54,605 bases of DNA. Origin: a virus (Duplodnaviria; Caudoviricetes). The stretch lies in IMG/VR virus record IMGVR_UViG_3300012953_000041, positions 1-54,605 of that record; one strand, given 5' to 3'. The notes beneath the pieces were generated by a model. It searched no databases and had not been told where the DNA came from. It saw nothing but the letters and a program-made list of their open reading frames with translations. This document shows positions 1-54,605 of the stretch, piece by piece (position 1 is the first letter of the stretch; every line of letters starts with the position of its first letter). The translations under genes were made by a program, and so were the position numbers.

Positions 1-131
1 CTTGTTTTAAATTTTGCTAGTTTTTTGCCTATATACTTTTTATTATTGGTAAGATTTGTAATTAGATACACAAAGCCTTCACAGTCTTCAGGTAATATGT
101 CTACTGTTTGATCTTTGTATGTCCATTGCAT
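1..131 (-). CDS. GIY-YIG family endonuclease, 5' part (runs off window edge; absent from ORF track)
   Basis: Manual translation from ATG at 131: MQWTYKDQTVDILPEDCEGFVYLITNLTNNKKYIGKKLAKFKT. GFVY...YIG is the GIY-YIG signature. Confidence 0.8.
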   Translation of the reverse strand, partial: MQWTYKDQTVDILPEDCEGFVYLITNLTNNKKYIGKKLAKFKT

Positions 132-136
132 CCTAG

Positions 137-142
137 TACTTA
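137..142 (-). promoter_or_regulatory. Putative late promoter variant TAAGTA
   Basis: Minus strand reads ggTAAGTActaggATG, one mismatch to the TAAATA motif found before the structural genes. Confidence 0.5.
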
Positions 143-149
143 CCGATGC

Positions 150-368
150 CTAATTTTTTTTGTCGCCTTTGTGAGTTATACGGGTAGTTTGATGTTTTTC
201 ATGTATCTCGTCTGCTCTTAACTTAGCAAATGTTCTAATATCTCTAAGAGCTTTCCTTACAGATCGATGTGTACGCACAGAATTTCTAGATTCAAACTTT
301 TCATTTTCAGAAAAATATTCTAGATAAGCTTTTACTAGTTTGTCATGTACATCATCTATGTGTGTCAT
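150..368 (-). CDS. Small basic helical protein, possibly Hc1 (histone H1-like) family nucleoid-binding protein
   Basis: 72 aa, start overlaps gp46 stop (ATGA). The EKFE...R.RKAL.DI...AK.R..EI pattern resembles Hc1-like proteins. The gene is likely real; the function call is weak. Confidence 0.5.
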   Translation of the reverse strand: MTHIDDVHDKLVKAYLEYFSENEKFESRNSVRTHRSVRKALRDIRTFAKLRADEIHEKHQTTRITHKGDKKN

Positions 369-2137
369 TCTACTACATCTAAATCATTTGCATAGCTAGT
401 GTATCCGTTTTCTTTTACAACCCTAAGCACATGATTTACTCTTCCTATTAGTTCATCTTTGTGTGAGATAAGATAAATGTTCTTATCTCTTTCTCTACCC
501 ATCTTCTTAAGTACTGCTAATGAATTTTCTACTCCAGCTGTATCCATTCCGCTATCAATAAGCTCATCGATGAATAGTAAATTAATATTTTGATACAAAC
601 TTTCCCAAACATCTCTAAATGCAAAGCTCAATCCAAGTATAAGTCTGTTACGCTCACCTCTTGACAAGTTATCAAAGTCTAAATCTTGTCCTAGTTGAGT
701 AATTTCAACAGTTAAGTCATTTAAGAACACAACTTGATGCGGTAATCCAATCTTATCTAAGTAATATGTAAGTCTATTGTTTAGATAAGCTAGGTTTTGA
801 TCAATAATCTTCTTACGAATAAAACTATCTTTGTTTGTTAGTAATTTCATTAAGAACTCTTGGTGATCTTTGTAGCTAACTAGGTCATTAACAGTGTTCC
901 AATTAACTTCTTGTATAGCTGTTTCATTTAAATCATTAATTTGTATCTCATATGGATCATCTTCAGCTTCAGTTCTAGATAAACTACTCTTTAAGTTCTC
1001 TACATTGCTTCTATGTTCATATGCTTCTTTAGCAGTATCATAAAATGTAGTAGGTTTGCCGTTAATATCACCTATTTCGTCTAGTGCAGTAACAACGTCA
1101 GTACATTTAGTACTAATTTCTAGTTGATATGCAACAGCATCTTCTAATTCTTTAGTTTTTGTAGCTAATATCTCTTGTTTTTTCTCTTCACCTAGTGGTT
1201 GATCACATGCATAACATATAGCATTATCAAGTCCTGCGATATCTAAAGTTACCTTTTCTACAGACTTGTCAGCACGTAATAGTGCCGGCTCAAGGGTACT
1301 TAATTCCTTTTTAAGAGCCAAAATAGTGTTATTATGCTCAGTCCAATTAGCTAATTTTTCGTGCAGTTCTAATTCTGATTCAATATCTAATTGTTCTAGT
1401 TCATCTATTGCATTACTAAGATTTTCACAGTCTTTTTTGTGTTTTGCATTCCAAGCACGTTGTCTTTGTGCTAGTTGTTCAATACTTGCTTTGATTTTAT
1501 CATTAGAAGTTTCAATTGCTTCTATCTTTAGTGTCTCTTGTACGATAGAATCCTTAGTTTCTTTAATTTTATCTTTAAGAGAGGTAGATTTTTCAGTTAA
1601 TATAGTAATACCAAGTAGCTGTTCAATAATAGCACGTTGATCATTAGTACGCATACTTAAAAATGGCTCAGTATATGTGTTTAATGCTACAATATGTTTG
1701 AACATATCGTGACTCATACCAAGTAGCTCGTTAATTGTTTCTTGTGTCTTACGTGAATCGCCTTGCGACTCGTCAATTAACTCTTGTTCTTGATCGTTAA
1801 CATAGAATTTAAGGAAATTAGGGCCTCTACCACGTTCAACACGGTAGGATGTAGCGTCCTTTTCAAATTGTAGGGTAACTACCATTCCCTTGCCGTTAGT
1901 TTTGTTAATAAGGTTGTTACGTTTGATGTTAGTTAGTGCTAAACCGTATAATGCATAGCTTAATGCATTAATAATAGTAGTTTTGCCTGTACCATTACGT
2001 GATCCACTATCATCTCCGCCTTGATCTAAGTTTTCACCTAGTACAAGCGTAAGTTGTTGCTGATCAAAGTCTACCGCCTGGGTTTGATTACCCACACTCA
2101 TGAAGTTTTTAACTGTTAGGTCTTTAATTTTTATCAT
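365..2137 (-). CDS. gp46: Recombination endonuclease ATPase subunit (gp46 / Rad50 / SbcC-like)
   Basis: KNFMSVG start, Walker A NGTGKTT, Q-loop region, coiled coil with zinc hook CYAC (1205-1216), signature LSRGE, Walker B LLFIDE, ISH H-loop. Confidence 0.95.
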   Translation of the reverse strand: MIKIKDLTVKNFMSVGNQTQAVDFDQQQLTLVLGENLDQGGDDSGSRNGTGKTTIINALSYALYGLALTNIKRNNLINKTNGKGMVVTLQFEKDATSYRVERGRGPNFLKFYVNDQEQELIDESQGDSRKTQETINELLGMSHDMFKHIVALNTYTEPFLSMRTNDQRAIIEQLLGITILTEKSTSLKDKIKETKDSIVQETLKIEAIETSNDKIKASIEQLAQRQRAWNAKHKKDCENLSNAIDELEQLDIESELELHEKLANWTEHNNTILALKKELSTLEPALLRADKSVEKVTLDIAGLDNAICYACDQPLGEEKKQEILATKTKELEDAVAYQLEISTKCTDVVTALDEIGDINGKPTTFYDTAKEAYEHRSNVENLKSSLSRTEAEDDPYEIQINDLNETAIQEVNWNTVNDLVSYKDHQEFLMKLLTNKDSFIRKKIIDQNLAYLNNRLTYYLDKIGLPHQVVFLNDLTVEITQLGQDLDFDNLSRGERNRLILGLSFAFRDVWESLYQNINLLFIDELIDSGMDTAGVENSLAVLKKMGRERDKNIYLISHKDELIGRVNHVLRVVKENGYTSYANDLDVVE

Positions 2138-3147
2138 TCGAGTCCGTTATAAATGTCCATAAGGGTTACTTTATCAAAATCTACAGTATCTAGTTCTGCA
2201 ATTTCACCGGCTACTATTTGATCTACGCTAACAAATGCTGAAATATCTAAATCTGTTGACATTTCTTCAATTTGCTTTTGTGGAATTAGTGTTAACTCTC
2301 TACAGTTGTAATCTTTTACAAATGTTTCTTTAATAAAGCTTGCTTCTTCGTATGATATTGGAACATCAATAGTAACACGTAGATACATTTTAGGTTTTAT
2401 TAATTCTTCAGTATTTTCTAATAGCTGTCTTAGACCATAGGTACGATACTTTGGACAATCAGGCCAATTAATATATTCTGGCTCTTGATTATTCTCTCTA
2501 TCTAGTATCATCATGCCTCTTGCATCATCACCTGCATCTGCATAATTGTGCGGAAAAGCATTTCCAATATAATTAATTTTTCCTTGATGTTGACGCTTGT
2601 GAAAGTGCCCACTAAACACGTAGTCTTGATGTTTAAAATGTTCTACCTTAAGATCACCATGATCTGGCATTCTTACAAGTGCGTTCATATAAAAACTAGG
2701 CAGTTCAAAATGTCCAAATAGATATTTTGCTTTAATATCACTAATTTTCTTATATTCATCACCCACTAACCAAGGAACAATAGCAACATCTTCTACTACA
2801 GTTATTTCATCTAAAAATGTAATACCTGGAATGTGCTTTGCGAATGCTGTACTGTTTACATCACGCTTATCTTTGTAATATAAGTCATGATTACCATCAA
2901 AGAAGAAAAATTGTTCAAATGCTTGACCTAATTTCTCCATTGAACGTATAGTTGCGTCCATTGTGGTTAAATTTAACGAATTTCTGTTGTGATGCCAGTC
3001 ACCGCAAAAGATCCCAGTTTCGCAACCGTTTTCTTTTGCTATTTTAATGTACCAATCAATAAAATCTTCACAATCGTCGTTGTGTACACGACTATTCCCT
3101 TTTAAGCCAAAGTGAATATCAGTAAAGACTGCTGCTTTCTTAAACAA
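2134..3147 (-). CDS. gp47: Recombination endonuclease nuclease subunit (gp47 / Mre11 / SbcD-like)
   Basis: Metallophosphoesterase motifs TDIH, GD, GNHD, GH, GHFH. TTG start with GGAG upstream. Overlaps gp46 start. Confidence 0.95.
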   Translation of the reverse strand: MFKKAAVFTDIHFGLKGNSRVHNDDCEDFIDWYIKIAKENGCETGIFCGDWHHNRNSLNLTTMDATIRSMEKLGQAFEQFFFFDGNHDLYYKDKRDVNSTAFAKHIPGITFLDEITVVEDVAIVPWLVGDEYKKISDIKAKYLFGHFELPSFYMNALVRMPDHGDLKVEHFKHQDYVFSGHFHKRQHQGKINYIGNAFPHNYADAGDDARGMMILDRENNQEPEYINWPDCPKYRTYGLRQLLENTEELIKPKMYLRVTIDVPISYEEASFIKETFVKDYNCRELTLIPQKQIEEMSTDLDISAFVSVDQIVAGEIAELDTVDFDKVTLMDIYNGLE

Positions 3148-3175
3148 ATTCAGTATACTCCAATTCTATAGTAAC

Positions 3176-3204
3176 ATTATATAGTATTTTTGTACGCCTG
3201 TCAA
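3176..3204 (-). promoter_or_regulatory. Sigma70-type promoter for gp47-gp46
   Basis: Minus strand TTGACA (3204-3199), 17-nt spacer, TATAAT (3181-3176): perfect consensus. Confidence 0.9.
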
Positions 3205-3207
3205 CCT

Positions 3208-4059
3208 CTATTTTGAAGTTTTATCAGTGAATACACTAGTACCGGCTTCTTCGTTGCGTTTTATTTGTGCTTCCCATTCGCCTGCATGTTGTCTAGTGTA
3301 ACTAGGATTCAAATCGTTCATTTCTAGAATATCATCTCGAATGTTTTGGTTACGTTTTTCAATATTAATAACTCTTACAAAACTATTAGTAACTGCAGCA
3401 GTATAATATGCAAATGGATTTTGGCTTTTTGACTCGTCAAACTGTAATCCAATCTGTGTTAATTGTAAAATAGCTTGACCTTTCATTTCGTCATTATATG
3501 TGTAACCACGTACATTGCCTCTAGTAGCATATCTATCTACTAGTTTCATCCACATCATAGCTAAATTATCAGTAGCTTTGCCATGTGATTTGGAATAATG
3601 TCCATTTTCCATACCTCCAACCCAATGACTTTTACCAACTAATTGCAACTCGCCTTGATCATCAAACTTATAATGTACAAAAGGAGGAAAATTTAGTTTT
3701 TCCTTTGTATCTGCTACTGTTTTTGGATTTTTCTTTCGGCCCGGCTCTTCGGGTATATGATCAAACGTCATTATTCTAAAGATAAGCTCTTCTTTAGTAA
3801 TATTTGTATATTTTACTTCGCAATCGGCTTGTTTAACTTTTTCACCAGCTATTTTTCGACGTTCGTATTCTTCGCTACTAAGTCTTTTAGCTTTATTTCG
3901 TTTTGCTTCTGCAATAGTACGGATATTAATTTTTTCTACGTCTGGTAAAATAATATCATAATGTGCATAATCAGGATCAGTATAGCTGTTAAATGTGTTT
4001 TTAGATCTGTGTATTTGTTTTAGTATATCTTTGTTATTTAGATAGTTCTTTTTTCTCAT
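3208..4059 (-). CDS. gp55: Late-transcription sigma factor (gp55-like)
   Basis: N-terminal NYLNNKD and C-terminal GYTYNDEM...FDESKSQNPFAYYT match T4-like gp55 motifs. The 55-47-46 gene order is as in T4-like phages. Confidence 0.9.
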   Translation of the reverse strand: MRKKNYLNNKDILKQIHRSKNTFNSYTDPDYAHYDIILPDVEKINIRTIAEAKRNKAKRLSSEEYERRKIAGEKVKQADCEVKYTNITKEELIFRIMTFDHIPEEPGRKKNPKTVADTKEKLNFPPFVHYKFDDQGELQLVGKSHWVGGMENGHYSKSHGKATDNLAMMWMKLVDRYATRGNVRGYTYNDEMKGQAILQLTQIGLQFDESKSQNPFAYYTAAVTNSFVRVINIEKRNQNIRDDILEMNDLNPSYTRQHAGEWEAQIKRNEEAGTSVFTDKTSK

Positions 4060-4088
4060 GTGTGCTCCAGGCTTATAGTATATATACT

Positions 4089-4117
4089 ATTATAAACTAC
4101 TCTGTTAACTTTGTCAA
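4089..4117 (-). promoter_or_regulatory. Sigma70-type promoter for gp55
   Basis: Minus strand TTGACA (4117-4112), 17-nt spacer, TATAAT (4094-4089): perfect consensus. GGAG RBS before the ATG. Confidence 0.9.
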
Positions 4118-4118
4118 C

Positions 4119-4124
4119 TAAATA
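4119..4124 (+). promoter_or_regulatory. Late promoter TAAATA
   Basis: TAAATA 19 nt before the ATG at 4144, followed by a GGAG RBS. It is the core of the T4 late promoter TATAAATA and recurs before other structural genes. Confidence 0.75.
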
Positions 4125-4143
4125 CTAGTGGAGATTTAAAATA

Positions 4144-5064
4144 ATGGCAGTATCAGGATTTAACCAACTTGCAGGAAGGATTGCGTCCGGTGCTAATAAT
4201 ATAGCACAGGTAGCAAGAGTTGCAGATCGATTTACTAATAGTAATACTTTACGTAGTATTGGTCGTGGAGCTGAAACCGTACGGAATATAGGTAGTGCGG
4301 CACAGACATTTATGGATTCCGGAGGAAATTTTGGAACAGCAACTCGTATGATGGGAAATGCCCAACAGGGTGTAAGATTCAATGCAGCACCTCCCTCACC
4401 AGGAAATCCTAAGCAAGCAATTGTTTCTACAAGTATAGATGCAAATTATTCAAATACTGATTGGAGAGTTTCGATTAGTGTTCCTTCTTCAATCCATGAA
4501 GAAAGCGAAATTTTAGAACCACTTAAATTAACAGAACAAGGAGCAAGCAAAACCGCTAAGATGATTTTTCCTTTTACTCCTACAATATTACTAGGACACA
4601 GTGCAAACTATTCACAGATAGCGCCAACACATACAAACTATCCTTATAATGCTTATGAAAACAGCCAAGTTGATAATATGACAATAACTGGCGAGTTTTA
4701 TAATGAAAATAATCAAGATGCAAAATATTGGGTAGCAGTATTACATTTTTTAAGATCTGTTACTAAGATGTATTATGGTGAAAGTAATCCACAAGGTAAT
4801 CCACCACCAGTGTGTAGACTAAATGGGTATGGTCCACATGTTTTAAATAATATTCCTATAGTTGTACAAAACTTCACAACTGATTTACCAGCAGATGTTG
4901 ATTATATAGAATGTATAGTAGACGGACATAAAAATATGGTTCCTGTTCAGTGTCAATTTACTGTTACAGTGATGCCACAATACTCAAGAAGATCAACAGC
5001 TAAGTTTAGTCTTAATACTTTTGCTAAAGGTGGGTTTGTTAAAGGTATTGAGGGATTTGTATAA
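4144..5064 (+). CDS. Baseplate / tail-tube initiator-like protein
   Basis: IFPFTPTI..HSANY...PTHTNY, FLRSVTKMYYG, PPPVCRLNGYG..L.NIP.V: pattern of tube-fold baseplate proteins. Directly precedes the gp53-like gene. Confidence 0.65.
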   Translation: MAVSGFNQLAGRIASGANNIAQVARVADRFTNSNTLRSIGRGAETVRNIGSAAQTFMDSGGNFGTATRMMGNAQQGVRFNAAPPSPGNPKQAIVSTSIDANYSNTDWRVSISVPSSIHEESEILEPLKLTEQGASKTAKMIFPFTPTILLGHSANYSQIAPTHTNYPYNAYENSQVDNMTITGEFYNENNQDAKYWVAVLHFLRSVTKMYYGESNPQGNPPPVCRLNGYGPHVLNNIPIVVQNFTTDLPADVDYIECIVDGHKNMVPVQCQFTVTVMPQYSRRSTAKFSLNTFAKGGFVKGIEGFV

Positions 5065-5363
5065 TGGCAAAAAATAAATTAAGTCCGTATGCAAATACAC
5101 CGTTAACAGATATGGGTTATTTAGATATATATGCTCCGCAACCCGTTCCGGTTGGAGCCAATGATGTATTGTATGAAATATTACCAGCTTATACATATAG
5201 ACCGGACTTACTAGCGTTTGACTTGTACGGTGAAAAAGAACTATGGTGGGTTTTTGCACAAAGAAATTTGGATGTTTTAAAAGATCCAATTTTTGATTTT
5301 GTTGCCGGTACGAAAATTTATCTACCTCAAGGTTCAAATCTACGTCAAATATTAGGATTTTAA
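5064..5363 (+). CDS. gp53: Baseplate wedge protein, gp53-like (LysM-like)
   Basis: YRPDLLAFDLYG...LWWVFAQRN...DPIFDF..GT.IYLP is the gp53/LysM-type motif. TAATG coupling to the upstream gene. Confidence 0.8.
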   Translation: MAKNKLSPYANTPLTDMGYLDIYAPQPVPVGANDVLYEILPAYTYRPDLLAFDLYGEKELWWVFAQRNLDVLKDPIFDFVAGTKIYLPQGSNLRQILGF

Positions 5364-8300
5364 ATGGCTCTTAGTTTTTTAAAAAAAATTACAAAGACTG
5401 CTAACACAATATCAAGAGTTGCTAGTGTTACAAATTCTCTACGTAACCAAAATTTTGGTACAGCTGCAAGTGATGCTATAGGCATTGCTACAGGTAATAG
5501 AAACATAGCTAATCAAATTAACTCTATTAGTGGATTTTCAGGAAATTTATCATCAGTATCACAAGCCGCCGGAAGAATTAATTCAGTCTTTGGATCTCAA
5601 GGACAAGATTTTACAGGCGGAACTTTCGGAGCACCTAGTAATTTTAACTTTGGCACAATACTTGGCGGCGCAACAGAACTAGAAGGACTAGTTAATAATC
5701 CTATTAGGTTAATTAATAGAGGTGCAAGCGAAATGTTTGGCCTTGAAGGTGGCAGATTTGATGTTCTTAGACAGGCAGCAGAAGATTTATCACAACTAAG
5801 CCAATTTGATCAGTTTATAGATGATACATTTACTGATCCAAGAGATCCTACACAGAATTCAGGAAATTCAAAAAGCAGAATACCAAATCCGTTACGTGAA
5901 TACAGTTCTTACAATTATAAATTTACACTAGGAATACTAAGTTCAAAAGAATTTAATAATCCTAATCTATACCGAGAAGGCGGTGGCTTTAAAAAATATA
6001 TCATTAAAAGTACCGGCGGAAGTTTAAACAAAAGATATCAAGTATTAGACGAATTTGAAAGATTCCCTCAAGGACACGGAGAGTACTTTTTGGAAGATTT
6101 TAGTCATGAAGCAGTAGTTTCTCCAAATCCAGCCACAGGTGTTACACAAGGAATGACTATACAATTTAAAGTAATAGAACCATTTTCTATGGGTAACTTT
6201 ACGGAAGCAATAGTTGGAGCATCAGCAAGCTTAGGATACAAGAATTATTTTTCTGCTCCGTTCTGTATAAGAATTGATTTTACTGGGTGGAAGGAAGATG
6301 CTGAAACACAACCTGAAAAATTGAAACCGGTATATCTTCCATTAAAAATAAACAAAATGGATATGCGTGTTACCGGCCAAGGCTGTGAATATGATGTTAC
6401 TGCTGTTCCTTATACAGATTTAGGTTTAGCAGATAATATTAATAAAATTATGACAAATATTAAAACACCTGGAAATATTGTTCATGAAATTTTGCAAACA
6501 GGTGAAAATTCTTTAACAGCAAGTATGAATAGAAGGATAGAAGGATTAGAAGAATCAAATGTTATTCCTGGTTATGATCGGTATGTAATTGCATTTCCTA
6601 AAAATAGAGAAAGTATTTTAAAATACTTGTCTACGGGTTTACAGAAACCTGAAGCGCCTTCATCAGTACAAACTGTAATTACAAATAAAGGTATTGCTTC
6701 TAAAGAAGAAATAGATCAATTTAATTCTGGTGCAGATATTACAGAGGATTTTGACTTACTTTTTAATCAAGAAGAAGTAACAAAAAACAAAGTAATAAAA
6801 CCAGTCACTGATATGTTCGAAACACTATTAGCTTATGCATCAGATGTTTCTAATATGAATGAGATTGGTATAAGTGGATTAGTTTCAGATGACAATGAAG
6901 GTGGAGATACACCTATGGCGACATACAATGGGTCTTATTCAGACTTTGGAGGAGAACCAGAACGTGCTCAATTAATCCGAAAAGATGCAGCAGTTGCACA
7001 GCAACCAACTAAAGGAAGACTAAGACAATTTAAACAAGGTGATTCTATTACAGGAGCAATTGAAGAAGTACTATTGAACAGCGAATATTGTAAAGAAAAT
7101 GCTGTTAAAGAAAGTGACAGCAAAGGTGTTAAGAGATGGTTTAGAATTGATACAAATGTTTATCTATCTGAAGATAAAAAAACTGAAGAAAAAGTTGGTA
7201 GGCCTCCTGCGGTATTTGTTTATTCAGTTTTTCCATATGAAACAGATGAAGCAAAAACATTAGGAACAGGGCAGATACCAAAAAATACTAAAGGCTTAAA
7301 GCAAGCCGCTGCTAAAGAATACAATTATCTTTATACTGGTAATAACGAAGATGTTTTAAGATTTGATATTGAGTTTAATACTGCATTTATGAAAACAGCA
7401 TTAGCTGGTTACGGAAATAATTCAGGTGGAATGCAAGCTGAAACAAGTCAGTCAAAAACAAACTCTGATGCAGTTGACAAAGGAGCAGAATTAAACACAG
7501 ATGTAACTGGTAATACCGGAGACAAAGAAGCAGCTGCTAGCACTCAAGAAGTAACCAATAATGGCACTAATAATGTTAGTAGAACTCTTGATATTCGTAG
7601 ACAAGTTGCTGAACAGTTTCATAAATCAATAACAAATCAAATATCAGATATGCTTAGTGTTGAAATGGATATATGGGGAGATCCATTTTTCTTACCGCAA
7701 GAGATAGGAAACTATGCTCCTAAACAAACAGGTTCGTCACCTAATGCAACTGAAGATGGAACCATGACATATACCAAAGGAGAAGTTTTTATAGTTGTTA
7801 ATTTTAGAACTCCTTTTGATTATAGTGACGGAGCACTAATGGAACAACCTATGATTGTACCTCAATTTAGCGGATTATTTAGTGTAGTAAAAGTTACTAA
7901 TAATTTTGTTAAAGGACAATATACACAAACATTAAAATTAATAAGAAGGTACGGACAATCTCAAAAATCTACTACAGGTAATGTTGGATTGTTCAAAACA
8001 TCATCTGATCCTAAATTAAAACCACCAGCACCTACTTCTGGAGCTGTACAAGATTCGCAAAAAAATCCTACTGGATCTTCACAGGCTCAAAAGAGTGTCA
8101 ACCAAGCTGATAACTTATTAACACAAGCTCAAAATTCTGGAAGAAGTTCTGTAAGCTCTACAGGAGCAGCAGGGTCTCCTAGTTCACTTGCTAATGCTAT
8201 AAATGTAGTATCTTCACAATCGTCAATTGCACAAGCCGCCGTTTCTAAATTAACAAATACAGGAAACGTTGCTTCTCAAGCACTTTCAAAAGCAACAGCT

Positions 8301-8699
8301 AATCAAGCAGTAAATACTTTTGGCAAATTTGGTACGCAAAAAATTAGTATTTCGCAACAGAATTTTGATGTTGTTGGAGATGTTAATTCATTAATTAATG
8401 ATGCATTATCAGTTGCGGTTCCTTCCTTTGGTAAATTAAAAGTAGACTTAGAATCGCCAGCTGGAAAATTAGGTGCTCAAACAGCAGCAATTAACGATGT
8501 ATACAATGCAGCATTAGGAGCCAATCAGCCTCCAGCAATTGCAGACGCAACCGATTTACTTAAAACAGCTTCTTTTTCAGTAGATGATTTAAATTTAGCT
8601 CCTGTACAAAAAGTTCGAGAAGATGCAGAAAATACTCTTAAAAATCAATCTACATTAAGAAGAGCTGGAAGAAATTTAGCTAATGGGACGATAACATAA
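5364..8699 (+). CDS. Baseplate hub protein (gp27-like) with low-complexity N- and C-terminal extensions
   Basis: Position between gp53 and gp5. NPL..YSSYNY, KEYNYLYTG.N, I.GDPFFL and FSGLF.V..V.NNF..GQYTQTL.L.R, the last being a typical hub C-terminal motif. Confidence 0.65.
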   Translation: MALSFLKKITKTANTISRVASVTNSLRNQNFGTAASDAIGIATGNRNIANQINSISGFSGNLSSVSQAAGRINSVFGSQGQDFTGGTFGAPSNFNFGTILGGATELEGLVNNPIRLINRGASEMFGLEGGRFDVLRQAAEDLSQLSQFDQFIDDTFTDPRDPTQNSGNSKSRIPNPLREYSSYNYKFTLGILSSKEFNNPNLYREGGGFKKYIIKSTGGSLNKRYQVLDEFERFPQGHGEYFLEDFSHEAVVSPNPATGVTQGMTIQFKVIEPFSMGNFTEAIVGASASLGYKNYFSAPFCIRIDFTGWKEDAETQPEKLKPVYLPLKINKMDMRVTGQGCEYDVTAVPYTDLGLADNINKIMTNIKTPGNIVHEILQTGENSLTASMNRRIEGLEESNVIPGYDRYVIAFPKNRESILKYLSTGLQKPEAPSSVQTVITNKGIASKEEIDQFNSGADITEDFDLLFNQEEVTKNKVIKPVTDMFETLLAYASDVSNMNEIGISGLVSDDNEGGDTPMATYNGSYSDFGGEPERAQLIRKDAAVAQQPTKGRLRQFKQGDSITGAIEEVLLNSEYCKENAVKESDSKGVKRWFRIDTNVYLSEDKKTEEKVGRPPAVFVYSVFPYETDEAKTLGTGQIPKNTKGLKQAAAKEYNYLYTGNNEDVLRFDIEFNTAFMKTALAGYGNNSGGMQAETSQSKTNSDAVDKGAELNTDVTGNTGDKEAAASTQEVTNNGTNNVSRTLDIRRQVAEQFHKSITNQISDMLSVEMDIWGDPFFLPQEIGNYAPKQTGSSPNATEDGTMTYTKGEVFIVVNFRTPFDYSDGALMEQPMIVPQFSGLFSVVKVTNNFVKGQYTQTLKLIRRYGQSQKSTTGNVGLFKTSSDPKLKPPAPTSGAVQDSQKNPTGSSQAQKSVNQADNLLTQAQNSGRSSVSSTGAAGSPSSLANAINVVSSQSSIAQAAVSKLTNTGNVASQALSKATANQAVNTFGKFGTQKISISQQNFDVVGDVNSLINDALSVAVPSFGKLKVDLESPAGKLGAQTAAINDVYNAALGANQPPAIADATDLLKTASFSVDDLNLAPVQKVREDAENTLKNQSTLRRAGRNLANGTIT

Positions 8700-9601
8700 T
8701 GTCAGCAGATGAAAGTGAAGATAAATTTTCGGTACTTGATGCTCCATCAATAGGTTCAGATCCTAATGCTAATCCTAACGCTTTTAAAATACCGTTAAAT
8801 AATTTTTATCAAACTGTTACACCTTCAGGTACAATTACAAAAGATCAAGTATTTGCTACAGCAACAACAGATGAAGTTGTACCACCTGATGCTGTAGCAC
8901 AATATGCTGTATATCTAAACACAACAAATAAAGTAAAACCAGTAAAAAACTTAACACCTGAAGAATTTTCAATAAATCAACGATATATTGAACAAGCGGC
9001 TACTGCAAGAAAAAGAGCACTAGATGCAATTGCTGGAACACAGTTTTCAGAAGCAAAATTAGCAACAATTTCTAAAGAACCTCCTTTTAAAGGATCAGCT
9101 AATGATACAGCAATTCAAGCCGCATTATCAGCACAAGCCAAAGCCGCGGTATTACGTTCAAAGATTGAACCACCTGCACCAGGTACTGAAACTGTAGAAC
9201 AAATGGTGATAGTAAATCAACAATTAAAAGACATTGTTGCAAAAGCAGAATCTGATGCGGCTGCACTTAGTAAGGCCGCAGGATTGCCACCAAATTCGTA
9301 TCAAAAACCAGAAGCCCTTACTAATAATGATGAACCTAATCCATTTGATCCTGATTTTGACCCGGGTACTACATCTCCTAAAATTGTTAGCAAAGATTTT
9401 GCTTCACAACCTCCTGATGAAGGAGTATATGCATATATCCCTTCAGAGCTATATGCTGATCGTTATGATTTTGAAACTGGCAAAAAAATAAGAGTTGGCG
9501 TTGCAGGAGGAACCCATGGTGGCGCAGGCGACCGAACAACACAAGGCGATACAATACAAACAGTTGAGCAATCAGAGCCTTTCCCTTCTGGACCACAGTA
9601 A
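8699..9601 (+). CDS. Hypothetical Ala/Pro-rich acidic protein, probably virion-associated
   Basis: 300-aa ORF coupled by TAATG to the hub gene. No recognised domain. Confidence 0.6.
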   Translation: MSADESEDKFSVLDAPSIGSDPNANPNAFKIPLNNFYQTVTPSGTITKDQVFATATTDEVVPPDAVAQYAVYLNTTNKVKPVKNLTPEEFSINQRYIEQAATARKRALDAIAGTQFSEAKLATISKEPPFKGSANDTAIQAALSAQAKAAVLRSKIEPPAPGTETVEQMVIVNQQLKDIVAKAESDAAALSKAAGLPPNSYQKPEALTNNDEPNPFDPDFDPGTTSPKIVSKDFASQPPDEGVYAYIPSELYADRYDFETGKKIRVGVAGGTHGGAGDRTTQGDTIQTVEQSEPFPSGPQ

Positions 9602-9604
9602 TGA

Positions 9605-9610
9605 TAATTA
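9605..9610 (+). promoter_or_regulatory. Putative late promoter variant TAATTA
   Basis: gaTAATTA in the 27-nt gap before the spike gene; a similar gaTAATTA occurs at 54409. Confidence 0.4.
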
Positions 9611-9628
9611 TTATAAACTGGATAGTTA

Positions 9629-12091
9629 ATGGCAACAGGTAATTATACAAGAACCCCAGATTCACATAGACGATTTCGAGATATCGGACCGTATGAAGCC
9701 GTAGTGGTAAATCACTTAGATGTGAGGTATATGGGAGGGTTAGAAGTTGAAATAGTAAAATATAGTGGTTCTGGAGGGTCTCCAGAAAAAGGTGGCGAAC
9801 TTGTACAAGTTAGATATTTAAGTCCTTTTTATGGTATTACACCTGCATCAGGCCTAACACCAAATGACGGATATCAAAATACGCAAAAAAGTTATGGTAT
9901 GTGGGCAGTTCCGCCAGATATTGGAACAAGAGTATTAGTTATATTTGCTGAAGGAAATCCAAATCTTGGATACTGGATAGGATGTATTCCTGATGATTAT
10001 ATGAACTTTATGGTTCCAGATGGTCGAGCTAGTACAGAACAAACAACAGCATTAACTCCTGAAAATATTAAAGGTGCTAAATTACCTGTAGGAGAATATA
10101 ATAAAGCATTTGAAGATGGCTCATTAATTGATCCAACATTATTTAAAAAACCCTATAACAAAGACTTTACTGAAGTATTAGAAACACAGGGGTTATTGTT
10201 AGATGAAAATAGAGGAACAACTACTACCAGTGCTAGAAGAGAAATGCCAAGCATGGTTTTTGGTCTTAGTACACCTGGACCTATTGATAAAAGAGATGGT
10301 GCTCCAAAGGTTACTATAGGACCAGCAGAAGATAAGGTAACAATGCCTTATAATAGACTAGGCGGATCTAGTTTTGTTATGGATGACGGTGATCCTTCTT
10401 TTATTAGAAAAACTCATCCAGAAGATGGTCCTCCGATTTATCTTAATCAAATGGCATCCGAAGAAGGAGGAAAATATACTATTCCTCAAAATGAACTTGT
10501 GCGTATGCGTACTCGTACAGGTCATCAAATTTTAATGCATAATTCAGAAGATTTAATTTATATCGGAAATGCTCGAGGAACTACTTGGATTGAAATGACC
10601 AGCGATGGAAAAATTGATATACATGCACAAGATAGTGTGAGTATTATGACTGATAATGATTTAAATATTACAGCAGAACGAGATATTAATTTTGAAGCTG
10701 GAAGAAATATTAATATGAAAGCTACTGCACGATATAGTAAAGGTGCAGAAACAGACAATCAAGGAAATGAAAGTGGTAGAGTGCAAATAGAAGCACAACA
10801 TAACCATAATTTATTTGTAGGCAAAGATTCAAAAATTACAGTTGCCGGCAATATGCATACTGGGGTTGGAGAAAATCAATTTATATCAACAGGTAAATTT
10901 TTACATATTAACACAGGACAAGATAATAGATTAACAGCAGGATCATATACTCATATTAACTCCGGCAAAGAACACAGAGAAACAGCTACATTTATACATA
11001 TGAACGGACCAAGTGCTGCTAAAGCTAATCAAGCTTCTATTGTTGAACCTTTAGAAACAGTACAACTACCTTATGTATTTCCAGGCTCAACTACACCAGT
11101 TGCATATGATAGTATTTTAACAAGAGCACCTCAGCACGAACCTTGGCCGCATCACGAGAATTTAGATCCTGCATCCTTTAAAAAACCAGAAACTGATAGG
11201 GAATCACCAGGAACATTATCAACATCAGAAAGAGTGTTAACACCAGACACTTTCTTTAAAAATAAAGGTGGTAGAACGTCAAGTTCTTTCGTATCTGGAT
11301 CAGGAGGTGGATTAACAAGTGGTCATCAAAGTACGGGTGGAGGCACAGGTTCAGGAGTAGGAACAGTTCCATTAGATAATTATTCGAGTAATTTTAAATT
11401 TGATAAGGAATTAGGATCACTTAGTTCAAAATACGAGTCAAGAGGAAATCCATCAGCAATTGGATTTGACAGTACAGGCGGTTGGAGTTACGGAACTTAT
11501 CAATTAGCTAGTAAAGTTGGAGCATTTAAAGGATACATGAAGTTTCTGAAATCAAAGCATCCAGATGTATTTGAAGTACTACAAACTTCTGGAGGAAATT
11601 CAGCAGCAACAAATGGAACAGATGCATTCAAAGAAACTTGGCAATTAGCAATGTCAGAAGAAGATAAAGCAGAAACACAACATGCTTATGCAGTGGTAAC
11701 ATATTTTGTTCCAGCAGCTGATAAAGTTACTAAAAGTACTGGTATTGATGTTAGAGTAAAATCAAAAACATTACAAGACGTATTATGGTCTACATCAGTA
11801 CAACATGGCGCTGGCGGATGTAATAGAATATTTAAAAGAGCTATCAAAGCATGTGGAAATCCAGCACCTACAGACGAAGCTTTAATTGTAGCAGTTTATA
11901 ATGAAAGAGCAAAAAATAACGGATTAGCATATTTTAAACGTAGTAATGCTAATGTTAGAGCTAGTGTTGTTAAAAGATTTAATAATGAAAAACTTGATGC
12001 TTTAAAAAGTTTAGAGCTAGAAATTAAACAAGCTAATAATCCAGTTCAGGGTCAGCCTAACGAAGTCACTCTGCCAATAGGTCCTCAATAA
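9629..12091 (+). CDS. gp5: Baseplate central spike (gp5/VgrG-like) with C-terminal lysozyme-like domain
   Basis: OB-fold motif SYGMWAVPPDIGTRVLVIF..G...GYWIGC, RTRTGHQI and beta-helix repeats, RAPQHEPW..HE, Gly/Ser linker, then LS.KYES.G....G.D..GG.SYG.YQ muramidase-like domain. Confidence 0.85.
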   Translation: MATGNYTRTPDSHRRFRDIGPYEAVVVNHLDVRYMGGLEVEIVKYSGSGGSPEKGGELVQVRYLSPFYGITPASGLTPNDGYQNTQKSYGMWAVPPDIGTRVLVIFAEGNPNLGYWIGCIPDDYMNFMVPDGRASTEQTTALTPENIKGAKLPVGEYNKAFEDGSLIDPTLFKKPYNKDFTEVLETQGLLLDENRGTTTTSARREMPSMVFGLSTPGPIDKRDGAPKVTIGPAEDKVTMPYNRLGGSSFVMDDGDPSFIRKTHPEDGPPIYLNQMASEEGGKYTIPQNELVRMRTRTGHQILMHNSEDLIYIGNARGTTWIEMTSDGKIDIHAQDSVSIMTDNDLNITAERDINFEAGRNINMKATARYSKGAETDNQGNESGRVQIEAQHNHNLFVGKDSKITVAGNMHTGVGENQFISTGKFLHINTGQDNRLTAGSYTHINSGKEHRETATFIHMNGPSAAKANQASIVEPLETVQLPYVFPGSTTPVAYDSILTRAPQHEPWPHHENLDPASFKKPETDRESPGTLSTSERVLTPDTFFKNKGGRTSSSFVSGSGGGLTSGHQSTGGGTGSGVGTVPLDNYSSNFKFDKELGSLSSKYESRGNPSAIGFDSTGGWSYGTYQLASKVGAFKGYMKFLKSKHPDVFEVLQTSGGNSAATNGTDAFKETWQLAMSEEDKAETQHAYAVVTYFVPAADKVTKSTGIDVRVKSKTLQDVLWSTSVQHGAGGCNRIFKRAIKACGNPAPTDEALIVAVYNERAKNNGLAYFKRSNANVRASVVKRFNNEKLDALKSLELEIKQANNPVQGQPNEVTLPIGPQ

Positions 12092-12096
12092 TAGGG

Positions 12097-12102
12097 TAAA
12101 TA
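12097..12102 (+). promoter_or_regulatory. Late promoter TAAATA
   Basis: ggTAAATAtagtATG in the 15-nt intergenic gap. Confidence 0.7.
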
Positions 12103-12106
12103 TAGT

Positions 12107-12544
12107 ATGAGCGAATTAGAAAAAAACCTATACAAACGTGTTACTGTTCCACCAAAACAGCAAGATGCTGTTAAGGGGAGAGCCTATAGAGGATTTTCTA
12201 CAGTTGATAATACATCTAAAGGTTTTGCAAGATACGATTTTGAACTTATTAAACAAGACTTAATTAATCATTTTCATATACGCCAAGGCGAAAAACTTAG
12301 CGATCCAGGCTTTGGAACAATTATATGGGATATGCTATTTGAACCATTTACATCTGACGTACAAGATGCTATTGTAGAAGATGTAACTAAAATTGTAAAC
12401 TATGATCCAAGATTAGGTGTAGATGAAATTATTGTTGACACTTACGAAAAAGGTATTACTGTAGAATGTACTATAGTATTTCTTCCTTATAACATATCTG
12501 AACAGCTACGTTTTACGTTTGATCAAGCTAATGGCTTGTTATAA
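12107..12544 (+). CDS. gp25: Baseplate wedge subunit gp25
   Basis: D.ELIKQDLINHF..RQGEK...PGFGT.IWD.LFEP...YDPR is the gp25/GPW signature. Confidence 0.9.
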   Translation: MSELEKNLYKRVTVPPKQQDAVKGRAYRGFSTVDNTSKGFARYDFELIKQDLINHFHIRQGEKLSDPGFGTIIWDMLFEPFTSDVQDAIVEDVTKIVNYDPRLGVDEIIVDTYEKGITVECTIVFLPYNISEQLRFTFDQANGLL

Positions 12545-12557
12545 ATTATATACGCAC

Positions 12558-12577
12558 TTATCTGTAACAGATAAATA
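12558..12577 (+). promoter_or_regulatory. Late promoter TAAATA (12572-12577) overlapped by inverted repeat TTATCTGT-A-ACAGATAA
   Basis: Read directly in the gp25-gp6 gap. GAGG RBS downstream. Confidence 0.7.
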
Positions 12578-12600
12578 TCATAGTAATAGAGGAAACCGAC

Positions 12601-15600
12601 ATGTCGTCAACAGATAGACAGACAAGATTATTAGTATCTGAAGATTGGAAGCGAGTTTATCAAGCATTTCGTAATGCTGACTTCCAAAGTTATGACTTTG
12701 ACAATCTTCGTCGAACAATGATTAATTACCTTAGGCAAAATTATCCTGAGGACTTTAATGATTATATTGAATCATCAGAATATCTAGCATTAATTGAAAT
12801 GATTGCGTTCCTTGGACAAAATCTTAGCTTCCGAGTTGATCTAAATGCTAGAGAAAATTTCTTAGAAACAGCAGAGCGTAGAGAAAGCATTTTACGTTTA
12901 GCACGTATGCTTTCGTATAACCCACGTAGAAATCAAGCTGCAAACGGCTTATTAAAACTTGCTACAGTCAAAACAACAGAAGCTATTATTGACAGTTCAG
13001 GACAAAATCTTTCAAGTACAGTTATTAAATGGAACGATCAAGCTAATACAAGCTATTTTGAACAAGTTATTAAAATTTTAAATTCTGCATTACCGGTAAC
13101 AAACAATATTGGTAACCCTTTAAAAAGTGCATCAATAGCAAACGTCATTACTCAGCAATATAGATTTAATGCTACAAATACAACTTCAGCTATATTTCCT
13201 TATACAAAAAGAGTAGAAGGAGTAAGCACACGTTTTGAAGTAGTAAGTTCAGGTATTTCCGGAGAAAGTATAATAGAAGAACCACCAATTCCTGGAAATA
13301 GTCCTGCATTTTTATTCCGAGATGATGGTCAAGGTGCCGGCAGTACTAATACTGGATTTTTTATGCAGTTTAGACAAGGTAAATTAGATAGTTCTGTGTT
13401 TAATGTTTCTTCACCAACACCTAATCAATCAGTTGCTGTTGACGTTACTGATATTAATGATACAGATCTATGGTTATACAATATTGATACTAACGGTTTT
13501 GAAACAGATTTTTGGACAAAGGTTGATGCTGTAGAAGGCAATAATATTATATACAATAATTTATTCCAAGGATTAAAAAATGTTTATGCTGTTAATACTA
13601 GAGTAGGCGATAGGATAAATTTAGTATTTTCCGACGGTGTATTTGGAAATTTACCTTCAGGTAACTTTAAAGTATATTATAGAACTAGCTCTAATGCAAG
13701 TAGTATTATTACTCCTGGTGCAATGGGAAATGTTAATATTGATATTCCTTATCAAAATAGAGCAGGTGGGTTAGAAACACTTACTTTAGGATTTAGATTA
13801 AATTATACAGTTTCTAATGGATCTGCTTCGGAATCTAATTCCGAGATTAAAAGCAATGCTCCTGCAACTTATTATACTCAAAACAGACTAGTTACAGGCG
13901 AAGATTATAATATTGGCCCATTAGCAGTTAGTCAAGAAGTTATTAAAACTAAAAGCACTAATAGAATTAGTAGTGGAGTAAGTAGATACTTTGATCTTAA
14001 AGATGTATCAGGAAAATATAGCAACACAAGTTTATTTGCAGATGACGGAGTTTTATACAAAGAGATATTTTTAGAAAAAAGCCAATTTACATTTACTACA
14101 CAAAGTGATATTGAGGGAATTATTAATAACACAATTGAACCAATATTAAGTTCTTCAAATACTAGGAATTTTTATCTAGATCAATTCCCAAAAACTATAG
14201 TGTCAGATTTGAATGCTAAGTGGAGTAGATCTACAACAACAACAAATCAATCTACTGGACGGTTTTTAGATAGCACTGATTCGCCATATATGACCGGAAC
14301 ATTTACAGCAAACAGTTTGCGATATATTGAGCCAGGTGCGTTATGTAGATTTACTGCTCCAGCAGGAACGCATTTTATGGAAGACGGAAGTTTAATGCCA
14401 GGTGCAGCAGACCATTTAGGTTCTTCTACGTATAAGTGGTCTAGGGTAGTTTCTGTTAACGGAAACGGAACAATAGTAGACGAAGTAACCGGCGCAGGCC
14501 CAGTAATTTTTAATGATAATATTCCAACTTCTGCTATTTTAGATAGAATTATTCCTAACTTTTCAAGAGTGCTAGTAGATTCAATTAAGGTTCAAGTTAT
14601 TGACCAAACTTTTGCATATAAAGATTTTGGATTGAGATACGATCTACAAGACAGGCAATGGAAATTAATTACTAACGAAAATCTTAATACTTTATTAGAT
14701 TTTTCAACAGGAAAAACTGGAGATACTACAGGGCAAAATCTAGATTCTAGCTGGTTTTTATTTTTTAAAACAGATGGAGAAACTTATACTATAACATATA
14801 GAAATTTAAAATACGTTATAGAAAGTGCAGATGAAGTTAGATTTTATTTTGACGGAATTGACAAAGTTTATAGTCCGTCAACTGGACAAATAGTTAGAGA
14901 TAAAATTGATATTTTAAATATTAATAATAAACCAGCTAGTGTAAATTCATTTACAAAAGATTTTTCATGGTCGGTATCTAATGCTTATAGGGATCCAGAC
15001 GGATATGTTGATTCTCGTAAAATTGAAGTACAGTTCATTGATCTTGATGATGACGGCGTAGTAGATAATCCTGAACTATTCGACGAAATAGTCTCTCCTG
15101 ACACAGTAACAACAGCACAAAAAACTATTTTTCAAAAAAAGTATACTACTACAGATGGTGTACAAGACTTTAAATATTTTGATAATAAATTAAATGAAAT
15201 TACTATAGTTGCTAACGAAGCAGGAATAGCACCTTTTAGTACAAGAACTGAAGGGCAAGCATTTTATTTAGAAGATGAAAAAATTTTTAAAGTATTAAAC
15301 AAATCTTTAAACAATACTACAATAAGTTCTGATTATAAAGCATATGTAGGAAGAGGTGGATTAAAATTTCATTATGTACATGTTGCAGATAGTAACTATA
15401 GAATTGACCCAAGTGCAAGTAACTTAATTGATACTTACTTGCTAACAAAAACATATGATACTAATATTAGAAAATTTATTACAGGTGAAATAGCAACACA
15501 ACCTTTCCCTCAAAGTAATGATGAGTTATATAGGAGTTATGGAGCTCAGATTGACAAGATTAAAAGTATTAGTGACGAAGTTATTTACTATCCTGCAAAA

Positions 15601-16203
15601 TATAAAATATTATTTGGAAGCAAAGCACCGGCGGATTTACAAGTGAAATTTAAAATTGTTAAAAACAAAGATATAGTAACAAACGATAATGAATTAAAAT
15701 CAGATATTGTTGAAGCAATAAACAGATTTTTTACTATAGATAATTGGGATTTTGGAGAAACATTTTACTTTCAAGAACTTAGTGCATATATTATGACAGA
15801 ACTAACTCCTAAGTTAGCATCAATACTTATAGTTCCAAATCAAGGTACTCAATCATTTGGTAGTTTGTTTGAAATAAAATCAGAACCAGATGAAATTTTT
15901 ATTAGTGCTGCTACAGTTGCAGATATACAAACTATAAGTGAAATTACAGCTAAAGAAATACAGTCTAGCGGTACAGTAATTACAGCTTCTACGGCTACTA
16001 ACACAACTTCGGGAATAACTAGTTCGGCATCTTCAGCTACAGCAGTTACATCAGCATCAGCAGGAGGCGGGCTGAATACAAGTTCAAGTAGCTCAAGTAG
16101 TTCAAGTAGTTCAAGTAGTTCAAGTAGCTCAAGCAGTTCAAGTGGTTCAGGATCAAGTGGTTCCGGATCAAGTGGTTCCGGTGGTGGAGGATCTAGCTAC
16201 TAA
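12601..16203 (+). CDS. gp6: Baseplate wedge subunit gp6-like, extended, with Ser/Gly-rich C-terminal tail
   Basis: DFDNLR..MINYL, FNDYIESSE, ENFLETAERRESILRLA..LSYNP, FSDGVFG..P, ES...IK.NAP..Y.TQNRLVT.EDY: gp6/baseplate J motifs. Confidence 0.9.
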   Translation: MSSTDRQTRLLVSEDWKRVYQAFRNADFQSYDFDNLRRTMINYLRQNYPEDFNDYIESSEYLALIEMIAFLGQNLSFRVDLNARENFLETAERRESILRLARMLSYNPRRNQAANGLLKLATVKTTEAIIDSSGQNLSSTVIKWNDQANTSYFEQVIKILNSALPVTNNIGNPLKSASIANVITQQYRFNATNTTSAIFPYTKRVEGVSTRFEVVSSGISGESIIEEPPIPGNSPAFLFRDDGQGAGSTNTGFFMQFRQGKLDSSVFNVSSPTPNQSVAVDVTDINDTDLWLYNIDTNGFETDFWTKVDAVEGNNIIYNNLFQGLKNVYAVNTRVGDRINLVFSDGVFGNLPSGNFKVYYRTSSNASSIITPGAMGNVNIDIPYQNRAGGLETLTLGFRLNYTVSNGSASESNSEIKSNAPATYYTQNRLVTGEDYNIGPLAVSQEVIKTKSTNRISSGVSRYFDLKDVSGKYSNTSLFADDGVLYKEIFLEKSQFTFTTQSDIEGIINNTIEPILSSSNTRNFYLDQFPKTIVSDLNAKWSRSTTTTNQSTGRFLDSTDSPYMTGTFTANSLRYIEPGALCRFTAPAGTHFMEDGSLMPGAADHLGSSTYKWSRVVSVNGNGTIVDEVTGAGPVIFNDNIPTSAILDRIIPNFSRVLVDSIKVQVIDQTFAYKDFGLRYDLQDRQWKLITNENLNTLLDFSTGKTGDTTGQNLDSSWFLFFKTDGETYTITYRNLKYVIESADEVRFYFDGIDKVYSPSTGQIVRDKIDILNINNKPASVNSFTKDFSWSVSNAYRDPDGYVDSRKIEVQFIDLDDDGVVDNPELFDEIVSPDTVTTAQKTIFQKKYTTTDGVQDFKYFDNKLNEITIVANEAGIAPFSTRTEGQAFYLEDEKIFKVLNKSLNNTTISSDYKAYVGRGGLKFHYVHVADSNYRIDPSASNLIDTYLLTKTYDTNIRKFITGEIATQPFPQSNDELYRSYGAQIDKIKSISDEVIYYPAKYKILFGSKAPADLQVKFKIVKNKDIVTNDNELKSDIVEAINRFFTIDNWDFGETFYFQELSAYIMTELTPKLASILIVPNQGTQSFGSLFEIKSEPDEIFISAATVADIQTISEITAKEIQSSGTVITASTATNTTSGITSSASSATAVTSASAGGGLNTSSSSSSSSSSSSSSSSSSSSSGSGSSGSGSSGSGGGGSSY
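16081..16182 (+). repeat. Coding tandem repeat: 7 x 9 bp (AGYTCAAGY) then about 2.6 x 15 bp (GGTTCMGGATCAAGT)
   Basis: Encodes 21 consecutive Ser followed by GSGSS repeats at the end of gp6. Confidence 0.95.
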
Positions 16204-19200
16204 TGGCTTACAATAATTTCCAAAACGAGAGCCCTTTACCGGTTCCTGGTGCAAAGGTTAAAAATATAAGTGTTGAGTTTTTACCTAAATTTTTTAGAAC
16301 AGAAGCTAATAGAAAATTTTTACAAGGTACATTAGATCAATTAATACAACCTGGTGTCGCAGAAAAACTTAGCGGCTACATTGGTAGAGAAACTGCAAAA
16401 GCATATACTCCCAAAGACAATTATATTGGAGATGTAAGTGCTGATAGAAATAATTATCAGTTAGAGCCTGCGGCAGTAATTAAAGATAATTTAGATAATG
16501 TAATTTTTTATAAAGATTATAATGATTATATGAACCAGTTAGGTTCGTTCGGCGCAAATAAAGATAATCATAGTAGAATTAATAATCAAGAATCTTACGG
16601 TTGGAATCCTAATATTGACTGGGATAAGTTTGTAAACTTTCGTGAGTACTATTGGTTACCAAATGGCCCGAGCACAGTTGCAGTCCGAGGACAAAGTAAA
16701 GAAATAGTTAGCACATATACTGTTACTACAGAAGATCAAGGTGATAATGTTGCATATGTTTTCAATGACGGATTAACTCGTAATCCTACAATTAAATTAT
16801 ACAAAGGACAAACGTATAGATTCGAAATTAACACACCAGGACATCCTATAGCGTTTTCAATATCAAGAACATTTACACCAGGATCTGCAATACTAACTGC
16901 CGGTAGTGAAGGAATTAGAGCTGATGGTCAGTTTGATGGTGCATTATATGGAAATAACTATGATCAGGGAGACTTTGTAGTATTACCCAGTAGCGGATCT
17001 GTTACTTTTGAAGCAGATGAAAACGTTAGTACATTGTACCCAACAGGAATAACAAAGTATGGAAAAGAAGGCGAAACAATTTCGGTTGTTTATGTTGATG
17101 AAGGTACAATAGAATTTACTGTTCCGGAAAATGCTCCGAGCAGGTTGTATTATATTAGTAAAAATAATGTTGATACTAGCGGACTTATTAAAATTTATGA
17201 TATTGCAGAAAATTCTGCAATTAATATCACTGATGAAGTATTAGGCAAAAAAACTTATACAAGTGCAAATGGTGTAGTATTATCAAACGGAATGAAAGTT
17301 GAATTCCAAGGCGAGGTAACCCCAGCAAAATATGATAATAATCAATGGTATGTCGAGGGAGTTGGTGATAAGATTAAGCTTATAAATGATAAAGACTTAA
17401 TTATTCCTGCAGCATATTCAACTGATAAGTTAATACCATTTGATACTGATGCATTTGATGCATTACCATTTGCTGATGCGAAAGCATTTGCTGAGAAAAA
17501 AGATTATATTACTGTCAACAGAGCCAGCCCAGATCGAAACGCATGGAGTCGTTATAATTGTTGGTATCATAAAGACGTTATTCTTGCAAGCGAAACATAT
17601 AATCAGTTACCAAATTCTTTGGATGAAACAACCAGAGCAAAACGTCCTATTATTGAATTCGAAGCAGGGTTAAAATTAAACAACTTTGGTGTATTTGCTA
17701 AAACTGACGTAGACTTAATTGATGTTTTTACAAAAGATGTCTTTAGTACTATCGAAGGATCAGCAGGATATAATATTGATGGTATTGATTTAGCTGACGG
17801 TATGCGTATTTTATTTACAGCTGACACTGATAATTTAGTAGGCGGAAGAATTTATAAAGTTAATTTTGTAACAATTAACAAAGTTCGTCAAATTAACTTA
17901 AGACCTGAAACTGATACAGATCCTATTAATTTAGAAACTGTACTAGTTACTAATGGTACAAAATATGCAGGTACTAGCTTTCATTATGATGGAACTAGAT
18001 GGGTACAGTCACAACAAAAAACAGCAAATAATCAGCACCCTATGTTTGAAGTATTTGACTCTAATACACATAGCTTTAGTGATACAGCTTATTATGGATC
18101 TACTACTTTTGCAGGATCTAAAGTATTCTCATATAAACAAGGTATAGGTAACAATGATCCTGAGTTAGGATTTCCTTTAACTTATAGGGCTATTACTAAT
18201 TCAGGCGATATAGTTTTTAATTTTAATCTATTAAATGACGAATTTACATATCAAACAGAAACTGATTTATTAACTCAAAAGATAGACACAGGTTATCTTA
18301 AAAAATATAAATCATTAACATCTTTTGATTATGTTAATGCATTCAGTAGTTTGCCTACTAACACTAGACAAATGATCGTTAAGCAATATGATGCTACTTC
18401 AACTAAACTTAATAATTTTGAAATTGATGTTTATGAAAAAGCTGGCGAATTAAATGACTTAAGAGTAAATGTTTACGTAGATAACAAATTAAAAGTTCAT
18501 CTTCAAGACTATCAAATTGATAGAACAAATGGATTTGCTGTAGTTAGGTTTAATAAAGATTTAAATGTTGATCAAGTTGTCAAAATAAAAACACATAGTT
18601 TAGCAAAGAAAACTGCCAACGGATATTATGAGTTTCCCCATAACTTAGAAAGAAATCCCCTAAACGAAGATATAACTGAATTTACATTAGGCGAAGTTAT
18701 TGATCATGTAGATACTATGATCGAAGATGTACAAGATTTTAGAGGCGTATATCCAGGAAGAAGTAATTTAAGAGACTCAGGCGAAACAGATCATTTTGGT
18801 AAACGATTTGTTAAACATAGTGGCCCTATTAATGTCCCTTTATATCATATTACAAATAAAGATTTTAATATTGTAAAAGCTATTAAGTATTCCAAAAACG
18901 AATATTCTAGATTTAAAAGAAAGTTTTTAGAAACAGCGAATAACTTAGGATATGATGGCCCTATAAAGCAACATGTAGATAAAATACTAAACGAGCTTAA
19001 TAAAGAAAAATTAAAGTCTGAACCGTTTTACTTTTCAGATATGTTAGGTTATGGTGATGCAAATAGGATTGAATATACAGTTTTAGATGAAAAAACTACA
19101 ACGTACCCTATAACTACTTCTTTTAACTTAACATCTCTTAGTGCTAAAAGCATTAACATTTATCTAAATGGAAAGCAACTAGTACACAATAAAGATTATA

Positions 19201-22200
19201 CATTTAATACAGATGGATATGCTGTAATAACTGTAACTAAATCTGAAGGCGATATTATTGAAATATTTGAATACGAAACTACTGATGGTAGCTTTATCGC
19301 TCTTACACCAACAAAGCTAGGATTGTATCCTAAGTATTGTCCTGAGCTTACAATTGATGATAGCTATATATCGCAACGTACAAATCAAACTGGTCCTTTC
19401 AAATTATACGGTTGTGAAAATCAAACTACAAAATCACATAAAGGAAAAGTTGGCTGGTTCTATCCGTTATATACTTCGGAAGAAGAGGCTATTGCTGCAG
19501 ATTCTGATTCAAGTGCTGATACAGGTTCAGCACATACACATGTTTTTGAAGGTCTGTCTCAAATATTTTATATGCCATCCACACAAGCTAATCATGCTGT
19601 TCAAGATGATTTAACATATGATGAATATCCAATTGGTGTTGCGATGATTAGGGGTCATGATGGTAGTTATATCAAAGCTTACAAAGATTTTAGAGATGAG
19701 CTACTATTAGATTTAGAAAGAAGAATTTTTAATAATATTAAAGTTAATTATTCATCAGATTTACTTAACATTGATGACTTTAAAGGTGGAGAACATACAA
19801 CTAATGAATTTAGTAGAGCAGAAGTAGATAATAGTTTAGCAGGTGATTTCAATCAATGGCTTAGATTAGTTAATGGTGCAGAATATACTGAACATAACTT
19901 TTATGACCCTAATGATAGTTTTACATTTAATTATGCAAGTGCTAAAACTCCTTTAGGAAATGACATGCCTGGGTTCTGGAGAGGAGCATATATGTATGCT
20001 TACGGGACAGATAGGCCAAATGCTACTCCTTGGGAAATGCTAGGGTTTACTATGAAACCAACATGGTGGGAAGCAACATATGGCCCTGCTCCGTATTCAG
20101 GTGATAATTTAGTTTTATGGAGAGACTTAGAAGAAGGTAGAATTAAAGAACCTGGTAAAGCAGAATTAGTCAATCCTAAATATGCTAGACCTAATTTAAC
20201 AAAACATATTCCAGTTGATAGCCAAGGAAAATTAAAATCTCCAAGAGATAGCGGATATATTAGAGGATTTGTAAGAAAAGACGCAGTCAATGGTTGGAAG
20301 TTTGGCGATCACGGTCCAGTTGAAACAGCTTGGAGACGAAGCCCAGAATATCCTTTTGCAGTATTATTAGCATTTTTATTGAATAAACCTGCGAAAGTAA
20401 TGGGCTTAGGTTTTGATGTATCAAGAACACAAAGAAACTTAGCAAAACAATGGGTACATTCAGACACTAACAAACCTATACAAATGTCTATTGCAAAATT
20501 ACCAAATACGTATAAAGATGATACAAGAGTATTAACTTGCGGACTTGTAAATTATATCTATAATTTAGTATCTAGTGATGTGTTAAGTGTTTATACAGAT
20601 TATAAAAATAATCTTGCAAATCTAAAAAATCAACTTGGATTCAAAGTTGGTGGCTTTACCGATACTAACAAATTTAACTTAATACTTGATAGTCGTTCAC
20701 CTACACAACAACTAGAACGTGACGGTATATTTGTCCCTCAAGAAAGTTTTAAAGTTTTTAGCAATACTAGTAGTCCTCTAGAAATGGCAACATATAGTGG
20801 CGTTTCAGTAGAACGTGCAGGTACAGGCTATATTATTAGAGGTTACAATAATATCAATCCTAATTTTGAATACTACAAGCCAATTCAAGGATCATCAAAG
20901 ATAACTGTAACTGTTGGAGGCATATCTGAAGCAAGTCAAGAATGGTCAGGAAATACTCTTTATGAGAGAGGGATGATTGTTCAATATAAAAACGAGTTTT
21001 ATAGGGCAGCAAGGCAGTTTACTAGTGGTACAACTTTTACTATAGATGGCTTTGCAAAATTAGAAGAACTTCCTATTACAGGTGGCCGTACTGCATTTTT
21101 CTTTAGAGATTTTGATAATACAGAAGTACATACGCTACAGTACGGAACAAAATTAAATAACACACAAGAAGTAGTAGACTTTATGTTAGGCTATAATGCT
21201 AGGCAGAAAGAACTAGGATTTACATTTAATGAAGTTGATTCTTTTAATGAAAAAGTTGAAAACTGGCAAAATACTGCTAGAGAATTTATGTTCTTTACAA
21301 CACAAGGTTGGGCCGCAGGAACAGTTATTACACTAAGCCCAGGCGCTTCAAAAATACAATTTGATAGAGATTTTGTTGTTGTAGATAATCTATATGATAA
21401 GTTCTATGATTATAGCATATTAAAAGCTAATGGTCAACCTTTACAAGCAGACTTTAATGGACTTATTAGAGATGGTAACTCTTTTGGGCTTGCAGTAGAA
21501 GATACTGATGACGGCTTATATCATATAACGTTACCTCTTGTACAAAAAGAACATGTAGTTCTATTAGAAAATCAAACTTCATTTAGCGACATAATTTATC
21601 AACCAAAGTCTGGTTATAGACAAGATCGAATTAAGGTAAGTGGTTATAGAACTGATGATTGGAATGGAGGATTAAATCTACCTGGATTTTTATATGATGA
21701 TGCTGAAATCACTGATTGGACACAATGGAGAGATTATAAAATTGGCGAAATAGTTAAGTACAAGCAATTTTATTATACAGCTAAAAATAACATTCCAGGA
21801 TCAAAAGACTTTCAATCAGTACGTTGGCTACAACTTAACGAAAAACCAACTCCAGAATTAACAGCTAATATGGATTATAAAGCAAATCAGTTTACTGATT
21901 TTTATGATTTAGATTCAGATGGATTTGATGATGAACAGCAACGTTTAGCACAGCATTTAATTGGTTATCAAAAACGACAGTATCTTGCAAACATTATTAA
22001 TGATGATATAAGTCAGTTTAAATTTTATAGAGGATTTATAGCTGAAAAAGGTACAATGAATTCGTTAACAAAATTATTTGAATCATTAGGAGATGGAACA
22101 AATTCTGCACTAGATTTTTATGAAGAATGGGCAATACAAACAGGAAGGTTTGGAGCTACTGATGCTATTAAACAAGTAGAGTATTCTCTCAAAGAAGAGT

Positions 22201-25200
22201 TAATGACAGAAACTCCTCAAGCATTTGAGTTAGTTAATACACTACCAGAAACAAACTATGAAAAAGTTTATAGAATACTTCCAAGTGAAGTTTATGACAA
22301 AGAACAAGATTATAATCATGCTCCTTTTCCTACTAAAGTAATCGGAGCGAATGACGAATATATTAAAACAGGTGGTTATGTATCAGAACAAGATGTTTCA
22401 TTTGTAGCAGGAAGTATACCTGAATTATCATTAGGCGATGTCAATGCTATACAATTAGGTGAGTACATTTGGATAATTGAAACAGGAAAAGATTCTTGGA
22501 GTGTATATCAGTTAATACCAGTAGACTGCAAAGTTACGGCTGCTACAGTCCAAACAGATAGGCTATCGTCTGATGGTTTGCGTCTGATTGAGCTAGAATT
22601 AGATACATGGGCAGATATACCTGGTGATGGTATTAGACCATTAATTATACAATCTGATATTATTGGTGTACGAGGCGCACAAGAATTTAAACTTAATGGA
22701 CTATATGCAATTGACAAAGATGGTGTGAATCTTAATAAAATTACAATTAAAGCTGACATAAATGCAGATATTGAGGATTTCTTAGATCAGTCTTATCAAA
22801 TAGTAAAATTTAGAGAAGTACGTAGAGCAACAATAGATGAACTTAATGTAAGTCGCTATAATATGTACGAAAATCAAAAAGTTTGGATAGACAGTTTTCT
22901 CGGGGACTGGGCAGTTTTTGAAAATAAGCCAGTTTATACTAATAACCAAACAATTTATAATCCTTCAGAGTTTGATAGTACTTCGCAACAGTTCAGTAAA
23001 AGTGTTGCAATAACAGATAATAATAATGATGTATTTGTTGCTGCACCTGGAGACGGAACCGGAAAAGTAACACATTATAAAAGAACAGACGAAAAAAATA
23101 ATTTAGTACTTGATGATGTTATTGAAATAGCAAGTGACGAGACTATGCTTTCAATTGGTTCAACAACTAGATTTGGCGAAAGTGTTTCAGTAAGTCCAGA
23201 CGGAGAATATTTAGTAGTCGGTATTCCAAATGCTAGTGGTGTAAAAACAAAGTTTAAAGGCGCCTTTGATAAAACACAAACATACACTAAAGGCGATACT
23301 GTAAAGTATAGAGAAACTTTGTGGAAAGCAAATAGAGGAATACTTCCGGAAATTTCATCACAACCATTTACAACATTTGATACCTATGTTAATTTAGCAG
23401 CATCTGCAGATGCTGATTCAACAACACTTCAACTTTTGGTTGCAGGTGATCCAGGACTAGCAAATAATACAGTAGACCACATACTTGTTAGAGCTCCTAC
23501 CGATATGTATTTAGGTACGTCAGTAGGTGACACTGTTAGCCTCTATTGGAATCAACGTAGTTTTGCATATCCTACATTAACTAATTATCAGCCTTTTGGC
23601 GGAGCAATAACAGAAATTACCGGTGCTTTTTTAACTGGAAATCATGTTATTCAACATAAAGTTGATCATGTATTGTTTATTACAACATTTGTTACTCTTC
23701 CTACAGTTGGCCAAACAGTTACTACTACAACAGGTAGTGCTACAGTTTGCTATGTAGGAACTAAAGAGGATAGTGCAGTAGTTTACCTTAAAGATACAAA
23801 TGGTATTTTTAGCGTTAGTGATGAACTTTTTATTAACGAAACTGTATTTGTTGGTTTCTACACAGAAGCATCGACATATAATACAAGTACAACAGTAGAT
23901 GGTTTTTGGTATATTTCAACAGGCTTTCAATATTCTAATGCTGGAACTTATTATGATACTGGTCGAGGATTAGTTTATGCAGATGTTAGACTAGCATCAT
24001 CTACAAGAGCATTAAACACTTATTCAAATATTCAACAGGCCGTGGGTAATATCGGAACCTATCTTAAAAATAGAAACAGAGCTAGCTATATTACACATCT
24101 GTCTTATAGAGGAGATCCAGGCGGTGTAGAAGCAGATCAACTTAGTAACAAATGGGTAGTAAGAGGATCTAAAGATTTTACTGACACGTTGTCTGCAAAT
24201 GATACAACAGAATTTAGAATCTATAATCTCGATAATAGAACTATTGATGTTACAACACCAGGATTTACATATGACATACTTAACAAGCAACAAACAGTTG
24301 TTGATCTTTGGGACGGCTATATTGACTTTACGTTTGACGAGTTTGATTTTAATGGTAATGTGTTTGAGCCTGTCATTGGCGACATAATTAGTGATGTACA
24401 AATACCCAACGATGGCCAAGGTGGCTTAGCAATCACAACACAAACTACTAGTACTGCTGAAGTAGTATTTTATCGTAGAAACTTTAATAGCGTAAGAGTT
24501 TATGTAAAGGCACTTTCAGGAGATTGGGGCCAATTAACAAATATTGGAAAATATTCTATACAACGTGAAGCTAATACATCTGTTCGTGGTGCTGGAGATG
24601 TTGCACGTATAATGGGAACTGTAGCAGACGTTGATAATGACATAGCTGTAGGAACCGACATAATTGGTAAGCTAATAGTATTTGAACACAGTTCTAACTT
24701 TAGTGTTGTAGCAAATCCTGAAATTGTTGATGAAGAATATTGGTTCTTCAACGAAAATACCGAACAAGGAATATCAAGGTTACCAAATCCTCCATATAGC
24801 TTAAACAAAGATTATACACAAGTATTTCATCTTGATGCTACTTCTGCAGGAACAGCAGGACCTAACGATGCAGGAGCTATTGGAATTTACCGCAGACGTG
24901 ATGATGGAATGTATTCTAGACAATATTTACTAGTTTCTGAGCACCAAAAAGCAAATAGAAAATTTGGTAAAAAAGTTAAAATAGTACAAACTGGAAATTA
25001 TTATACACTAGCTGTCTCAAGTGAAGGGCTAGGTACTAGAGAGGATCCAGGTAGTATAGAATTTTATCGACATGGATATACTGCTGCCCAGGAAGATTCT
25101 TTTCAAGGTCCTTATCAATTAAAAAGTTACTTACTCGATGATATTGTTTTATTCCAAGATCAGTATTACAAATGTATAAAAGCTGCGGCATCAACAAACT

Positions 25201-28200
25201 TTATAACTGATCCTATATATTGGGAAAATATTAGTTGGAAAAGCGGAAGAGATAGAAATTATCGAGGAGTATGGGATAATACTTATAGCTACGAAAAAGG
25301 CAGCATAGTAGCTTATAATGATGTTTTGTATAAATCTAAAACAAACATTGCTGCTGGAGCGGTTTGGGAAACAACTAATTGGGAAACATTAAGCAGTAAT
25401 ATTGATTATCTTGGAATATTACCAAATAGAACTTCTAAAGCATATTACGGAGAAAACATATTTGATCCAATACAAAACATTACACAATTTAGCGACGATT
25501 TTGATTTAAGTGCAAACGGTGATGTACTTGTTACTACTAGTAAGCAAGTGCTAACAGATAGTACACAAGATATTGCAGTAGTTGTATATAGAGAAGTTGA
25601 CGATAAATTTCAGTTCTCCCAGATGATTACAAAGCCCGATACACTTAATGGGTTTGCTGATAAAATAAGTTTAAATCCAGCAGGAGACAAAATTGCAGTA
25701 AGTTCGCCACTTCGAGATACTACAAGAATTAATCAAGGTGTTGTATTCATATACAATCAAAATGCTAGTGGAGTATTTGGCACGCCAACAACTTCATTAA
25801 AAATTAATTGGACTGAAGTAGCAGCCGCTGTAGGTCAAATGAGTACAGGAAATCTTACTCATCCATTGATTCCTTTTTTACAAACAAAACACACAGACGG
25901 TAGAATTTATGCTGATGCAAGTTTAAGTAACACAGTATCAGATAGTACTAACCAGCAAACGATTGATATTACTGCACAAGATACATTAGCCTTTCACAAG
26001 TATGCAACAGATCCAACTGATGAAAGTATTGATAATTTTGCTTGGATTGACACAGTTGTTAAACCTGCACTATTAAAATTATCAGCAACATACCCAACAG
26101 TGTTTACATCTGTATCTAAAGGAGAGACAAATCCAACACAAGTATTGCTTCCACCACAAGATGAAGAGTCTGAAAGATTTGGCTACAATTTAGATTTTGG
26201 AAAAGACACACTTGCAATATCTAGTTTAAATGGTGACCAAAAAATTGATACTAAGTTTGATACTTATGAAAAAACATTAACTGATTCTTACCAGCTTGAT
26301 GTTACGTCAACAAAGAAAGAAGTTCGCACTACATTTGATAATAAGTTTACAACATTTAAAAATATTAAAATTGATAAAGGTGTAGTTTATCTATACGAGA
26401 TTTTAGAAAATAAAGTATCACAATCAGAGATTATTAGTTATCCTCTAATTCAAACAAATTTCGGCGAACATATGTATGTAAATAATAATCATTTATATAT
26501 TGGAATGCCACAGCAATTTGACACAACTTATAGAGGCGGCTTAGTTGACTTTAGAAAACAACCTAATTCTTTTGCATGGACACAGATTAGAAGTAGTGTA
26601 ACCCCAGTTGATGTAGATAAAATAAAAGGTACTTTCTTGTATAATAAAAAGTCTAATCAAATTATTACATACCTTGATTTTATTGATCCAATACAAGGAA
26701 AAATTGCAGGAGTAGCAGAACAAGAAATTTCATTTAAAACTAGATATGATCCGGCATTTTATAATACAGGTGAATTAGCAGATGATAATGTAGATCCTAA
26801 TAGGCATTGGGCTGAAAATTATGTTGGTAAAGTTTGGTGGAATATTGAAGCTGCTAGATTTGCTCATCCTTATCAAGGAACAACAAATTTCCAAAAAAAT
26901 ACTTGGAACACACAGCTCGAAGGTTCTGTTATTAATGTTTATGAATGGGTTGAGAGCCCATTGTTACCTAATACATGGGATGGTTTTGCAGACACTGATG
27001 AAGGTTTAGCACAAGGTATTAGTGGAATTAGTTTACACGGAAACCAAAAGTATACAACTAGACTAGTCTACGATAATGTAAGTAAGTCATTTAGTTCTCT
27101 ATACTATTTTTGGGTAGAAAATAAAAAAACTGTACCGTCTATTAAAAGTAGAAAGTTAAGTATTAGGAATATTGCAGCACTTATAGCAGACCCGCAAAAT
27201 CAACAGTATAGATATGTAAGCTTATTAAGCAAGGATAAATTTCTTTTAACAAACTGTAATGATCTTGTTAGCAATGACGATGTTGTTTTAAATATTAAGT
27301 ATACAAATAATAGTATTGATAAACAACGCCAAAACTCACATAATCAATATCAAATACTAACCAAAGGGTTAGATACTAGTATACCTAATGCAGATATACA
27401 ACGTAAATGGTTTGATAGTTTAATTGGATTTGATACCAAACAACGTTCAGTACCAAATCAAGAAATTCCTGTAAAAAGTCGTTATGGTATACAAGAAAGA
27501 CCAAGACAAGGAATGTTTGTAAACAGATTCGAAGCATTAAAACAATTTATTGAAAGAGTTAACGTAGTTTGTAAAGAGAACTTACTTGCTGATGAATATA
27601 ATCTTGATGCTTTGTCACAAAAAGAACCACTTCCAACATTATTAAGTGGCGAATATGATCATAAGATTAGTACATATTCTGAAATAACTTTTATTAGCAC
27701 AAGTAAAGTAACTCCTGCAAAATTAACTCCAATAATACTAAATGGAAAAATTACAAGAGTTGATATTACTGACGCTGGTAGAGGTTATAAAGTTCCTCCT
27801 AAAATTAAAATTAATGGTGTTGGCGAAAATGCAGAAATAAAATTAACTATAGATACATTAGGAAAAGTTACTAGTGCTATAGTAGAAAACCAAGGATCGG
27901 GTTACAATGAATCTACTAGTATATCTGTAAGAAGGTATACTGTACTTGTTGAATCTGATAGTACAGTGTTTAACAAATGGGCTTTATATTCTTGGAACGA
28001 AGCAGAAAGTGTTTGGTTTAGAAGAAGTATACAAGACTATGACGTAACAAACTTCTGGGATACAATTGACTGGTATGAAGATGGATATAACCAGTTTACA
28101 GAAGTTGACGATATTATTGCAGGATCCTATTTGTTAACAAGCCTTGATAACGCAATAGGTAATACAGTTAAAATTACATCAGTAGGCAGCGGTGGCTGGC

Positions 28201-31200
28201 TATTGCTAGAAAAAATAGCAGATGAAGATACTGAAGATTATACTGTAAATTATAAAACAATTGGCAGACAAAATGGTACAGTGCAATTTAATGATAAGCT
28301 TTATGACTACAGTAAAAATACTGTAGGTTTTGATAATAGAAGTTTTGATAGCTTCTTTTATGATAATACTCCGTCTAAAGAATTAAGAATTATTTTAAAT
28401 GCTATCAAAGATAATATCTTTGTCGGAACACTAGCAGTAGAATATAATGAGTTATTCTTTGCATCATTGCGTTATGTACTTGCAGAACAAGTAGGCGCTG
28501 ATTGGTTGTTTAAAACTAGCTTTGTTAAAGCTAAACATAATATTGGACCTTTATATCAAGATATAACATTTAATAATGATAACCTAGCAAACTATGAAGC
28601 ATATATTAAAGAAGTTAAACCGTACAGTACAAACATAAGAGAATTTATTAGTAACTATGCAAATATAGAACCAACAAATTCTAGTGTAAGCGATTTTGAT
28701 TTACCACCCGAGTATAGTAAACAAAATAAAGCTATAGAGCCAAGTAAAGCACAGGTTGTTGACGGTGTTGTTGTAAGTGCTCCTAATAGCGTAGCAACTT
28801 ATCCAAGAAAACATTGGGCAGATAATAACAGTTACCAGGTTAAAGAAATTAAAGTTTCTGAACCAGGAACGGGATATACTTATACTCCTACTGTAAAAAT
28901 AATTAGTAGTGAAGGCACAGGTGCTACTGCAAGAGCTTATTTAGGTTATGGAAAAATTACTAAAATTGAAGTACTAACACCTGGTACAGGATATATTAAA
29001 ACTCCTGTAGTTCAAATTGAAGGACCTCAAACAGAAGGAAGTACTAAAGCTAACGCTACTGCTATTTTAGGAAATGGCGTAGTTAGAAGTCCAAAGATTG
29101 TAACTAAATTTGATAGAACTTCAGGAAAAGTATATTATTCATCATTAGCACAAGAAGTAACATTAGAAGGATCAGGAACTAATCTAATTTATAATCTAGA
29201 ATGGCCTATGGACCTTTCAAACTCAAAAGTAGAGGTATGGGTCGGTAAAGATAATAATTCTTTAATTGAGCAACTAAGAAGTGCATATACATTTAAAAAT
29301 GTTGAAAATACTACAGCTGGTTACACTAGAGAACAAGGACAAATTACATTTACTACACCACCTGCAAACGCATTTAAAATTAAAGTAAAATATTTTAGAC
29401 CAATTAGTTTATTAAGTGCTGAAGATAGAATTAATTTTGCATATAGTCCTAGTGCAGAAATGTATGGTAAAGAATTACAACAGTTAATGACCGGAGTTGA
29501 TTATGGTGGTGTTCAAGTACGTAGTTTCGAATTTGATAAACCAGCCGGATGGGATAGTCAAGGATGGTATTCCGATAGCTGGGATACTTTTGATAATACA
29601 TTTGAAGATGAAGTTTTTTACTCCGATGGATCAACAAATGCAGTGCAGTTAACAAAACCGTTAGCTAATGGCATTATGTACAATTTTTATCTAAACGGTG
29701 TACGTATAGACGATCCGAATTATGATAATAGTACATTAAATAAGAATCCTAGTGCTATTACAAATTCTGTTATTGGCGACGGAGTAACGCAAGTCCTTGA
29801 TTTAGAAGTATTAGGAATACGAGTATTACCGAGTGATATTTTAATTGTTAGAAAAACAACTAGTGATGGTAGTGTTTTACCAGATTCCGAAAGTTATGAT
29901 ACAGCATTATCAGGTGGAGACTTAGCATATAAAACGGCAACAGGTATTAATGCAGAAGATATTATTGTTGACGGTGATGGATTTGTAACCCCAACTACCA
30001 GTGGCGGCCCTGAAGAACTAGTTCCAGGACAAGTTAATGACACATTAGATATAAAAGTGTTTACTAGAGATAGTGCAGGGCAAGGAATGATACATAGCCA
30101 AAGTTATATTATGAGTAGTGCAACTGTTTATGATTTAGGAGTTATTCCACGTACCTCAGAAGCAGTGTTCGTCAAGGTAAACAACATTCTTTTAACTAGC
30201 TCTCAGTATGTTATTAACTGGGCGTCTAATAGTATAACACTTAACTCAGCAACTCCTGGTGCTGAACTAAACATTATTGCAATGGCACAAGGTACACAAA
30301 AAGTACTAGATTTTGGACAAGGAGAATCTTTAGCAGGACAATCGGATTACTTAACTACTGTTGACTGGCAAAAAGATACTAGCGTTTTTGTAAGTGTAAA
30401 TGGTGTTGCTACTGATGTAGAAATTTTCAATAGTGAAGATAGTGGCGCACCTATAGCTAAAATTGGGATTAGATTTAAAACTCCAAGGACTGTAAGTGGT
30501 GAAACAATACATTACACAGTGTTTAGTGATAAGACAAAAATAAACTATAGTCAAGTTAGCAAAGATCAGTTTGAAGCTGATGGATCTACATCACAGTTTA
30601 TTTTGTCTCAAACTCCGTTTTATTCTTTACCTAATGAACATAATATTATTGTTAAAGTTGATAATAAAATTTTAAATCCTGGATATAACATTCAGCACAC
30701 AGTTGATGCAGACAATACAAGGGAATTTAAAATTGAGACATTCCAGGAACCAATTGGTGCTAATGCCGCCGGCGATATTAAAGTATTTGTAGACGGAGTA
30801 GAAAAATTTACTCCAAATGAATGGAGATTTGATATTGCTAATAGTTCCATTGTGTTAGCAGATACTGTTGGAGAACCAGGATCAACAGTTGAAATATTTG
30901 CAATTACAGACGGCGATTATAGAATTAACGGTAAAATTGTTTCACTTGATACAACTCCTACAGCAGGACAGAAAGTAGAAATATTCCAGTTTTCAAATCA
31001 TGATTTACTTGGCATAGAAAGAATTAACTATGATGTAGTCAGTAGGTCAGTATTAGTAGCCGAGGATGTACAAAATGTAACTTATAATAGATTAACAGTC
31101 GGAGAAATACCTCTAAGGAAAAAAGCTGTTGATGCACAATATGTTTGGGTGAGTGTTAATGGCGAACTACTAACACCTAGTGTTGATTACTCAGTAACAG

Positions 31201-31988
31201 ATGACCAAATGAAAGTACAATTAGTAAGAACTCCAGCAGCTAATGATGTAATTGATGTATTACACTTTGCAGAAAAGATAAGTACAGCAAAGTTTGCATA
31301 TAGACAATTTAAAGATATGTTGAATAGAACACACTTTAAGCGTTTAGATAAAGAAGTTACTACTTTACGTGAGCCATTGAATAGCGATGATTTACGTATT
31401 GAAGTAGTTGACGGTACTAATTTGTCAGTACCTAGTAAAGGTCAAAATATTCCAGGTGTGCTTTTCATACACGGAGAACGTATTGAATATTTTGTAAAAG
31501 ATGGGAATACATTGAAACAATTACGAAGAGGTACATTAGGAACTGGAGTAAAATCTTCCTATCCAGTAGGACAAAAGGTATTTGATCAGAACATAAGTAA
31601 GACTGTACCGTATAAAGATATGACACAGTCGCAAAGTTTTGTTGCAACAGGGTCTAATAATACATTTACATTAGGGTTTGATGTTGGAACATATAATGAA
31701 ATTGAAGTATTTTCAGCAGGAAAACGTCTAAGAAAGACATCTTTGCAGTCATTTGACCCAATGATTGCTCTTGATAGTCCTGATGGTGATGTAACACTAC
31801 CAAAAGAGTTTGAATTTAACTCTAGTACAAATAGTATTACACTAAGTGAAACTCCGTTGCTTAATACTAAAGTAACAGTTATTAAAAAGACAGGACAAAC
31901 GTGGACAAGTACAGGAGAAATGTTAGGAGATGCTGAAAATTCAATAGCTCGATTCTTACGAGCAGGAACATCGGCGCTACCAGAATAA
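16203..31988 (+). CDS. Giant multidomain baseplate wedge / virion structural protein (gp7-like, 5261 aa)
   Basis: Follows gp6 with TAATG coupling. KFYRGFIAEKGT, EEWAI, YIKEVKPY motifs of wedge-initiator-type proteins. FG-GAP-like propeller repeats, W..Y..G..V.Y aromatic repeats, I...G.GY...P repeats, V.VNG Ig-like repeats. Confidence 0.75.
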   Translation: MAYNNFQNESPLPVPGAKVKNISVEFLPKFFRTEANRKFLQGTLDQLIQPGVAEKLSGYIGRETAKAYTPKDNYIGDVSADRNNYQLEPAAVIKDNLDNVIFYKDYNDYMNQLGSFGANKDNHSRINNQESYGWNPNIDWDKFVNFREYYWLPNGPSTVAVRGQSKEIVSTYTVTTEDQGDNVAYVFNDGLTRNPTIKLYKGQTYRFEINTPGHPIAFSISRTFTPGSAILTAGSEGIRADGQFDGALYGNNYDQGDFVVLPSSGSVTFEADENVSTLYPTGITKYGKEGETISVVYVDEGTIEFTVPENAPSRLYYISKNNVDTSGLIKIYDIAENSAINITDEVLGKKTYTSANGVVLSNGMKVEFQGEVTPAKYDNNQWYVEGVGDKIKLINDKDLIIPAAYSTDKLIPFDTDAFDALPFADAKAFAEKKDYITVNRASPDRNAWSRYNCWYHKDVILASETYNQLPNSLDETTRAKRPIIEFEAGLKLNNFGVFAKTDVDLIDVFTKDVFSTIEGSAGYNIDGIDLADGMRILFTADTDNLVGGRIYKVNFVTINKVRQINLRPETDTDPINLETVLVTNGTKYAGTSFHYDGTRWVQSQQKTANNQHPMFEVFDSNTHSFSDTAYYGSTTFAGSKVFSYKQGIGNNDPELGFPLTYRAITNSGDIVFNFNLLNDEFTYQTETDLLTQKIDTGYLKKYKSLTSFDYVNAFSSLPTNTRQMIVKQYDATSTKLNNFEIDVYEKAGELNDLRVNVYVDNKLKVHLQDYQIDRTNGFAVVRFNKDLNVDQVVKIKTHSLAKKTANGYYEFPHNLERNPLNEDITEFTLGEVIDHVDTMIEDVQDFRGVYPGRSNLRDSGETDHFGKRFVKHSGPINVPLYHITNKDFNIVKAIKYSKNEYSRFKRKFLETANNLGYDGPIKQHVDKILNELNKEKLKSEPFYFSDMLGYGDANRIEYTVLDEKTTTYPITTSFNLTSLSAKSINIYLNGKQLVHNKDYTFNTDGYAVITVTKSEGDIIEIFEYETTDGSFIALTPTKLGLYPKYCPELTIDDSYISQRTNQTGPFKLYGCENQTTKSHKGKVGWFYPLYTSEEEAIAADSDSSADTGSAHTHVFEGLSQIFYMPSTQANHAVQDDLTYDEYPIGVAMIRGHDGSYIKAYKDFRDELLLDLERRIFNNIKVNYSSDLLNIDDFKGGEHTTNEFSRAEVDNSLAGDFNQWLRLVNGAEYTEHNFYDPNDSFTFNYASAKTPLGNDMPGFWRGAYMYAYGTDRPNATPWEMLGFTMKPTWWEATYGPAPYSGDNLVLWRDLEEGRIKEPGKAELVNPKYARPNLTKHIPVDSQGKLKSPRDSGYIRGFVRKDAVNGWKFGDHGPVETAWRRSPEYPFAVLLAFLLNKPAKVMGLGFDVSRTQRNLAKQWVHSDTNKPIQMSIAKLPNTYKDDTRVLTCGLVNYIYNLVSSDVLSVYTDYKNNLANLKNQLGFKVGGFTDTNKFNLILDSRSPTQQLERDGIFVPQESFKVFSNTSSPLEMATYSGVSVERAGTGYIIRGYNNINPNFEYYKPIQGSSKITVTVGGISEASQEWSGNTLYERGMIVQYKNEFYRAARQFTSGTTFTIDGFAKLEELPITGGRTAFFFRDFDNTEVHTLQYGTKLNNTQEVVDFMLGYNARQKELGFTFNEVDSFNEKVENWQNTAREFMFFTTQGWAAGTVITLSPGASKIQFDRDFVVVDNLYDKFYDYSILKANGQPLQADFNGLIRDGNSFGLAVEDTDDGLYHITLPLVQKEHVVLLENQTSFSDIIYQPKSGYRQDRIKVSGYRTDDWNGGLNLPGFLYDDAEITDWTQWRDYKIGEIVKYKQFYYTAKNNIPGSKDFQSVRWLQLNEKPTPELTANMDYKANQFTDFYDLDSDGFDDEQQRLAQHLIGYQKRQYLANIINDDISQFKFYRGFIAEKGTMNSLTKLFESLGDGTNSALDFYEEWAIQTGRFGATDAIKQVEYSLKEELMTETPQAFELVNTLPETNYEKVYRILPSEVYDKEQDYNHAPFPTKVIGANDEYIKTGGYVSEQDVSFVAGSIPELSLGDVNAIQLGEYIWIIETGKDSWSVYQLIPVDCKVTAATVQTDRLSSDGLRLIELELDTWADIPGDGIRPLIIQSDIIGVRGAQEFKLNGLYAIDKDGVNLNKITIKADINADIEDFLDQSYQIVKFREVRRATIDELNVSRYNMYENQKVWIDSFLGDWAVFENKPVYTNNQTIYNPSEFDSTSQQFSKSVAITDNNNDVFVAAPGDGTGKVTHYKRTDEKNNLVLDDVIEIASDETMLSIGSTTRFGESVSVSPDGEYLVVGIPNASGVKTKFKGAFDKTQTYTKGDTVKYRETLWKANRGILPEISSQPFTTFDTYVNLAASADADSTTLQLLVAGDPGLANNTVDHILVRAPTDMYLGTSVGDTVSLYWNQRSFAYPTLTNYQPFGGAITEITGAFLTGNHVIQHKVDHVLFITTFVTLPTVGQTVTTTTGSATVCYVGTKEDSAVVYLKDTNGIFSVSDELFINETVFVGFYTEASTYNTSTTVDGFWYISTGFQYSNAGTYYDTGRGLVYADVRLASSTRALNTYSNIQQAVGNIGTYLKNRNRASYITHLSYRGDPGGVEADQLSNKWVVRGSKDFTDTLSANDTTEFRIYNLDNRTIDVTTPGFTYDILNKQQTVVDLWDGYIDFTFDEFDFNGNVFEPVIGDIISDVQIPNDGQGGLAITTQTTSTAEVVFYRRNFNSVRVYVKALSGDWGQLTNIGKYSIQREANTSVRGAGDVARIMGTVADVDNDIAVGTDIIGKLIVFEHSSNFSVVANPEIVDEEYWFFNENTEQGISRLPNPPYSLNKDYTQVFHLDATSAGTAGPNDAGAIGIYRRRDDGMYSRQYLLVSEHQKANRKFGKKVKIVQTGNYYTLAVSSEGLGTREDPGSIEFYRHGYTAAQEDSFQGPYQLKSYLLDDIVLFQDQYYKCIKAAASTNFITDPIYWENISWKSGRDRNYRGVWDNTYSYEKGSIVAYNDVLYKSKTNIAAGAVWETTNWETLSSNIDYLGILPNRTSKAYYGENIFDPIQNITQFSDDFDLSANGDVLVTTSKQVLTDSTQDIAVVVYREVDDKFQFSQMITKPDTLNGFADKISLNPAGDKIAVSSPLRDTTRINQGVVFIYNQNASGVFGTPTTSLKINWTEVAAAVGQMSTGNLTHPLIPFLQTKHTDGRIYADASLSNTVSDSTNQQTIDITAQDTLAFHKYATDPTDESIDNFAWIDTVVKPALLKLSATYPTVFTSVSKGETNPTQVLLPPQDEESERFGYNLDFGKDTLAISSLNGDQKIDTKFDTYEKTLTDSYQLDVTSTKKEVRTTFDNKFTTFKNIKIDKGVVYLYEILENKVSQSEIISYPLIQTNFGEHMYVNNNHLYIGMPQQFDTTYRGGLVDFRKQPNSFAWTQIRSSVTPVDVDKIKGTFLYNKKSNQIITYLDFIDPIQGKIAGVAEQEISFKTRYDPAFYNTGELADDNVDPNRHWAENYVGKVWWNIEAARFAHPYQGTTNFQKNTWNTQLEGSVINVYEWVESPLLPNTWDGFADTDEGLAQGISGISLHGNQKYTTRLVYDNVSKSFSSLYYFWVENKKTVPSIKSRKLSIRNIAALIADPQNQQYRYVSLLSKDKFLLTNCNDLVSNDDVVLNIKYTNNSIDKQRQNSHNQYQILTKGLDTSIPNADIQRKWFDSLIGFDTKQRSVPNQEIPVKSRYGIQERPRQGMFVNRFEALKQFIERVNVVCKENLLADEYNLDALSQKEPLPTLLSGEYDHKISTYSEITFISTSKVTPAKLTPIILNGKITRVDITDAGRGYKVPPKIKINGVGENAEIKLTIDTLGKVTSAIVENQGSGYNESTSISVRRYTVLVESDSTVFNKWALYSWNEAESVWFRRSIQDYDVTNFWDTIDWYEDGYNQFTEVDDIIAGSYLLTSLDNAIGNTVKITSVGSGGWLLLEKIADEDTEDYTVNYKTIGRQNGTVQFNDKLYDYSKNTVGFDNRSFDSFFYDNTPSKELRIILNAIKDNIFVGTLAVEYNELFFASLRYVLAEQVGADWLFKTSFVKAKHNIGPLYQDITFNNDNLANYEAYIKEVKPYSTNIREFISNYANIEPTNSSVSDFDLPPEYSKQNKAIEPSKAQVVDGVVVSAPNSVATYPRKHWADNNSYQVKEIKVSEPGTGYTYTPTVKIISSEGTGATARAYLGYGKITKIEVLTPGTGYIKTPVVQIEGPQTEGSTKANATAILGNGVVRSPKIVTKFDRTSGKVYYSSLAQEVTLEGSGTNLIYNLEWPMDLSNSKVEVWVGKDNNSLIEQLRSAYTFKNVENTTAGYTREQGQITFTTPPANAFKIKVKYFRPISLLSAEDRINFAYSPSAEMYGKELQQLMTGVDYGGVQVRSFEFDKPAGWDSQGWYSDSWDTFDNTFEDEVFYSDGSTNAVQLTKPLANGIMYNFYLNGVRIDDPNYDNSTLNKNPSAITNSVIGDGVTQVLDLEVLGIRVLPSDILIVRKTTSDGSVLPDSESYDTALSGGDLAYKTATGINAEDIIVDGDGFVTPTTSGGPEELVPGQVNDTLDIKVFTRDSAGQGMIHSQSYIMSSATVYDLGVIPRTSEAVFVKVNNILLTSSQYVINWASNSITLNSATPGAELNIIAMAQGTQKVLDFGQGESLAGQSDYLTTVDWQKDTSVFVSVNGVATDVEIFNSEDSGAPIAKIGIRFKTPRTVSGETIHYTVFSDKTKINYSQVSKDQFEADGSTSQFILSQTPFYSLPNEHNIIVKVDNKILNPGYNIQHTVDADNTREFKIETFQEPIGANAAGDIKVFVDGVEKFTPNEWRFDIANSSIVLADTVGEPGSTVEIFAITDGDYRINGKIVSLDTTPTAGQKVEIFQFSNHDLLGIERINYDVVSRSVLVAEDVQNVTYNRLTVGEIPLRKKAVDAQYVWVSVNGELLTPSVDYSVTDDQMKVQLVRTPAANDVIDVLHFAEKISTAKFAYRQFKDMLNRTHFKRLDKEVTTLREPLNSDDLRIEVVDGTNLSVPSKGQNIPGVLFIHGERIEYFVKDGNTLKQLRRGTLGTGVKSSYPVGQKVFDQNISKTVPYKDMTQSQSFVATGSNNTFTLGFDVGTYNEIEVFSAGKRLRKTSLQSFDPMIALDSPDGDVTLPKEFEFNSSTNSITLSETPLLNTKVTVIKKTGQTWTSTGEMLGDAENSIARFLRAGTSALPE

Positions 31989-31991
31989 ATA
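31986..31991 (+). promoter_or_regulatory. Late promoter TAAATA overlapping the upstream stop codon
   Basis: gaaTAAATAcagtatAGGAattacaATG. Confidence 0.7.
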
Positions 31992-32007
31992 CAGTATAGG
32001 AATTACA

Positions 32008-32610
32008 ATGAACGATAATATGCAAGATAAAAATGGAGTACTAGTTCAAGGACATATAAAGATCTTTGATCCTAAGTCAAAAGAAGTATATGTTGAAAAA
32101 CGTAATGCAATTCATTATGAAAATATGAGTATTGCGTTAGCAGAAAGCTTGAGTAATGAAGGTGCTGGATTTATATATGAAATGAGTTTCGGTAACGGAG
32201 GAACGTCGGTTGATCCTACTGGTATTATTACATACCTTACACCTAATTCAACAGGTACTAATGCTAGTTTATATAACCAAACACATACAAAAGTAGTTGA
32301 CGAAAGAAGTGTAAATAATACAGACGCTGCTAGAAATAAAACAGAAACCCGACACGTAAGCGGAACAAATTATACTGATATATTAGTTTCGTGTTTGTTA
32401 GATTATGGCGAACCAAGCGGACAGCAAGCATTTGATAATGCAACTGATCCTGATAATGCATATGTATTTGATGAATTAGGATTAAGAAGCTATAGTGCAT
32501 CAGGCACCGGACGTCTTATTACACATGTAATTTTTCATCCTGTACAAAAATCGTTGAATAGATTAATACAAATTGATTATACTGTTCGAGTACAGAGTTT
32601 AGCGGGTTAA
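32008..32610 (+). CDS. Baseplate wedge / fibre-attachment protein
   Basis: Position between the giant wedge protein and the fibres. FGNGG and FDELGL...LITHVIFHPVQKS..R.IQIDYT.R resemble fibre-anchoring baseplate domains. Confidence 0.55.
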   Translation: MNDNMQDKNGVLVQGHIKIFDPKSKEVYVEKRNAIHYENMSIALAESLSNEGAGFIYEMSFGNGGTSVDPTGIITYLTPNSTGTNASLYNQTHTKVVDERSVNNTDAARNKTETRHVSGTNYTDILVSCLLDYGEPSGQQAFDNATDPDNAYVFDELGLRSYSASGTGRLITHVIFHPVQKSLNRLIQIDYTVRVQSLAG

Positions 32611-32620
32611 GGAATAGATT

Positions 32621-34681
32621 ATGGCATATGCAATTAGTTATACTGACTCCGTAAACAAAGGTAATATTACTGTTGAAGATAATACTATCAATGCAGAAAC
32701 TACGATAAGTCTACCTGGTAGATTTACAACAGCGTATGGCCAAGCAATTAGTGAAAACTTTTTACATTTATTAGAAAATTTTGCTAATAGTACAGAACCT
32801 CTGCGTCCTGTTGAAGGCCAACTATGGTATGATACAACAACAGGAGTTGATCAGCTTAAAATTTATGATGGAACTTTTTGGCAAGCTGCGGCAGGACTTA
32901 AAAAAGCAACCTCAGAACCAGCAGTTGCAAATTCAAGTGCTGGTGATTTATGGGTTAACACAGGTAGCCAGCAATTATATTTGTTTACAGGCTCTACTTG
33001 GGTATTAGTAGGTCCAGAATTTACTGACGGTTTACTTACAGGTACAAAATCTGAAGCTTTAGTAGGAACAGACAACGTAACATACAAAGTAATGTCAATT
33101 AAAGTTCAAGATAAGACAGCTTTTATTATTAGTGACAGAGAATTTACACCAAAGACTGCTATTGCAGGATTTACAACTGGAATCAAAGCAGGAATGAATG
33201 TTAGTTCAGTAGCATTATTTGGGACTGAAACATTAAAATATTACGGTACAGCAGAAAAAGCAGATGCATTAGTTGTTGGCACACAAACTATTCCTGCATC
33301 AAACTTTGTCAGAACTGATCAAACTTCAATATCTAATTTTGATTTAAAAATTAAAAATAATGATGGTATTATTATTGGAACAGGCGGACAACTAAGTTTA
33401 AATGTAGACGGGGAACAAGCTGTTATACAACATAACACTAGTGGTTCAAATATTGATTTTAGATTACGTAGTGGAACAACAACTCCTACAGTAATGCGTA
33501 TTGACGCAAGTGGAAAAGTAGGAATTAATAATAGTGCTCCTGAACAAGATCTTGAAGTAGCAGGCAATATAAAGGTTACTCCTAAATCAGGTGTAGCAGG
33601 ATCAGGATTTTTACAAGTTACTAGTACCACAAATAGTACTAGTATTAGTACTGGATCAATTATTACATCAGGCGGACTAGGTGTTGCATTAAATTCTTAT
33701 ATTGGCGGAGATCTTGATGTTGGTGGAATATTACAAACAGGAAATATTGCTCCTGATGTAGGATCAACAAGAAATATTGGTACATTAATTAACAAATATG
33801 ATAGTGTATATGCTAATACGTTTATTGGAAACGTGCAAGGTAATGTTAGCGGTACAGTAAGTGGCAGAGCAGGATCTGCAGATAAGCTAGCAAGTGCTAC
33901 AACATTTTCAGTAAGTGGAGATGTTGATGCTGCAAGTTTTGAATTTGACGGACAAACAGGCGGAAGTACAAAGACATTTAATATGTCAATTGCAAATACA
34001 TTTATTTCTAGTAAAACTGTTACATACGATGCGGCAAATTCCGATGAATTAATAATAAACAGACCAGCTGGAGCAACTGGCGTCTTTAGAATTACTAAAG
34101 CTAATTTTTTAAAATCTATACCATTAACTCCGATAGGATCAATGATGATATATGGTGGTACAACTGCTCCTTTAGGTTGGGTATTTTGTGATGGATCAGA
34201 AGTTAGAAAATCAGATTATAACGATTTATGGCTAACAATTGGATTTAACTTCAAAGATGCTTCTCTTATTTCAGACTCTGGAGTAAACTTTTTTGCATTA
34301 CCAGATATGCGTGGTAGATTCCCATTAGGTTTAGATAATATTGGCGGTGCAAGTGCTAGCAGGGTAACTGATAATACAGCAAAAACAATTGGCGGAGCAT
34401 CGGGTTCTGAAACTACGTCAATAGGAGTTGGCAACTTACCAGAACACGAACACGACATGGAAGGCGATAGTGGAACACAGTACTATGCAACCAGGGTTGG
34501 CACTGGATCTCCAACAGATACAGGAGCGATTCAACTATCTATTACTTCAGGCTCACAAGGAACACAAGGTTTAGCTTCTAGTGGTGGTATTAAAACAACA
34601 GCAACATTAGGTACAGCATTAAATACTATTGATCCTTACCTAGCTGTTAACTACATTATATACACTGGAGTGCTAACATGA
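32621..34681 (+). CDS. Tail fibre protein with tail-collar domain
   Basis: N-terminal ENFLHLLENF / GQLWYDT module shared with the next two genes. C-terminal PIGS...TAPLGWVFCDG...FALPDMRGRFPLG collar and HEH metal-binding motif as in gp12-type fibres. Confidence 0.85.
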   Translation: MAYAISYTDSVNKGNITVEDNTINAETTISLPGRFTTAYGQAISENFLHLLENFANSTEPLRPVEGQLWYDTTTGVDQLKIYDGTFWQAAAGLKKATSEPAVANSSAGDLWVNTGSQQLYLFTGSTWVLVGPEFTDGLLTGTKSEALVGTDNVTYKVMSIKVQDKTAFIISDREFTPKTAIAGFTTGIKAGMNVSSVALFGTETLKYYGTAEKADALVVGTQTIPASNFVRTDQTSISNFDLKIKNNDGIIIGTGGQLSLNVDGEQAVIQHNTSGSNIDFRLRSGTTTPTVMRIDASGKVGINNSAPEQDLEVAGNIKVTPKSGVAGSGFLQVTSTTNSTSISTGSIITSGGLGVALNSYIGGDLDVGGILQTGNIAPDVGSTRNIGTLINKYDSVYANTFIGNVQGNVSGTVSGRAGSADKLASATTFSVSGDVDAASFEFDGQTGGSTKTFNMSIANTFISSKTVTYDAANSDELIINRPAGATGVFRITKANFLKSIPLTPIGSMMIYGGTTAPLGWVFCDGSEVRKSDYNDLWLTIGFNFKDASLISDSGVNFFALPDMRGRFPLGLDNIGGASASRVTDNTAKTIGGASGSETTSIGVGNLPEHEHDMEGDSGTQYYATRVGTGSPTDTGAIQLSITSGSQGTQGLASSGGIKTTATLGTALNTIDPYLAVNYIIYTGVLT

Positions 34682-36546
34682 GTTATCAATTAAATAAAAC
34701 AGACGGTACACTACTTACAGCATTAATTGATGGACAAATTGATACAGCTAGTACTAATCTTACACTAGTAGGTAAAAACTATACTGGATACGGCGAATCT
34801 TTTAATGAAAATTTTATTAAATTATTAGAAAACTTTAGTAATGCTGCAGCTCCTTCAACACCGTTAACAGGACAACTATGGTGGGATACAACAAACGCTA
34901 GATTAAAAGTATATGACGGTACTATATGGAAAGCCAGCGGCGGTCCATTTGTACAAAATACTCAGCCTACAATGGTTGCAGGAGATTTATGGATAGACAA
35001 TTTAAATAACCAACTTTATGCATTTGATGGAACTGATACAGTACTAGTTGGTCCGCAATATACAACTACTCAAAAGAAAAGTGGTTTTGAAATTAGTCAA
35101 ATACTTGACAATCAAAGCAGATCAAGAACAGTAGCCAATCTTTATATTGGCGGTACACTTTCAGCTGTGTTAAGCTCTATACAGTTTACACCTACTTATG
35201 CTCAGAGAGTAATAGGATTAGTTGATCCAACTACTAATCCAGATGGTATTATATACGAAGGCGTTAATATTATTAACGATTCCACATTTAAGTGGCACGG
35301 TGTTGCAAATAGTTCATTAGGTCTTACAGATGCTGCAGGAGTTACTAAAACAGCTGACCAATTTTTAGCATCTAACGCTAATGATGTTACAACTGGCGCA
35401 TTAACTATTCAAAATTCAGGTGGTCTTACAATTGGACTTTCACAAAACAATGTGCAAAAAGTTATTGGTGAAAGATTTTATGTTGAAAATCAGTTATTAA
35501 ACCACGATCTAAGTTTAAGAGTACGTTCAAGTCAATTTAATTCACTTATTGTCGATGCTTTATACGTAGATGCTAGTACAGCAAAAGTTGGTATATTTAC
35601 AACTAATAGATTGCCAGCATATACACTAGATGTTGAAGGTGATATTAGAGCTACAGGTAATTTAATTGTCGAAGGAACATCAACTACTATTGATACAGTA
35701 ACATTAAGAGTTGAAGACAAAAATATTGAACTAGGTTATCAATCAGATAGTACAGGCGGCGATGATGTTGGCGCAGAAGGCGGTGGTGTTACACTTCTTT
35801 CAACTGATTCCAACAAAGAAATTAAATGGCTTGGCTCGACAGATGCTTGGACATTTAATAAAAATATTGACTTATCAGATACAACAAAATCGATTAAAAT
35901 TGGCGGGCAAACTAAATTAACAAATACTAGCTTATCAAACATTTTATATGCTGATGAGCTAACCAGAGTGGGTACACTTACATCATTACAAGTTGATTCT
36001 ATTGGCATAGACGGTAATACTATTAGTAATTCAGCTAGTCCAATTAACATAAATGCCACCGGCGGTATTAATTCTACACCAGGAGGCGCAGTAACGTTTA
36101 CAGGTGCACCACAGATAAAAGGTGTAGGTGATCCTACTGATATACAAGATGTATCAACTAAATCCTATACAGATACAGAAATTGCAAATGAAGTAATTGT
36201 AATGGGCTTTGATATAACAGGATTAGGAACAGGCTCGACGCTACAAGCGGCAGTAGCAGGCTATCTAAATGATCTATATCCTGCAGCAACTATTAACACT
36301 GGCAAACAAGCTAAACTTCATTGTACATCGTATGCTAATGCAACAGCAAGTGGCATTGATGTTAACTCAGCTAAAACAATTAGTTATATAGCTGTAGATT
36401 CTAATGGAACGCAGAACGAATCAGTAGTACAAGACATTGTATTTGCTGGTGCTAGTGGTAACGTTTCATTGTCCGCAACACGTAGTTTGATGAGGTATCA
36501 ATCAAACGGAACAGCATGGGAGTGGCAGGCAACGACTGCTTATTAA
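34678..36546 (+). CDS. Tail fibre / baseplate fibre protein (paralog 2)
   Basis: Same N-terminal module (GKNY.GYGE..NENF..LLENF, GQLWWDT). Beta-rich shaft motifs (KVGI, VEDKNIELG). Confidence 0.8.
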   Translation: MSYQLNKTDGTLLTALIDGQIDTASTNLTLVGKNYTGYGESFNENFIKLLENFSNAAAPSTPLTGQLWWDTTNARLKVYDGTIWKASGGPFVQNTQPTMVAGDLWIDNLNNQLYAFDGTDTVLVGPQYTTTQKKSGFEISQILDNQSRSRTVANLYIGGTLSAVLSSIQFTPTYAQRVIGLVDPTTNPDGIIYEGVNIINDSTFKWHGVANSSLGLTDAAGVTKTADQFLASNANDVTTGALTIQNSGGLTIGLSQNNVQKVIGERFYVENQLLNHDLSLRVRSSQFNSLIVDALYVDASTAKVGIFTTNRLPAYTLDVEGDIRATGNLIVEGTSTTIDTVTLRVEDKNIELGYQSDSTGGDDVGAEGGGVTLLSTDSNKEIKWLGSTDAWTFNKNIDLSDTTKSIKIGGQTKLTNTSLSNILYADELTRVGTLTSLQVDSIGIDGNTISNSASPININATGGINSTPGGAVTFTGAPQIKGVGDPTDIQDVSTKSYTDTEIANEVIVMGFDITGLGTGSTLQAAVAGYLNDLYPAATINTGKQAKLHCTSYANATASGIDVNSAKTISYIAVDSNGTQNESVVQDIVFAGASGNVSLSATRSLMRYQSNGTAWEWQATTAY

Positions 36547-36562
36547 CATATGATCAAAACGA

Positions 36563-36579
36563 TAAATAACATATAAGTA
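36563..36579 (+). promoter_or_regulatory. Late promoter(s): TAAATA (36563-36568) and TAAGTA (36574-36579)
   Basis: Two motif copies 11 bp apart upstream of a GAGG RBS. Confidence 0.7.
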
Positions 36580-36595
36580 CTTTAGAGGAACTGCA

Positions 36596-38071
36596 ATGGC
36601 ATATCAAATAGACAGATATAATAACACGCTTTTAACTAACGTTGAAGACGGGACCGTTGACCAAACTACCGATTTAAAATTTATTGGTAAAAATTACGCA
36701 GGTTACGGTGAAATACAGAATGAAAACTTCCTGTTTTTATTAGAAAACTTTAGTGGAGCAACAGCACCGGCTAGACCGTTAAGCGGGCAGCTTTGGTATG
36801 ATACTTCAGTTTCGAAATTAAAATTTTATGATGGAACAAAGTGGAGAACTAACGGTGGTTCTGAAGCATCAACAACACAACCTACTGGATTATCAGTAGG
36901 TGATTTTTGGTGGGATACTACCAATAACCAACTATATGTTTATAACGGAACAATTTTTGTATTAATTGGTCCTCAAAATGCAGGCGATGGCATAACTCAA
37001 ATGCAAAGCTTACAGTTACTTGATACTAATGGTACTACTAGAAATGTTATTGCAGGTACATTAAATAGTGAAACTGTAATGCTTATTAGTGCAGTTGAGT
37101 TTGATATTGCAACCAGCAACGCAATTACAGGATTTGATAGACTTAAAAAAGGTATTACACTAGTTAATACTAAACTTGCAACTAATGGTGTAACTACTCC
37201 AACAGGTCATTATTTTTGGGGAACAGCATCAGACAGTTTAAGATTAGGCGGAGTAGAAGCTTCAAACTTTATTCAAGCATCAGCAGGAGGTGCAAACACA
37301 GTATTTGCTAATATTGTTGAATTCCCAGATGCAGGAATACAGATTGGTAATTCACAAGATTTACAACTATTAGTAGAAAATGGCGCAGACGGCGTCATTC
37401 AAAATATTACTGGAAACAACAGTAAAATAAAAATAAAAAGCACGAACGGTGCAGGCACTAATACGCACTCAGTTACGTTTGATTCAACAGGTATTTTACC
37501 AGCAGTAGATAACACTTTTGCATTGGGAAGTGGAACTTTTCAATTTTCAAATGTGTATGCATTAAACTTCACAGGTGAAGCATCAAAAGCTACTGCCTTA
37601 AGAGTAGGCACAGACTTTAGAACAGCAAGTTCAGCGGCATCAAACAATACAGTAGCAGTTCGAGATGCTACAGGAAATATTGCTGCTAACTTATTCCAAG
37701 GTACTGCTACACAAGCACGTTATGCTGACTTGGCAGAAAATTATGCAACAGATGAAGAATATCCAGTAGGTACAGCAATTGCAGTAGGCGGCGATGAAGA
37801 AGTGAGATCCGCAGGAGTTGGCGATATTTGTATTGGTGTTATATCAGACAACCCAGCATACTTAATGAACTCAGAAGCTGAAGGCCAAGCAGTTGGTTTA
37901 AAAGGTAGGGTTCCTGTAAGAGTTAATGGTCCTATATCAAAAGGACAAGCAGTGTATGCCTGGAAAGATGGAGTATGCAGCACTATTACAACTAATGCAC
38001 TAGTCGGCGTAGCACTTGAAACAAGTACTGAAGAAGGTGAAAAGTTAGTTGAATGTGTGCTAAAAGTTTAA
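36596..38071 (+). CDS. Tail fibre protein (paralog 3) with C-terminal intramolecular chaperone-like domain
   Basis: Shared N-terminal module. C-terminal YADLAENY...GVISD.PAYLMN...GRVPVRV.G...G..VG.ALE, typical of autocleaved fibre chaperone domains. Confidence 0.8.
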   Translation: MAYQIDRYNNTLLTNVEDGTVDQTTDLKFIGKNYAGYGEIQNENFLFLLENFSGATAPARPLSGQLWYDTSVSKLKFYDGTKWRTNGGSEASTTQPTGLSVGDFWWDTTNNQLYVYNGTIFVLIGPQNAGDGITQMQSLQLLDTNGTTRNVIAGTLNSETVMLISAVEFDIATSNAITGFDRLKKGITLVNTKLATNGVTTPTGHYFWGTASDSLRLGGVEASNFIQASAGGANTVFANIVEFPDAGIQIGNSQDLQLLVENGADGVIQNITGNNSKIKIKSTNGAGTNTHSVTFDSTGILPAVDNTFALGSGTFQFSNVYALNFTGEASKATALRVGTDFRTASSAASNNTVAVRDATGNIAANLFQGTATQARYADLAENYATDEEYPVGTAIAVGGDEEVRSAGVGDICIGVISDNPAYLMNSEAEGQAVGLKGRVPVRVNGPISKGQAVYAWKDGVCSTITTNALVGVALETSTEEGEKLVECVLKV

Positions 38072-38083
38072 GGATTTTAACTA

Positions 38084-41041
38084 ATGGCAGATATTACCGC
38101 AGCGCGATTAAACAACTTACAATCTAGAATCGCACTCATATTAGGAAATGGAAGCGGAAGTAGTGGATACGGCCAAACTCTTGCATCTGCTCCAGTAGCT
38201 GCCAATTCAGTAATCTCATCATCAGACATTAATAATATATTTACAGATATGGTAAAAGCAAGAATACACCAAGTAGGTATTGCTGAAACTGGTATTAGAC
38301 AAGTTATTGAAGACCTTAATATTATTGCAGAAGACACCAGTGGAACAATAAATGATGCAGGTGTTGTAGGTACTGATATAGAAGGAACACTCAAAGGTAT
38401 AGCTGACTATGAATCGTTAATGAATTCAATAGAATCAGACAAATTATTATTACATTCTAGTCAAGCTGCACTAGAACCTAAACTAACAAGTACTAGAACA
38501 GCTACTTGGAACGGATTAATATTTCATACATTTACAGTGACATTTGATAGTGCTGATGTTCGAAGGCACTTCTTTAACGCAGGCGGCGAAATTAGAATAT
38601 CTACAAATAATACTAATCCTAGTACCTCTAAAGGACTTGATTGGGCAGCACTGTGCAGTGAAGTAGGAGTAGTTAGATTTACTAGAAGTCAGACTTTTGC
38701 TGGAAACAGCGGTCAAGGTTATTTTATTGGTGATGACTTTATGACTTCATCTTATCAAACAGTGTACTCAAAAGTAGGTGCAGGAACATACAGCGGAATA
38801 TATGCAGGAAATTTATACACAGTAAAAGCTAGAGAAACAAGTTCTTCTGTAATTGAATTTAGAATAGAATTTAATGATGTTGTTGTAGACAATAACGTAG
38901 ACAACAACGTAGACGGCGCTCTTACAAGTACAATACAACAGTATAGAGCAGTCGGACCAAATAGTATTACATCAGTTACACCTACCTATTTTACAAGTAC
39001 AGCATTATCTGGATTTAGTGTACCAGTTGACAATACTGTTCCAACATATATTTTATCTACAAGTAAAAATGCAATTGATGAAGGCGAAACTGTTACTATT
39101 ACATTAACCACAACAAATGTATCTAACGATACAACAGTACCATATACTATTACAGGTGTTACTGCTTCTGATATCGGAAATGCAAGTTTATCTGGCAATT
39201 TTGTAATGCAGAATAATGTTGCTACATTAACATACACTGCTACAGCTGATAACACAACTGAAGATGTTGAAGTAATGACAATGACACTCAACAATGGGCA
39301 ATCTGCAGTAAATATTACAATTAATGATACTAGTAGATCAGTATTATCGTATACATATAGTCCGCAATGGATAAATGAATTTGGAACTACTTTCTTAAAT
39401 AATATTCCGAACTCAACAGCATTAGATATTGGTGCTTTGATTGCAGACAATCTGTATAATAATACAGGTTCTTGGCTAAACACAAATAACGAAACGGTGT
39501 ATGCATTGAATAGAAAACCTGATGCGTCAGGTTTAGCATACTGGACTAGAGAATATTACAATAACTATTTTCAATCAGCAGGTTTAACTATTACAGGTCC
39601 TGCTGCATCAGGATTTACTAAAACATTCTTTACGTACATGGCAAGTCAAACTAATCCTATACCGTTTACAGTAAACGGAGTTGCACTTACAGGATCGACC
39701 AACACAGATGCAGCAAGAATTTTACTAGCAAGTAAGCCGGCAATTGTTGGAGATGGGTTTGGAGACTTTGGCGACAGAGGATCAGCAACTGGTATTGCAC
39801 CATCGCCTATTGCTCCTAGTGCAGACTTTGCATTTACAGTAAGTGGCAGCGCCATTAACTTTAATCAAAATGGAGTAGTTACAGAAAGCATTACAGTAAC
39901 ATGTACTGCTGGTACAGGAAGCGTTACAGTTGAAGAATTAACTAGACCAAGTCAAATAGCCGTAGCAGTAGGTACAACAAGTAAAACTAGTTACAGTATT
40001 AACTATCCAAGTGTGCAAACTGATGCTAAAGCTTCGATTACAAATGCTATGTCTAATGGACAAACCCAAGTATATACACTTACCATACACAACACACAAG
40101 ACGGTACATGGACAGGTAGCTTTGTAATTAAAGAAGCCACTGGCGTAGGCGCAATAGTTAACAGAGCATGGTCAGGTACTTTTGGTGCAACAGCATCAGT
40201 GGTAACAGGTCAACAATTATTTACAACCCCAGGTACAACTAGTTGGACAGTACCACAAGGTGTAACTAGTGTATCTGTTGTAGCAATCGGCGCAGGTGGT
40301 GCCTCAGGTTCAGGTGCTGGAGGCGGCGGAGGCGCTGGAGGCGGTCTTGGCTGGAGGAATAATATTACTGTTACTCCTGGACAAGCATACGATGTCAAGG
40401 TAGGAGCAGGCGGCGTTGGTTTAAATAATGCAGGCTCAACACCAGGCGCTTCAGGCGGCAACAGCTGGTTTATAAATCCTTCAACCTTAATGGGTGACGG
40501 CGGACAAACACACCCAACAGCAAGCAATGCTGGAGATGGCGGCCAAGGTGGCGGCTTTACTGCCCCAGGTGGCGGCGGTGGTAACGGCGGAAATGGTGGT
40601 ACTGGAGGCGCCAGTAACACAGGCGGAGGCGGCGGAGGCGCCGGCGGATATTCAGGTAATGGTGGTAACGGCCGCAGTGCAGACGCAACAATCCCCTGGG
40701 GCCCCGGCACAGGCGGAGCTGGAGGTGGTGGCGCAACTATAGTACAGGGTAACAACCAAGCTGGCGGTGGTGGCGGTGTCGGAGTATTCGGCGAAAGCAC
40801 TAGCGGTGCAGCTGGTATAGCAAGTAACAATTCTCAAGGAGGACAAGGTGGCTCCGGCGGTATTAAAGGCGGTGATGGCTCTTTCAACGGCAACTTAGAC
40901 TCAAGCGGTGGTGCATATGGCGGAGGACCAGGTGCTCAAGGAGGCAGTGGGGACGGATACAACGGCGCAAATGGTGCTGTTAGAATTATTTGGCCTGGAG
41001 ACGCAAGACAATTCCCAAGCACACGAACAGCTGACGAATAA
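38084..41041 (+). CDS. Mosaic virion protein / putative adhesin with C-terminal glycine-rich domain
   Basis: N-terminal domain shared with 41098 (F.VTF.SA..RR.FFNAGG.IR), Calx-beta/Ig-like segment, RKPDASGLAYW motif, then FTTPG..SWTVP.GVTSV.VV.IGAGG...GA.GAVRIIW polyglycine domain. Confidence 0.8.
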   Translation: MADITAARLNNLQSRIALILGNGSGSSGYGQTLASAPVAANSVISSSDINNIFTDMVKARIHQVGIAETGIRQVIEDLNIIAEDTSGTINDAGVVGTDIEGTLKGIADYESLMNSIESDKLLLHSSQAALEPKLTSTRTATWNGLIFHTFTVTFDSADVRRHFFNAGGEIRISTNNTNPSTSKGLDWAALCSEVGVVRFTRSQTFAGNSGQGYFIGDDFMTSSYQTVYSKVGAGTYSGIYAGNLYTVKARETSSSVIEFRIEFNDVVVDNNVDNNVDGALTSTIQQYRAVGPNSITSVTPTYFTSTALSGFSVPVDNTVPTYILSTSKNAIDEGETVTITLTTTNVSNDTTVPYTITGVTASDIGNASLSGNFVMQNNVATLTYTATADNTTEDVEVMTMTLNNGQSAVNITINDTSRSVLSYTYSPQWINEFGTTFLNNIPNSTALDIGALIADNLYNNTGSWLNTNNETVYALNRKPDASGLAYWTREYYNNYFQSAGLTITGPAASGFTKTFFTYMASQTNPIPFTVNGVALTGSTNTDAARILLASKPAIVGDGFGDFGDRGSATGIAPSPIAPSADFAFTVSGSAINFNQNGVVTESITVTCTAGTGSVTVEELTRPSQIAVAVGTTSKTSYSINYPSVQTDAKASITNAMSNGQTQVYTLTIHNTQDGTWTGSFVIKEATGVGAIVNRAWSGTFGATASVVTGQQLFTTPGTTSWTVPQGVTSVSVVAIGAGGASGSGAGGGGGAGGGLGWRNNITVTPGQAYDVKVGAGGVGLNNAGSTPGASGGNSWFINPSTLMGDGGQTHPTASNAGDGGQGGGFTAPGGGGGNGGNGGTGGASNTGGGGGGAGGYSGNGGNGRSADATIPWGPGTGGAGGGGATIVQGNNQAGGGGGVGVFGESTSGAAGIASNNSQGGQGGSGGIKGGDGSFNGNLDSSGGAYGGGPGAQGGSGDGYNGANGAVRIIWPGDARQFPSTRTADE

Positions 41042-41072
41042 CCTTTCCTAAACAAAGGTGCTATTATTCAAC

Positions 41073-41078
41073 TAAATA
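41073..41078 (+). promoter_or_regulatory. Late promoter TAAATA
   Basis: caacTAAATA context is identical to that at 4119. GAGG RBS downstream. Confidence 0.75.
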
Positions 41079-41097
41079 GTAATAGAGAGGTTATTTA

Positions 41098-42039
41098 ATG
41101 CCAACAGTTATATTAGCATCAAGATTTAATAATTTAAAGACTCGAGTAGATCGAGTCCTTGGACCTTGTCTTGAAACAAATAGAAACAGCGGTGATTATA
41201 CATTTGGATATGGTGAAACTCCGAGTAGCTATCTCTCGCAATCAGCAAGCAATGACCTAATTGATGCAGCGGCATATCAAGGATTATACCTTGATGTTGC
41301 TAAAGTTAAAATACATCAAGTAGGTACATCTGCATTTACACCTTTGGCTTATAAAATTGGCGATTTTGTTACAAATGCGGCAACTGCTGACAAAGTTGAA
41401 GAAGCATATATTGCAGGAATAGAATCACTAGCAACTGATATAGAAAATAATAAATTTGATTGTCATGCTACGCAGGCAGATCTATTACCATGCGACACTT
41501 CTATAACTTCTACTAACTGGAACGGAACACTTAGTCATATATTTACAGTTACATTTACTAGTGCCCAAGAAAGACGTGAATACTTTAATGCAGGCGGATT
41601 AATTAGATTTAATCCAAGCATGACATATTCAGGAAGCCAAGCAAAAACACTAGACTGGAAAAGTATGATAAACGCTATAGGAGCAGTAAACTTTGGTTGT
41701 CAGGGAACTATTGCACCTAGCGGAGTTGGACAGTCATATGGCGGCATTGGTCATGACTATATGTCCAGTGTATATCAAACAGCATACTTCAATCAGGGAG
41801 GCGGTGTATATAATCCTAACAGATATACAATATACGCAATGGAACTTAGTGATACAGTTTTACAATTTAAAGTCGAATTAACAGATCCTAGTTATGGAAA
41901 TCCAGATGAAAATGTATTAGCTTCAGTAGTAAATTTAGTTCAATTTTTTAGACCTAACGGAACAGCTATAATAAACGGAGTTAATTACACTACAGTTCAA
42001 AGATCTACACCTACATCTTCTACAATATCTGCTTTTTAA
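41098..42039 (+). CDS. Virion structural protein, paralog of the N-terminal domain of 38084-41041
   Basis: Shared A.R.NNL..R...LG, GYG, IHQVG, WNG...H.FTVTF, FNAGG.IR, K.LDW motifs. Confidence 0.75.
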   Translation: MPTVILASRFNNLKTRVDRVLGPCLETNRNSGDYTFGYGETPSSYLSQSASNDLIDAAAYQGLYLDVAKVKIHQVGTSAFTPLAYKIGDFVTNAATADKVEEAYIAGIESLATDIENNKFDCHATQADLLPCDTSITSTNWNGTLSHIFTVTFTSAQERREYFNAGGLIRFNPSMTYSGSQAKTLDWKSMINAIGAVNFGCQGTIAPSGVGQSYGGIGHDYMSSVYQTAYFNQGGGVYNPNRYTIYAMELSDTVLQFKVELTDPSYGNPDENVLASVVNLVQFFRPNGTAIINGVNYTTVQRSTPTSSTISAF

Positions 42040-42042
42040 AGG

Positions 42043-42079
42043 TTGACTACCTACTATAATAGTGCTATAATAGTAAATA
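42043..42079 (+). promoter_or_regulatory. Dual promoter: sigma70-type (TTGACT-17-TATAAT, extended -10 TG) plus late TAAATA
   Basis: TTGACT 42043-42048, TGcTATAAT ending 42071, TAAATA 42074-42079. Direct repeat CTATAATAGT at 42054 and 42065. Confidence 0.8.
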
Positions 42080-42142
42080 TGTTCAGACCTCAGCCATTTT
42101 AGTGGCCACAGCGAATATATAATATTATAGGAGGTAATTCGT

Positions 42143-42502
42143 ATGGATGAAAGATTAGAAAAAGCTTTAGAATTTTCAAACTACATGCTTACATTAAATA
42201 ACCAAAAAAGGTTATTGACGGAAAAATATCAAGAAGAACTATTATATTTCTATAATGGATGTCAGTTTACTGTTACTAAAGAATTAATTAATTTTGTAAA
42301 ATTACTTCTTGAAAGTCATCAAGATACTAATGCTGTACTAACAGATGACAATGGTATTCCTACTATTGTAGAAAATGTAGATAAATTTTATGATTCAATT
42401 ATTGATGTATATTTTGTGGCTTCAAATTCTTACCACTCAGATTACATGAAATTGAAAAAACAAAGAAGTGTGGAAAAATTAGTTGACTATGAAGAAAACT
42501 AA
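42143..42502 (+). CDS. Hypothetical helical protein, possibly a fibre assembly chaperone
   Basis: 119 aa with strong GGAGGT RBS, first gene of the coupled run. Function guessed from position after the fibre genes. Confidence 0.55.
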   Translation: MDERLEKALEFSNYMLTLNNQKRLLTEKYQEELLYFYNGCQFTVTKELINFVKLLLESHQDTNAVLTDDNGIPTIVENVDKFYDSIIDVYFVASNSYHSDYMKLKKQRSVEKLVDYEEN

Positions 42503-43346
42503 AGGTGCTTTTTTAATTGCTCGAAATAATTCTCAGGTTGACTATGTTAAGCAAGCAGTTTTTTTAGCAAAGCGTATAAGAAAATACTTAGATATACCAA
42601 CTACTGTATTGACCGATTCAGCAGAGTATATAAAATCTGACTTCGACGACAAAGTATTTGATAAGATTATTCCTTTAAAATCTAAACCACAGCAAAATCA
42701 AAGATTATATTTTGATGGCAGTATGCATCAGCGTCAAGCAACATTTAATAATAGAACTAGATCACATGCATACGATCTTAGTCCATATGATCAAACTTTA
42801 CTATTAGATACTGATTATATTATTAGTAATAGTTTACTAAAGTCTTGTTTTGATTCTCAAGACGACTTTTTAATTTATAAAGATTCAACTGATATAGCTC
42901 AAGTACGTGATGAACAAGAATTTAAGTACATAAGTGATACTAGTGTTCCTTTTTATTGGGCAACGTGTGTATTTTTTAGAAAGACTACAGTTAATAAAAT
43001 TTATTTTGATTTAGTACAGCATATTGAAAAAGAATGGGATCATTATAGGAGAGTTTATCAAATAACATCTACATTATTTAGAAATGATTTTGCATTTAGT
43101 ATTGCAATACATATAATGAACGGATTCCAAGAAGGATTATTTGCTAAACCAATGCCTGGTAAAATGATGTATACTACAGATAGAGATATCCTATGGAAAT
43201 TAGATAATGACCAGATGATGTTTTTAGTAGAAAAGAAAGATTACTTAGGTGAATATACTGCACTTAAAACTAAAGGTCAAACAATTCATGTGATGAACAA
43301 ATATAGTTTAGGAAGAATGATTGATTTAGAGGCTAACAATGACTAA
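42489..43346 (+). CDS. GT-A fold glycosyltransferase-like protein (GT8-like)
   Basis: Y..QA..LA..I, SPYDQTLLLDTD (DxD), RNDFAFSIA. ATG at 42489 preferred over the track's TTG at 42483. Confidence 0.75.
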   Translation: MKKTKGAFLIARNNSQVDYVKQAVFLAKRIRKYLDIPTTVLTDSAEYIKSDFDDKVFDKIIPLKSKPQQNQRLYFDGSMHQRQATFNNRTRSHAYDLSPYDQTLLLDTDYIISNSLLKSCFDSQDDFLIYKDSTDIAQVRDEQEFKYISDTSVPFYWATCVFFRKTTVNKIYFDLVQHIEKEWDHYRRVYQITSTLFRNDFAFSIAIHIMNGFQEGLFAKPMPGKMMYTTDRDILWKLDNDQMMFLVEKKDYLGEYTALKTKGQTIHVMNKYSLGRMIDLEANND

Positions 43347-44178
43347 AGGTATTATAGTACTAGCACAGAATCTCCAAGATGTAAGTTATGTTAAGCAAGC
43401 AGAAGTTTTAGCAATGAGCTTGAAATCTACAAATCCTAAAACTAAAATTAGTATTATAACTGATAATAAAGTTGAGTTTGAAAATCTATTCGATCAAATA
43501 ATACCTATACCATTTGGAGATTCAGCAAAAGATTCAAGTTGGAAAATTGAAAATAGATGGAAAATATATCACGCTAGTCCATATGATCAAACAATTGTAA
43601 TGGATACTGATATGTTAGTACTACAAGACATATCAGCCTGGTGGAAGTTTTTAGAAAATTATAAAATATTTTTTACTAGCAAAGTACATACTTACAGAGG
43701 AACAATAGCAGATACTAAATATTACAGAAAAACATTTCTTGCAAATAAATTACCTAATTTATTCTGCGGAGTTCATTACTTTGAGAAGTCTGAACAAGCA
43801 CAAGAATTTTATCATTGGTTAGAATTAGTTGTACAAAACTGGCAAGCTTTTTACGAAGTATTTTTAGAAGGAGTAACTAGACCTACACATGTAAGTATAG
43901 ATGTTTGTGCGTCAATCGTTGCTATGATTTTAGATTGTACAAATGATATAACTAACCCAACCGTAAGCTTTCCTAGTTTTACACATATGAAAAAGAATTG
44001 TCAAGGCTGGGTTGATGGAGCAAGTAATTGGCAAGACCGAGTTGGATTTTATATTTCAAGAGATTGTAAAGTTAAAATTGGAAATTACGATCAGTTAGGC
44101 ATATTGCATTATACTGAAAATGATTTTTTAGAAAAGTCTCCTGTAATTGAAAGGTATAGGAATTTATTAAATGTCTGA
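43339..44178 (+). CDS. GT-A fold glycosyltransferase-like protein (paralog of previous gene)
   Basis: YVKQA..LA, SPYDQTIVMDTDM (DxD), FTHMK, ILHY. Confidence 0.75.
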   Translation: MTKGIIVLAQNLQDVSYVKQAEVLAMSLKSTNPKTKISIITDNKVEFENLFDQIIPIPFGDSAKDSSWKIENRWKIYHASPYDQTIVMDTDMLVLQDISAWWKFLENYKIFFTSKVHTYRGTIADTKYYRKTFLANKLPNLFCGVHYFEKSEQAQEFYHWLELVVQNWQAFYEVFLEGVTRPTHVSIDVCASIVAMILDCTNDITNPTVSFPSFTHMKKNCQGWVDGASNWQDRVGFYISRDCKVKIGNYDQLGILHYTENDFLEKSPVIERYRNLLNV

Positions 44179-45514
44179 ATTAAATGATCTAATTAAATCA
44201 TTACAAATGGAAGTAAAGCTTTCTGAATCGACATATGTCTATTATGATAAAGAAACTGGAAGTGTACTTAGACTAAGCGGACAAGAGCAACCATTTGATG
44301 AAAATGAAGATGTACTTGCAGTCCCACATGATGTTTCTAGTCCGATACTTACAGGAGAAAAGAAAACATCAGATTATATTGTTATCTATGATATAGTATT
44401 AAAGCAAAAAGTTTTAAAAGAAAAATCGTATGAAGATGCACATAAGGAAGCATCAACAATGTGTTACCAATTGCCTATTATTAAGAATAATAGGTCAGGA
44501 CATATGGCATGTACTGAGGTATATGATGGCGTAGAAGTTTACATATGGTTTAAAGATACAGCATACAAAAAAGATCATTTAGTTTGGTATGAAGATACAG
44601 TTTATAAATTGTTAAAATCTAATCGCAAAGGACAAAATTTTAGTAAAAAGAACTCTTTGCCTTTTATCGAAGACGTACAATTAACTAATTTAGCAACACA
44701 GTCACTAGCGATAACTACATTGCAGTTTACACAAGAATACATTGGATTACATATTGATATTTGGTATAATGATTTAGAACATTTAGCAGGACAACATGTA
44801 TGGATTGGTAAATGTGTATATAGAATAATCGAAGATCAACCAAAAGGTACAGAATTTAATCCTAACAATGCAGAAATGTTAGTATCTAATGTGTTACTTT
44901 ATAAAGATAGTAACAAGAGTCTTGATACTATTACGCATATACAAGATGGTGATGTATTTTTAGAACATAATAAGATTTATAGTGCTAGTCTTGTTGAAAA
45001 AGAATATGACAAAACTTCAAATGATGTAATTTTCTACACGGATCAACATCATCTTGTAAAATGGATACATAAAAATGATACGTTATTAAGATTTGATACT
45101 ACTGACACAAAAGATTATTCTGTAACTGAGAACACTATAGAAGTAGTAGATCAAACTAAATTAAAAAATGGCAGTACTATTTTACTAGGTAAAAAATTAT
45201 ACACAGTACAGCTTGATAAAGAATATGATATTATTATTACTCAAGATAAACCATCTGAACTATGGACATTAGCTTTAAATCCAGCAACACTAAAGTTTTT
45301 ACAAATGACAAATTATGATCACGACGATGTTTTATATTTTAGTATAACTGCAAAACATGATCCAAATATTCTTTATAGAGCACTTAAAGTTTCGATGTCA
45401 GAGTTAAATAAAATACATGTTATTCCTTTTGAATTTGAAAATGAAAAAAATAAAGATGTTAGCTTGTATACAGCAAAATATTTTGATAGCTACGCACACG
45501 AGGTAATTGAATGA
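44171..45514 (+). CDS. Hypothetical protein with aromatic carbohydrate-binding-like repeats
   Basis: 447 aa. WFKDTAYKKDHLVWYEDTVYK and WYNDLEHLAGQHVWIGKCVYR resemble CBM5/12-type repeats. Confidence 0.55.
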   Translation: MSELNDLIKSLQMEVKLSESTYVYYDKETGSVLRLSGQEQPFDENEDVLAVPHDVSSPILTGEKKTSDYIVIYDIVLKQKVLKEKSYEDAHKEASTMCYQLPIIKNNRSGHMACTEVYDGVEVYIWFKDTAYKKDHLVWYEDTVYKLLKSNRKGQNFSKKNSLPFIEDVQLTNLATQSLAITTLQFTQEYIGLHIDIWYNDLEHLAGQHVWIGKCVYRIIEDQPKGTEFNPNNAEMLVSNVLLYKDSNKSLDTITHIQDGDVFLEHNKIYSASLVEKEYDKTSNDVIFYTDQHHLVKWIHKNDTLLRFDTTDTKDYSVTENTIEVVDQTKLKNGSTILLGKKLYTVQLDKEYDIIITQDKPSELWTLALNPATLKFLQMTNYDHDDVLYFSITAKHDPNILYRALKVSMSELNKIHVIPFEFENEKNKDVSLYTAKYFDSYAHEVIE

Positions 45515-46437
45515 GTAATACATTTAAAGTGACAGATTATGATATAATTTATCTAAGTTATGACGAACCAAATGCAGAAAAAAATTATGCAGATTTATGT
45601 AAAAAAGTTCCTTGGGCAAAACGTGTTCATGGAGTAGAAGGGTCAGATGCTGCACACAAAGCTTGTGCAGAATTAAGCGAAACAGATCGTTTTATTACAG
45701 TAGATGGTGATAATATAGTTGATGAAAAATTTATTAATCAAGAAATTGACTTTGACGAACACGAGGACCTACAACATAGTGTAATTAGTTGGGCAGGATA
45801 TAATGTAGTTAATGGACTTATGTACGGAAACGGTGGTCTTAAATGTTGGCCTAAAAAGTTTGTATTAGAAATGAAAACCCATGAAAATGCTGAACCGGAT
45901 AATAAGCATGCACAAGTAGATTTCTGCTGGGATATCAATTATATACAGATGAATAGTTGTTTTAGTTATGTATATAATAATCATACTCCACAACAAGCAT
46001 GGCGAGCTGGTTTTAGAGAAGGTGTTAAAATGGCACTTGATAGAGGCTTGCGTGTTACTAAAGAAGAGTTTGCACAATTACATTGGAAAAATTTACACAG
46101 ATTATATGTTTGGTTAACTGTAGGAGCAGATTCTAAAAATGGATCATGGGCTATATATGGTGCTCGAGAAGGCCTTTATAAAACTATGGCAACAGATTGG
46201 GACTTTGTAAATGTTCGTGATTTTGAATATTTAAATAACTATTGGAATGGAGTTGAACCAAAGGTGTCAATGGATGGACTAGCAGACTCTATTGAAGAGT
46301 TGGGTGGAAAATTACTAAATGAACTTGATGTCCCAATTCCTGTAATACCTTTTAGTCCTGAACAAAGTAAGTTCTTTAAAACAGTTTATCAAAATCCAGG
46401 AAGAATGCATAACCAGTTTATCGACAAAGAGCTCTAA
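45511..46437 (+). CDS. GT-A fold glycosyltransferase-like protein (GT2-like)
   Basis: IIYLSYDEP, AHKACA...ETDRFITVDGDN (DxD), YGNGG.K, AWRAGFRE. Confidence 0.7.
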   Translation: MSNTFKVTDYDIIYLSYDEPNAEKNYADLCKKVPWAKRVHGVEGSDAAHKACAELSETDRFITVDGDNIVDEKFINQEIDFDEHEDLQHSVISWAGYNVVNGLMYGNGGLKCWPKKFVLEMKTHENAEPDNKHAQVDFCWDINYIQMNSCFSYVYNNHTPQQAWRAGFREGVKMALDRGLRVTKEEFAQLHWKNLHRLYVWLTVGADSKNGSWAIYGAREGLYKTMATDWDFVNVRDFEYLNNYWNGVEPKVSMDGLADSIEELGGKLLNELDVPIPVIPFSPEQSKFFKTVYQNPGRMHNQFIDKEL

Positions 46438-46438
46438 T

Positions 46439-47842
46439 ATGAGTCAAAGTACGTATAATGCTGGTGCAGAATATGCAAGAGAAAAATTAAAAGAAATAAG
46501 TTGTTCTATGTGTTTAGCAAAATGGACACAAGTAACAATGCATTTACATAACGGGCACACTCATAGCTGTCATCATCCTGCTCCTCATTTTATTCCACTA
46601 GAAGAACTTAAAGATAATCCGCATGCGTTGCATAATACAAAGCATAAAATAGAGCAACGTAAAATGATGCTTGAAGGTAAGCAACCTAAAGAGTGTAATT
46701 ACTGTTGGAATATTGAAAATTTAAATCATGGTCATTTTAGCGATAGACATTTTAAGAGTGGTGAAGATTGGAATGAAGGACAATTTGAAAAAATTAAAGA
46801 ATCACCGTTAAGTGATAAATTTTTACCAACATATGTAGAAGTTAGTTTTAATAATACTTGTAATTTTGCATGTATGTACTGTAGTCCTCAAATTTCTAGT
46901 AAGTGGATGGAAGATATTGAAGCTAATGGAGCATACGATTTAGGAGATTATCAAGTACATCATCTTGATTATTTGCGTACCAAGAATCAAATACCAATTC
47001 CTAATAGAGAAGTAAATCCTTATATAGAAGCATTTTGGAAAATATGGCCTGAGTTGTATACCAATTTAAAAGTCTTTAGGATTACAGGTGGTGAACCTTT
47101 GCTTAGTAAACATACTTGGAAAGTTTTAAAATATATACAAGAAAATCCTAATCCTAATTTAGTATTAGGTATAAACACAAATTTAGGAGTTCAAGATGCA
47201 TTTATCGATAGATTTATACCTATTGCTAAAGACTTAATAATAAACAATAAAGTAAAAAACTTTGAATTGTATACAAGTGTTGAAGCAACAGGAGCTCAAG
47301 CAGAGTACATACGTGATGGTTTAGATTATGATCAGTTTATTAGTAATTTAAACAAAGTTACAAGAGAAATACCAATGTTAGACTGGAAGTCAAAAACAGT
47401 AATTATGGCAACATATAACTTGTTAAGTATTCCGACATTTCGTAATTTATTAGAATGGTTACTTAAATGGAGACTTGAACATGGTTCAGGCACTTGGAAA
47501 AAGCTTTGGTTAGATATAAGCTACTTAACATATCCTAATTGGCAAACTATTGCTCTTGCTGATAATGAAATGTTAAAAATAATGCAAGATGACCTTAAGT
47601 TTATGCAAGATAACAGAGAGCAAGAAATAGGACATCATGGGTTCCAAGACACTGAAGTAGCAAAAATGGCAAGAGCTGTAGATTATGTTACACAAAATTT
47701 AAATAATGATAAAACAAATGAAATGAAACAGTTTTATAATTTTTTTACTTCCTATGATATTAGACGCAACAAAAATTTTGTTCAAACATTTCCACAGTTT
47801 TCTCATTTTTACGAAAAATGCAAAGAGGTAGTACATGGATAG
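46439..47842 (+). CDS. Radical SAM enzyme with N-terminal twitch/SPASM-like Cys motif
   Basis: CNFACMYC (CxxxCxxC), ITGGEPL, NTN. N-terminal CLAKW...SCHH...ECNYCW. Confidence 0.92.
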   Translation: MSQSTYNAGAEYAREKLKEISCSMCLAKWTQVTMHLHNGHTHSCHHPAPHFIPLEELKDNPHALHNTKHKIEQRKMMLEGKQPKECNYCWNIENLNHGHFSDRHFKSGEDWNEGQFEKIKESPLSDKFLPTYVEVSFNNTCNFACMYCSPQISSKWMEDIEANGAYDLGDYQVHHLDYLRTKNQIPIPNREVNPYIEAFWKIWPELYTNLKVFRITGGEPLLSKHTWKVLKYIQENPNPNLVLGINTNLGVQDAFIDRFIPIAKDLIINNKVKNFELYTSVEATGAQAEYIRDGLDYDQFISNLNKVTREIPMLDWKSKTVIMATYNLLSIPTFRNLLEWLLKWRLEHGSGTWKKLWLDISYLTYPNWQTIALADNEMLKIMQDDLKFMQDNREQEIGHHGFQDTEVAKMARAVDYVTQNLNNDKTNEMKQFYNFFTSYDIRRNKNFVQTFPQFSHFYEKCKEVVHG

Positions 47843-49103
47843 GGTGAACGTTTGGGAAAGATCAGACTTAACTGATGACAGATGGCGAAAATGTGATGGA
47901 AGAGCATCATACGCATTTCAAAATGGATTTAAAAAAGAATTCTTAGGATTATTTCCTGAGCATTCTGATGCATTTATTCCTCTTGGATTGACTACTAAAA
48001 AAGCTTATAAGGTTTATAATCCTGTTAGTAGCTTAAAAGCAATTAAGAAACAGAAATATTATTATCCTATTCCTTGGGTACCAGCGCCTGATTCAAAACA
48101 CTCATTACAAGAAGTTATAGAAATTGATCAAGTACATTTAGATAATTTAAAATCTAATAGATGTAAATTATTAGTTATTAATGTAATGGAAGGATGGAAT
48201 CATGATGGACATTTTCAAATATTAATCGATGCAATCAAAGAAAAATATAATTTACAGTATGATAATTTTGTGCTTTTATCTGGCAATTTAGACGAAACGC
48301 CATACGGTGTTCCAACAGTATATTACAACTGGTGGGAACAGCATATGAATGATCATGGATTACTAGAGTATGCCAAACATGGATTTAATAGTACAGATAC
48401 TGTTACTCGTCCTAATAGATTTTTGTGTCTAAATCGTAGACCTCATGGTCATCGTATATTACTAACTAATGCATTAGAACAGTATAAAGATCTTGGCATT
48501 TTAACTTGTGCTAAAGAAACTGATTTTGGTTCTTTGCATTTATTTAGAAAAGCATTACACCACGTAATACCAGAACATTATCCTAAGCTTAAAGAAGAAC
48601 TTCATGAAACTAATAATTTTCCAAATTTTTTAAATAGATTGCCTTTCACTTATGACGATGGTTATAATGCCGCAGACGATAATCCAACAGTTGATGAATC
48701 TAGAGATAAGTTTTATAATAGTTGGTTGCACGTTGTGACAGAAACATATCAGACAAACGGGCAAACATTTTTTAGTGAAAAAATATTTAAACCTATGATA
48801 TATTGGCAACCATTTATTTTAGTTGGCGCACAACACGACTTAAAAAGTTTAAGGTCTTTTGGTTATAAAACATTTGACGGAATAATAGATGAGACTTATG
48901 ATACTATTGAAAATAATGAAGAAAGACTAAAAGCAACCATTAAAGAAATAGAGCGTATTATTAAATTATCAGATGAAGATATAGCAAAATTATATAAAGA
49001 ATGCTACGAAGTATTGACACATAACTTCTTCCACTGGGTTTATAGAAATCAAACTATACACATAGGATTAAAAAATGATTTGCTGGAGAAATTAAGTGGC
49101 TAA
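47835..49103 (+). CDS. Putative GT-B glycosyltransferase (GT10-like C-terminal domain)
   Basis: FLCLNRR...HR, VVTET, FFSEKIFKP....PFILVG, L.SFGYKTF...IDETYD. Confidence 0.6.
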   Translation: MDRVNVWERSDLTDDRWRKCDGRASYAFQNGFKKEFLGLFPEHSDAFIPLGLTTKKAYKVYNPVSSLKAIKKQKYYYPIPWVPAPDSKHSLQEVIEIDQVHLDNLKSNRCKLLVINVMEGWNHDGHFQILIDAIKEKYNLQYDNFVLLSGNLDETPYGVPTVYYNWWEQHMNDHGLLEYAKHGFNSTDTVTRPNRFLCLNRRPHGHRILLTNALEQYKDLGILTCAKETDFGSLHLFRKALHHVIPEHYPKLKEELHETNNFPNFLNRLPFTYDDGYNAADDNPTVDESRDKFYNSWLHVVTETYQTNGQTFFSEKIFKPMIYWQPFILVGAQHDLKSLRSFGYKTFDGIIDETYDTIENNEERLKATIKEIERIIKLSDEDIAKLYKECYEVLTHNFFHWVYRNQTIHIGLKNDLLEKLSG

Positions 49104-49743
49104 ACTATTTGCATACGGATGTAGTTATACTTACGGCCACGGACTACAAGATTGTATTATTGGAAAAGTTGAACCCGGGCATGCACCAAGCAAGTTAGGG
49201 TATGCATCAATACTAGGACAGAAATTAAATTTTAGTGAAGTAATAAATCATAGTAGGCCTGGTACAAGTAATAAATGGATAACTCATGCTATCAATATAA
49301 CAGCTGAACATATTTCAAAAGATGATGCAGTTATTATACAATGGTCTTTTATAGATAGAACAACTATATTAAGAAAAGGTAGTCACCGAAATCTAAACAA
49401 GTACGATGCTTTAGGTACATGGATGGCCGGACAAAAAGGTACGCTGTCATCAGTTTATTATAAGCACTTATATGACCATGTTGATCATTTACAAGTTACT
49501 TCTTGGTATATAAAATATGTTGATTTATTATTAAAAAGTTATGGAATTACAAAAATTTTACATACATCTCCTCCAGAAGAAAATCAACTATCTGAATTAA
49601 TACCTGATAGTATAACTTGGTGGGAAGAAAATTTATCAAAGTATAGGGTTGATACGGCACAAGATAACAGTCATCCAGGTCCTCAATCTCAAGAATTGTT
49701 TGCTAATAGAATAGTAGAAGTATATGGTGATTATTTAAAGTGA
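49096..49743 (+). CDS. SGNH/GDSL-fold protein (O-acetyltransferase or esterase)
   Basis: GCSYTYG (block I), PGTSN, QWS..DR, DNSHPG (DxxH). GTG start. Confidence 0.75.
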   Translation: MAKLFAYGCSYTYGHGLQDCIIGKVEPGHAPSKLGYASILGQKLNFSEVINHSRPGTSNKWITHAINITAEHISKDDAVIIQWSFIDRTTILRKGSHRNLNKYDALGTWMAGQKGTLSSVYYKHLYDHVDHLQVTSWYIKYVDLLLKSYGITKILHTSPPEENQLSELIPDSITWWEENLSKYRVDTAQDNSHPGPQSQELFANRIVEVYGDYLK

Positions 49744-51176
49744 AAAAGATTACTGAAATAGATCCGCAGACAGCTGCACAGCAGGTAATACCTATGTTGG
49801 ATGAAATCTCACCTACAATGTGCATGGCTAAATGGCTGTGGAGCAGTATACACTTAACTAACGGATTAACTAATAGTTGTTTTCTCCCACCTTTGCATAA
49901 AATTGACCCCGAAGCTGTTAAAAAGAACCCACGTGCATTACATAATACACCTGAGAAAAAACAACAACGTGCTATGATGCTTGAAGGTAAGCAACCAGAT
50001 GGTTGCAGTAGTTGTTGGAAAGTAGAAGCACAAGGAAAACAACTTAGTGACAGAGCATATCGTAGTTCAGAACCATGGGCACAGCAGGGCTGGGAAGACG
50101 TAATATCAACAGGTGCTAATGGCGATATTGATCCTACATATTTAGAAGTAAACTTTAACCATGCTTGCAACTTAGCGTGTAGTTATTGTAGCCCCCATCT
50201 AAGTAGTAAGTGGGCAGAAGATATTAAAGAGCACGGACCTTATCCTACAACAGTACCACATAATAGTATTGAATATTTTAAAAGTATTGGACACTATCCA
50301 ATTCCTAACAGAGAAGAAAATCCTTATGTTGAGGCATTTTGGAAATGGTGGCCTGACTTATATCCTAAGCTAAAGCATTTTAGAATGACAGGAGGTGAGC
50401 CACTAATGGATAAAAATACATTTCGTGTACTTGACTATGTGCTAGACAACCCAAGGGATGATCTTAATATAAGCATAACAACCAATGCTAGTGTTCCACA
50501 AAAAAACTGGAATAGATTTGTAGACACTGTTAGCTTTATAGACGAATATAAGAAATTAGAAAGTTTTAGATTATATGTTAGTGTTGATGGATGGGGAGAA
50601 CAAGCAGAATATATGCGTGATCCATTAGATTTTAATCTACTATGGAATAACGTAAACAACTATCTTACTAGAACCAAAGACGGGCTAGTTACGTTTATTG
50701 TAACATTAAATATGTTAAGTATGCCAAGTATTAAGCGTTTAATGCAAGGTATATTAGAACTACAGCGTGTGCATAATGTAAAAAAGACAAGACGTGACGA
50801 TAATGGAAAGCTAACATTTTATGGAAATCATAGGGTATTTGTAGATACACCGGCATTACATTATCCAGCGTGGCAAAGTTTGAAAGTACTACCAAAAGAG
50901 TTTTGGCATTACGGAGATGAGTGTTTAGAGTTTATGAAAGCCAACATAGATAAACATAGAGAAAGTCGTTGGGTAGGATTCAAACCACATCAAATACAAA
51001 GATTTGAAAGAAGCTTAGATTTTATGAAGCAAGGATTTACATCAGATAAAGAAAAACAAGAAGCCCAAGAAAATTTTGTTAAGTTTTTTGAAGAATATGA
51101 TCAAAGACGAGGCTTAGACTTTCATAAAGTGTTTCCTGAACTTAGTCCTTACTTTAACAAATGGAAGGTTAAGTAA
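49740..51176 (+). CDS. Radical SAM enzyme with N-terminal twitch/SPASM-like Cys motif (paralog)
   Basis: CNLACSYC, MTGGEPL, TTN, SVDG. N-terminal CMAKW...SCF...GCSSCW. Confidence 0.92.
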   Translation: MKKITEIDPQTAAQQVIPMLDEISPTMCMAKWLWSSIHLTNGLTNSCFLPPLHKIDPEAVKKNPRALHNTPEKKQQRAMMLEGKQPDGCSSCWKVEAQGKQLSDRAYRSSEPWAQQGWEDVISTGANGDIDPTYLEVNFNHACNLACSYCSPHLSSKWAEDIKEHGPYPTTVPHNSIEYFKSIGHYPIPNREENPYVEAFWKWWPDLYPKLKHFRMTGGEPLMDKNTFRVLDYVLDNPRDDLNISITTNASVPQKNWNRFVDTVSFIDEYKKLESFRLYVSVDGWGEQAEYMRDPLDFNLLWNNVNNYLTRTKDGLVTFIVTLNMLSMPSIKRLMQGILELQRVHNVKKTRRDDNGKLTFYGNHRVFVDTPALHYPAWQSLKVLPKEFWHYGDECLEFMKANIDKHRESRWVGFKPHQIQRFERSLDFMKQGFTSDKEKQEAQENFVKFFEEYDQRRGLDFHKVFPELSPYFNKWKVK

Positions 51177-52471
51177 TGAGATACTCACATCATCATAATT
51201 TATTAGATCAACATAACATACTAAATCCTAATAATACAGGGTTATATAGTAACTATCCATTAGGTCCTAGTTGGTTTCCGTTAAGAGAAAAAACTAACTT
51301 ACAAAAGGGCTGGGACAATATGTTCCTTCAGTTAGGTAAAACATTTTTAAAAGGAGTATCAAATCCGTATGCAGTATATATGGGGGTAGGAAAAATAGAT
51401 TATCTTGAAATGCCAAGTACTATATTAGACACAAAACCAAAAAATAGAATGAACAAAAAAGGTCTAAAAATTTATCTACTAGAACCATTAAGTACATACC
51501 ATGTAAATGATGATCCTGATAAAGGACCTTTATATACTAATTATGAAATAGATGATATAGAAAATGTTAGAGCAAAAGAATTAGATAGTATATCAAAATT
51601 TGTTGAAAGAAATGGACTAACAAATGTAAGTGTATATACTCCTGATTATAAAGTTAATGAATACTTCGGATTAACATATCCAGATCTTAAATTATTTTGC
51701 TCTCCAATAGGCTGGTGTTATCCTGCAACAATGGATCTTAATATTGAAATACCACCGTCTAAAGATATAGTAAAAAAATTCTGGTGCGGCAATTGGAAAT
51801 ATGCACCTCATAGGCATTTGATTGCAAGTTACCTTGCTGGAAACTTTGATAGTTCGGATTATCATTTAAGTTGGATTTATAGTTCAAGTCAAAGTATTTT
51901 AAGAAATAATGTTTGGTTTGATATAACAAATCTACCAAACTATGACAGTATACTTGAAGGTGCTCAAAAATTAGATCTAATTGCGCCAAGTACTATGGGA
52001 ATAGAGCTAACTGATGCATTAGACATTAATGATCCTGCTCCAGACCTGCATATAAACACAAACCCTGTAGAATATTATAATGAATCTTTTTGTGCTATTG
52101 TAAATGAAACAAGATTTGCACAAGCTACTGGCATACTCACAGAAAAAATAATGAATCCTATGATTAATTGTAAGCCATTTATAATGGTAGGACCTCCTGG
52201 TAATTTAGAATATATGCGTAAGTGGGGATTTCAAACATTTAGTGATTATTGGGATGAAAGCTATGATATTGAAGAATGTCACCATAAGCGTCTAGCAAAA
52301 ATATTTGAATTAATTAATTGGCTCGGTAATATGAGTATTGAAGAACTTAGAGAATTATATGAAAAGATGTTGCCAACAGTTATGTTTAACCAAGTACACA
52401 TACTTGATTTGCAAGAAAAATTATTACAAGAACCGATAACAAAGAACATACTATTTAAGAGGCTAGGATGA
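51176..52471 (+). CDS. Putative GT-B glycosyltransferase (paralog of 47835-49103)
   Basis: KFWCGN....HR, IVNET, LTEKIMNP....PFIMVG, GFQTF..YWDESYD. Confidence 0.6.
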   Translation: MRYSHHHNLLDQHNILNPNNTGLYSNYPLGPSWFPLREKTNLQKGWDNMFLQLGKTFLKGVSNPYAVYMGVGKIDYLEMPSTILDTKPKNRMNKKGLKIYLLEPLSTYHVNDDPDKGPLYTNYEIDDIENVRAKELDSISKFVERNGLTNVSVYTPDYKVNEYFGLTYPDLKLFCSPIGWCYPATMDLNIEIPPSKDIVKKFWCGNWKYAPHRHLIASYLAGNFDSSDYHLSWIYSSSQSILRNNVWFDITNLPNYDSILEGAQKLDLIAPSTMGIELTDALDINDPAPDLHINTNPVEYYNESFCAIVNETRFAQATGILTEKIMNPMINCKPFIMVGPPGNLEYMRKWGFQTFSDYWDESYDIEECHHKRLAKIFELINWLGNMSIEELRELYEKMLPTVMFNQVHILDLQEKLLQEPITKNILFKRLG

Positions 52472-53064
52472 TTATAAAAAATGAAAAGCCGTTAAAAATT
52501 ATTGGCTATCCAGAAAGCACACTTACTCAAGAAAGTTTGTTTTACGGAAAAAACTTTGTTATTGAAGATACTAGCTTAATGACCCCGCAAGAGTTTAAGC
52601 AGTTAGATAACAAAGATGACTTTCAGTACTTTATAGGCTTTGCACTAGACTTAAAAGAACGTGAGCAGACTATTGACTTGTTAGACGAGTATGATAGTGA
52701 TTGTGTAACGTATGTACATGATAGTGCTATTGTGTTTGAAGGAGCAACAATTGGGAAAGGATCATGTGTAGCCAACTTTAGTTCTCTAATGGCAGGAGCA
52801 AAAGTAGGCAATCATTGTTTTATTGAAACATACTGTCTAGTAAGCCATCAAACTACTGTTGGTAATAATTGTATGCTACACAGCGGCACAATGCTAGCGG
52901 GTAAAACTACAATAGGTAAAAATTGTATGTTTAATTTTAAAAGTGCAGCTATTAATAATATTGAAATTTGTGATAATGTTACTCTTGGTGCGTTTAGTAG
53001 TGCAACAAAAAGTATTACAAAAGAAGGTGTGTATGTAGGAACACCTGCAAGGTTTTTAAGATGA
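52468..53064 (+). CDS. Hexapeptide-repeat sugar acetyltransferase (NeuD/PglD-like)
   Basis: YVHDSA...GATIGKG, VGNHC, VSH (candidate catalytic His), IGKNC, GVYVGTPAR. Confidence 0.88.
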   Translation: MIIKNEKPLKIIGYPESTLTQESLFYGKNFVIEDTSLMTPQEFKQLDNKDDFQYFIGFALDLKEREQTIDLLDEYDSDCVTYVHDSAIVFEGATIGKGSCVANFSSLMAGAKVGNHCFIETYCLVSHQTTVGNNCMLHSGTMLAGKTTIGKNCMFNFKSAAINNIEICDNVTLGAFSSATKSITKEGVYVGTPARFLR

Positions 53065-53822
53065 ATAGATATTTAATTACAAGTGGATGTAGTTTTAGTG
53101 AAACACATTCTACACACTTTGAAAGTTGGCCAGAGCATTTATTAAAACTTCTACCCAAATATTCTCTTATATCAAAAGGATTAGCAAGCCAAGGAAATGG
53201 TTTAATTAGTAGAGGCATTATTTACGAAGTTTCCAAAAAACTAAAAGATGGTGTTCCGGCAAAAGATATCTTAGTTGGAGTACAGTGGTCGGGTCCTGAT
53301 AGAATGGATTTTTTGTTTGACGATCCACAATATGCTAAACATAAATTAGCTAGAGATGCCGGAATGTTTGACAAAAATGAATATACTAATTGGGATGGTT
53401 GGATGGAGAACCCAACTGGATTTATTGAAGATGACAAAAATTGGGTTATAGCAAGCCTTGGTTGGAAGCTAGGACGTAGGTATTTTGAGCTCTGGCACTC
53501 AAGAGATCAAGGTTCAATTTATACGCTAGAACATATTTTAAGGGTACAATGGTTTTTAGAAAAACATAATATAAAATATTTTATGACTACAATGAATTCT
53601 AAAGTATTAGATAAAAATTCTTCTTTAAGAATCTCTCATTTATATGATCAAATAGATTTTTCAAGATTTTTACCAATTGACGGTATGCTAGAGTTTTCTC
53701 GAGAGCGAGAAACAGATGATGCACCGATGCATCCTGATAAAGTACATCCTGGACCAAAGCATTATGAAATGCTTGTAGAAGAAATAATTTTACCTTTTTT
53801 AGAGAAGAAAAATGAGCTTTGA
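53061..53822 (+). CDS. SGNH/GDSL-fold protein (paralog of 49096-49743)
   Basis: GCSFSE, SWP, SQGN, QWSGPDR, DKVHPG. Confidence 0.75.
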   Translation: MNRYLITSGCSFSETHSTHFESWPEHLLKLLPKYSLISKGLASQGNGLISRGIIYEVSKKLKDGVPAKDILVGVQWSGPDRMDFLFDDPQYAKHKLARDAGMFDKNEYTNWDGWMENPTGFIEDDKNWVIASLGWKLGRRYFELWHSRDQGSIYTLEHILRVQWFLEKHNIKYFMTTMNSKVLDKNSSLRISHLYDQIDFSRFLPIDGMLEFSRERETDDAPMHPDKVHPGPKHYEMLVEEIILPFLEKKNEL

Positions 53823-54411
53823 TACAGTAAAAGAGTTTGAACAACAAATTGCAAAATTTTATGGTGCGCCTTATGCAGTAGCAACAGATTGTTGCACACA
53901 TGCAATTGAATTATGTTTAAGAGTAGAACCAGTATCAGCGATGACCTGTCCAACTAATACGTATCCGAGTGTTCCTATGACACTAGATAAATTAGGAATA
54001 CGTTGGTTTTGGGGTGAAGAAAATTGGGAGGATTATTATTATCTCGGAAATACTCGTATAATCGATGCCGCAGTTTATTGGAAAGCAAATAGCTATTTGT
54101 CAGGCACATTGATGTGTTTAAGTTTTCAGTTTCAAAAACATCTTAGTCTAGGCAGAGGCGGTGCCATACTATGTGATGACAAGCTTACTTATGATGTGTT
54201 AAAACGTATGAGCTACGATGGCCGTAATCCAAATACTCCTTGGAAAGAACAAGATATAAAGGACATAGGTTATCATTATTATATGACACCCGAAACTGCT
54301 CAACTAGGCTTAGATCGCCTTCCTGATGCAGAGGTAAAGAAACCAAAGAAATGGACATCTCAAGACTATCCTGATCTCAGGAACATGACTGTGTTTAAAA
54401 AACATAGATAA
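53812..54411 (+). CDS. DegT/DnrJ/EryC1/StrS family PLP aminotransferase, unusually short
   Basis: FE..IA.F.GA.YAVA...CT.AI.L.L, IIDAA, SFQFQKHL..G.GGAI, G..Y.M. Confidence 0.85.
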   Translation: MSFDTVKEFEQQIAKFYGAPYAVATDCCTHAIELCLRVEPVSAMTCPTNTYPSVPMTLDKLGIRWFWGEENWEDYYYLGNTRIIDAAVYWKANSYLSGTLMCLSFQFQKHLSLGRGGAILCDDKLTYDVLKRMSYDGRNPNTPWKEQDIKDIGYHYYMTPETAQLGLDRLPDAEVKKPKKWTSQDYPDLRNMTVFKKHR

Positions 54412-54414
54412 TTA
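54409..54414 (+). promoter_or_regulatory. Putative late promoter variant TAATTA
   Basis: gaTAATTA overlapping the stop codon. GAGGAG RBS at 54433-54438. Confidence 0.4.
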
Positions 54415-54445
54415 TATATGTACATAATAAAAGAGGAGTTCGCCT

Positions 54446-54605
54446 TTGAAGATAGGATTTATTGGCACAGGCAAGTTAGGAACGCCGTGTGCAGAAGCAA
54501 TTGCTGACAAAGGACATGATGTCAGAGGCTACGATGTAATCAATCATCAAAGCAAAACTGTTTTAATGTGCAGCGACATTTATACTTGTGTACACGATAG
54601 AGATA
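54446..54605 (+). CDS. NDP-sugar dehydrogenase (UDP-glucose/GDP-mannose dehydrogenase-like), 5' part; absent from ORF track
   Basis: TTG start after GAGGAG. Translates MKIGFIGTGKLGTPCAEAIADKGHDVRGYDV, a Rossmann GxGxxG followed by GHDV.GYD. Confidence 0.75.
   Translation, partial: MKIGFIGTGKLGTPCAEAIADKGHDVRGYDVINHQSKTVLMCSDIYTCVHDRD

Follow-up and report, generated by a model that had tools for sequence, protein, structure and literature searches.

Evidence for a soluble glycan-building and tailoring island beside the fibre genes of a marine jumbo phage

Directly 3' of the tail-collar, fibre and Gly-rich genes of an uncultured marine phage lies an operon for which a soluble, phage-borne glycan-building and tailoring pathway is well supported. 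The window, the whole 54,605-nt stretch of DNA analysed, is a fragment of a PA5oct/Atu_ph07-like jumbo myovirus that looks lytic, since it carries genes for a gp55-like (T4-like) late sigma factor and for a recombination nuclease. Positions 42143-54605 of the plus strand hold 13 complete ORFs (42143 to 54411) and one cut 5' fragment from 54446. Nearly all overlap, with junctions in chain order of -20, -8, -8, -4, +1, -8, -8, -4, -1, -4, -4, -11 and +34 nt. A first-pass annotation had described at least 14 same-strand, mostly overlapping genes directly after the fibre genes, and this arrangement holds, with baseplate and fibre genes upstream. We tentatively favour, at somewhat under an even chance, a lipid-carrier-free glycan island whose acceptor is most likely one of the structural proteins in the neighbouring fibre/baseplate module. 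The 5' flank and core comprise the following features.

41098..42039, plus strand: fibre-module protein directly 5' of the operon, a candidate acceptor
42043..42071, plus strand: sigma-70-type promoter preceding the operon (TTGACT, 17 nt, TG-extended TATAAT)
42074..42079, plus strand: TAAATA hexamer, 69 nt before the ATG of 42143
42143..42502, plus strand: core gene 1, 119-aa protein (homologue in Ralstonia phage RsoM2USA, gene 354)
42483..43346, plus strand: core gene 2, retaining GT-A glycosyltransferase with a GT8-like fold (AF2 pLDDT 91.1)
43339..44178, plus strand: core gene 3, paralogue of 42483 and putative GT-A transferase by homology (BLASTP)
44171..45514, plus strand: core gene 4, expanded, with conserved N- and C-terminal parts and a CBM5/12-like repeat insert (family HMM)
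45511..46437, plus strand: core gene 5, GT-A (GT2-like) transferase whose C-terminal half is helical and specific to the family (AF2 pLDDT 86.6)
46439..47842, plus strand: core gene 6, radical SAM enzyme of the N-terminal-twitch family (NF033640, 311.9 bits)

The predicted fold of 42483 aligned with glycogenin over 211 residues (Z 15.5) and also matched UGGT, LARGE1, LgtC and GlyE, with Skp1 galactosyltransferase among its other best structural neighbours and WbbM among its GT8-fold neighbours. D109-x-D111 is invariant in this protein, and searches of Pfam returned no GT family for it. Its neighbour 43339 shares 33% identity with it over 110 aa by BLASTP (E 2e-11), DTD motif included. The predicted fold of 45511 is GT2-like over residues 2-194, with an invariant D65-G-D67; VIA-align matched it to B4GALNT1 (Z 10.4), STIV A197 (9.7) and ThuS (9.6) and Foldseek to PBCV-1 A64R (E 8.6e-4), and its structural neighbours include the peptide S-glycosyltransferases SunS and ThuS. 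Relatives of 45511 are encoded on at least 600 IMG/VR stretches. The three GT-A transferases proposed earlier are thus borne out, two by predicted fold and 43339 by paralogy. For the glycan reading, GT-A folds with invariant DxD motifs stand together with a dehydrogenase, an acyltransferase and a DegT homologue.

Two other core proteins, 42143 (119 aa) and 44171 (447 aa), had been left out of the earlier gene account. Family searches including Pfam gave no family above threshold for 42143, which was found in all 68 loci with enough upstream DNA. In 44171 (Atlas lead score 0.83), about 240 aa of CBM5/12-like repeats are inserted between the conserved terminal parts. The family HMM matched 64 ORFs, spread over 62 of 81 loci; 43 of these ORFs are short (<260 aa) and cover just profile positions ~1-105 and 340-446. 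Weak CBM_5_12 matches were seen for five of 13 members (best E 0.0028).

Synteny ties this core to the fibre module. The six genes lie 3' of fibre genes in 68/68 loci, the full set from relatives whose sequence extends far enough, and a 41098-like gene lies upstream in 59 of 60, so the linkage on which the earlier proposal was staked is found in relatives. The 41098 protein is homologous to the N-terminal part of the Gly-rich protein 38084. Homologues of 45511 in relatives are 57-87% identical, and a single contig from an independent marine run bridges 39165-46091. Among 50,697 phage records the sole match for the core was RsoM2USA, which has the same gene order as the window; PMC8504454 reports its genes 361, 359 and 356, just upstream, as detected in virions by mass spectrometry. 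A full-text literature search found no description of the module, which is widespread in related phages and uncharacterised.

Cargo 3' of the core varies between lineages, like an O-antigen locus. Across 80 related loci it includes NAD-dependent epimerase/4,6-dehydratases, further UDPG/GDP-Man dehydrogenases and DUF6071 proteins, FkbM and other methyltransferases, a 2OG oxygenase, B12- and SPASM-type radical SAM enzymes and an NTP-transferase/kinase fusion. In the window the cargo is as follows.

47835..49103, plus strand: 422-aa protein of a large uncharacterised family, possibly a GT10-like transferase (Atlas)
49096..49743, plus strand: SGNH-like (DUF6071-related) hydrolase or acyl-esterase (hhalign)
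49740..51176, plus strand: second N-terminal-twitch radical SAM enzyme (NF033640, 352.7 bits)
51176..52471, plus strand: paralogue of 47835 with a common C-terminal 110 aa (BLASTP 33% identity, E 5e-16)
52468..53064, plus strand: left-handed beta-helix (hexapeptide) acyl/acetyltransferase, NeuD/PglB/VioB-like (Pfam Hexapep, 70.2 bits)
53061..53822, plus strand: DUF6071 protein, SGNH-like (PF19547, 29.6 bits against a cut-off of 27)
53812..54411, plus strand: half-length DegT/DnrJ/EryC1 homologue (PF01041, 58 bits in two stretches)
54446..54605, plus strand: 5' part of a gene of the UDP-glucose/GDP-mannose dehydrogenase family, truncated where the contig stops (homology to relative G001)

Several of these assignments agree with the first-pass annotation. 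The hexapeptide acetyltransferase is confirmed by Pfam; it scored 114.1 bits against TIGR03570, under the cut-off of 160.8, and also scores against LpxD and LpxA models. Both SGNH proteins stand: 53061 exceeds the DUF6071 threshold, its family in relatives carries the canonical GDS motif and one member weakly matches Lipase_GDSL_2, while 49096, with invariant GCS and DxxHPG motifs, is homologous to a DUF6071-type alignment (hhalign 98.6%, E 5.5e-16). The NDP-sugar dehydrogenase is likewise supported, the 53-aa fragment being 94% identical (50/53) to the N terminus of a 407-aa protein in G001, the nearest relative; that protein has the UDPG_MGDP_dh domains PF03721, PF00984 and PF03720. The DegT claim survives as homology, but the protein, 199 aa long where the profile has 360 positions, lacks roughly half of the fold. 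Its Lys108 lines up with the PLP lysine motif seen in solved DegT enzymes and open frames of 198-212 aa are kept in the 3/3 relatives searched; the protein may not be an aminotransferase.

The two GT-B-like transferases proposed earlier, 47835 and 51176, found no such backing, since neither has a Pfam match or a PDB sequence match. The 47835 family has 12,986 representatives at E<=0.001. No glycosyltransferase family appeared among 42 scanned representatives or 15 alignment members; five of the 42 had sub-threshold matches (Ferritin, JMY, CTD1, UPF0231, DUF6971) and 37 had none. GT10 is the nearest named Atlas cluster (0.79), with an hhalign probability of 5.6% against the GT10 profile. R207, E303-T304 and E315-K316 are invariant in both the 47835 and 51176 groups, which are possibly GT10-like transferases.

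Both radical SAM enzymes are confirmed by Pfam matches and by NF033640 scores well over its cut-off of 170 bits. The core enzyme 46439 has CxxxCxxC at residue 141, four more conserved N-terminal Cys and 42% identity to RsoM2USA gene 349. Its paralogue 49740 is 39% identical to it over the full length and had more than 7,181 relatives among 8,000 scored candidates. This analysis found no characterised member of the family, which makes "sugar tailoring" an argument by analogy. Peptide maturases commonly carry SPASM and twitch domains, and it is conceivable, if very unlikely, that the pathway is not primarily a glycan pathway: the radical SAM paralogues would lead, modifying a peptide or protein, such as the small core proteins or fibre proteins, or making a small molecule, with auxiliary transferases. 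In favour of this, the paralogues dominate the islands (155 members in 69 loci; at least one in 69/71 loci, at least two in 47/71, up to five within 10 kb), and family searches assigned no function to the two small core proteins. In Bdellovibrionota chromosomes N-twitch radical SAM genes occur as tandem arrays of 3-5 members: two of six loci scanned have a neighbouring GT2 or GT1 gene, a point for the glycan reading, and the other four have no glycosyltransferase gene among the neighbours scanned. Against it, the three GT-A genes are conserved equally with the radical SAM gene (68/68), nucleotide-sugar enzymes abound in the cargo, and no precursor-peptide-like gene, peptidase or exporter family was found in the window or 57 island cluster representatives.

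The operon is switched on by a different type of promoter from that of the fibre genes. In a scan of 40900-54605, the promoter at 42043..42071 was the top match (11/12), and 43 of 55 distinct relatives keep a sigma-70-like TTGAC-N16-18-TAnnnT ahead of the operon's first gene. This pattern was absent upstream of fibre-gene homologues (0/42 for 36596, 0/15 for 32008); instead TAAATA marks the fibre genes (42/42), and in the window lies 25 nt before the ATG of 41098. The late TAAATA promoter invoked earlier is present as a hexamer at 42074, but TAAATA occurs within 60 nt upstream of the operon in only 6/55 distinct relatives and was not found there in the closest, L004 and L005. The late-promoter claim is contradicted, and co-regulation with late genes is not supported. 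A promoter of the sigma-70 type is also found before the gene for the phage's late sigma factor, as well as before its SbcD-like gene, so the operon is probably expressed pre-late. Adjacency to fibre genes is the sole link to a virion acceptor, and an operon outside the fibre promoter class fits host- or DNA-directed functions at least as well.

One such function, possible but doubtful, is remodelling of the host envelope. The soluble transferases would act at the cytoplasmic face on host surface proteins or lipid-linked glycans (LPS core or LOS, capsule or glycolipid precursors), exported by host machinery. This would alter the receptor of the neighbouring fibres, giving superinfection exclusion or preventing progeny adsorption to debris. 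Besides the pre-late promoter, O-antigen-like cargo variation and LpxD/LpxA scores of 52468, it draws on the LPS/LOS enzymes LgtC and WbbM among the GT8-fold neighbours, which count against a virion acceptor. The operon of the nearest relative, moreover, runs on into a membrane enzyme of the fatty-acid-desaturase family that has three TM-like segments, a hint that the target may be lipid-linked. By the crude Kyte-Doolittle test no 19-residue segment of any window ORF reached 1.6 (maximum 1.43), in line with the earlier claim of no membrane helix, and 13 of 518 island proteins of relatives did. Bacterial GT8 core-LPS transferases are themselves soluble and without membrane helices, so this lack is compatible with a host target and not decisive. 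Weighing the other way, no flippase, Wzy, GtrA/B or polyprenyl-phosphate transferase was found in the window or the 57 cluster representatives, nor any polymerase family among the latter. Fibre linkage holds in very diverse relatives and a Ralstonia phage, whose hosts' envelopes presumably differ, and this phage looks lytic, whereas known seroconversion systems belong to temperate phages.

A second such function is DNA hypermodification, for which a pre-late promoter class would be expected; the enzymes are also all predicted to be soluble. Clusters for thymidine hypermodification include radical SAM, PLP-dependent and acetyl-transfer enzymes, and T-even phages, with glucose on DNA bases, provide a model in which modified sugars on phage DNA would evade restriction. 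Diverse glycans on phage DNA are reported in a paper cited in PMC12619734, and RsoM2USA has a second, divergent thymidylate-synthase-family gene (85 bits). We nevertheless regard this as unlikely: in 59/60 loci the module is embedded in the fibre module rather than grouped with genes for replication or nucleotides, the core includes a protein with CBM5/12-like repeats, and the 4,6-dehydratase, FkbM and UDP-sugar dehydrogenase cargo is typical of protein or polysaccharide glycans. G004, a CheckV-complete 383-kb relative that carries the module, lacks any ThyA-family gene, a point against reliance on hydroxymethyl bases; another relative, G005, has only one, typical ThyA (338 bits).

We infer virion proteins as the acceptor, with the host envelope and DNA still in contention. 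Glycogenin, UGGT, GlyE and Skp1 galactosyltransferase, fold neighbours of 42483, glycosylate proteins in the cytoplasm or ER, and those of 45511 include the capsid glycosyltransferase A64R of PBCV-1 and STIV A197. Of the earlier proposal that a cytoplasmic pathway builds and edits a tail glycan, the soluble enzyme set and fibre linkage remain, and late co-regulation does not. The part in the window would be the first 12.5 kb of a longer island, its core a 119-aa protein, two GT8-like GT-A enzymes, a small protein with repeats inserted here, a GT2-like GT-A enzyme and a radical SAM enzyme. Host RNA polymerase with sigma-70 would transcribe the operon ahead of the late genes, and the GT-A enzymes, drawing on host nucleotide sugars, would assemble a short glycan on a soluble cytoplasmic acceptor. 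Radical SAM enzymes may afterwards alter the sugars at C-H or C-OH positions, through BtrN-like oxidation, epimerisation or related chemistry, and the dehydrogenase, DegT-like protein, acyltransferase and esterases would add or trim acidic, amino and acyl groups. With a structural protein of the adjacent fibre/baseplate module as the most likely acceptor, the outcome would be a variable sugar coat on virions.

The baseplate-wedge protein encoded at 12601-16203 shares 34-36% identity with its counterparts in the jumbo myoviruses Atu_ph07, Phosso, SCTP-2 and the PA5oct group, and this likeness, together with a T4-like gene content, indicates that the phage is a distant T4 relative with a large genome. 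CheckV places the completeness of the IMG/VR virus record, the 54.6-kb window, at about 15%, and its sequence recurs (at least 0.90 of sampled words) in 18 runs from 9 marine/aquatic metagenome studies. Upstream of the operon lie gp53-, gp5/VgrG-, gp25- and gp10-like baseplate genes, followed by genes for tail-collar, fibre and glycine-rich proteins. The gp5/VgrG-like spike protein (9629-12091, + strand) ends in a VgrG3-like domain (PF21277, 114.7 bits) and weakly resembles GH46 chitosanases, and may be a cell-wall-degrading tip. A single ORF of 5,261 aa (16203-31988, + strand) separates the baseplate-wedge gene from the fibre genes. The fibre-module protein at 38084-41041 (+ strand) carries a glycine-rich C-terminal domain (phrog_4474, E 1e-58) that raises local GC to 0.447 from about 0.33 elsewhere, and its middle appeared by eye to be rich in N-x-S/T triplets.

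The first-pass annotation described a same-strand chain of overlapping or abutting genes after the fibre genes, and this architecture was borne out: 13 complete plus-strand ORFs, named here by their start coordinates, and the first 53 codons of a fourteenth run from 42143 to the window end, and 12 of the 13 junctions are an overlap or a 1-nt gap. The operon has the same GC content (0.29-0.33) as the rest of the phage. Terminator-like hairpins were not above shuffle expectation (6 versus 4.6). Weak evidence of operon expression comes from two RNA libraries, whose contigs align over 42822-43283, with 1 and 5 differences, and over 43821-44496, with 1-9; these are assembled contigs in which DNA carry-over is possible and which give neither transcript starts nor timing, and no meaning attaches to stretches that lack RNA cover. 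Within the operon, Pfam alone recognises two radical SAM domains, a hexapeptide transferase, DUF6071 and DegT. In agreement with the earlier claim that no membrane helix is encoded, a simple hydropathy scan, a crude method that also stood in for signal-peptide calls, found no membrane-like segment in the window proteins (maximum 19-residue hydropathy 1.43). Strongly hydrophobic segments are present in 13 of 518 island proteins of relatives and absent from the other 505, and no Pfam match to an integral membrane flippase, transferase or acetylase family of gtrABC/oac type was found in the window or among 57 cluster representatives from the relatives' islands.

Three of the encoded proteins were originally proposed to be GT-A transferases, a count that holds, with 42483 and 45511 assigned by predicted fold and invariant DxD motifs and 43339 by paralogy with 42483. 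Structures were predicted for two proteins, 42483 and 45511, from alignments of related loci. The structure nearest to the 42483 model (pLDDT 91.1) is glycogenin-1 (Z 15.5, rmsd 3.7, 211 residues aligned), and its other neighbours include the UGGT catalytic domain, LARGE1, LgtC and GlyE; the structure search returned 735 of 999 chains at Z≥8, led by GT8, GT24 and GT6 enzymes. D109 and D111, which make up a DxD metal/nucleotide-sugar binding motif, are invariant in the 34 sequences of the 42483 alignment. Because neither Glyco_transf_8 nor any other Pfam GT model matched any of these 34 family members at E≤1, we file 42483 as a predicted retaining GT-A enzyme that is GT8-like by fold only. Its paralogue 43339, in which a DTD motif is also present, would be of the same type.

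The hub transferase, 45511, is predicted to consist of a GT2-like GT-A domain (residues 2-194) followed by a family-specific helical half (model pLDDT 86.6). Residues 2-194 match B4GALNT1 (Z 10.4, 138 residues aligned, rmsd 3.0), with further fold matches to STIV A197 (Z 9.7), ThuS (Z 9.6), SunS and WrtF; the model also matches PBCV-1 A64R (Foldseek E 8.6e-4) and, weakly, a Che8 glycosyltransferase (E 7.5e-3). IspD and MobA, nucleotidyltransferases of the same fold, match at Z 9.0-9.4. The DxD motif (D65 and D67, invariant in 41 aligned sequences) and a match list dominated by glycosyltransferases argue that 45511 is a transferase and not a nucleotidyltransferase. Pfam detects neither the 45511 nor the 42483 transferase, and a profile search for PDB sequence relatives yielded chance-level candidates that were discarded (an ammonium transporter at E 0.054 for 45511; E 0.95 for 42483). 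A 45511-like domain also lies inside two uncharacterised proteins of uncultured Caudovirales, of 804 and 1,076 aa (BFVD; 25% identity, E ~1e-15), so that the hub transferase also occurs as part of larger fusion proteins.

The other named enzymes of the operon include two radical SAM proteins, 46439 and 49740, and this assignment is secure: both are members of NCBIfam NF033640 ('twitch domain-containing radical SAM protein'), with scores of 311.9 and 352.7 bits where the cut-off is 170, and both keep CxxxCxxC and an auxiliary Cys cluster. A 22-member alignment contains seven invariant cysteines, C28, C47, C89 and C92 before the core and C143, C147 and C150 of CxxxCxxC. The family, which we call N-twitch, has more than 7,000 relatives. 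A phmmer search of PDB with 49740 gave no match at E≤1, and the literature searches turned up no NF033640-type enzyme whose reaction is known. The radical SAM core and an auxiliary Cys-rich cluster domain are shared with BtrN (an aminocyclitol dehydrogenase), MoaA and anSME, from which the window enzymes differ in carrying the auxiliary domain N-terminally, with four conserved cysteines ahead of CxxxCxxC. The pairing of a DegT-family protein with radical SAM enzymes resembles BtrN/BtrS of butirosin synthesis, and we propose by analogy that the N-twitch enzymes may carry out BtrN-like oxidation or epimerisation of sugar positions.

N-twitch genes are native to predatory Bdellovibrionota, where they were seen at five chromosomal loci (L093, L097, L101, L142 and L144), often in tandem arrays of 3-5 paralogues; one cultured Bdellovibrio sp. 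has three GT2 genes interspersed among them. Across 74 loci, one copy is present in 43, two in 12 and three or more in 19. Such paralogue arrays, which in Bdellovibrionota chromosomes often occur without transferases, would suit a function centred on radical SAM chemistry and unconnected with glycans; we consider this improbable and rank it last among the readings weighed here. The complete phage module is present on contigs in Neomarinimicrobiota, Haliscomenobacter, Legionellales and Fischerella MAGs (L089, L091, L095, L096, L104 and L113); L095, L096, L104 and L113 also have a fibre-module gene, and two of the six contigs measure 153 and 335 kb. They seem to be jumbo-phage sequence that was binned with bacterial MAGs, and a bacterial host context for these radical SAM matches was rejected because the contigs carry the phage module.

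Two small core genes, which the first-pass annotation had left undescribed, accompany the transferases and 46439. No family was detectable for 42143 (119 aa), and 44171 is a core protein conserved in a short form (43 short ORFs in 43 loci), which here, at 447 aa, contains about 240 inserted residues of weakly CBM5/12-like repeats. The remaining genes are accessory cargo. Two of them, 47835 and 51176, earlier labelled GT-B-like, are paralogues over their last 110 residues, and the 47835 family comprises 12,986 representatives at E≤0.001. Among 42 scanned representatives none matched a Pfam GT family, five having sub-threshold non-GT matches and 37 none; the alignment members scanned likewise gave no Pfam GT family at E≤10, and the 47835 profile had no match among PDB sequences. 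The nearest named protein-atlas cluster to 47835 is GT10 (score 0.79), which is a lead only; when 14 GT10 proteins taken from Bdellovibrionota genomes were compared with the family by hhalign, the probability was 5.6% (E 0.0068), with SEK aligned over the GT10 TEK motif. A GT-B or GT10 identity of the pair is therefore no more than putative.

For three further cargo products the earlier assignments needed qualification. The two proteins annotated as SGNH, 49096 and 53061, have homologous families (hhalign 98.6%) and carry G-x-S and D-x-x-H-P motifs: the 49096 group keeps GCS and DxxHPG in every member, and the canonical GDS motif occurs in two relatives. Furthermore, 53061 passes DUF6071 (29.6 against a cut-off of 27), which we take to belong to the SGNH clan. 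Lipase_GDSL_2 matched in one relative only and below its cut-off (22.1 versus 32.9 bits). We describe the pair as SGNH-like; the one PDB match of 53061 (phmmer) was a chance match and was dismissed. The proposed DegT aminotransferase, 53812, is homologous to DegT and keeps the Lys motif, but at 199 aa it has half the expected length and matches the DegT profile in two separated stretches (positions ~24-112 and 163-238 of 360). The same short length is conserved in three relatives, and 53812 is a DegT homologue that does not have the full ~360-residue fold-type-I PLP domain, with aminotransferase activity not assured. The predicted acetyltransferase, 52468, matches the hexapeptide family (Pfam Hexapep, 70.2 bits against 27) and scores below the cut-off of the NeuD/PglB/VioB subfamily model TIGR03570 (114.1 versus 160.8 bits). 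The putative NDP-sugar dehydrogenase is represented by the 53-aa fragment 54446 at the contig end, which shares 94% identity with a UDP-glucose/GDP-mannose-dehydrogenase-family protein that is complete in the nearest relative and matches PF03721 and PF00984 above their cut-offs and PF03720 below (22.1 versus 30).

Because the corresponding operon of this nearest relative (G001; L086 10019-19999) runs at least 10 kb past the point where the window ends, the window shows only part of the island. The extension contains the dehydrogenase, three more radical SAM genes, a GNAT gene, unknown genes and a gene for a membrane fatty-acid-desaturase-family protein with three hydrophobic segments.

At the nucleotide level, megablast found no match to the 12.5-kb region among 50,697 phage records. 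When 45511, 42483 and the radical SAM enzyme 49740 were searched against the same records, Ralstonia phage RsoM2USA was the only match apart from two Vibrio phages, which matched distantly (26% identity) and to the radical SAM enzyme only. Locus comparison showed that RsoM2USA has five core genes in the same order (genes 354, 353, 352, 350 and 349); a homologue of 44171 was not detected in RsoM2USA, where gene 351 occupies its position. These genes follow others whose products were found in virions, and the available text of the paper on that phage leaves genes 349-354 unannotated and reports nothing on glycosylation or modification of its DNA (PMC8504454). At 7739-8398 (- strand), RsoM2USA also has a second, divergent thymidylate-synthase-family gene (85 bits) beside a typical one (242 bits), and the divergent copy could encode a hydroxymethylase.

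In IMG/VR, at least 600 stretches encode a 45511 relative. Synteny was counted in 80 kept loci, which for IMG/VR are fragments that include near-duplicates, duplicates being removed only for promoter counts. Genes like 42143, 42483 and 43339 precede 45511 in all 68 loci with enough upstream DNA. Linkage of the cluster to structural genes in relatives, set beforehand as a test of the virion-glycosylation proposal, held: upstream of the core stands a gene like 41098, a fibre-module gene, in 59 of 60 loci, and one like the fibre gene 36596 in 53 of 60. Downstream, at least one N-twitch radical SAM gene is present in 69 of 71 loci and two or more in 47 of 71. The window's non-core genes are cargo found in only 1-18 of the 80 loci (1-10 for the dehydrogenase, DegT and hexapeptide transferase). 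Islands of relatives encode NAD-dependent epimerase/4,6-dehydratase, FkbM and other methyltransferases, a 2OG oxygenase, B12- and SPASM-type radical SAM enzymes, an NTP-transferase/kinase fusion and more DUF6071 proteins.

The presence of three DxD GT-A enzymes, of nucleotide-sugar oxidation/dehydration, of acyl transfer or removal and, in relatives, of methylation, with no flippase, polymerase or polyprenyl-phosphate transferase, makes it probable that the operon encodes enzymes that assemble and modify a glycan with no lipid carrier involved. Before the operon lies the region's best sigma-70-type promoter (TTGACT, 17 nt, TG-TATAAT; 42043-42071), and a TAAATA hexamer is present at 42074. The first-pass annotation had placed the operon behind this late motif; the hexamer is there, but it is kept within 60 nt upstream of the operon in only 6 of 55 relatives, whereas 43 of the 55 distinct upstream regions have the sigma-70-type pattern ahead of the operon's first gene. 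Upstream of the fibre genes the picture is reversed, with TAAATA in 42 of 42 regions for 36596 and 15 of 15 for 32008 and the sigma-70 pattern in none, and by this comparison the operon is not a T4-type late transcription unit. Sigma-70-like promoters also occur at 4117 and 3204, before the first two genes of a leftward group:

3208-4059, - strand, gp55-like late sigma factor (phrog_12791, E 1.2e-78)
2134-3147, - strand, SbcD-like nuclease
365-2137, - strand, Rad50/SbcC-like ATPase

Since the gp55-like and SbcD-like genes must act before or independently of late transcription, and the operon shares their promoter type, we conclude from these motifs that it probably belongs to a pre-late promoter class, which by analogy with T4 would mean early expression. 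The T4 late-promoter octamer TATAAATA does not occur in the whole window, against 12.9 occurrences expected from shuffles. At structural genes 4144, 12107, 12601, 32008, 36596 and 41098, TAAATA is found 10-33 nt upstream of the ATG, and it also precedes RsoM2USA structural genes 360-356 and 346; the late motif of the lineage seems to be nTAAATA.

Remodelling of the host envelope, a possible if rather doubtful role, is favoured by the pre-late promoter, by the LgtC/WbbM-like fold and by the desaturase encoded where the operon extends further; if the acceptor were lipid-linked and faced the cytoplasm, soluble transferases would be enough. Glycosylation of DNA fits the promoter class but not the location of the genes, and we regard it as unlikely. 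We rank virion proteins, those of fibre and baseplate, first as candidate acceptor, while holding this assignment tentatively. It is suggested by the unvarying position of the core within the fibre module, both among very divergent phages and in a soil phage that infects another host, by the protein-directed activity of many of the closest GT8, GT24 and GT2 structures, by the CBM-like core protein and by one complete relative that has the module without a thymidylate-synthase-family gene.

By function, the closest known systems are those of virus-encoded virion glycosylation in PBCV-1, mimivirus and mycobacteriophages; by parts, they are bacterial acetamido-sugar pathways. Like the glycosylation of the PBCV-1 capsid (A64R), the mimivirus fibril and the mycobacteriophage capsid and tail tube, the module combines virus-encoded soluble GT-A and tailoring enzymes and has no lipid carrier. 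In contrast to those systems, the glycan product of the module is putative, and its proteins are 10-18% identical to their enzymes. To our knowledge, none of the three contains an N-twitch radical SAM enzyme. With the Wbp, Pgl and Pse/Leg pathways (dehydrogenase/dehydratase, DegT aminotransferase and NeuD/PglD acetyltransferase) the window shares an adjacent UDPG/GDP-Man-type dehydrogenase, DegT homologue and NeuD/PglB/VioB-like hexapeptide transferase, but its DegT protein is of half length, its acetyltransferase falls below the subfamily cut-off and the trio is cargo, not core. The gtrABC/oac seroconversion systems are, similarly, phage-borne glycan modifications able to alter a receptor; they rely on integral membrane proteins, whereas none is predicted in the window.

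Among marine T4-related phages, the 'LPS' and 'antibiotic synthesis' clusters of T4-like cyanophages also have adjoining DegT-family and radical SAM genes of unknown role, as in the AHBA_syn/DegT, amidinotransferase and radical SAM neighbourhood of S-SCSM2R annotated 'antibiotic synthesis' (PMC12801897). The likeness is by description only, and the accessible text of that paper does not include the six-gene core, fibre linkage or promoter. Mycobacteriophage virion glycans have been described, and core glycosyltransferases were noted in large aquatic phages with their target left unresolved, in the text available to us (PMC12619734). Full-text literature searches found no description of the six-gene module. 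The module differs from known systems in its own six-gene core, its N-twitch radical SAM enzymes, its fixed place beside fibre genes and its separate promoter class; it is real, widespread and uncharacterised, and its virion-directed function is putative.

We know of few systems of phage-encoded virion glycosylation, and of none with radical SAM chemistry. A more specific and decidedly speculative reading, to which we attach low confidence, is that the core is undescribed virion-decorating machinery, in which soluble GT-A enzymes would place a glycan on fibre or baseplate proteins in the cytoplasm and a dedicated N-twitch radical SAM family, expanded in phages to as many as five or more paralogues in an island, would edit the attached sugars. 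If so, swappable cargo would provide every lineage with a 'glyco-serotype' of its own that might adjust adsorption or protect the virion, and a first function would be gained for NF033640 and for the 12,986-cluster family of 47835. The module holds large uncharacterised families in the N-twitch radical SAM enzymes, the 47835 family, for which Pfam has no model, and the 45511 and 42483 transferases, and the contrast in promoter class between operon and fibre genes yields a testable prediction of timing. The identity of the acceptor would tell whether marine jumbo phages sugar-coat their adsorption apparatus, re-paint the host surface or modify DNA, and would give a first substrate for a radical SAM family that they share with predatory Bdellovibrionota.
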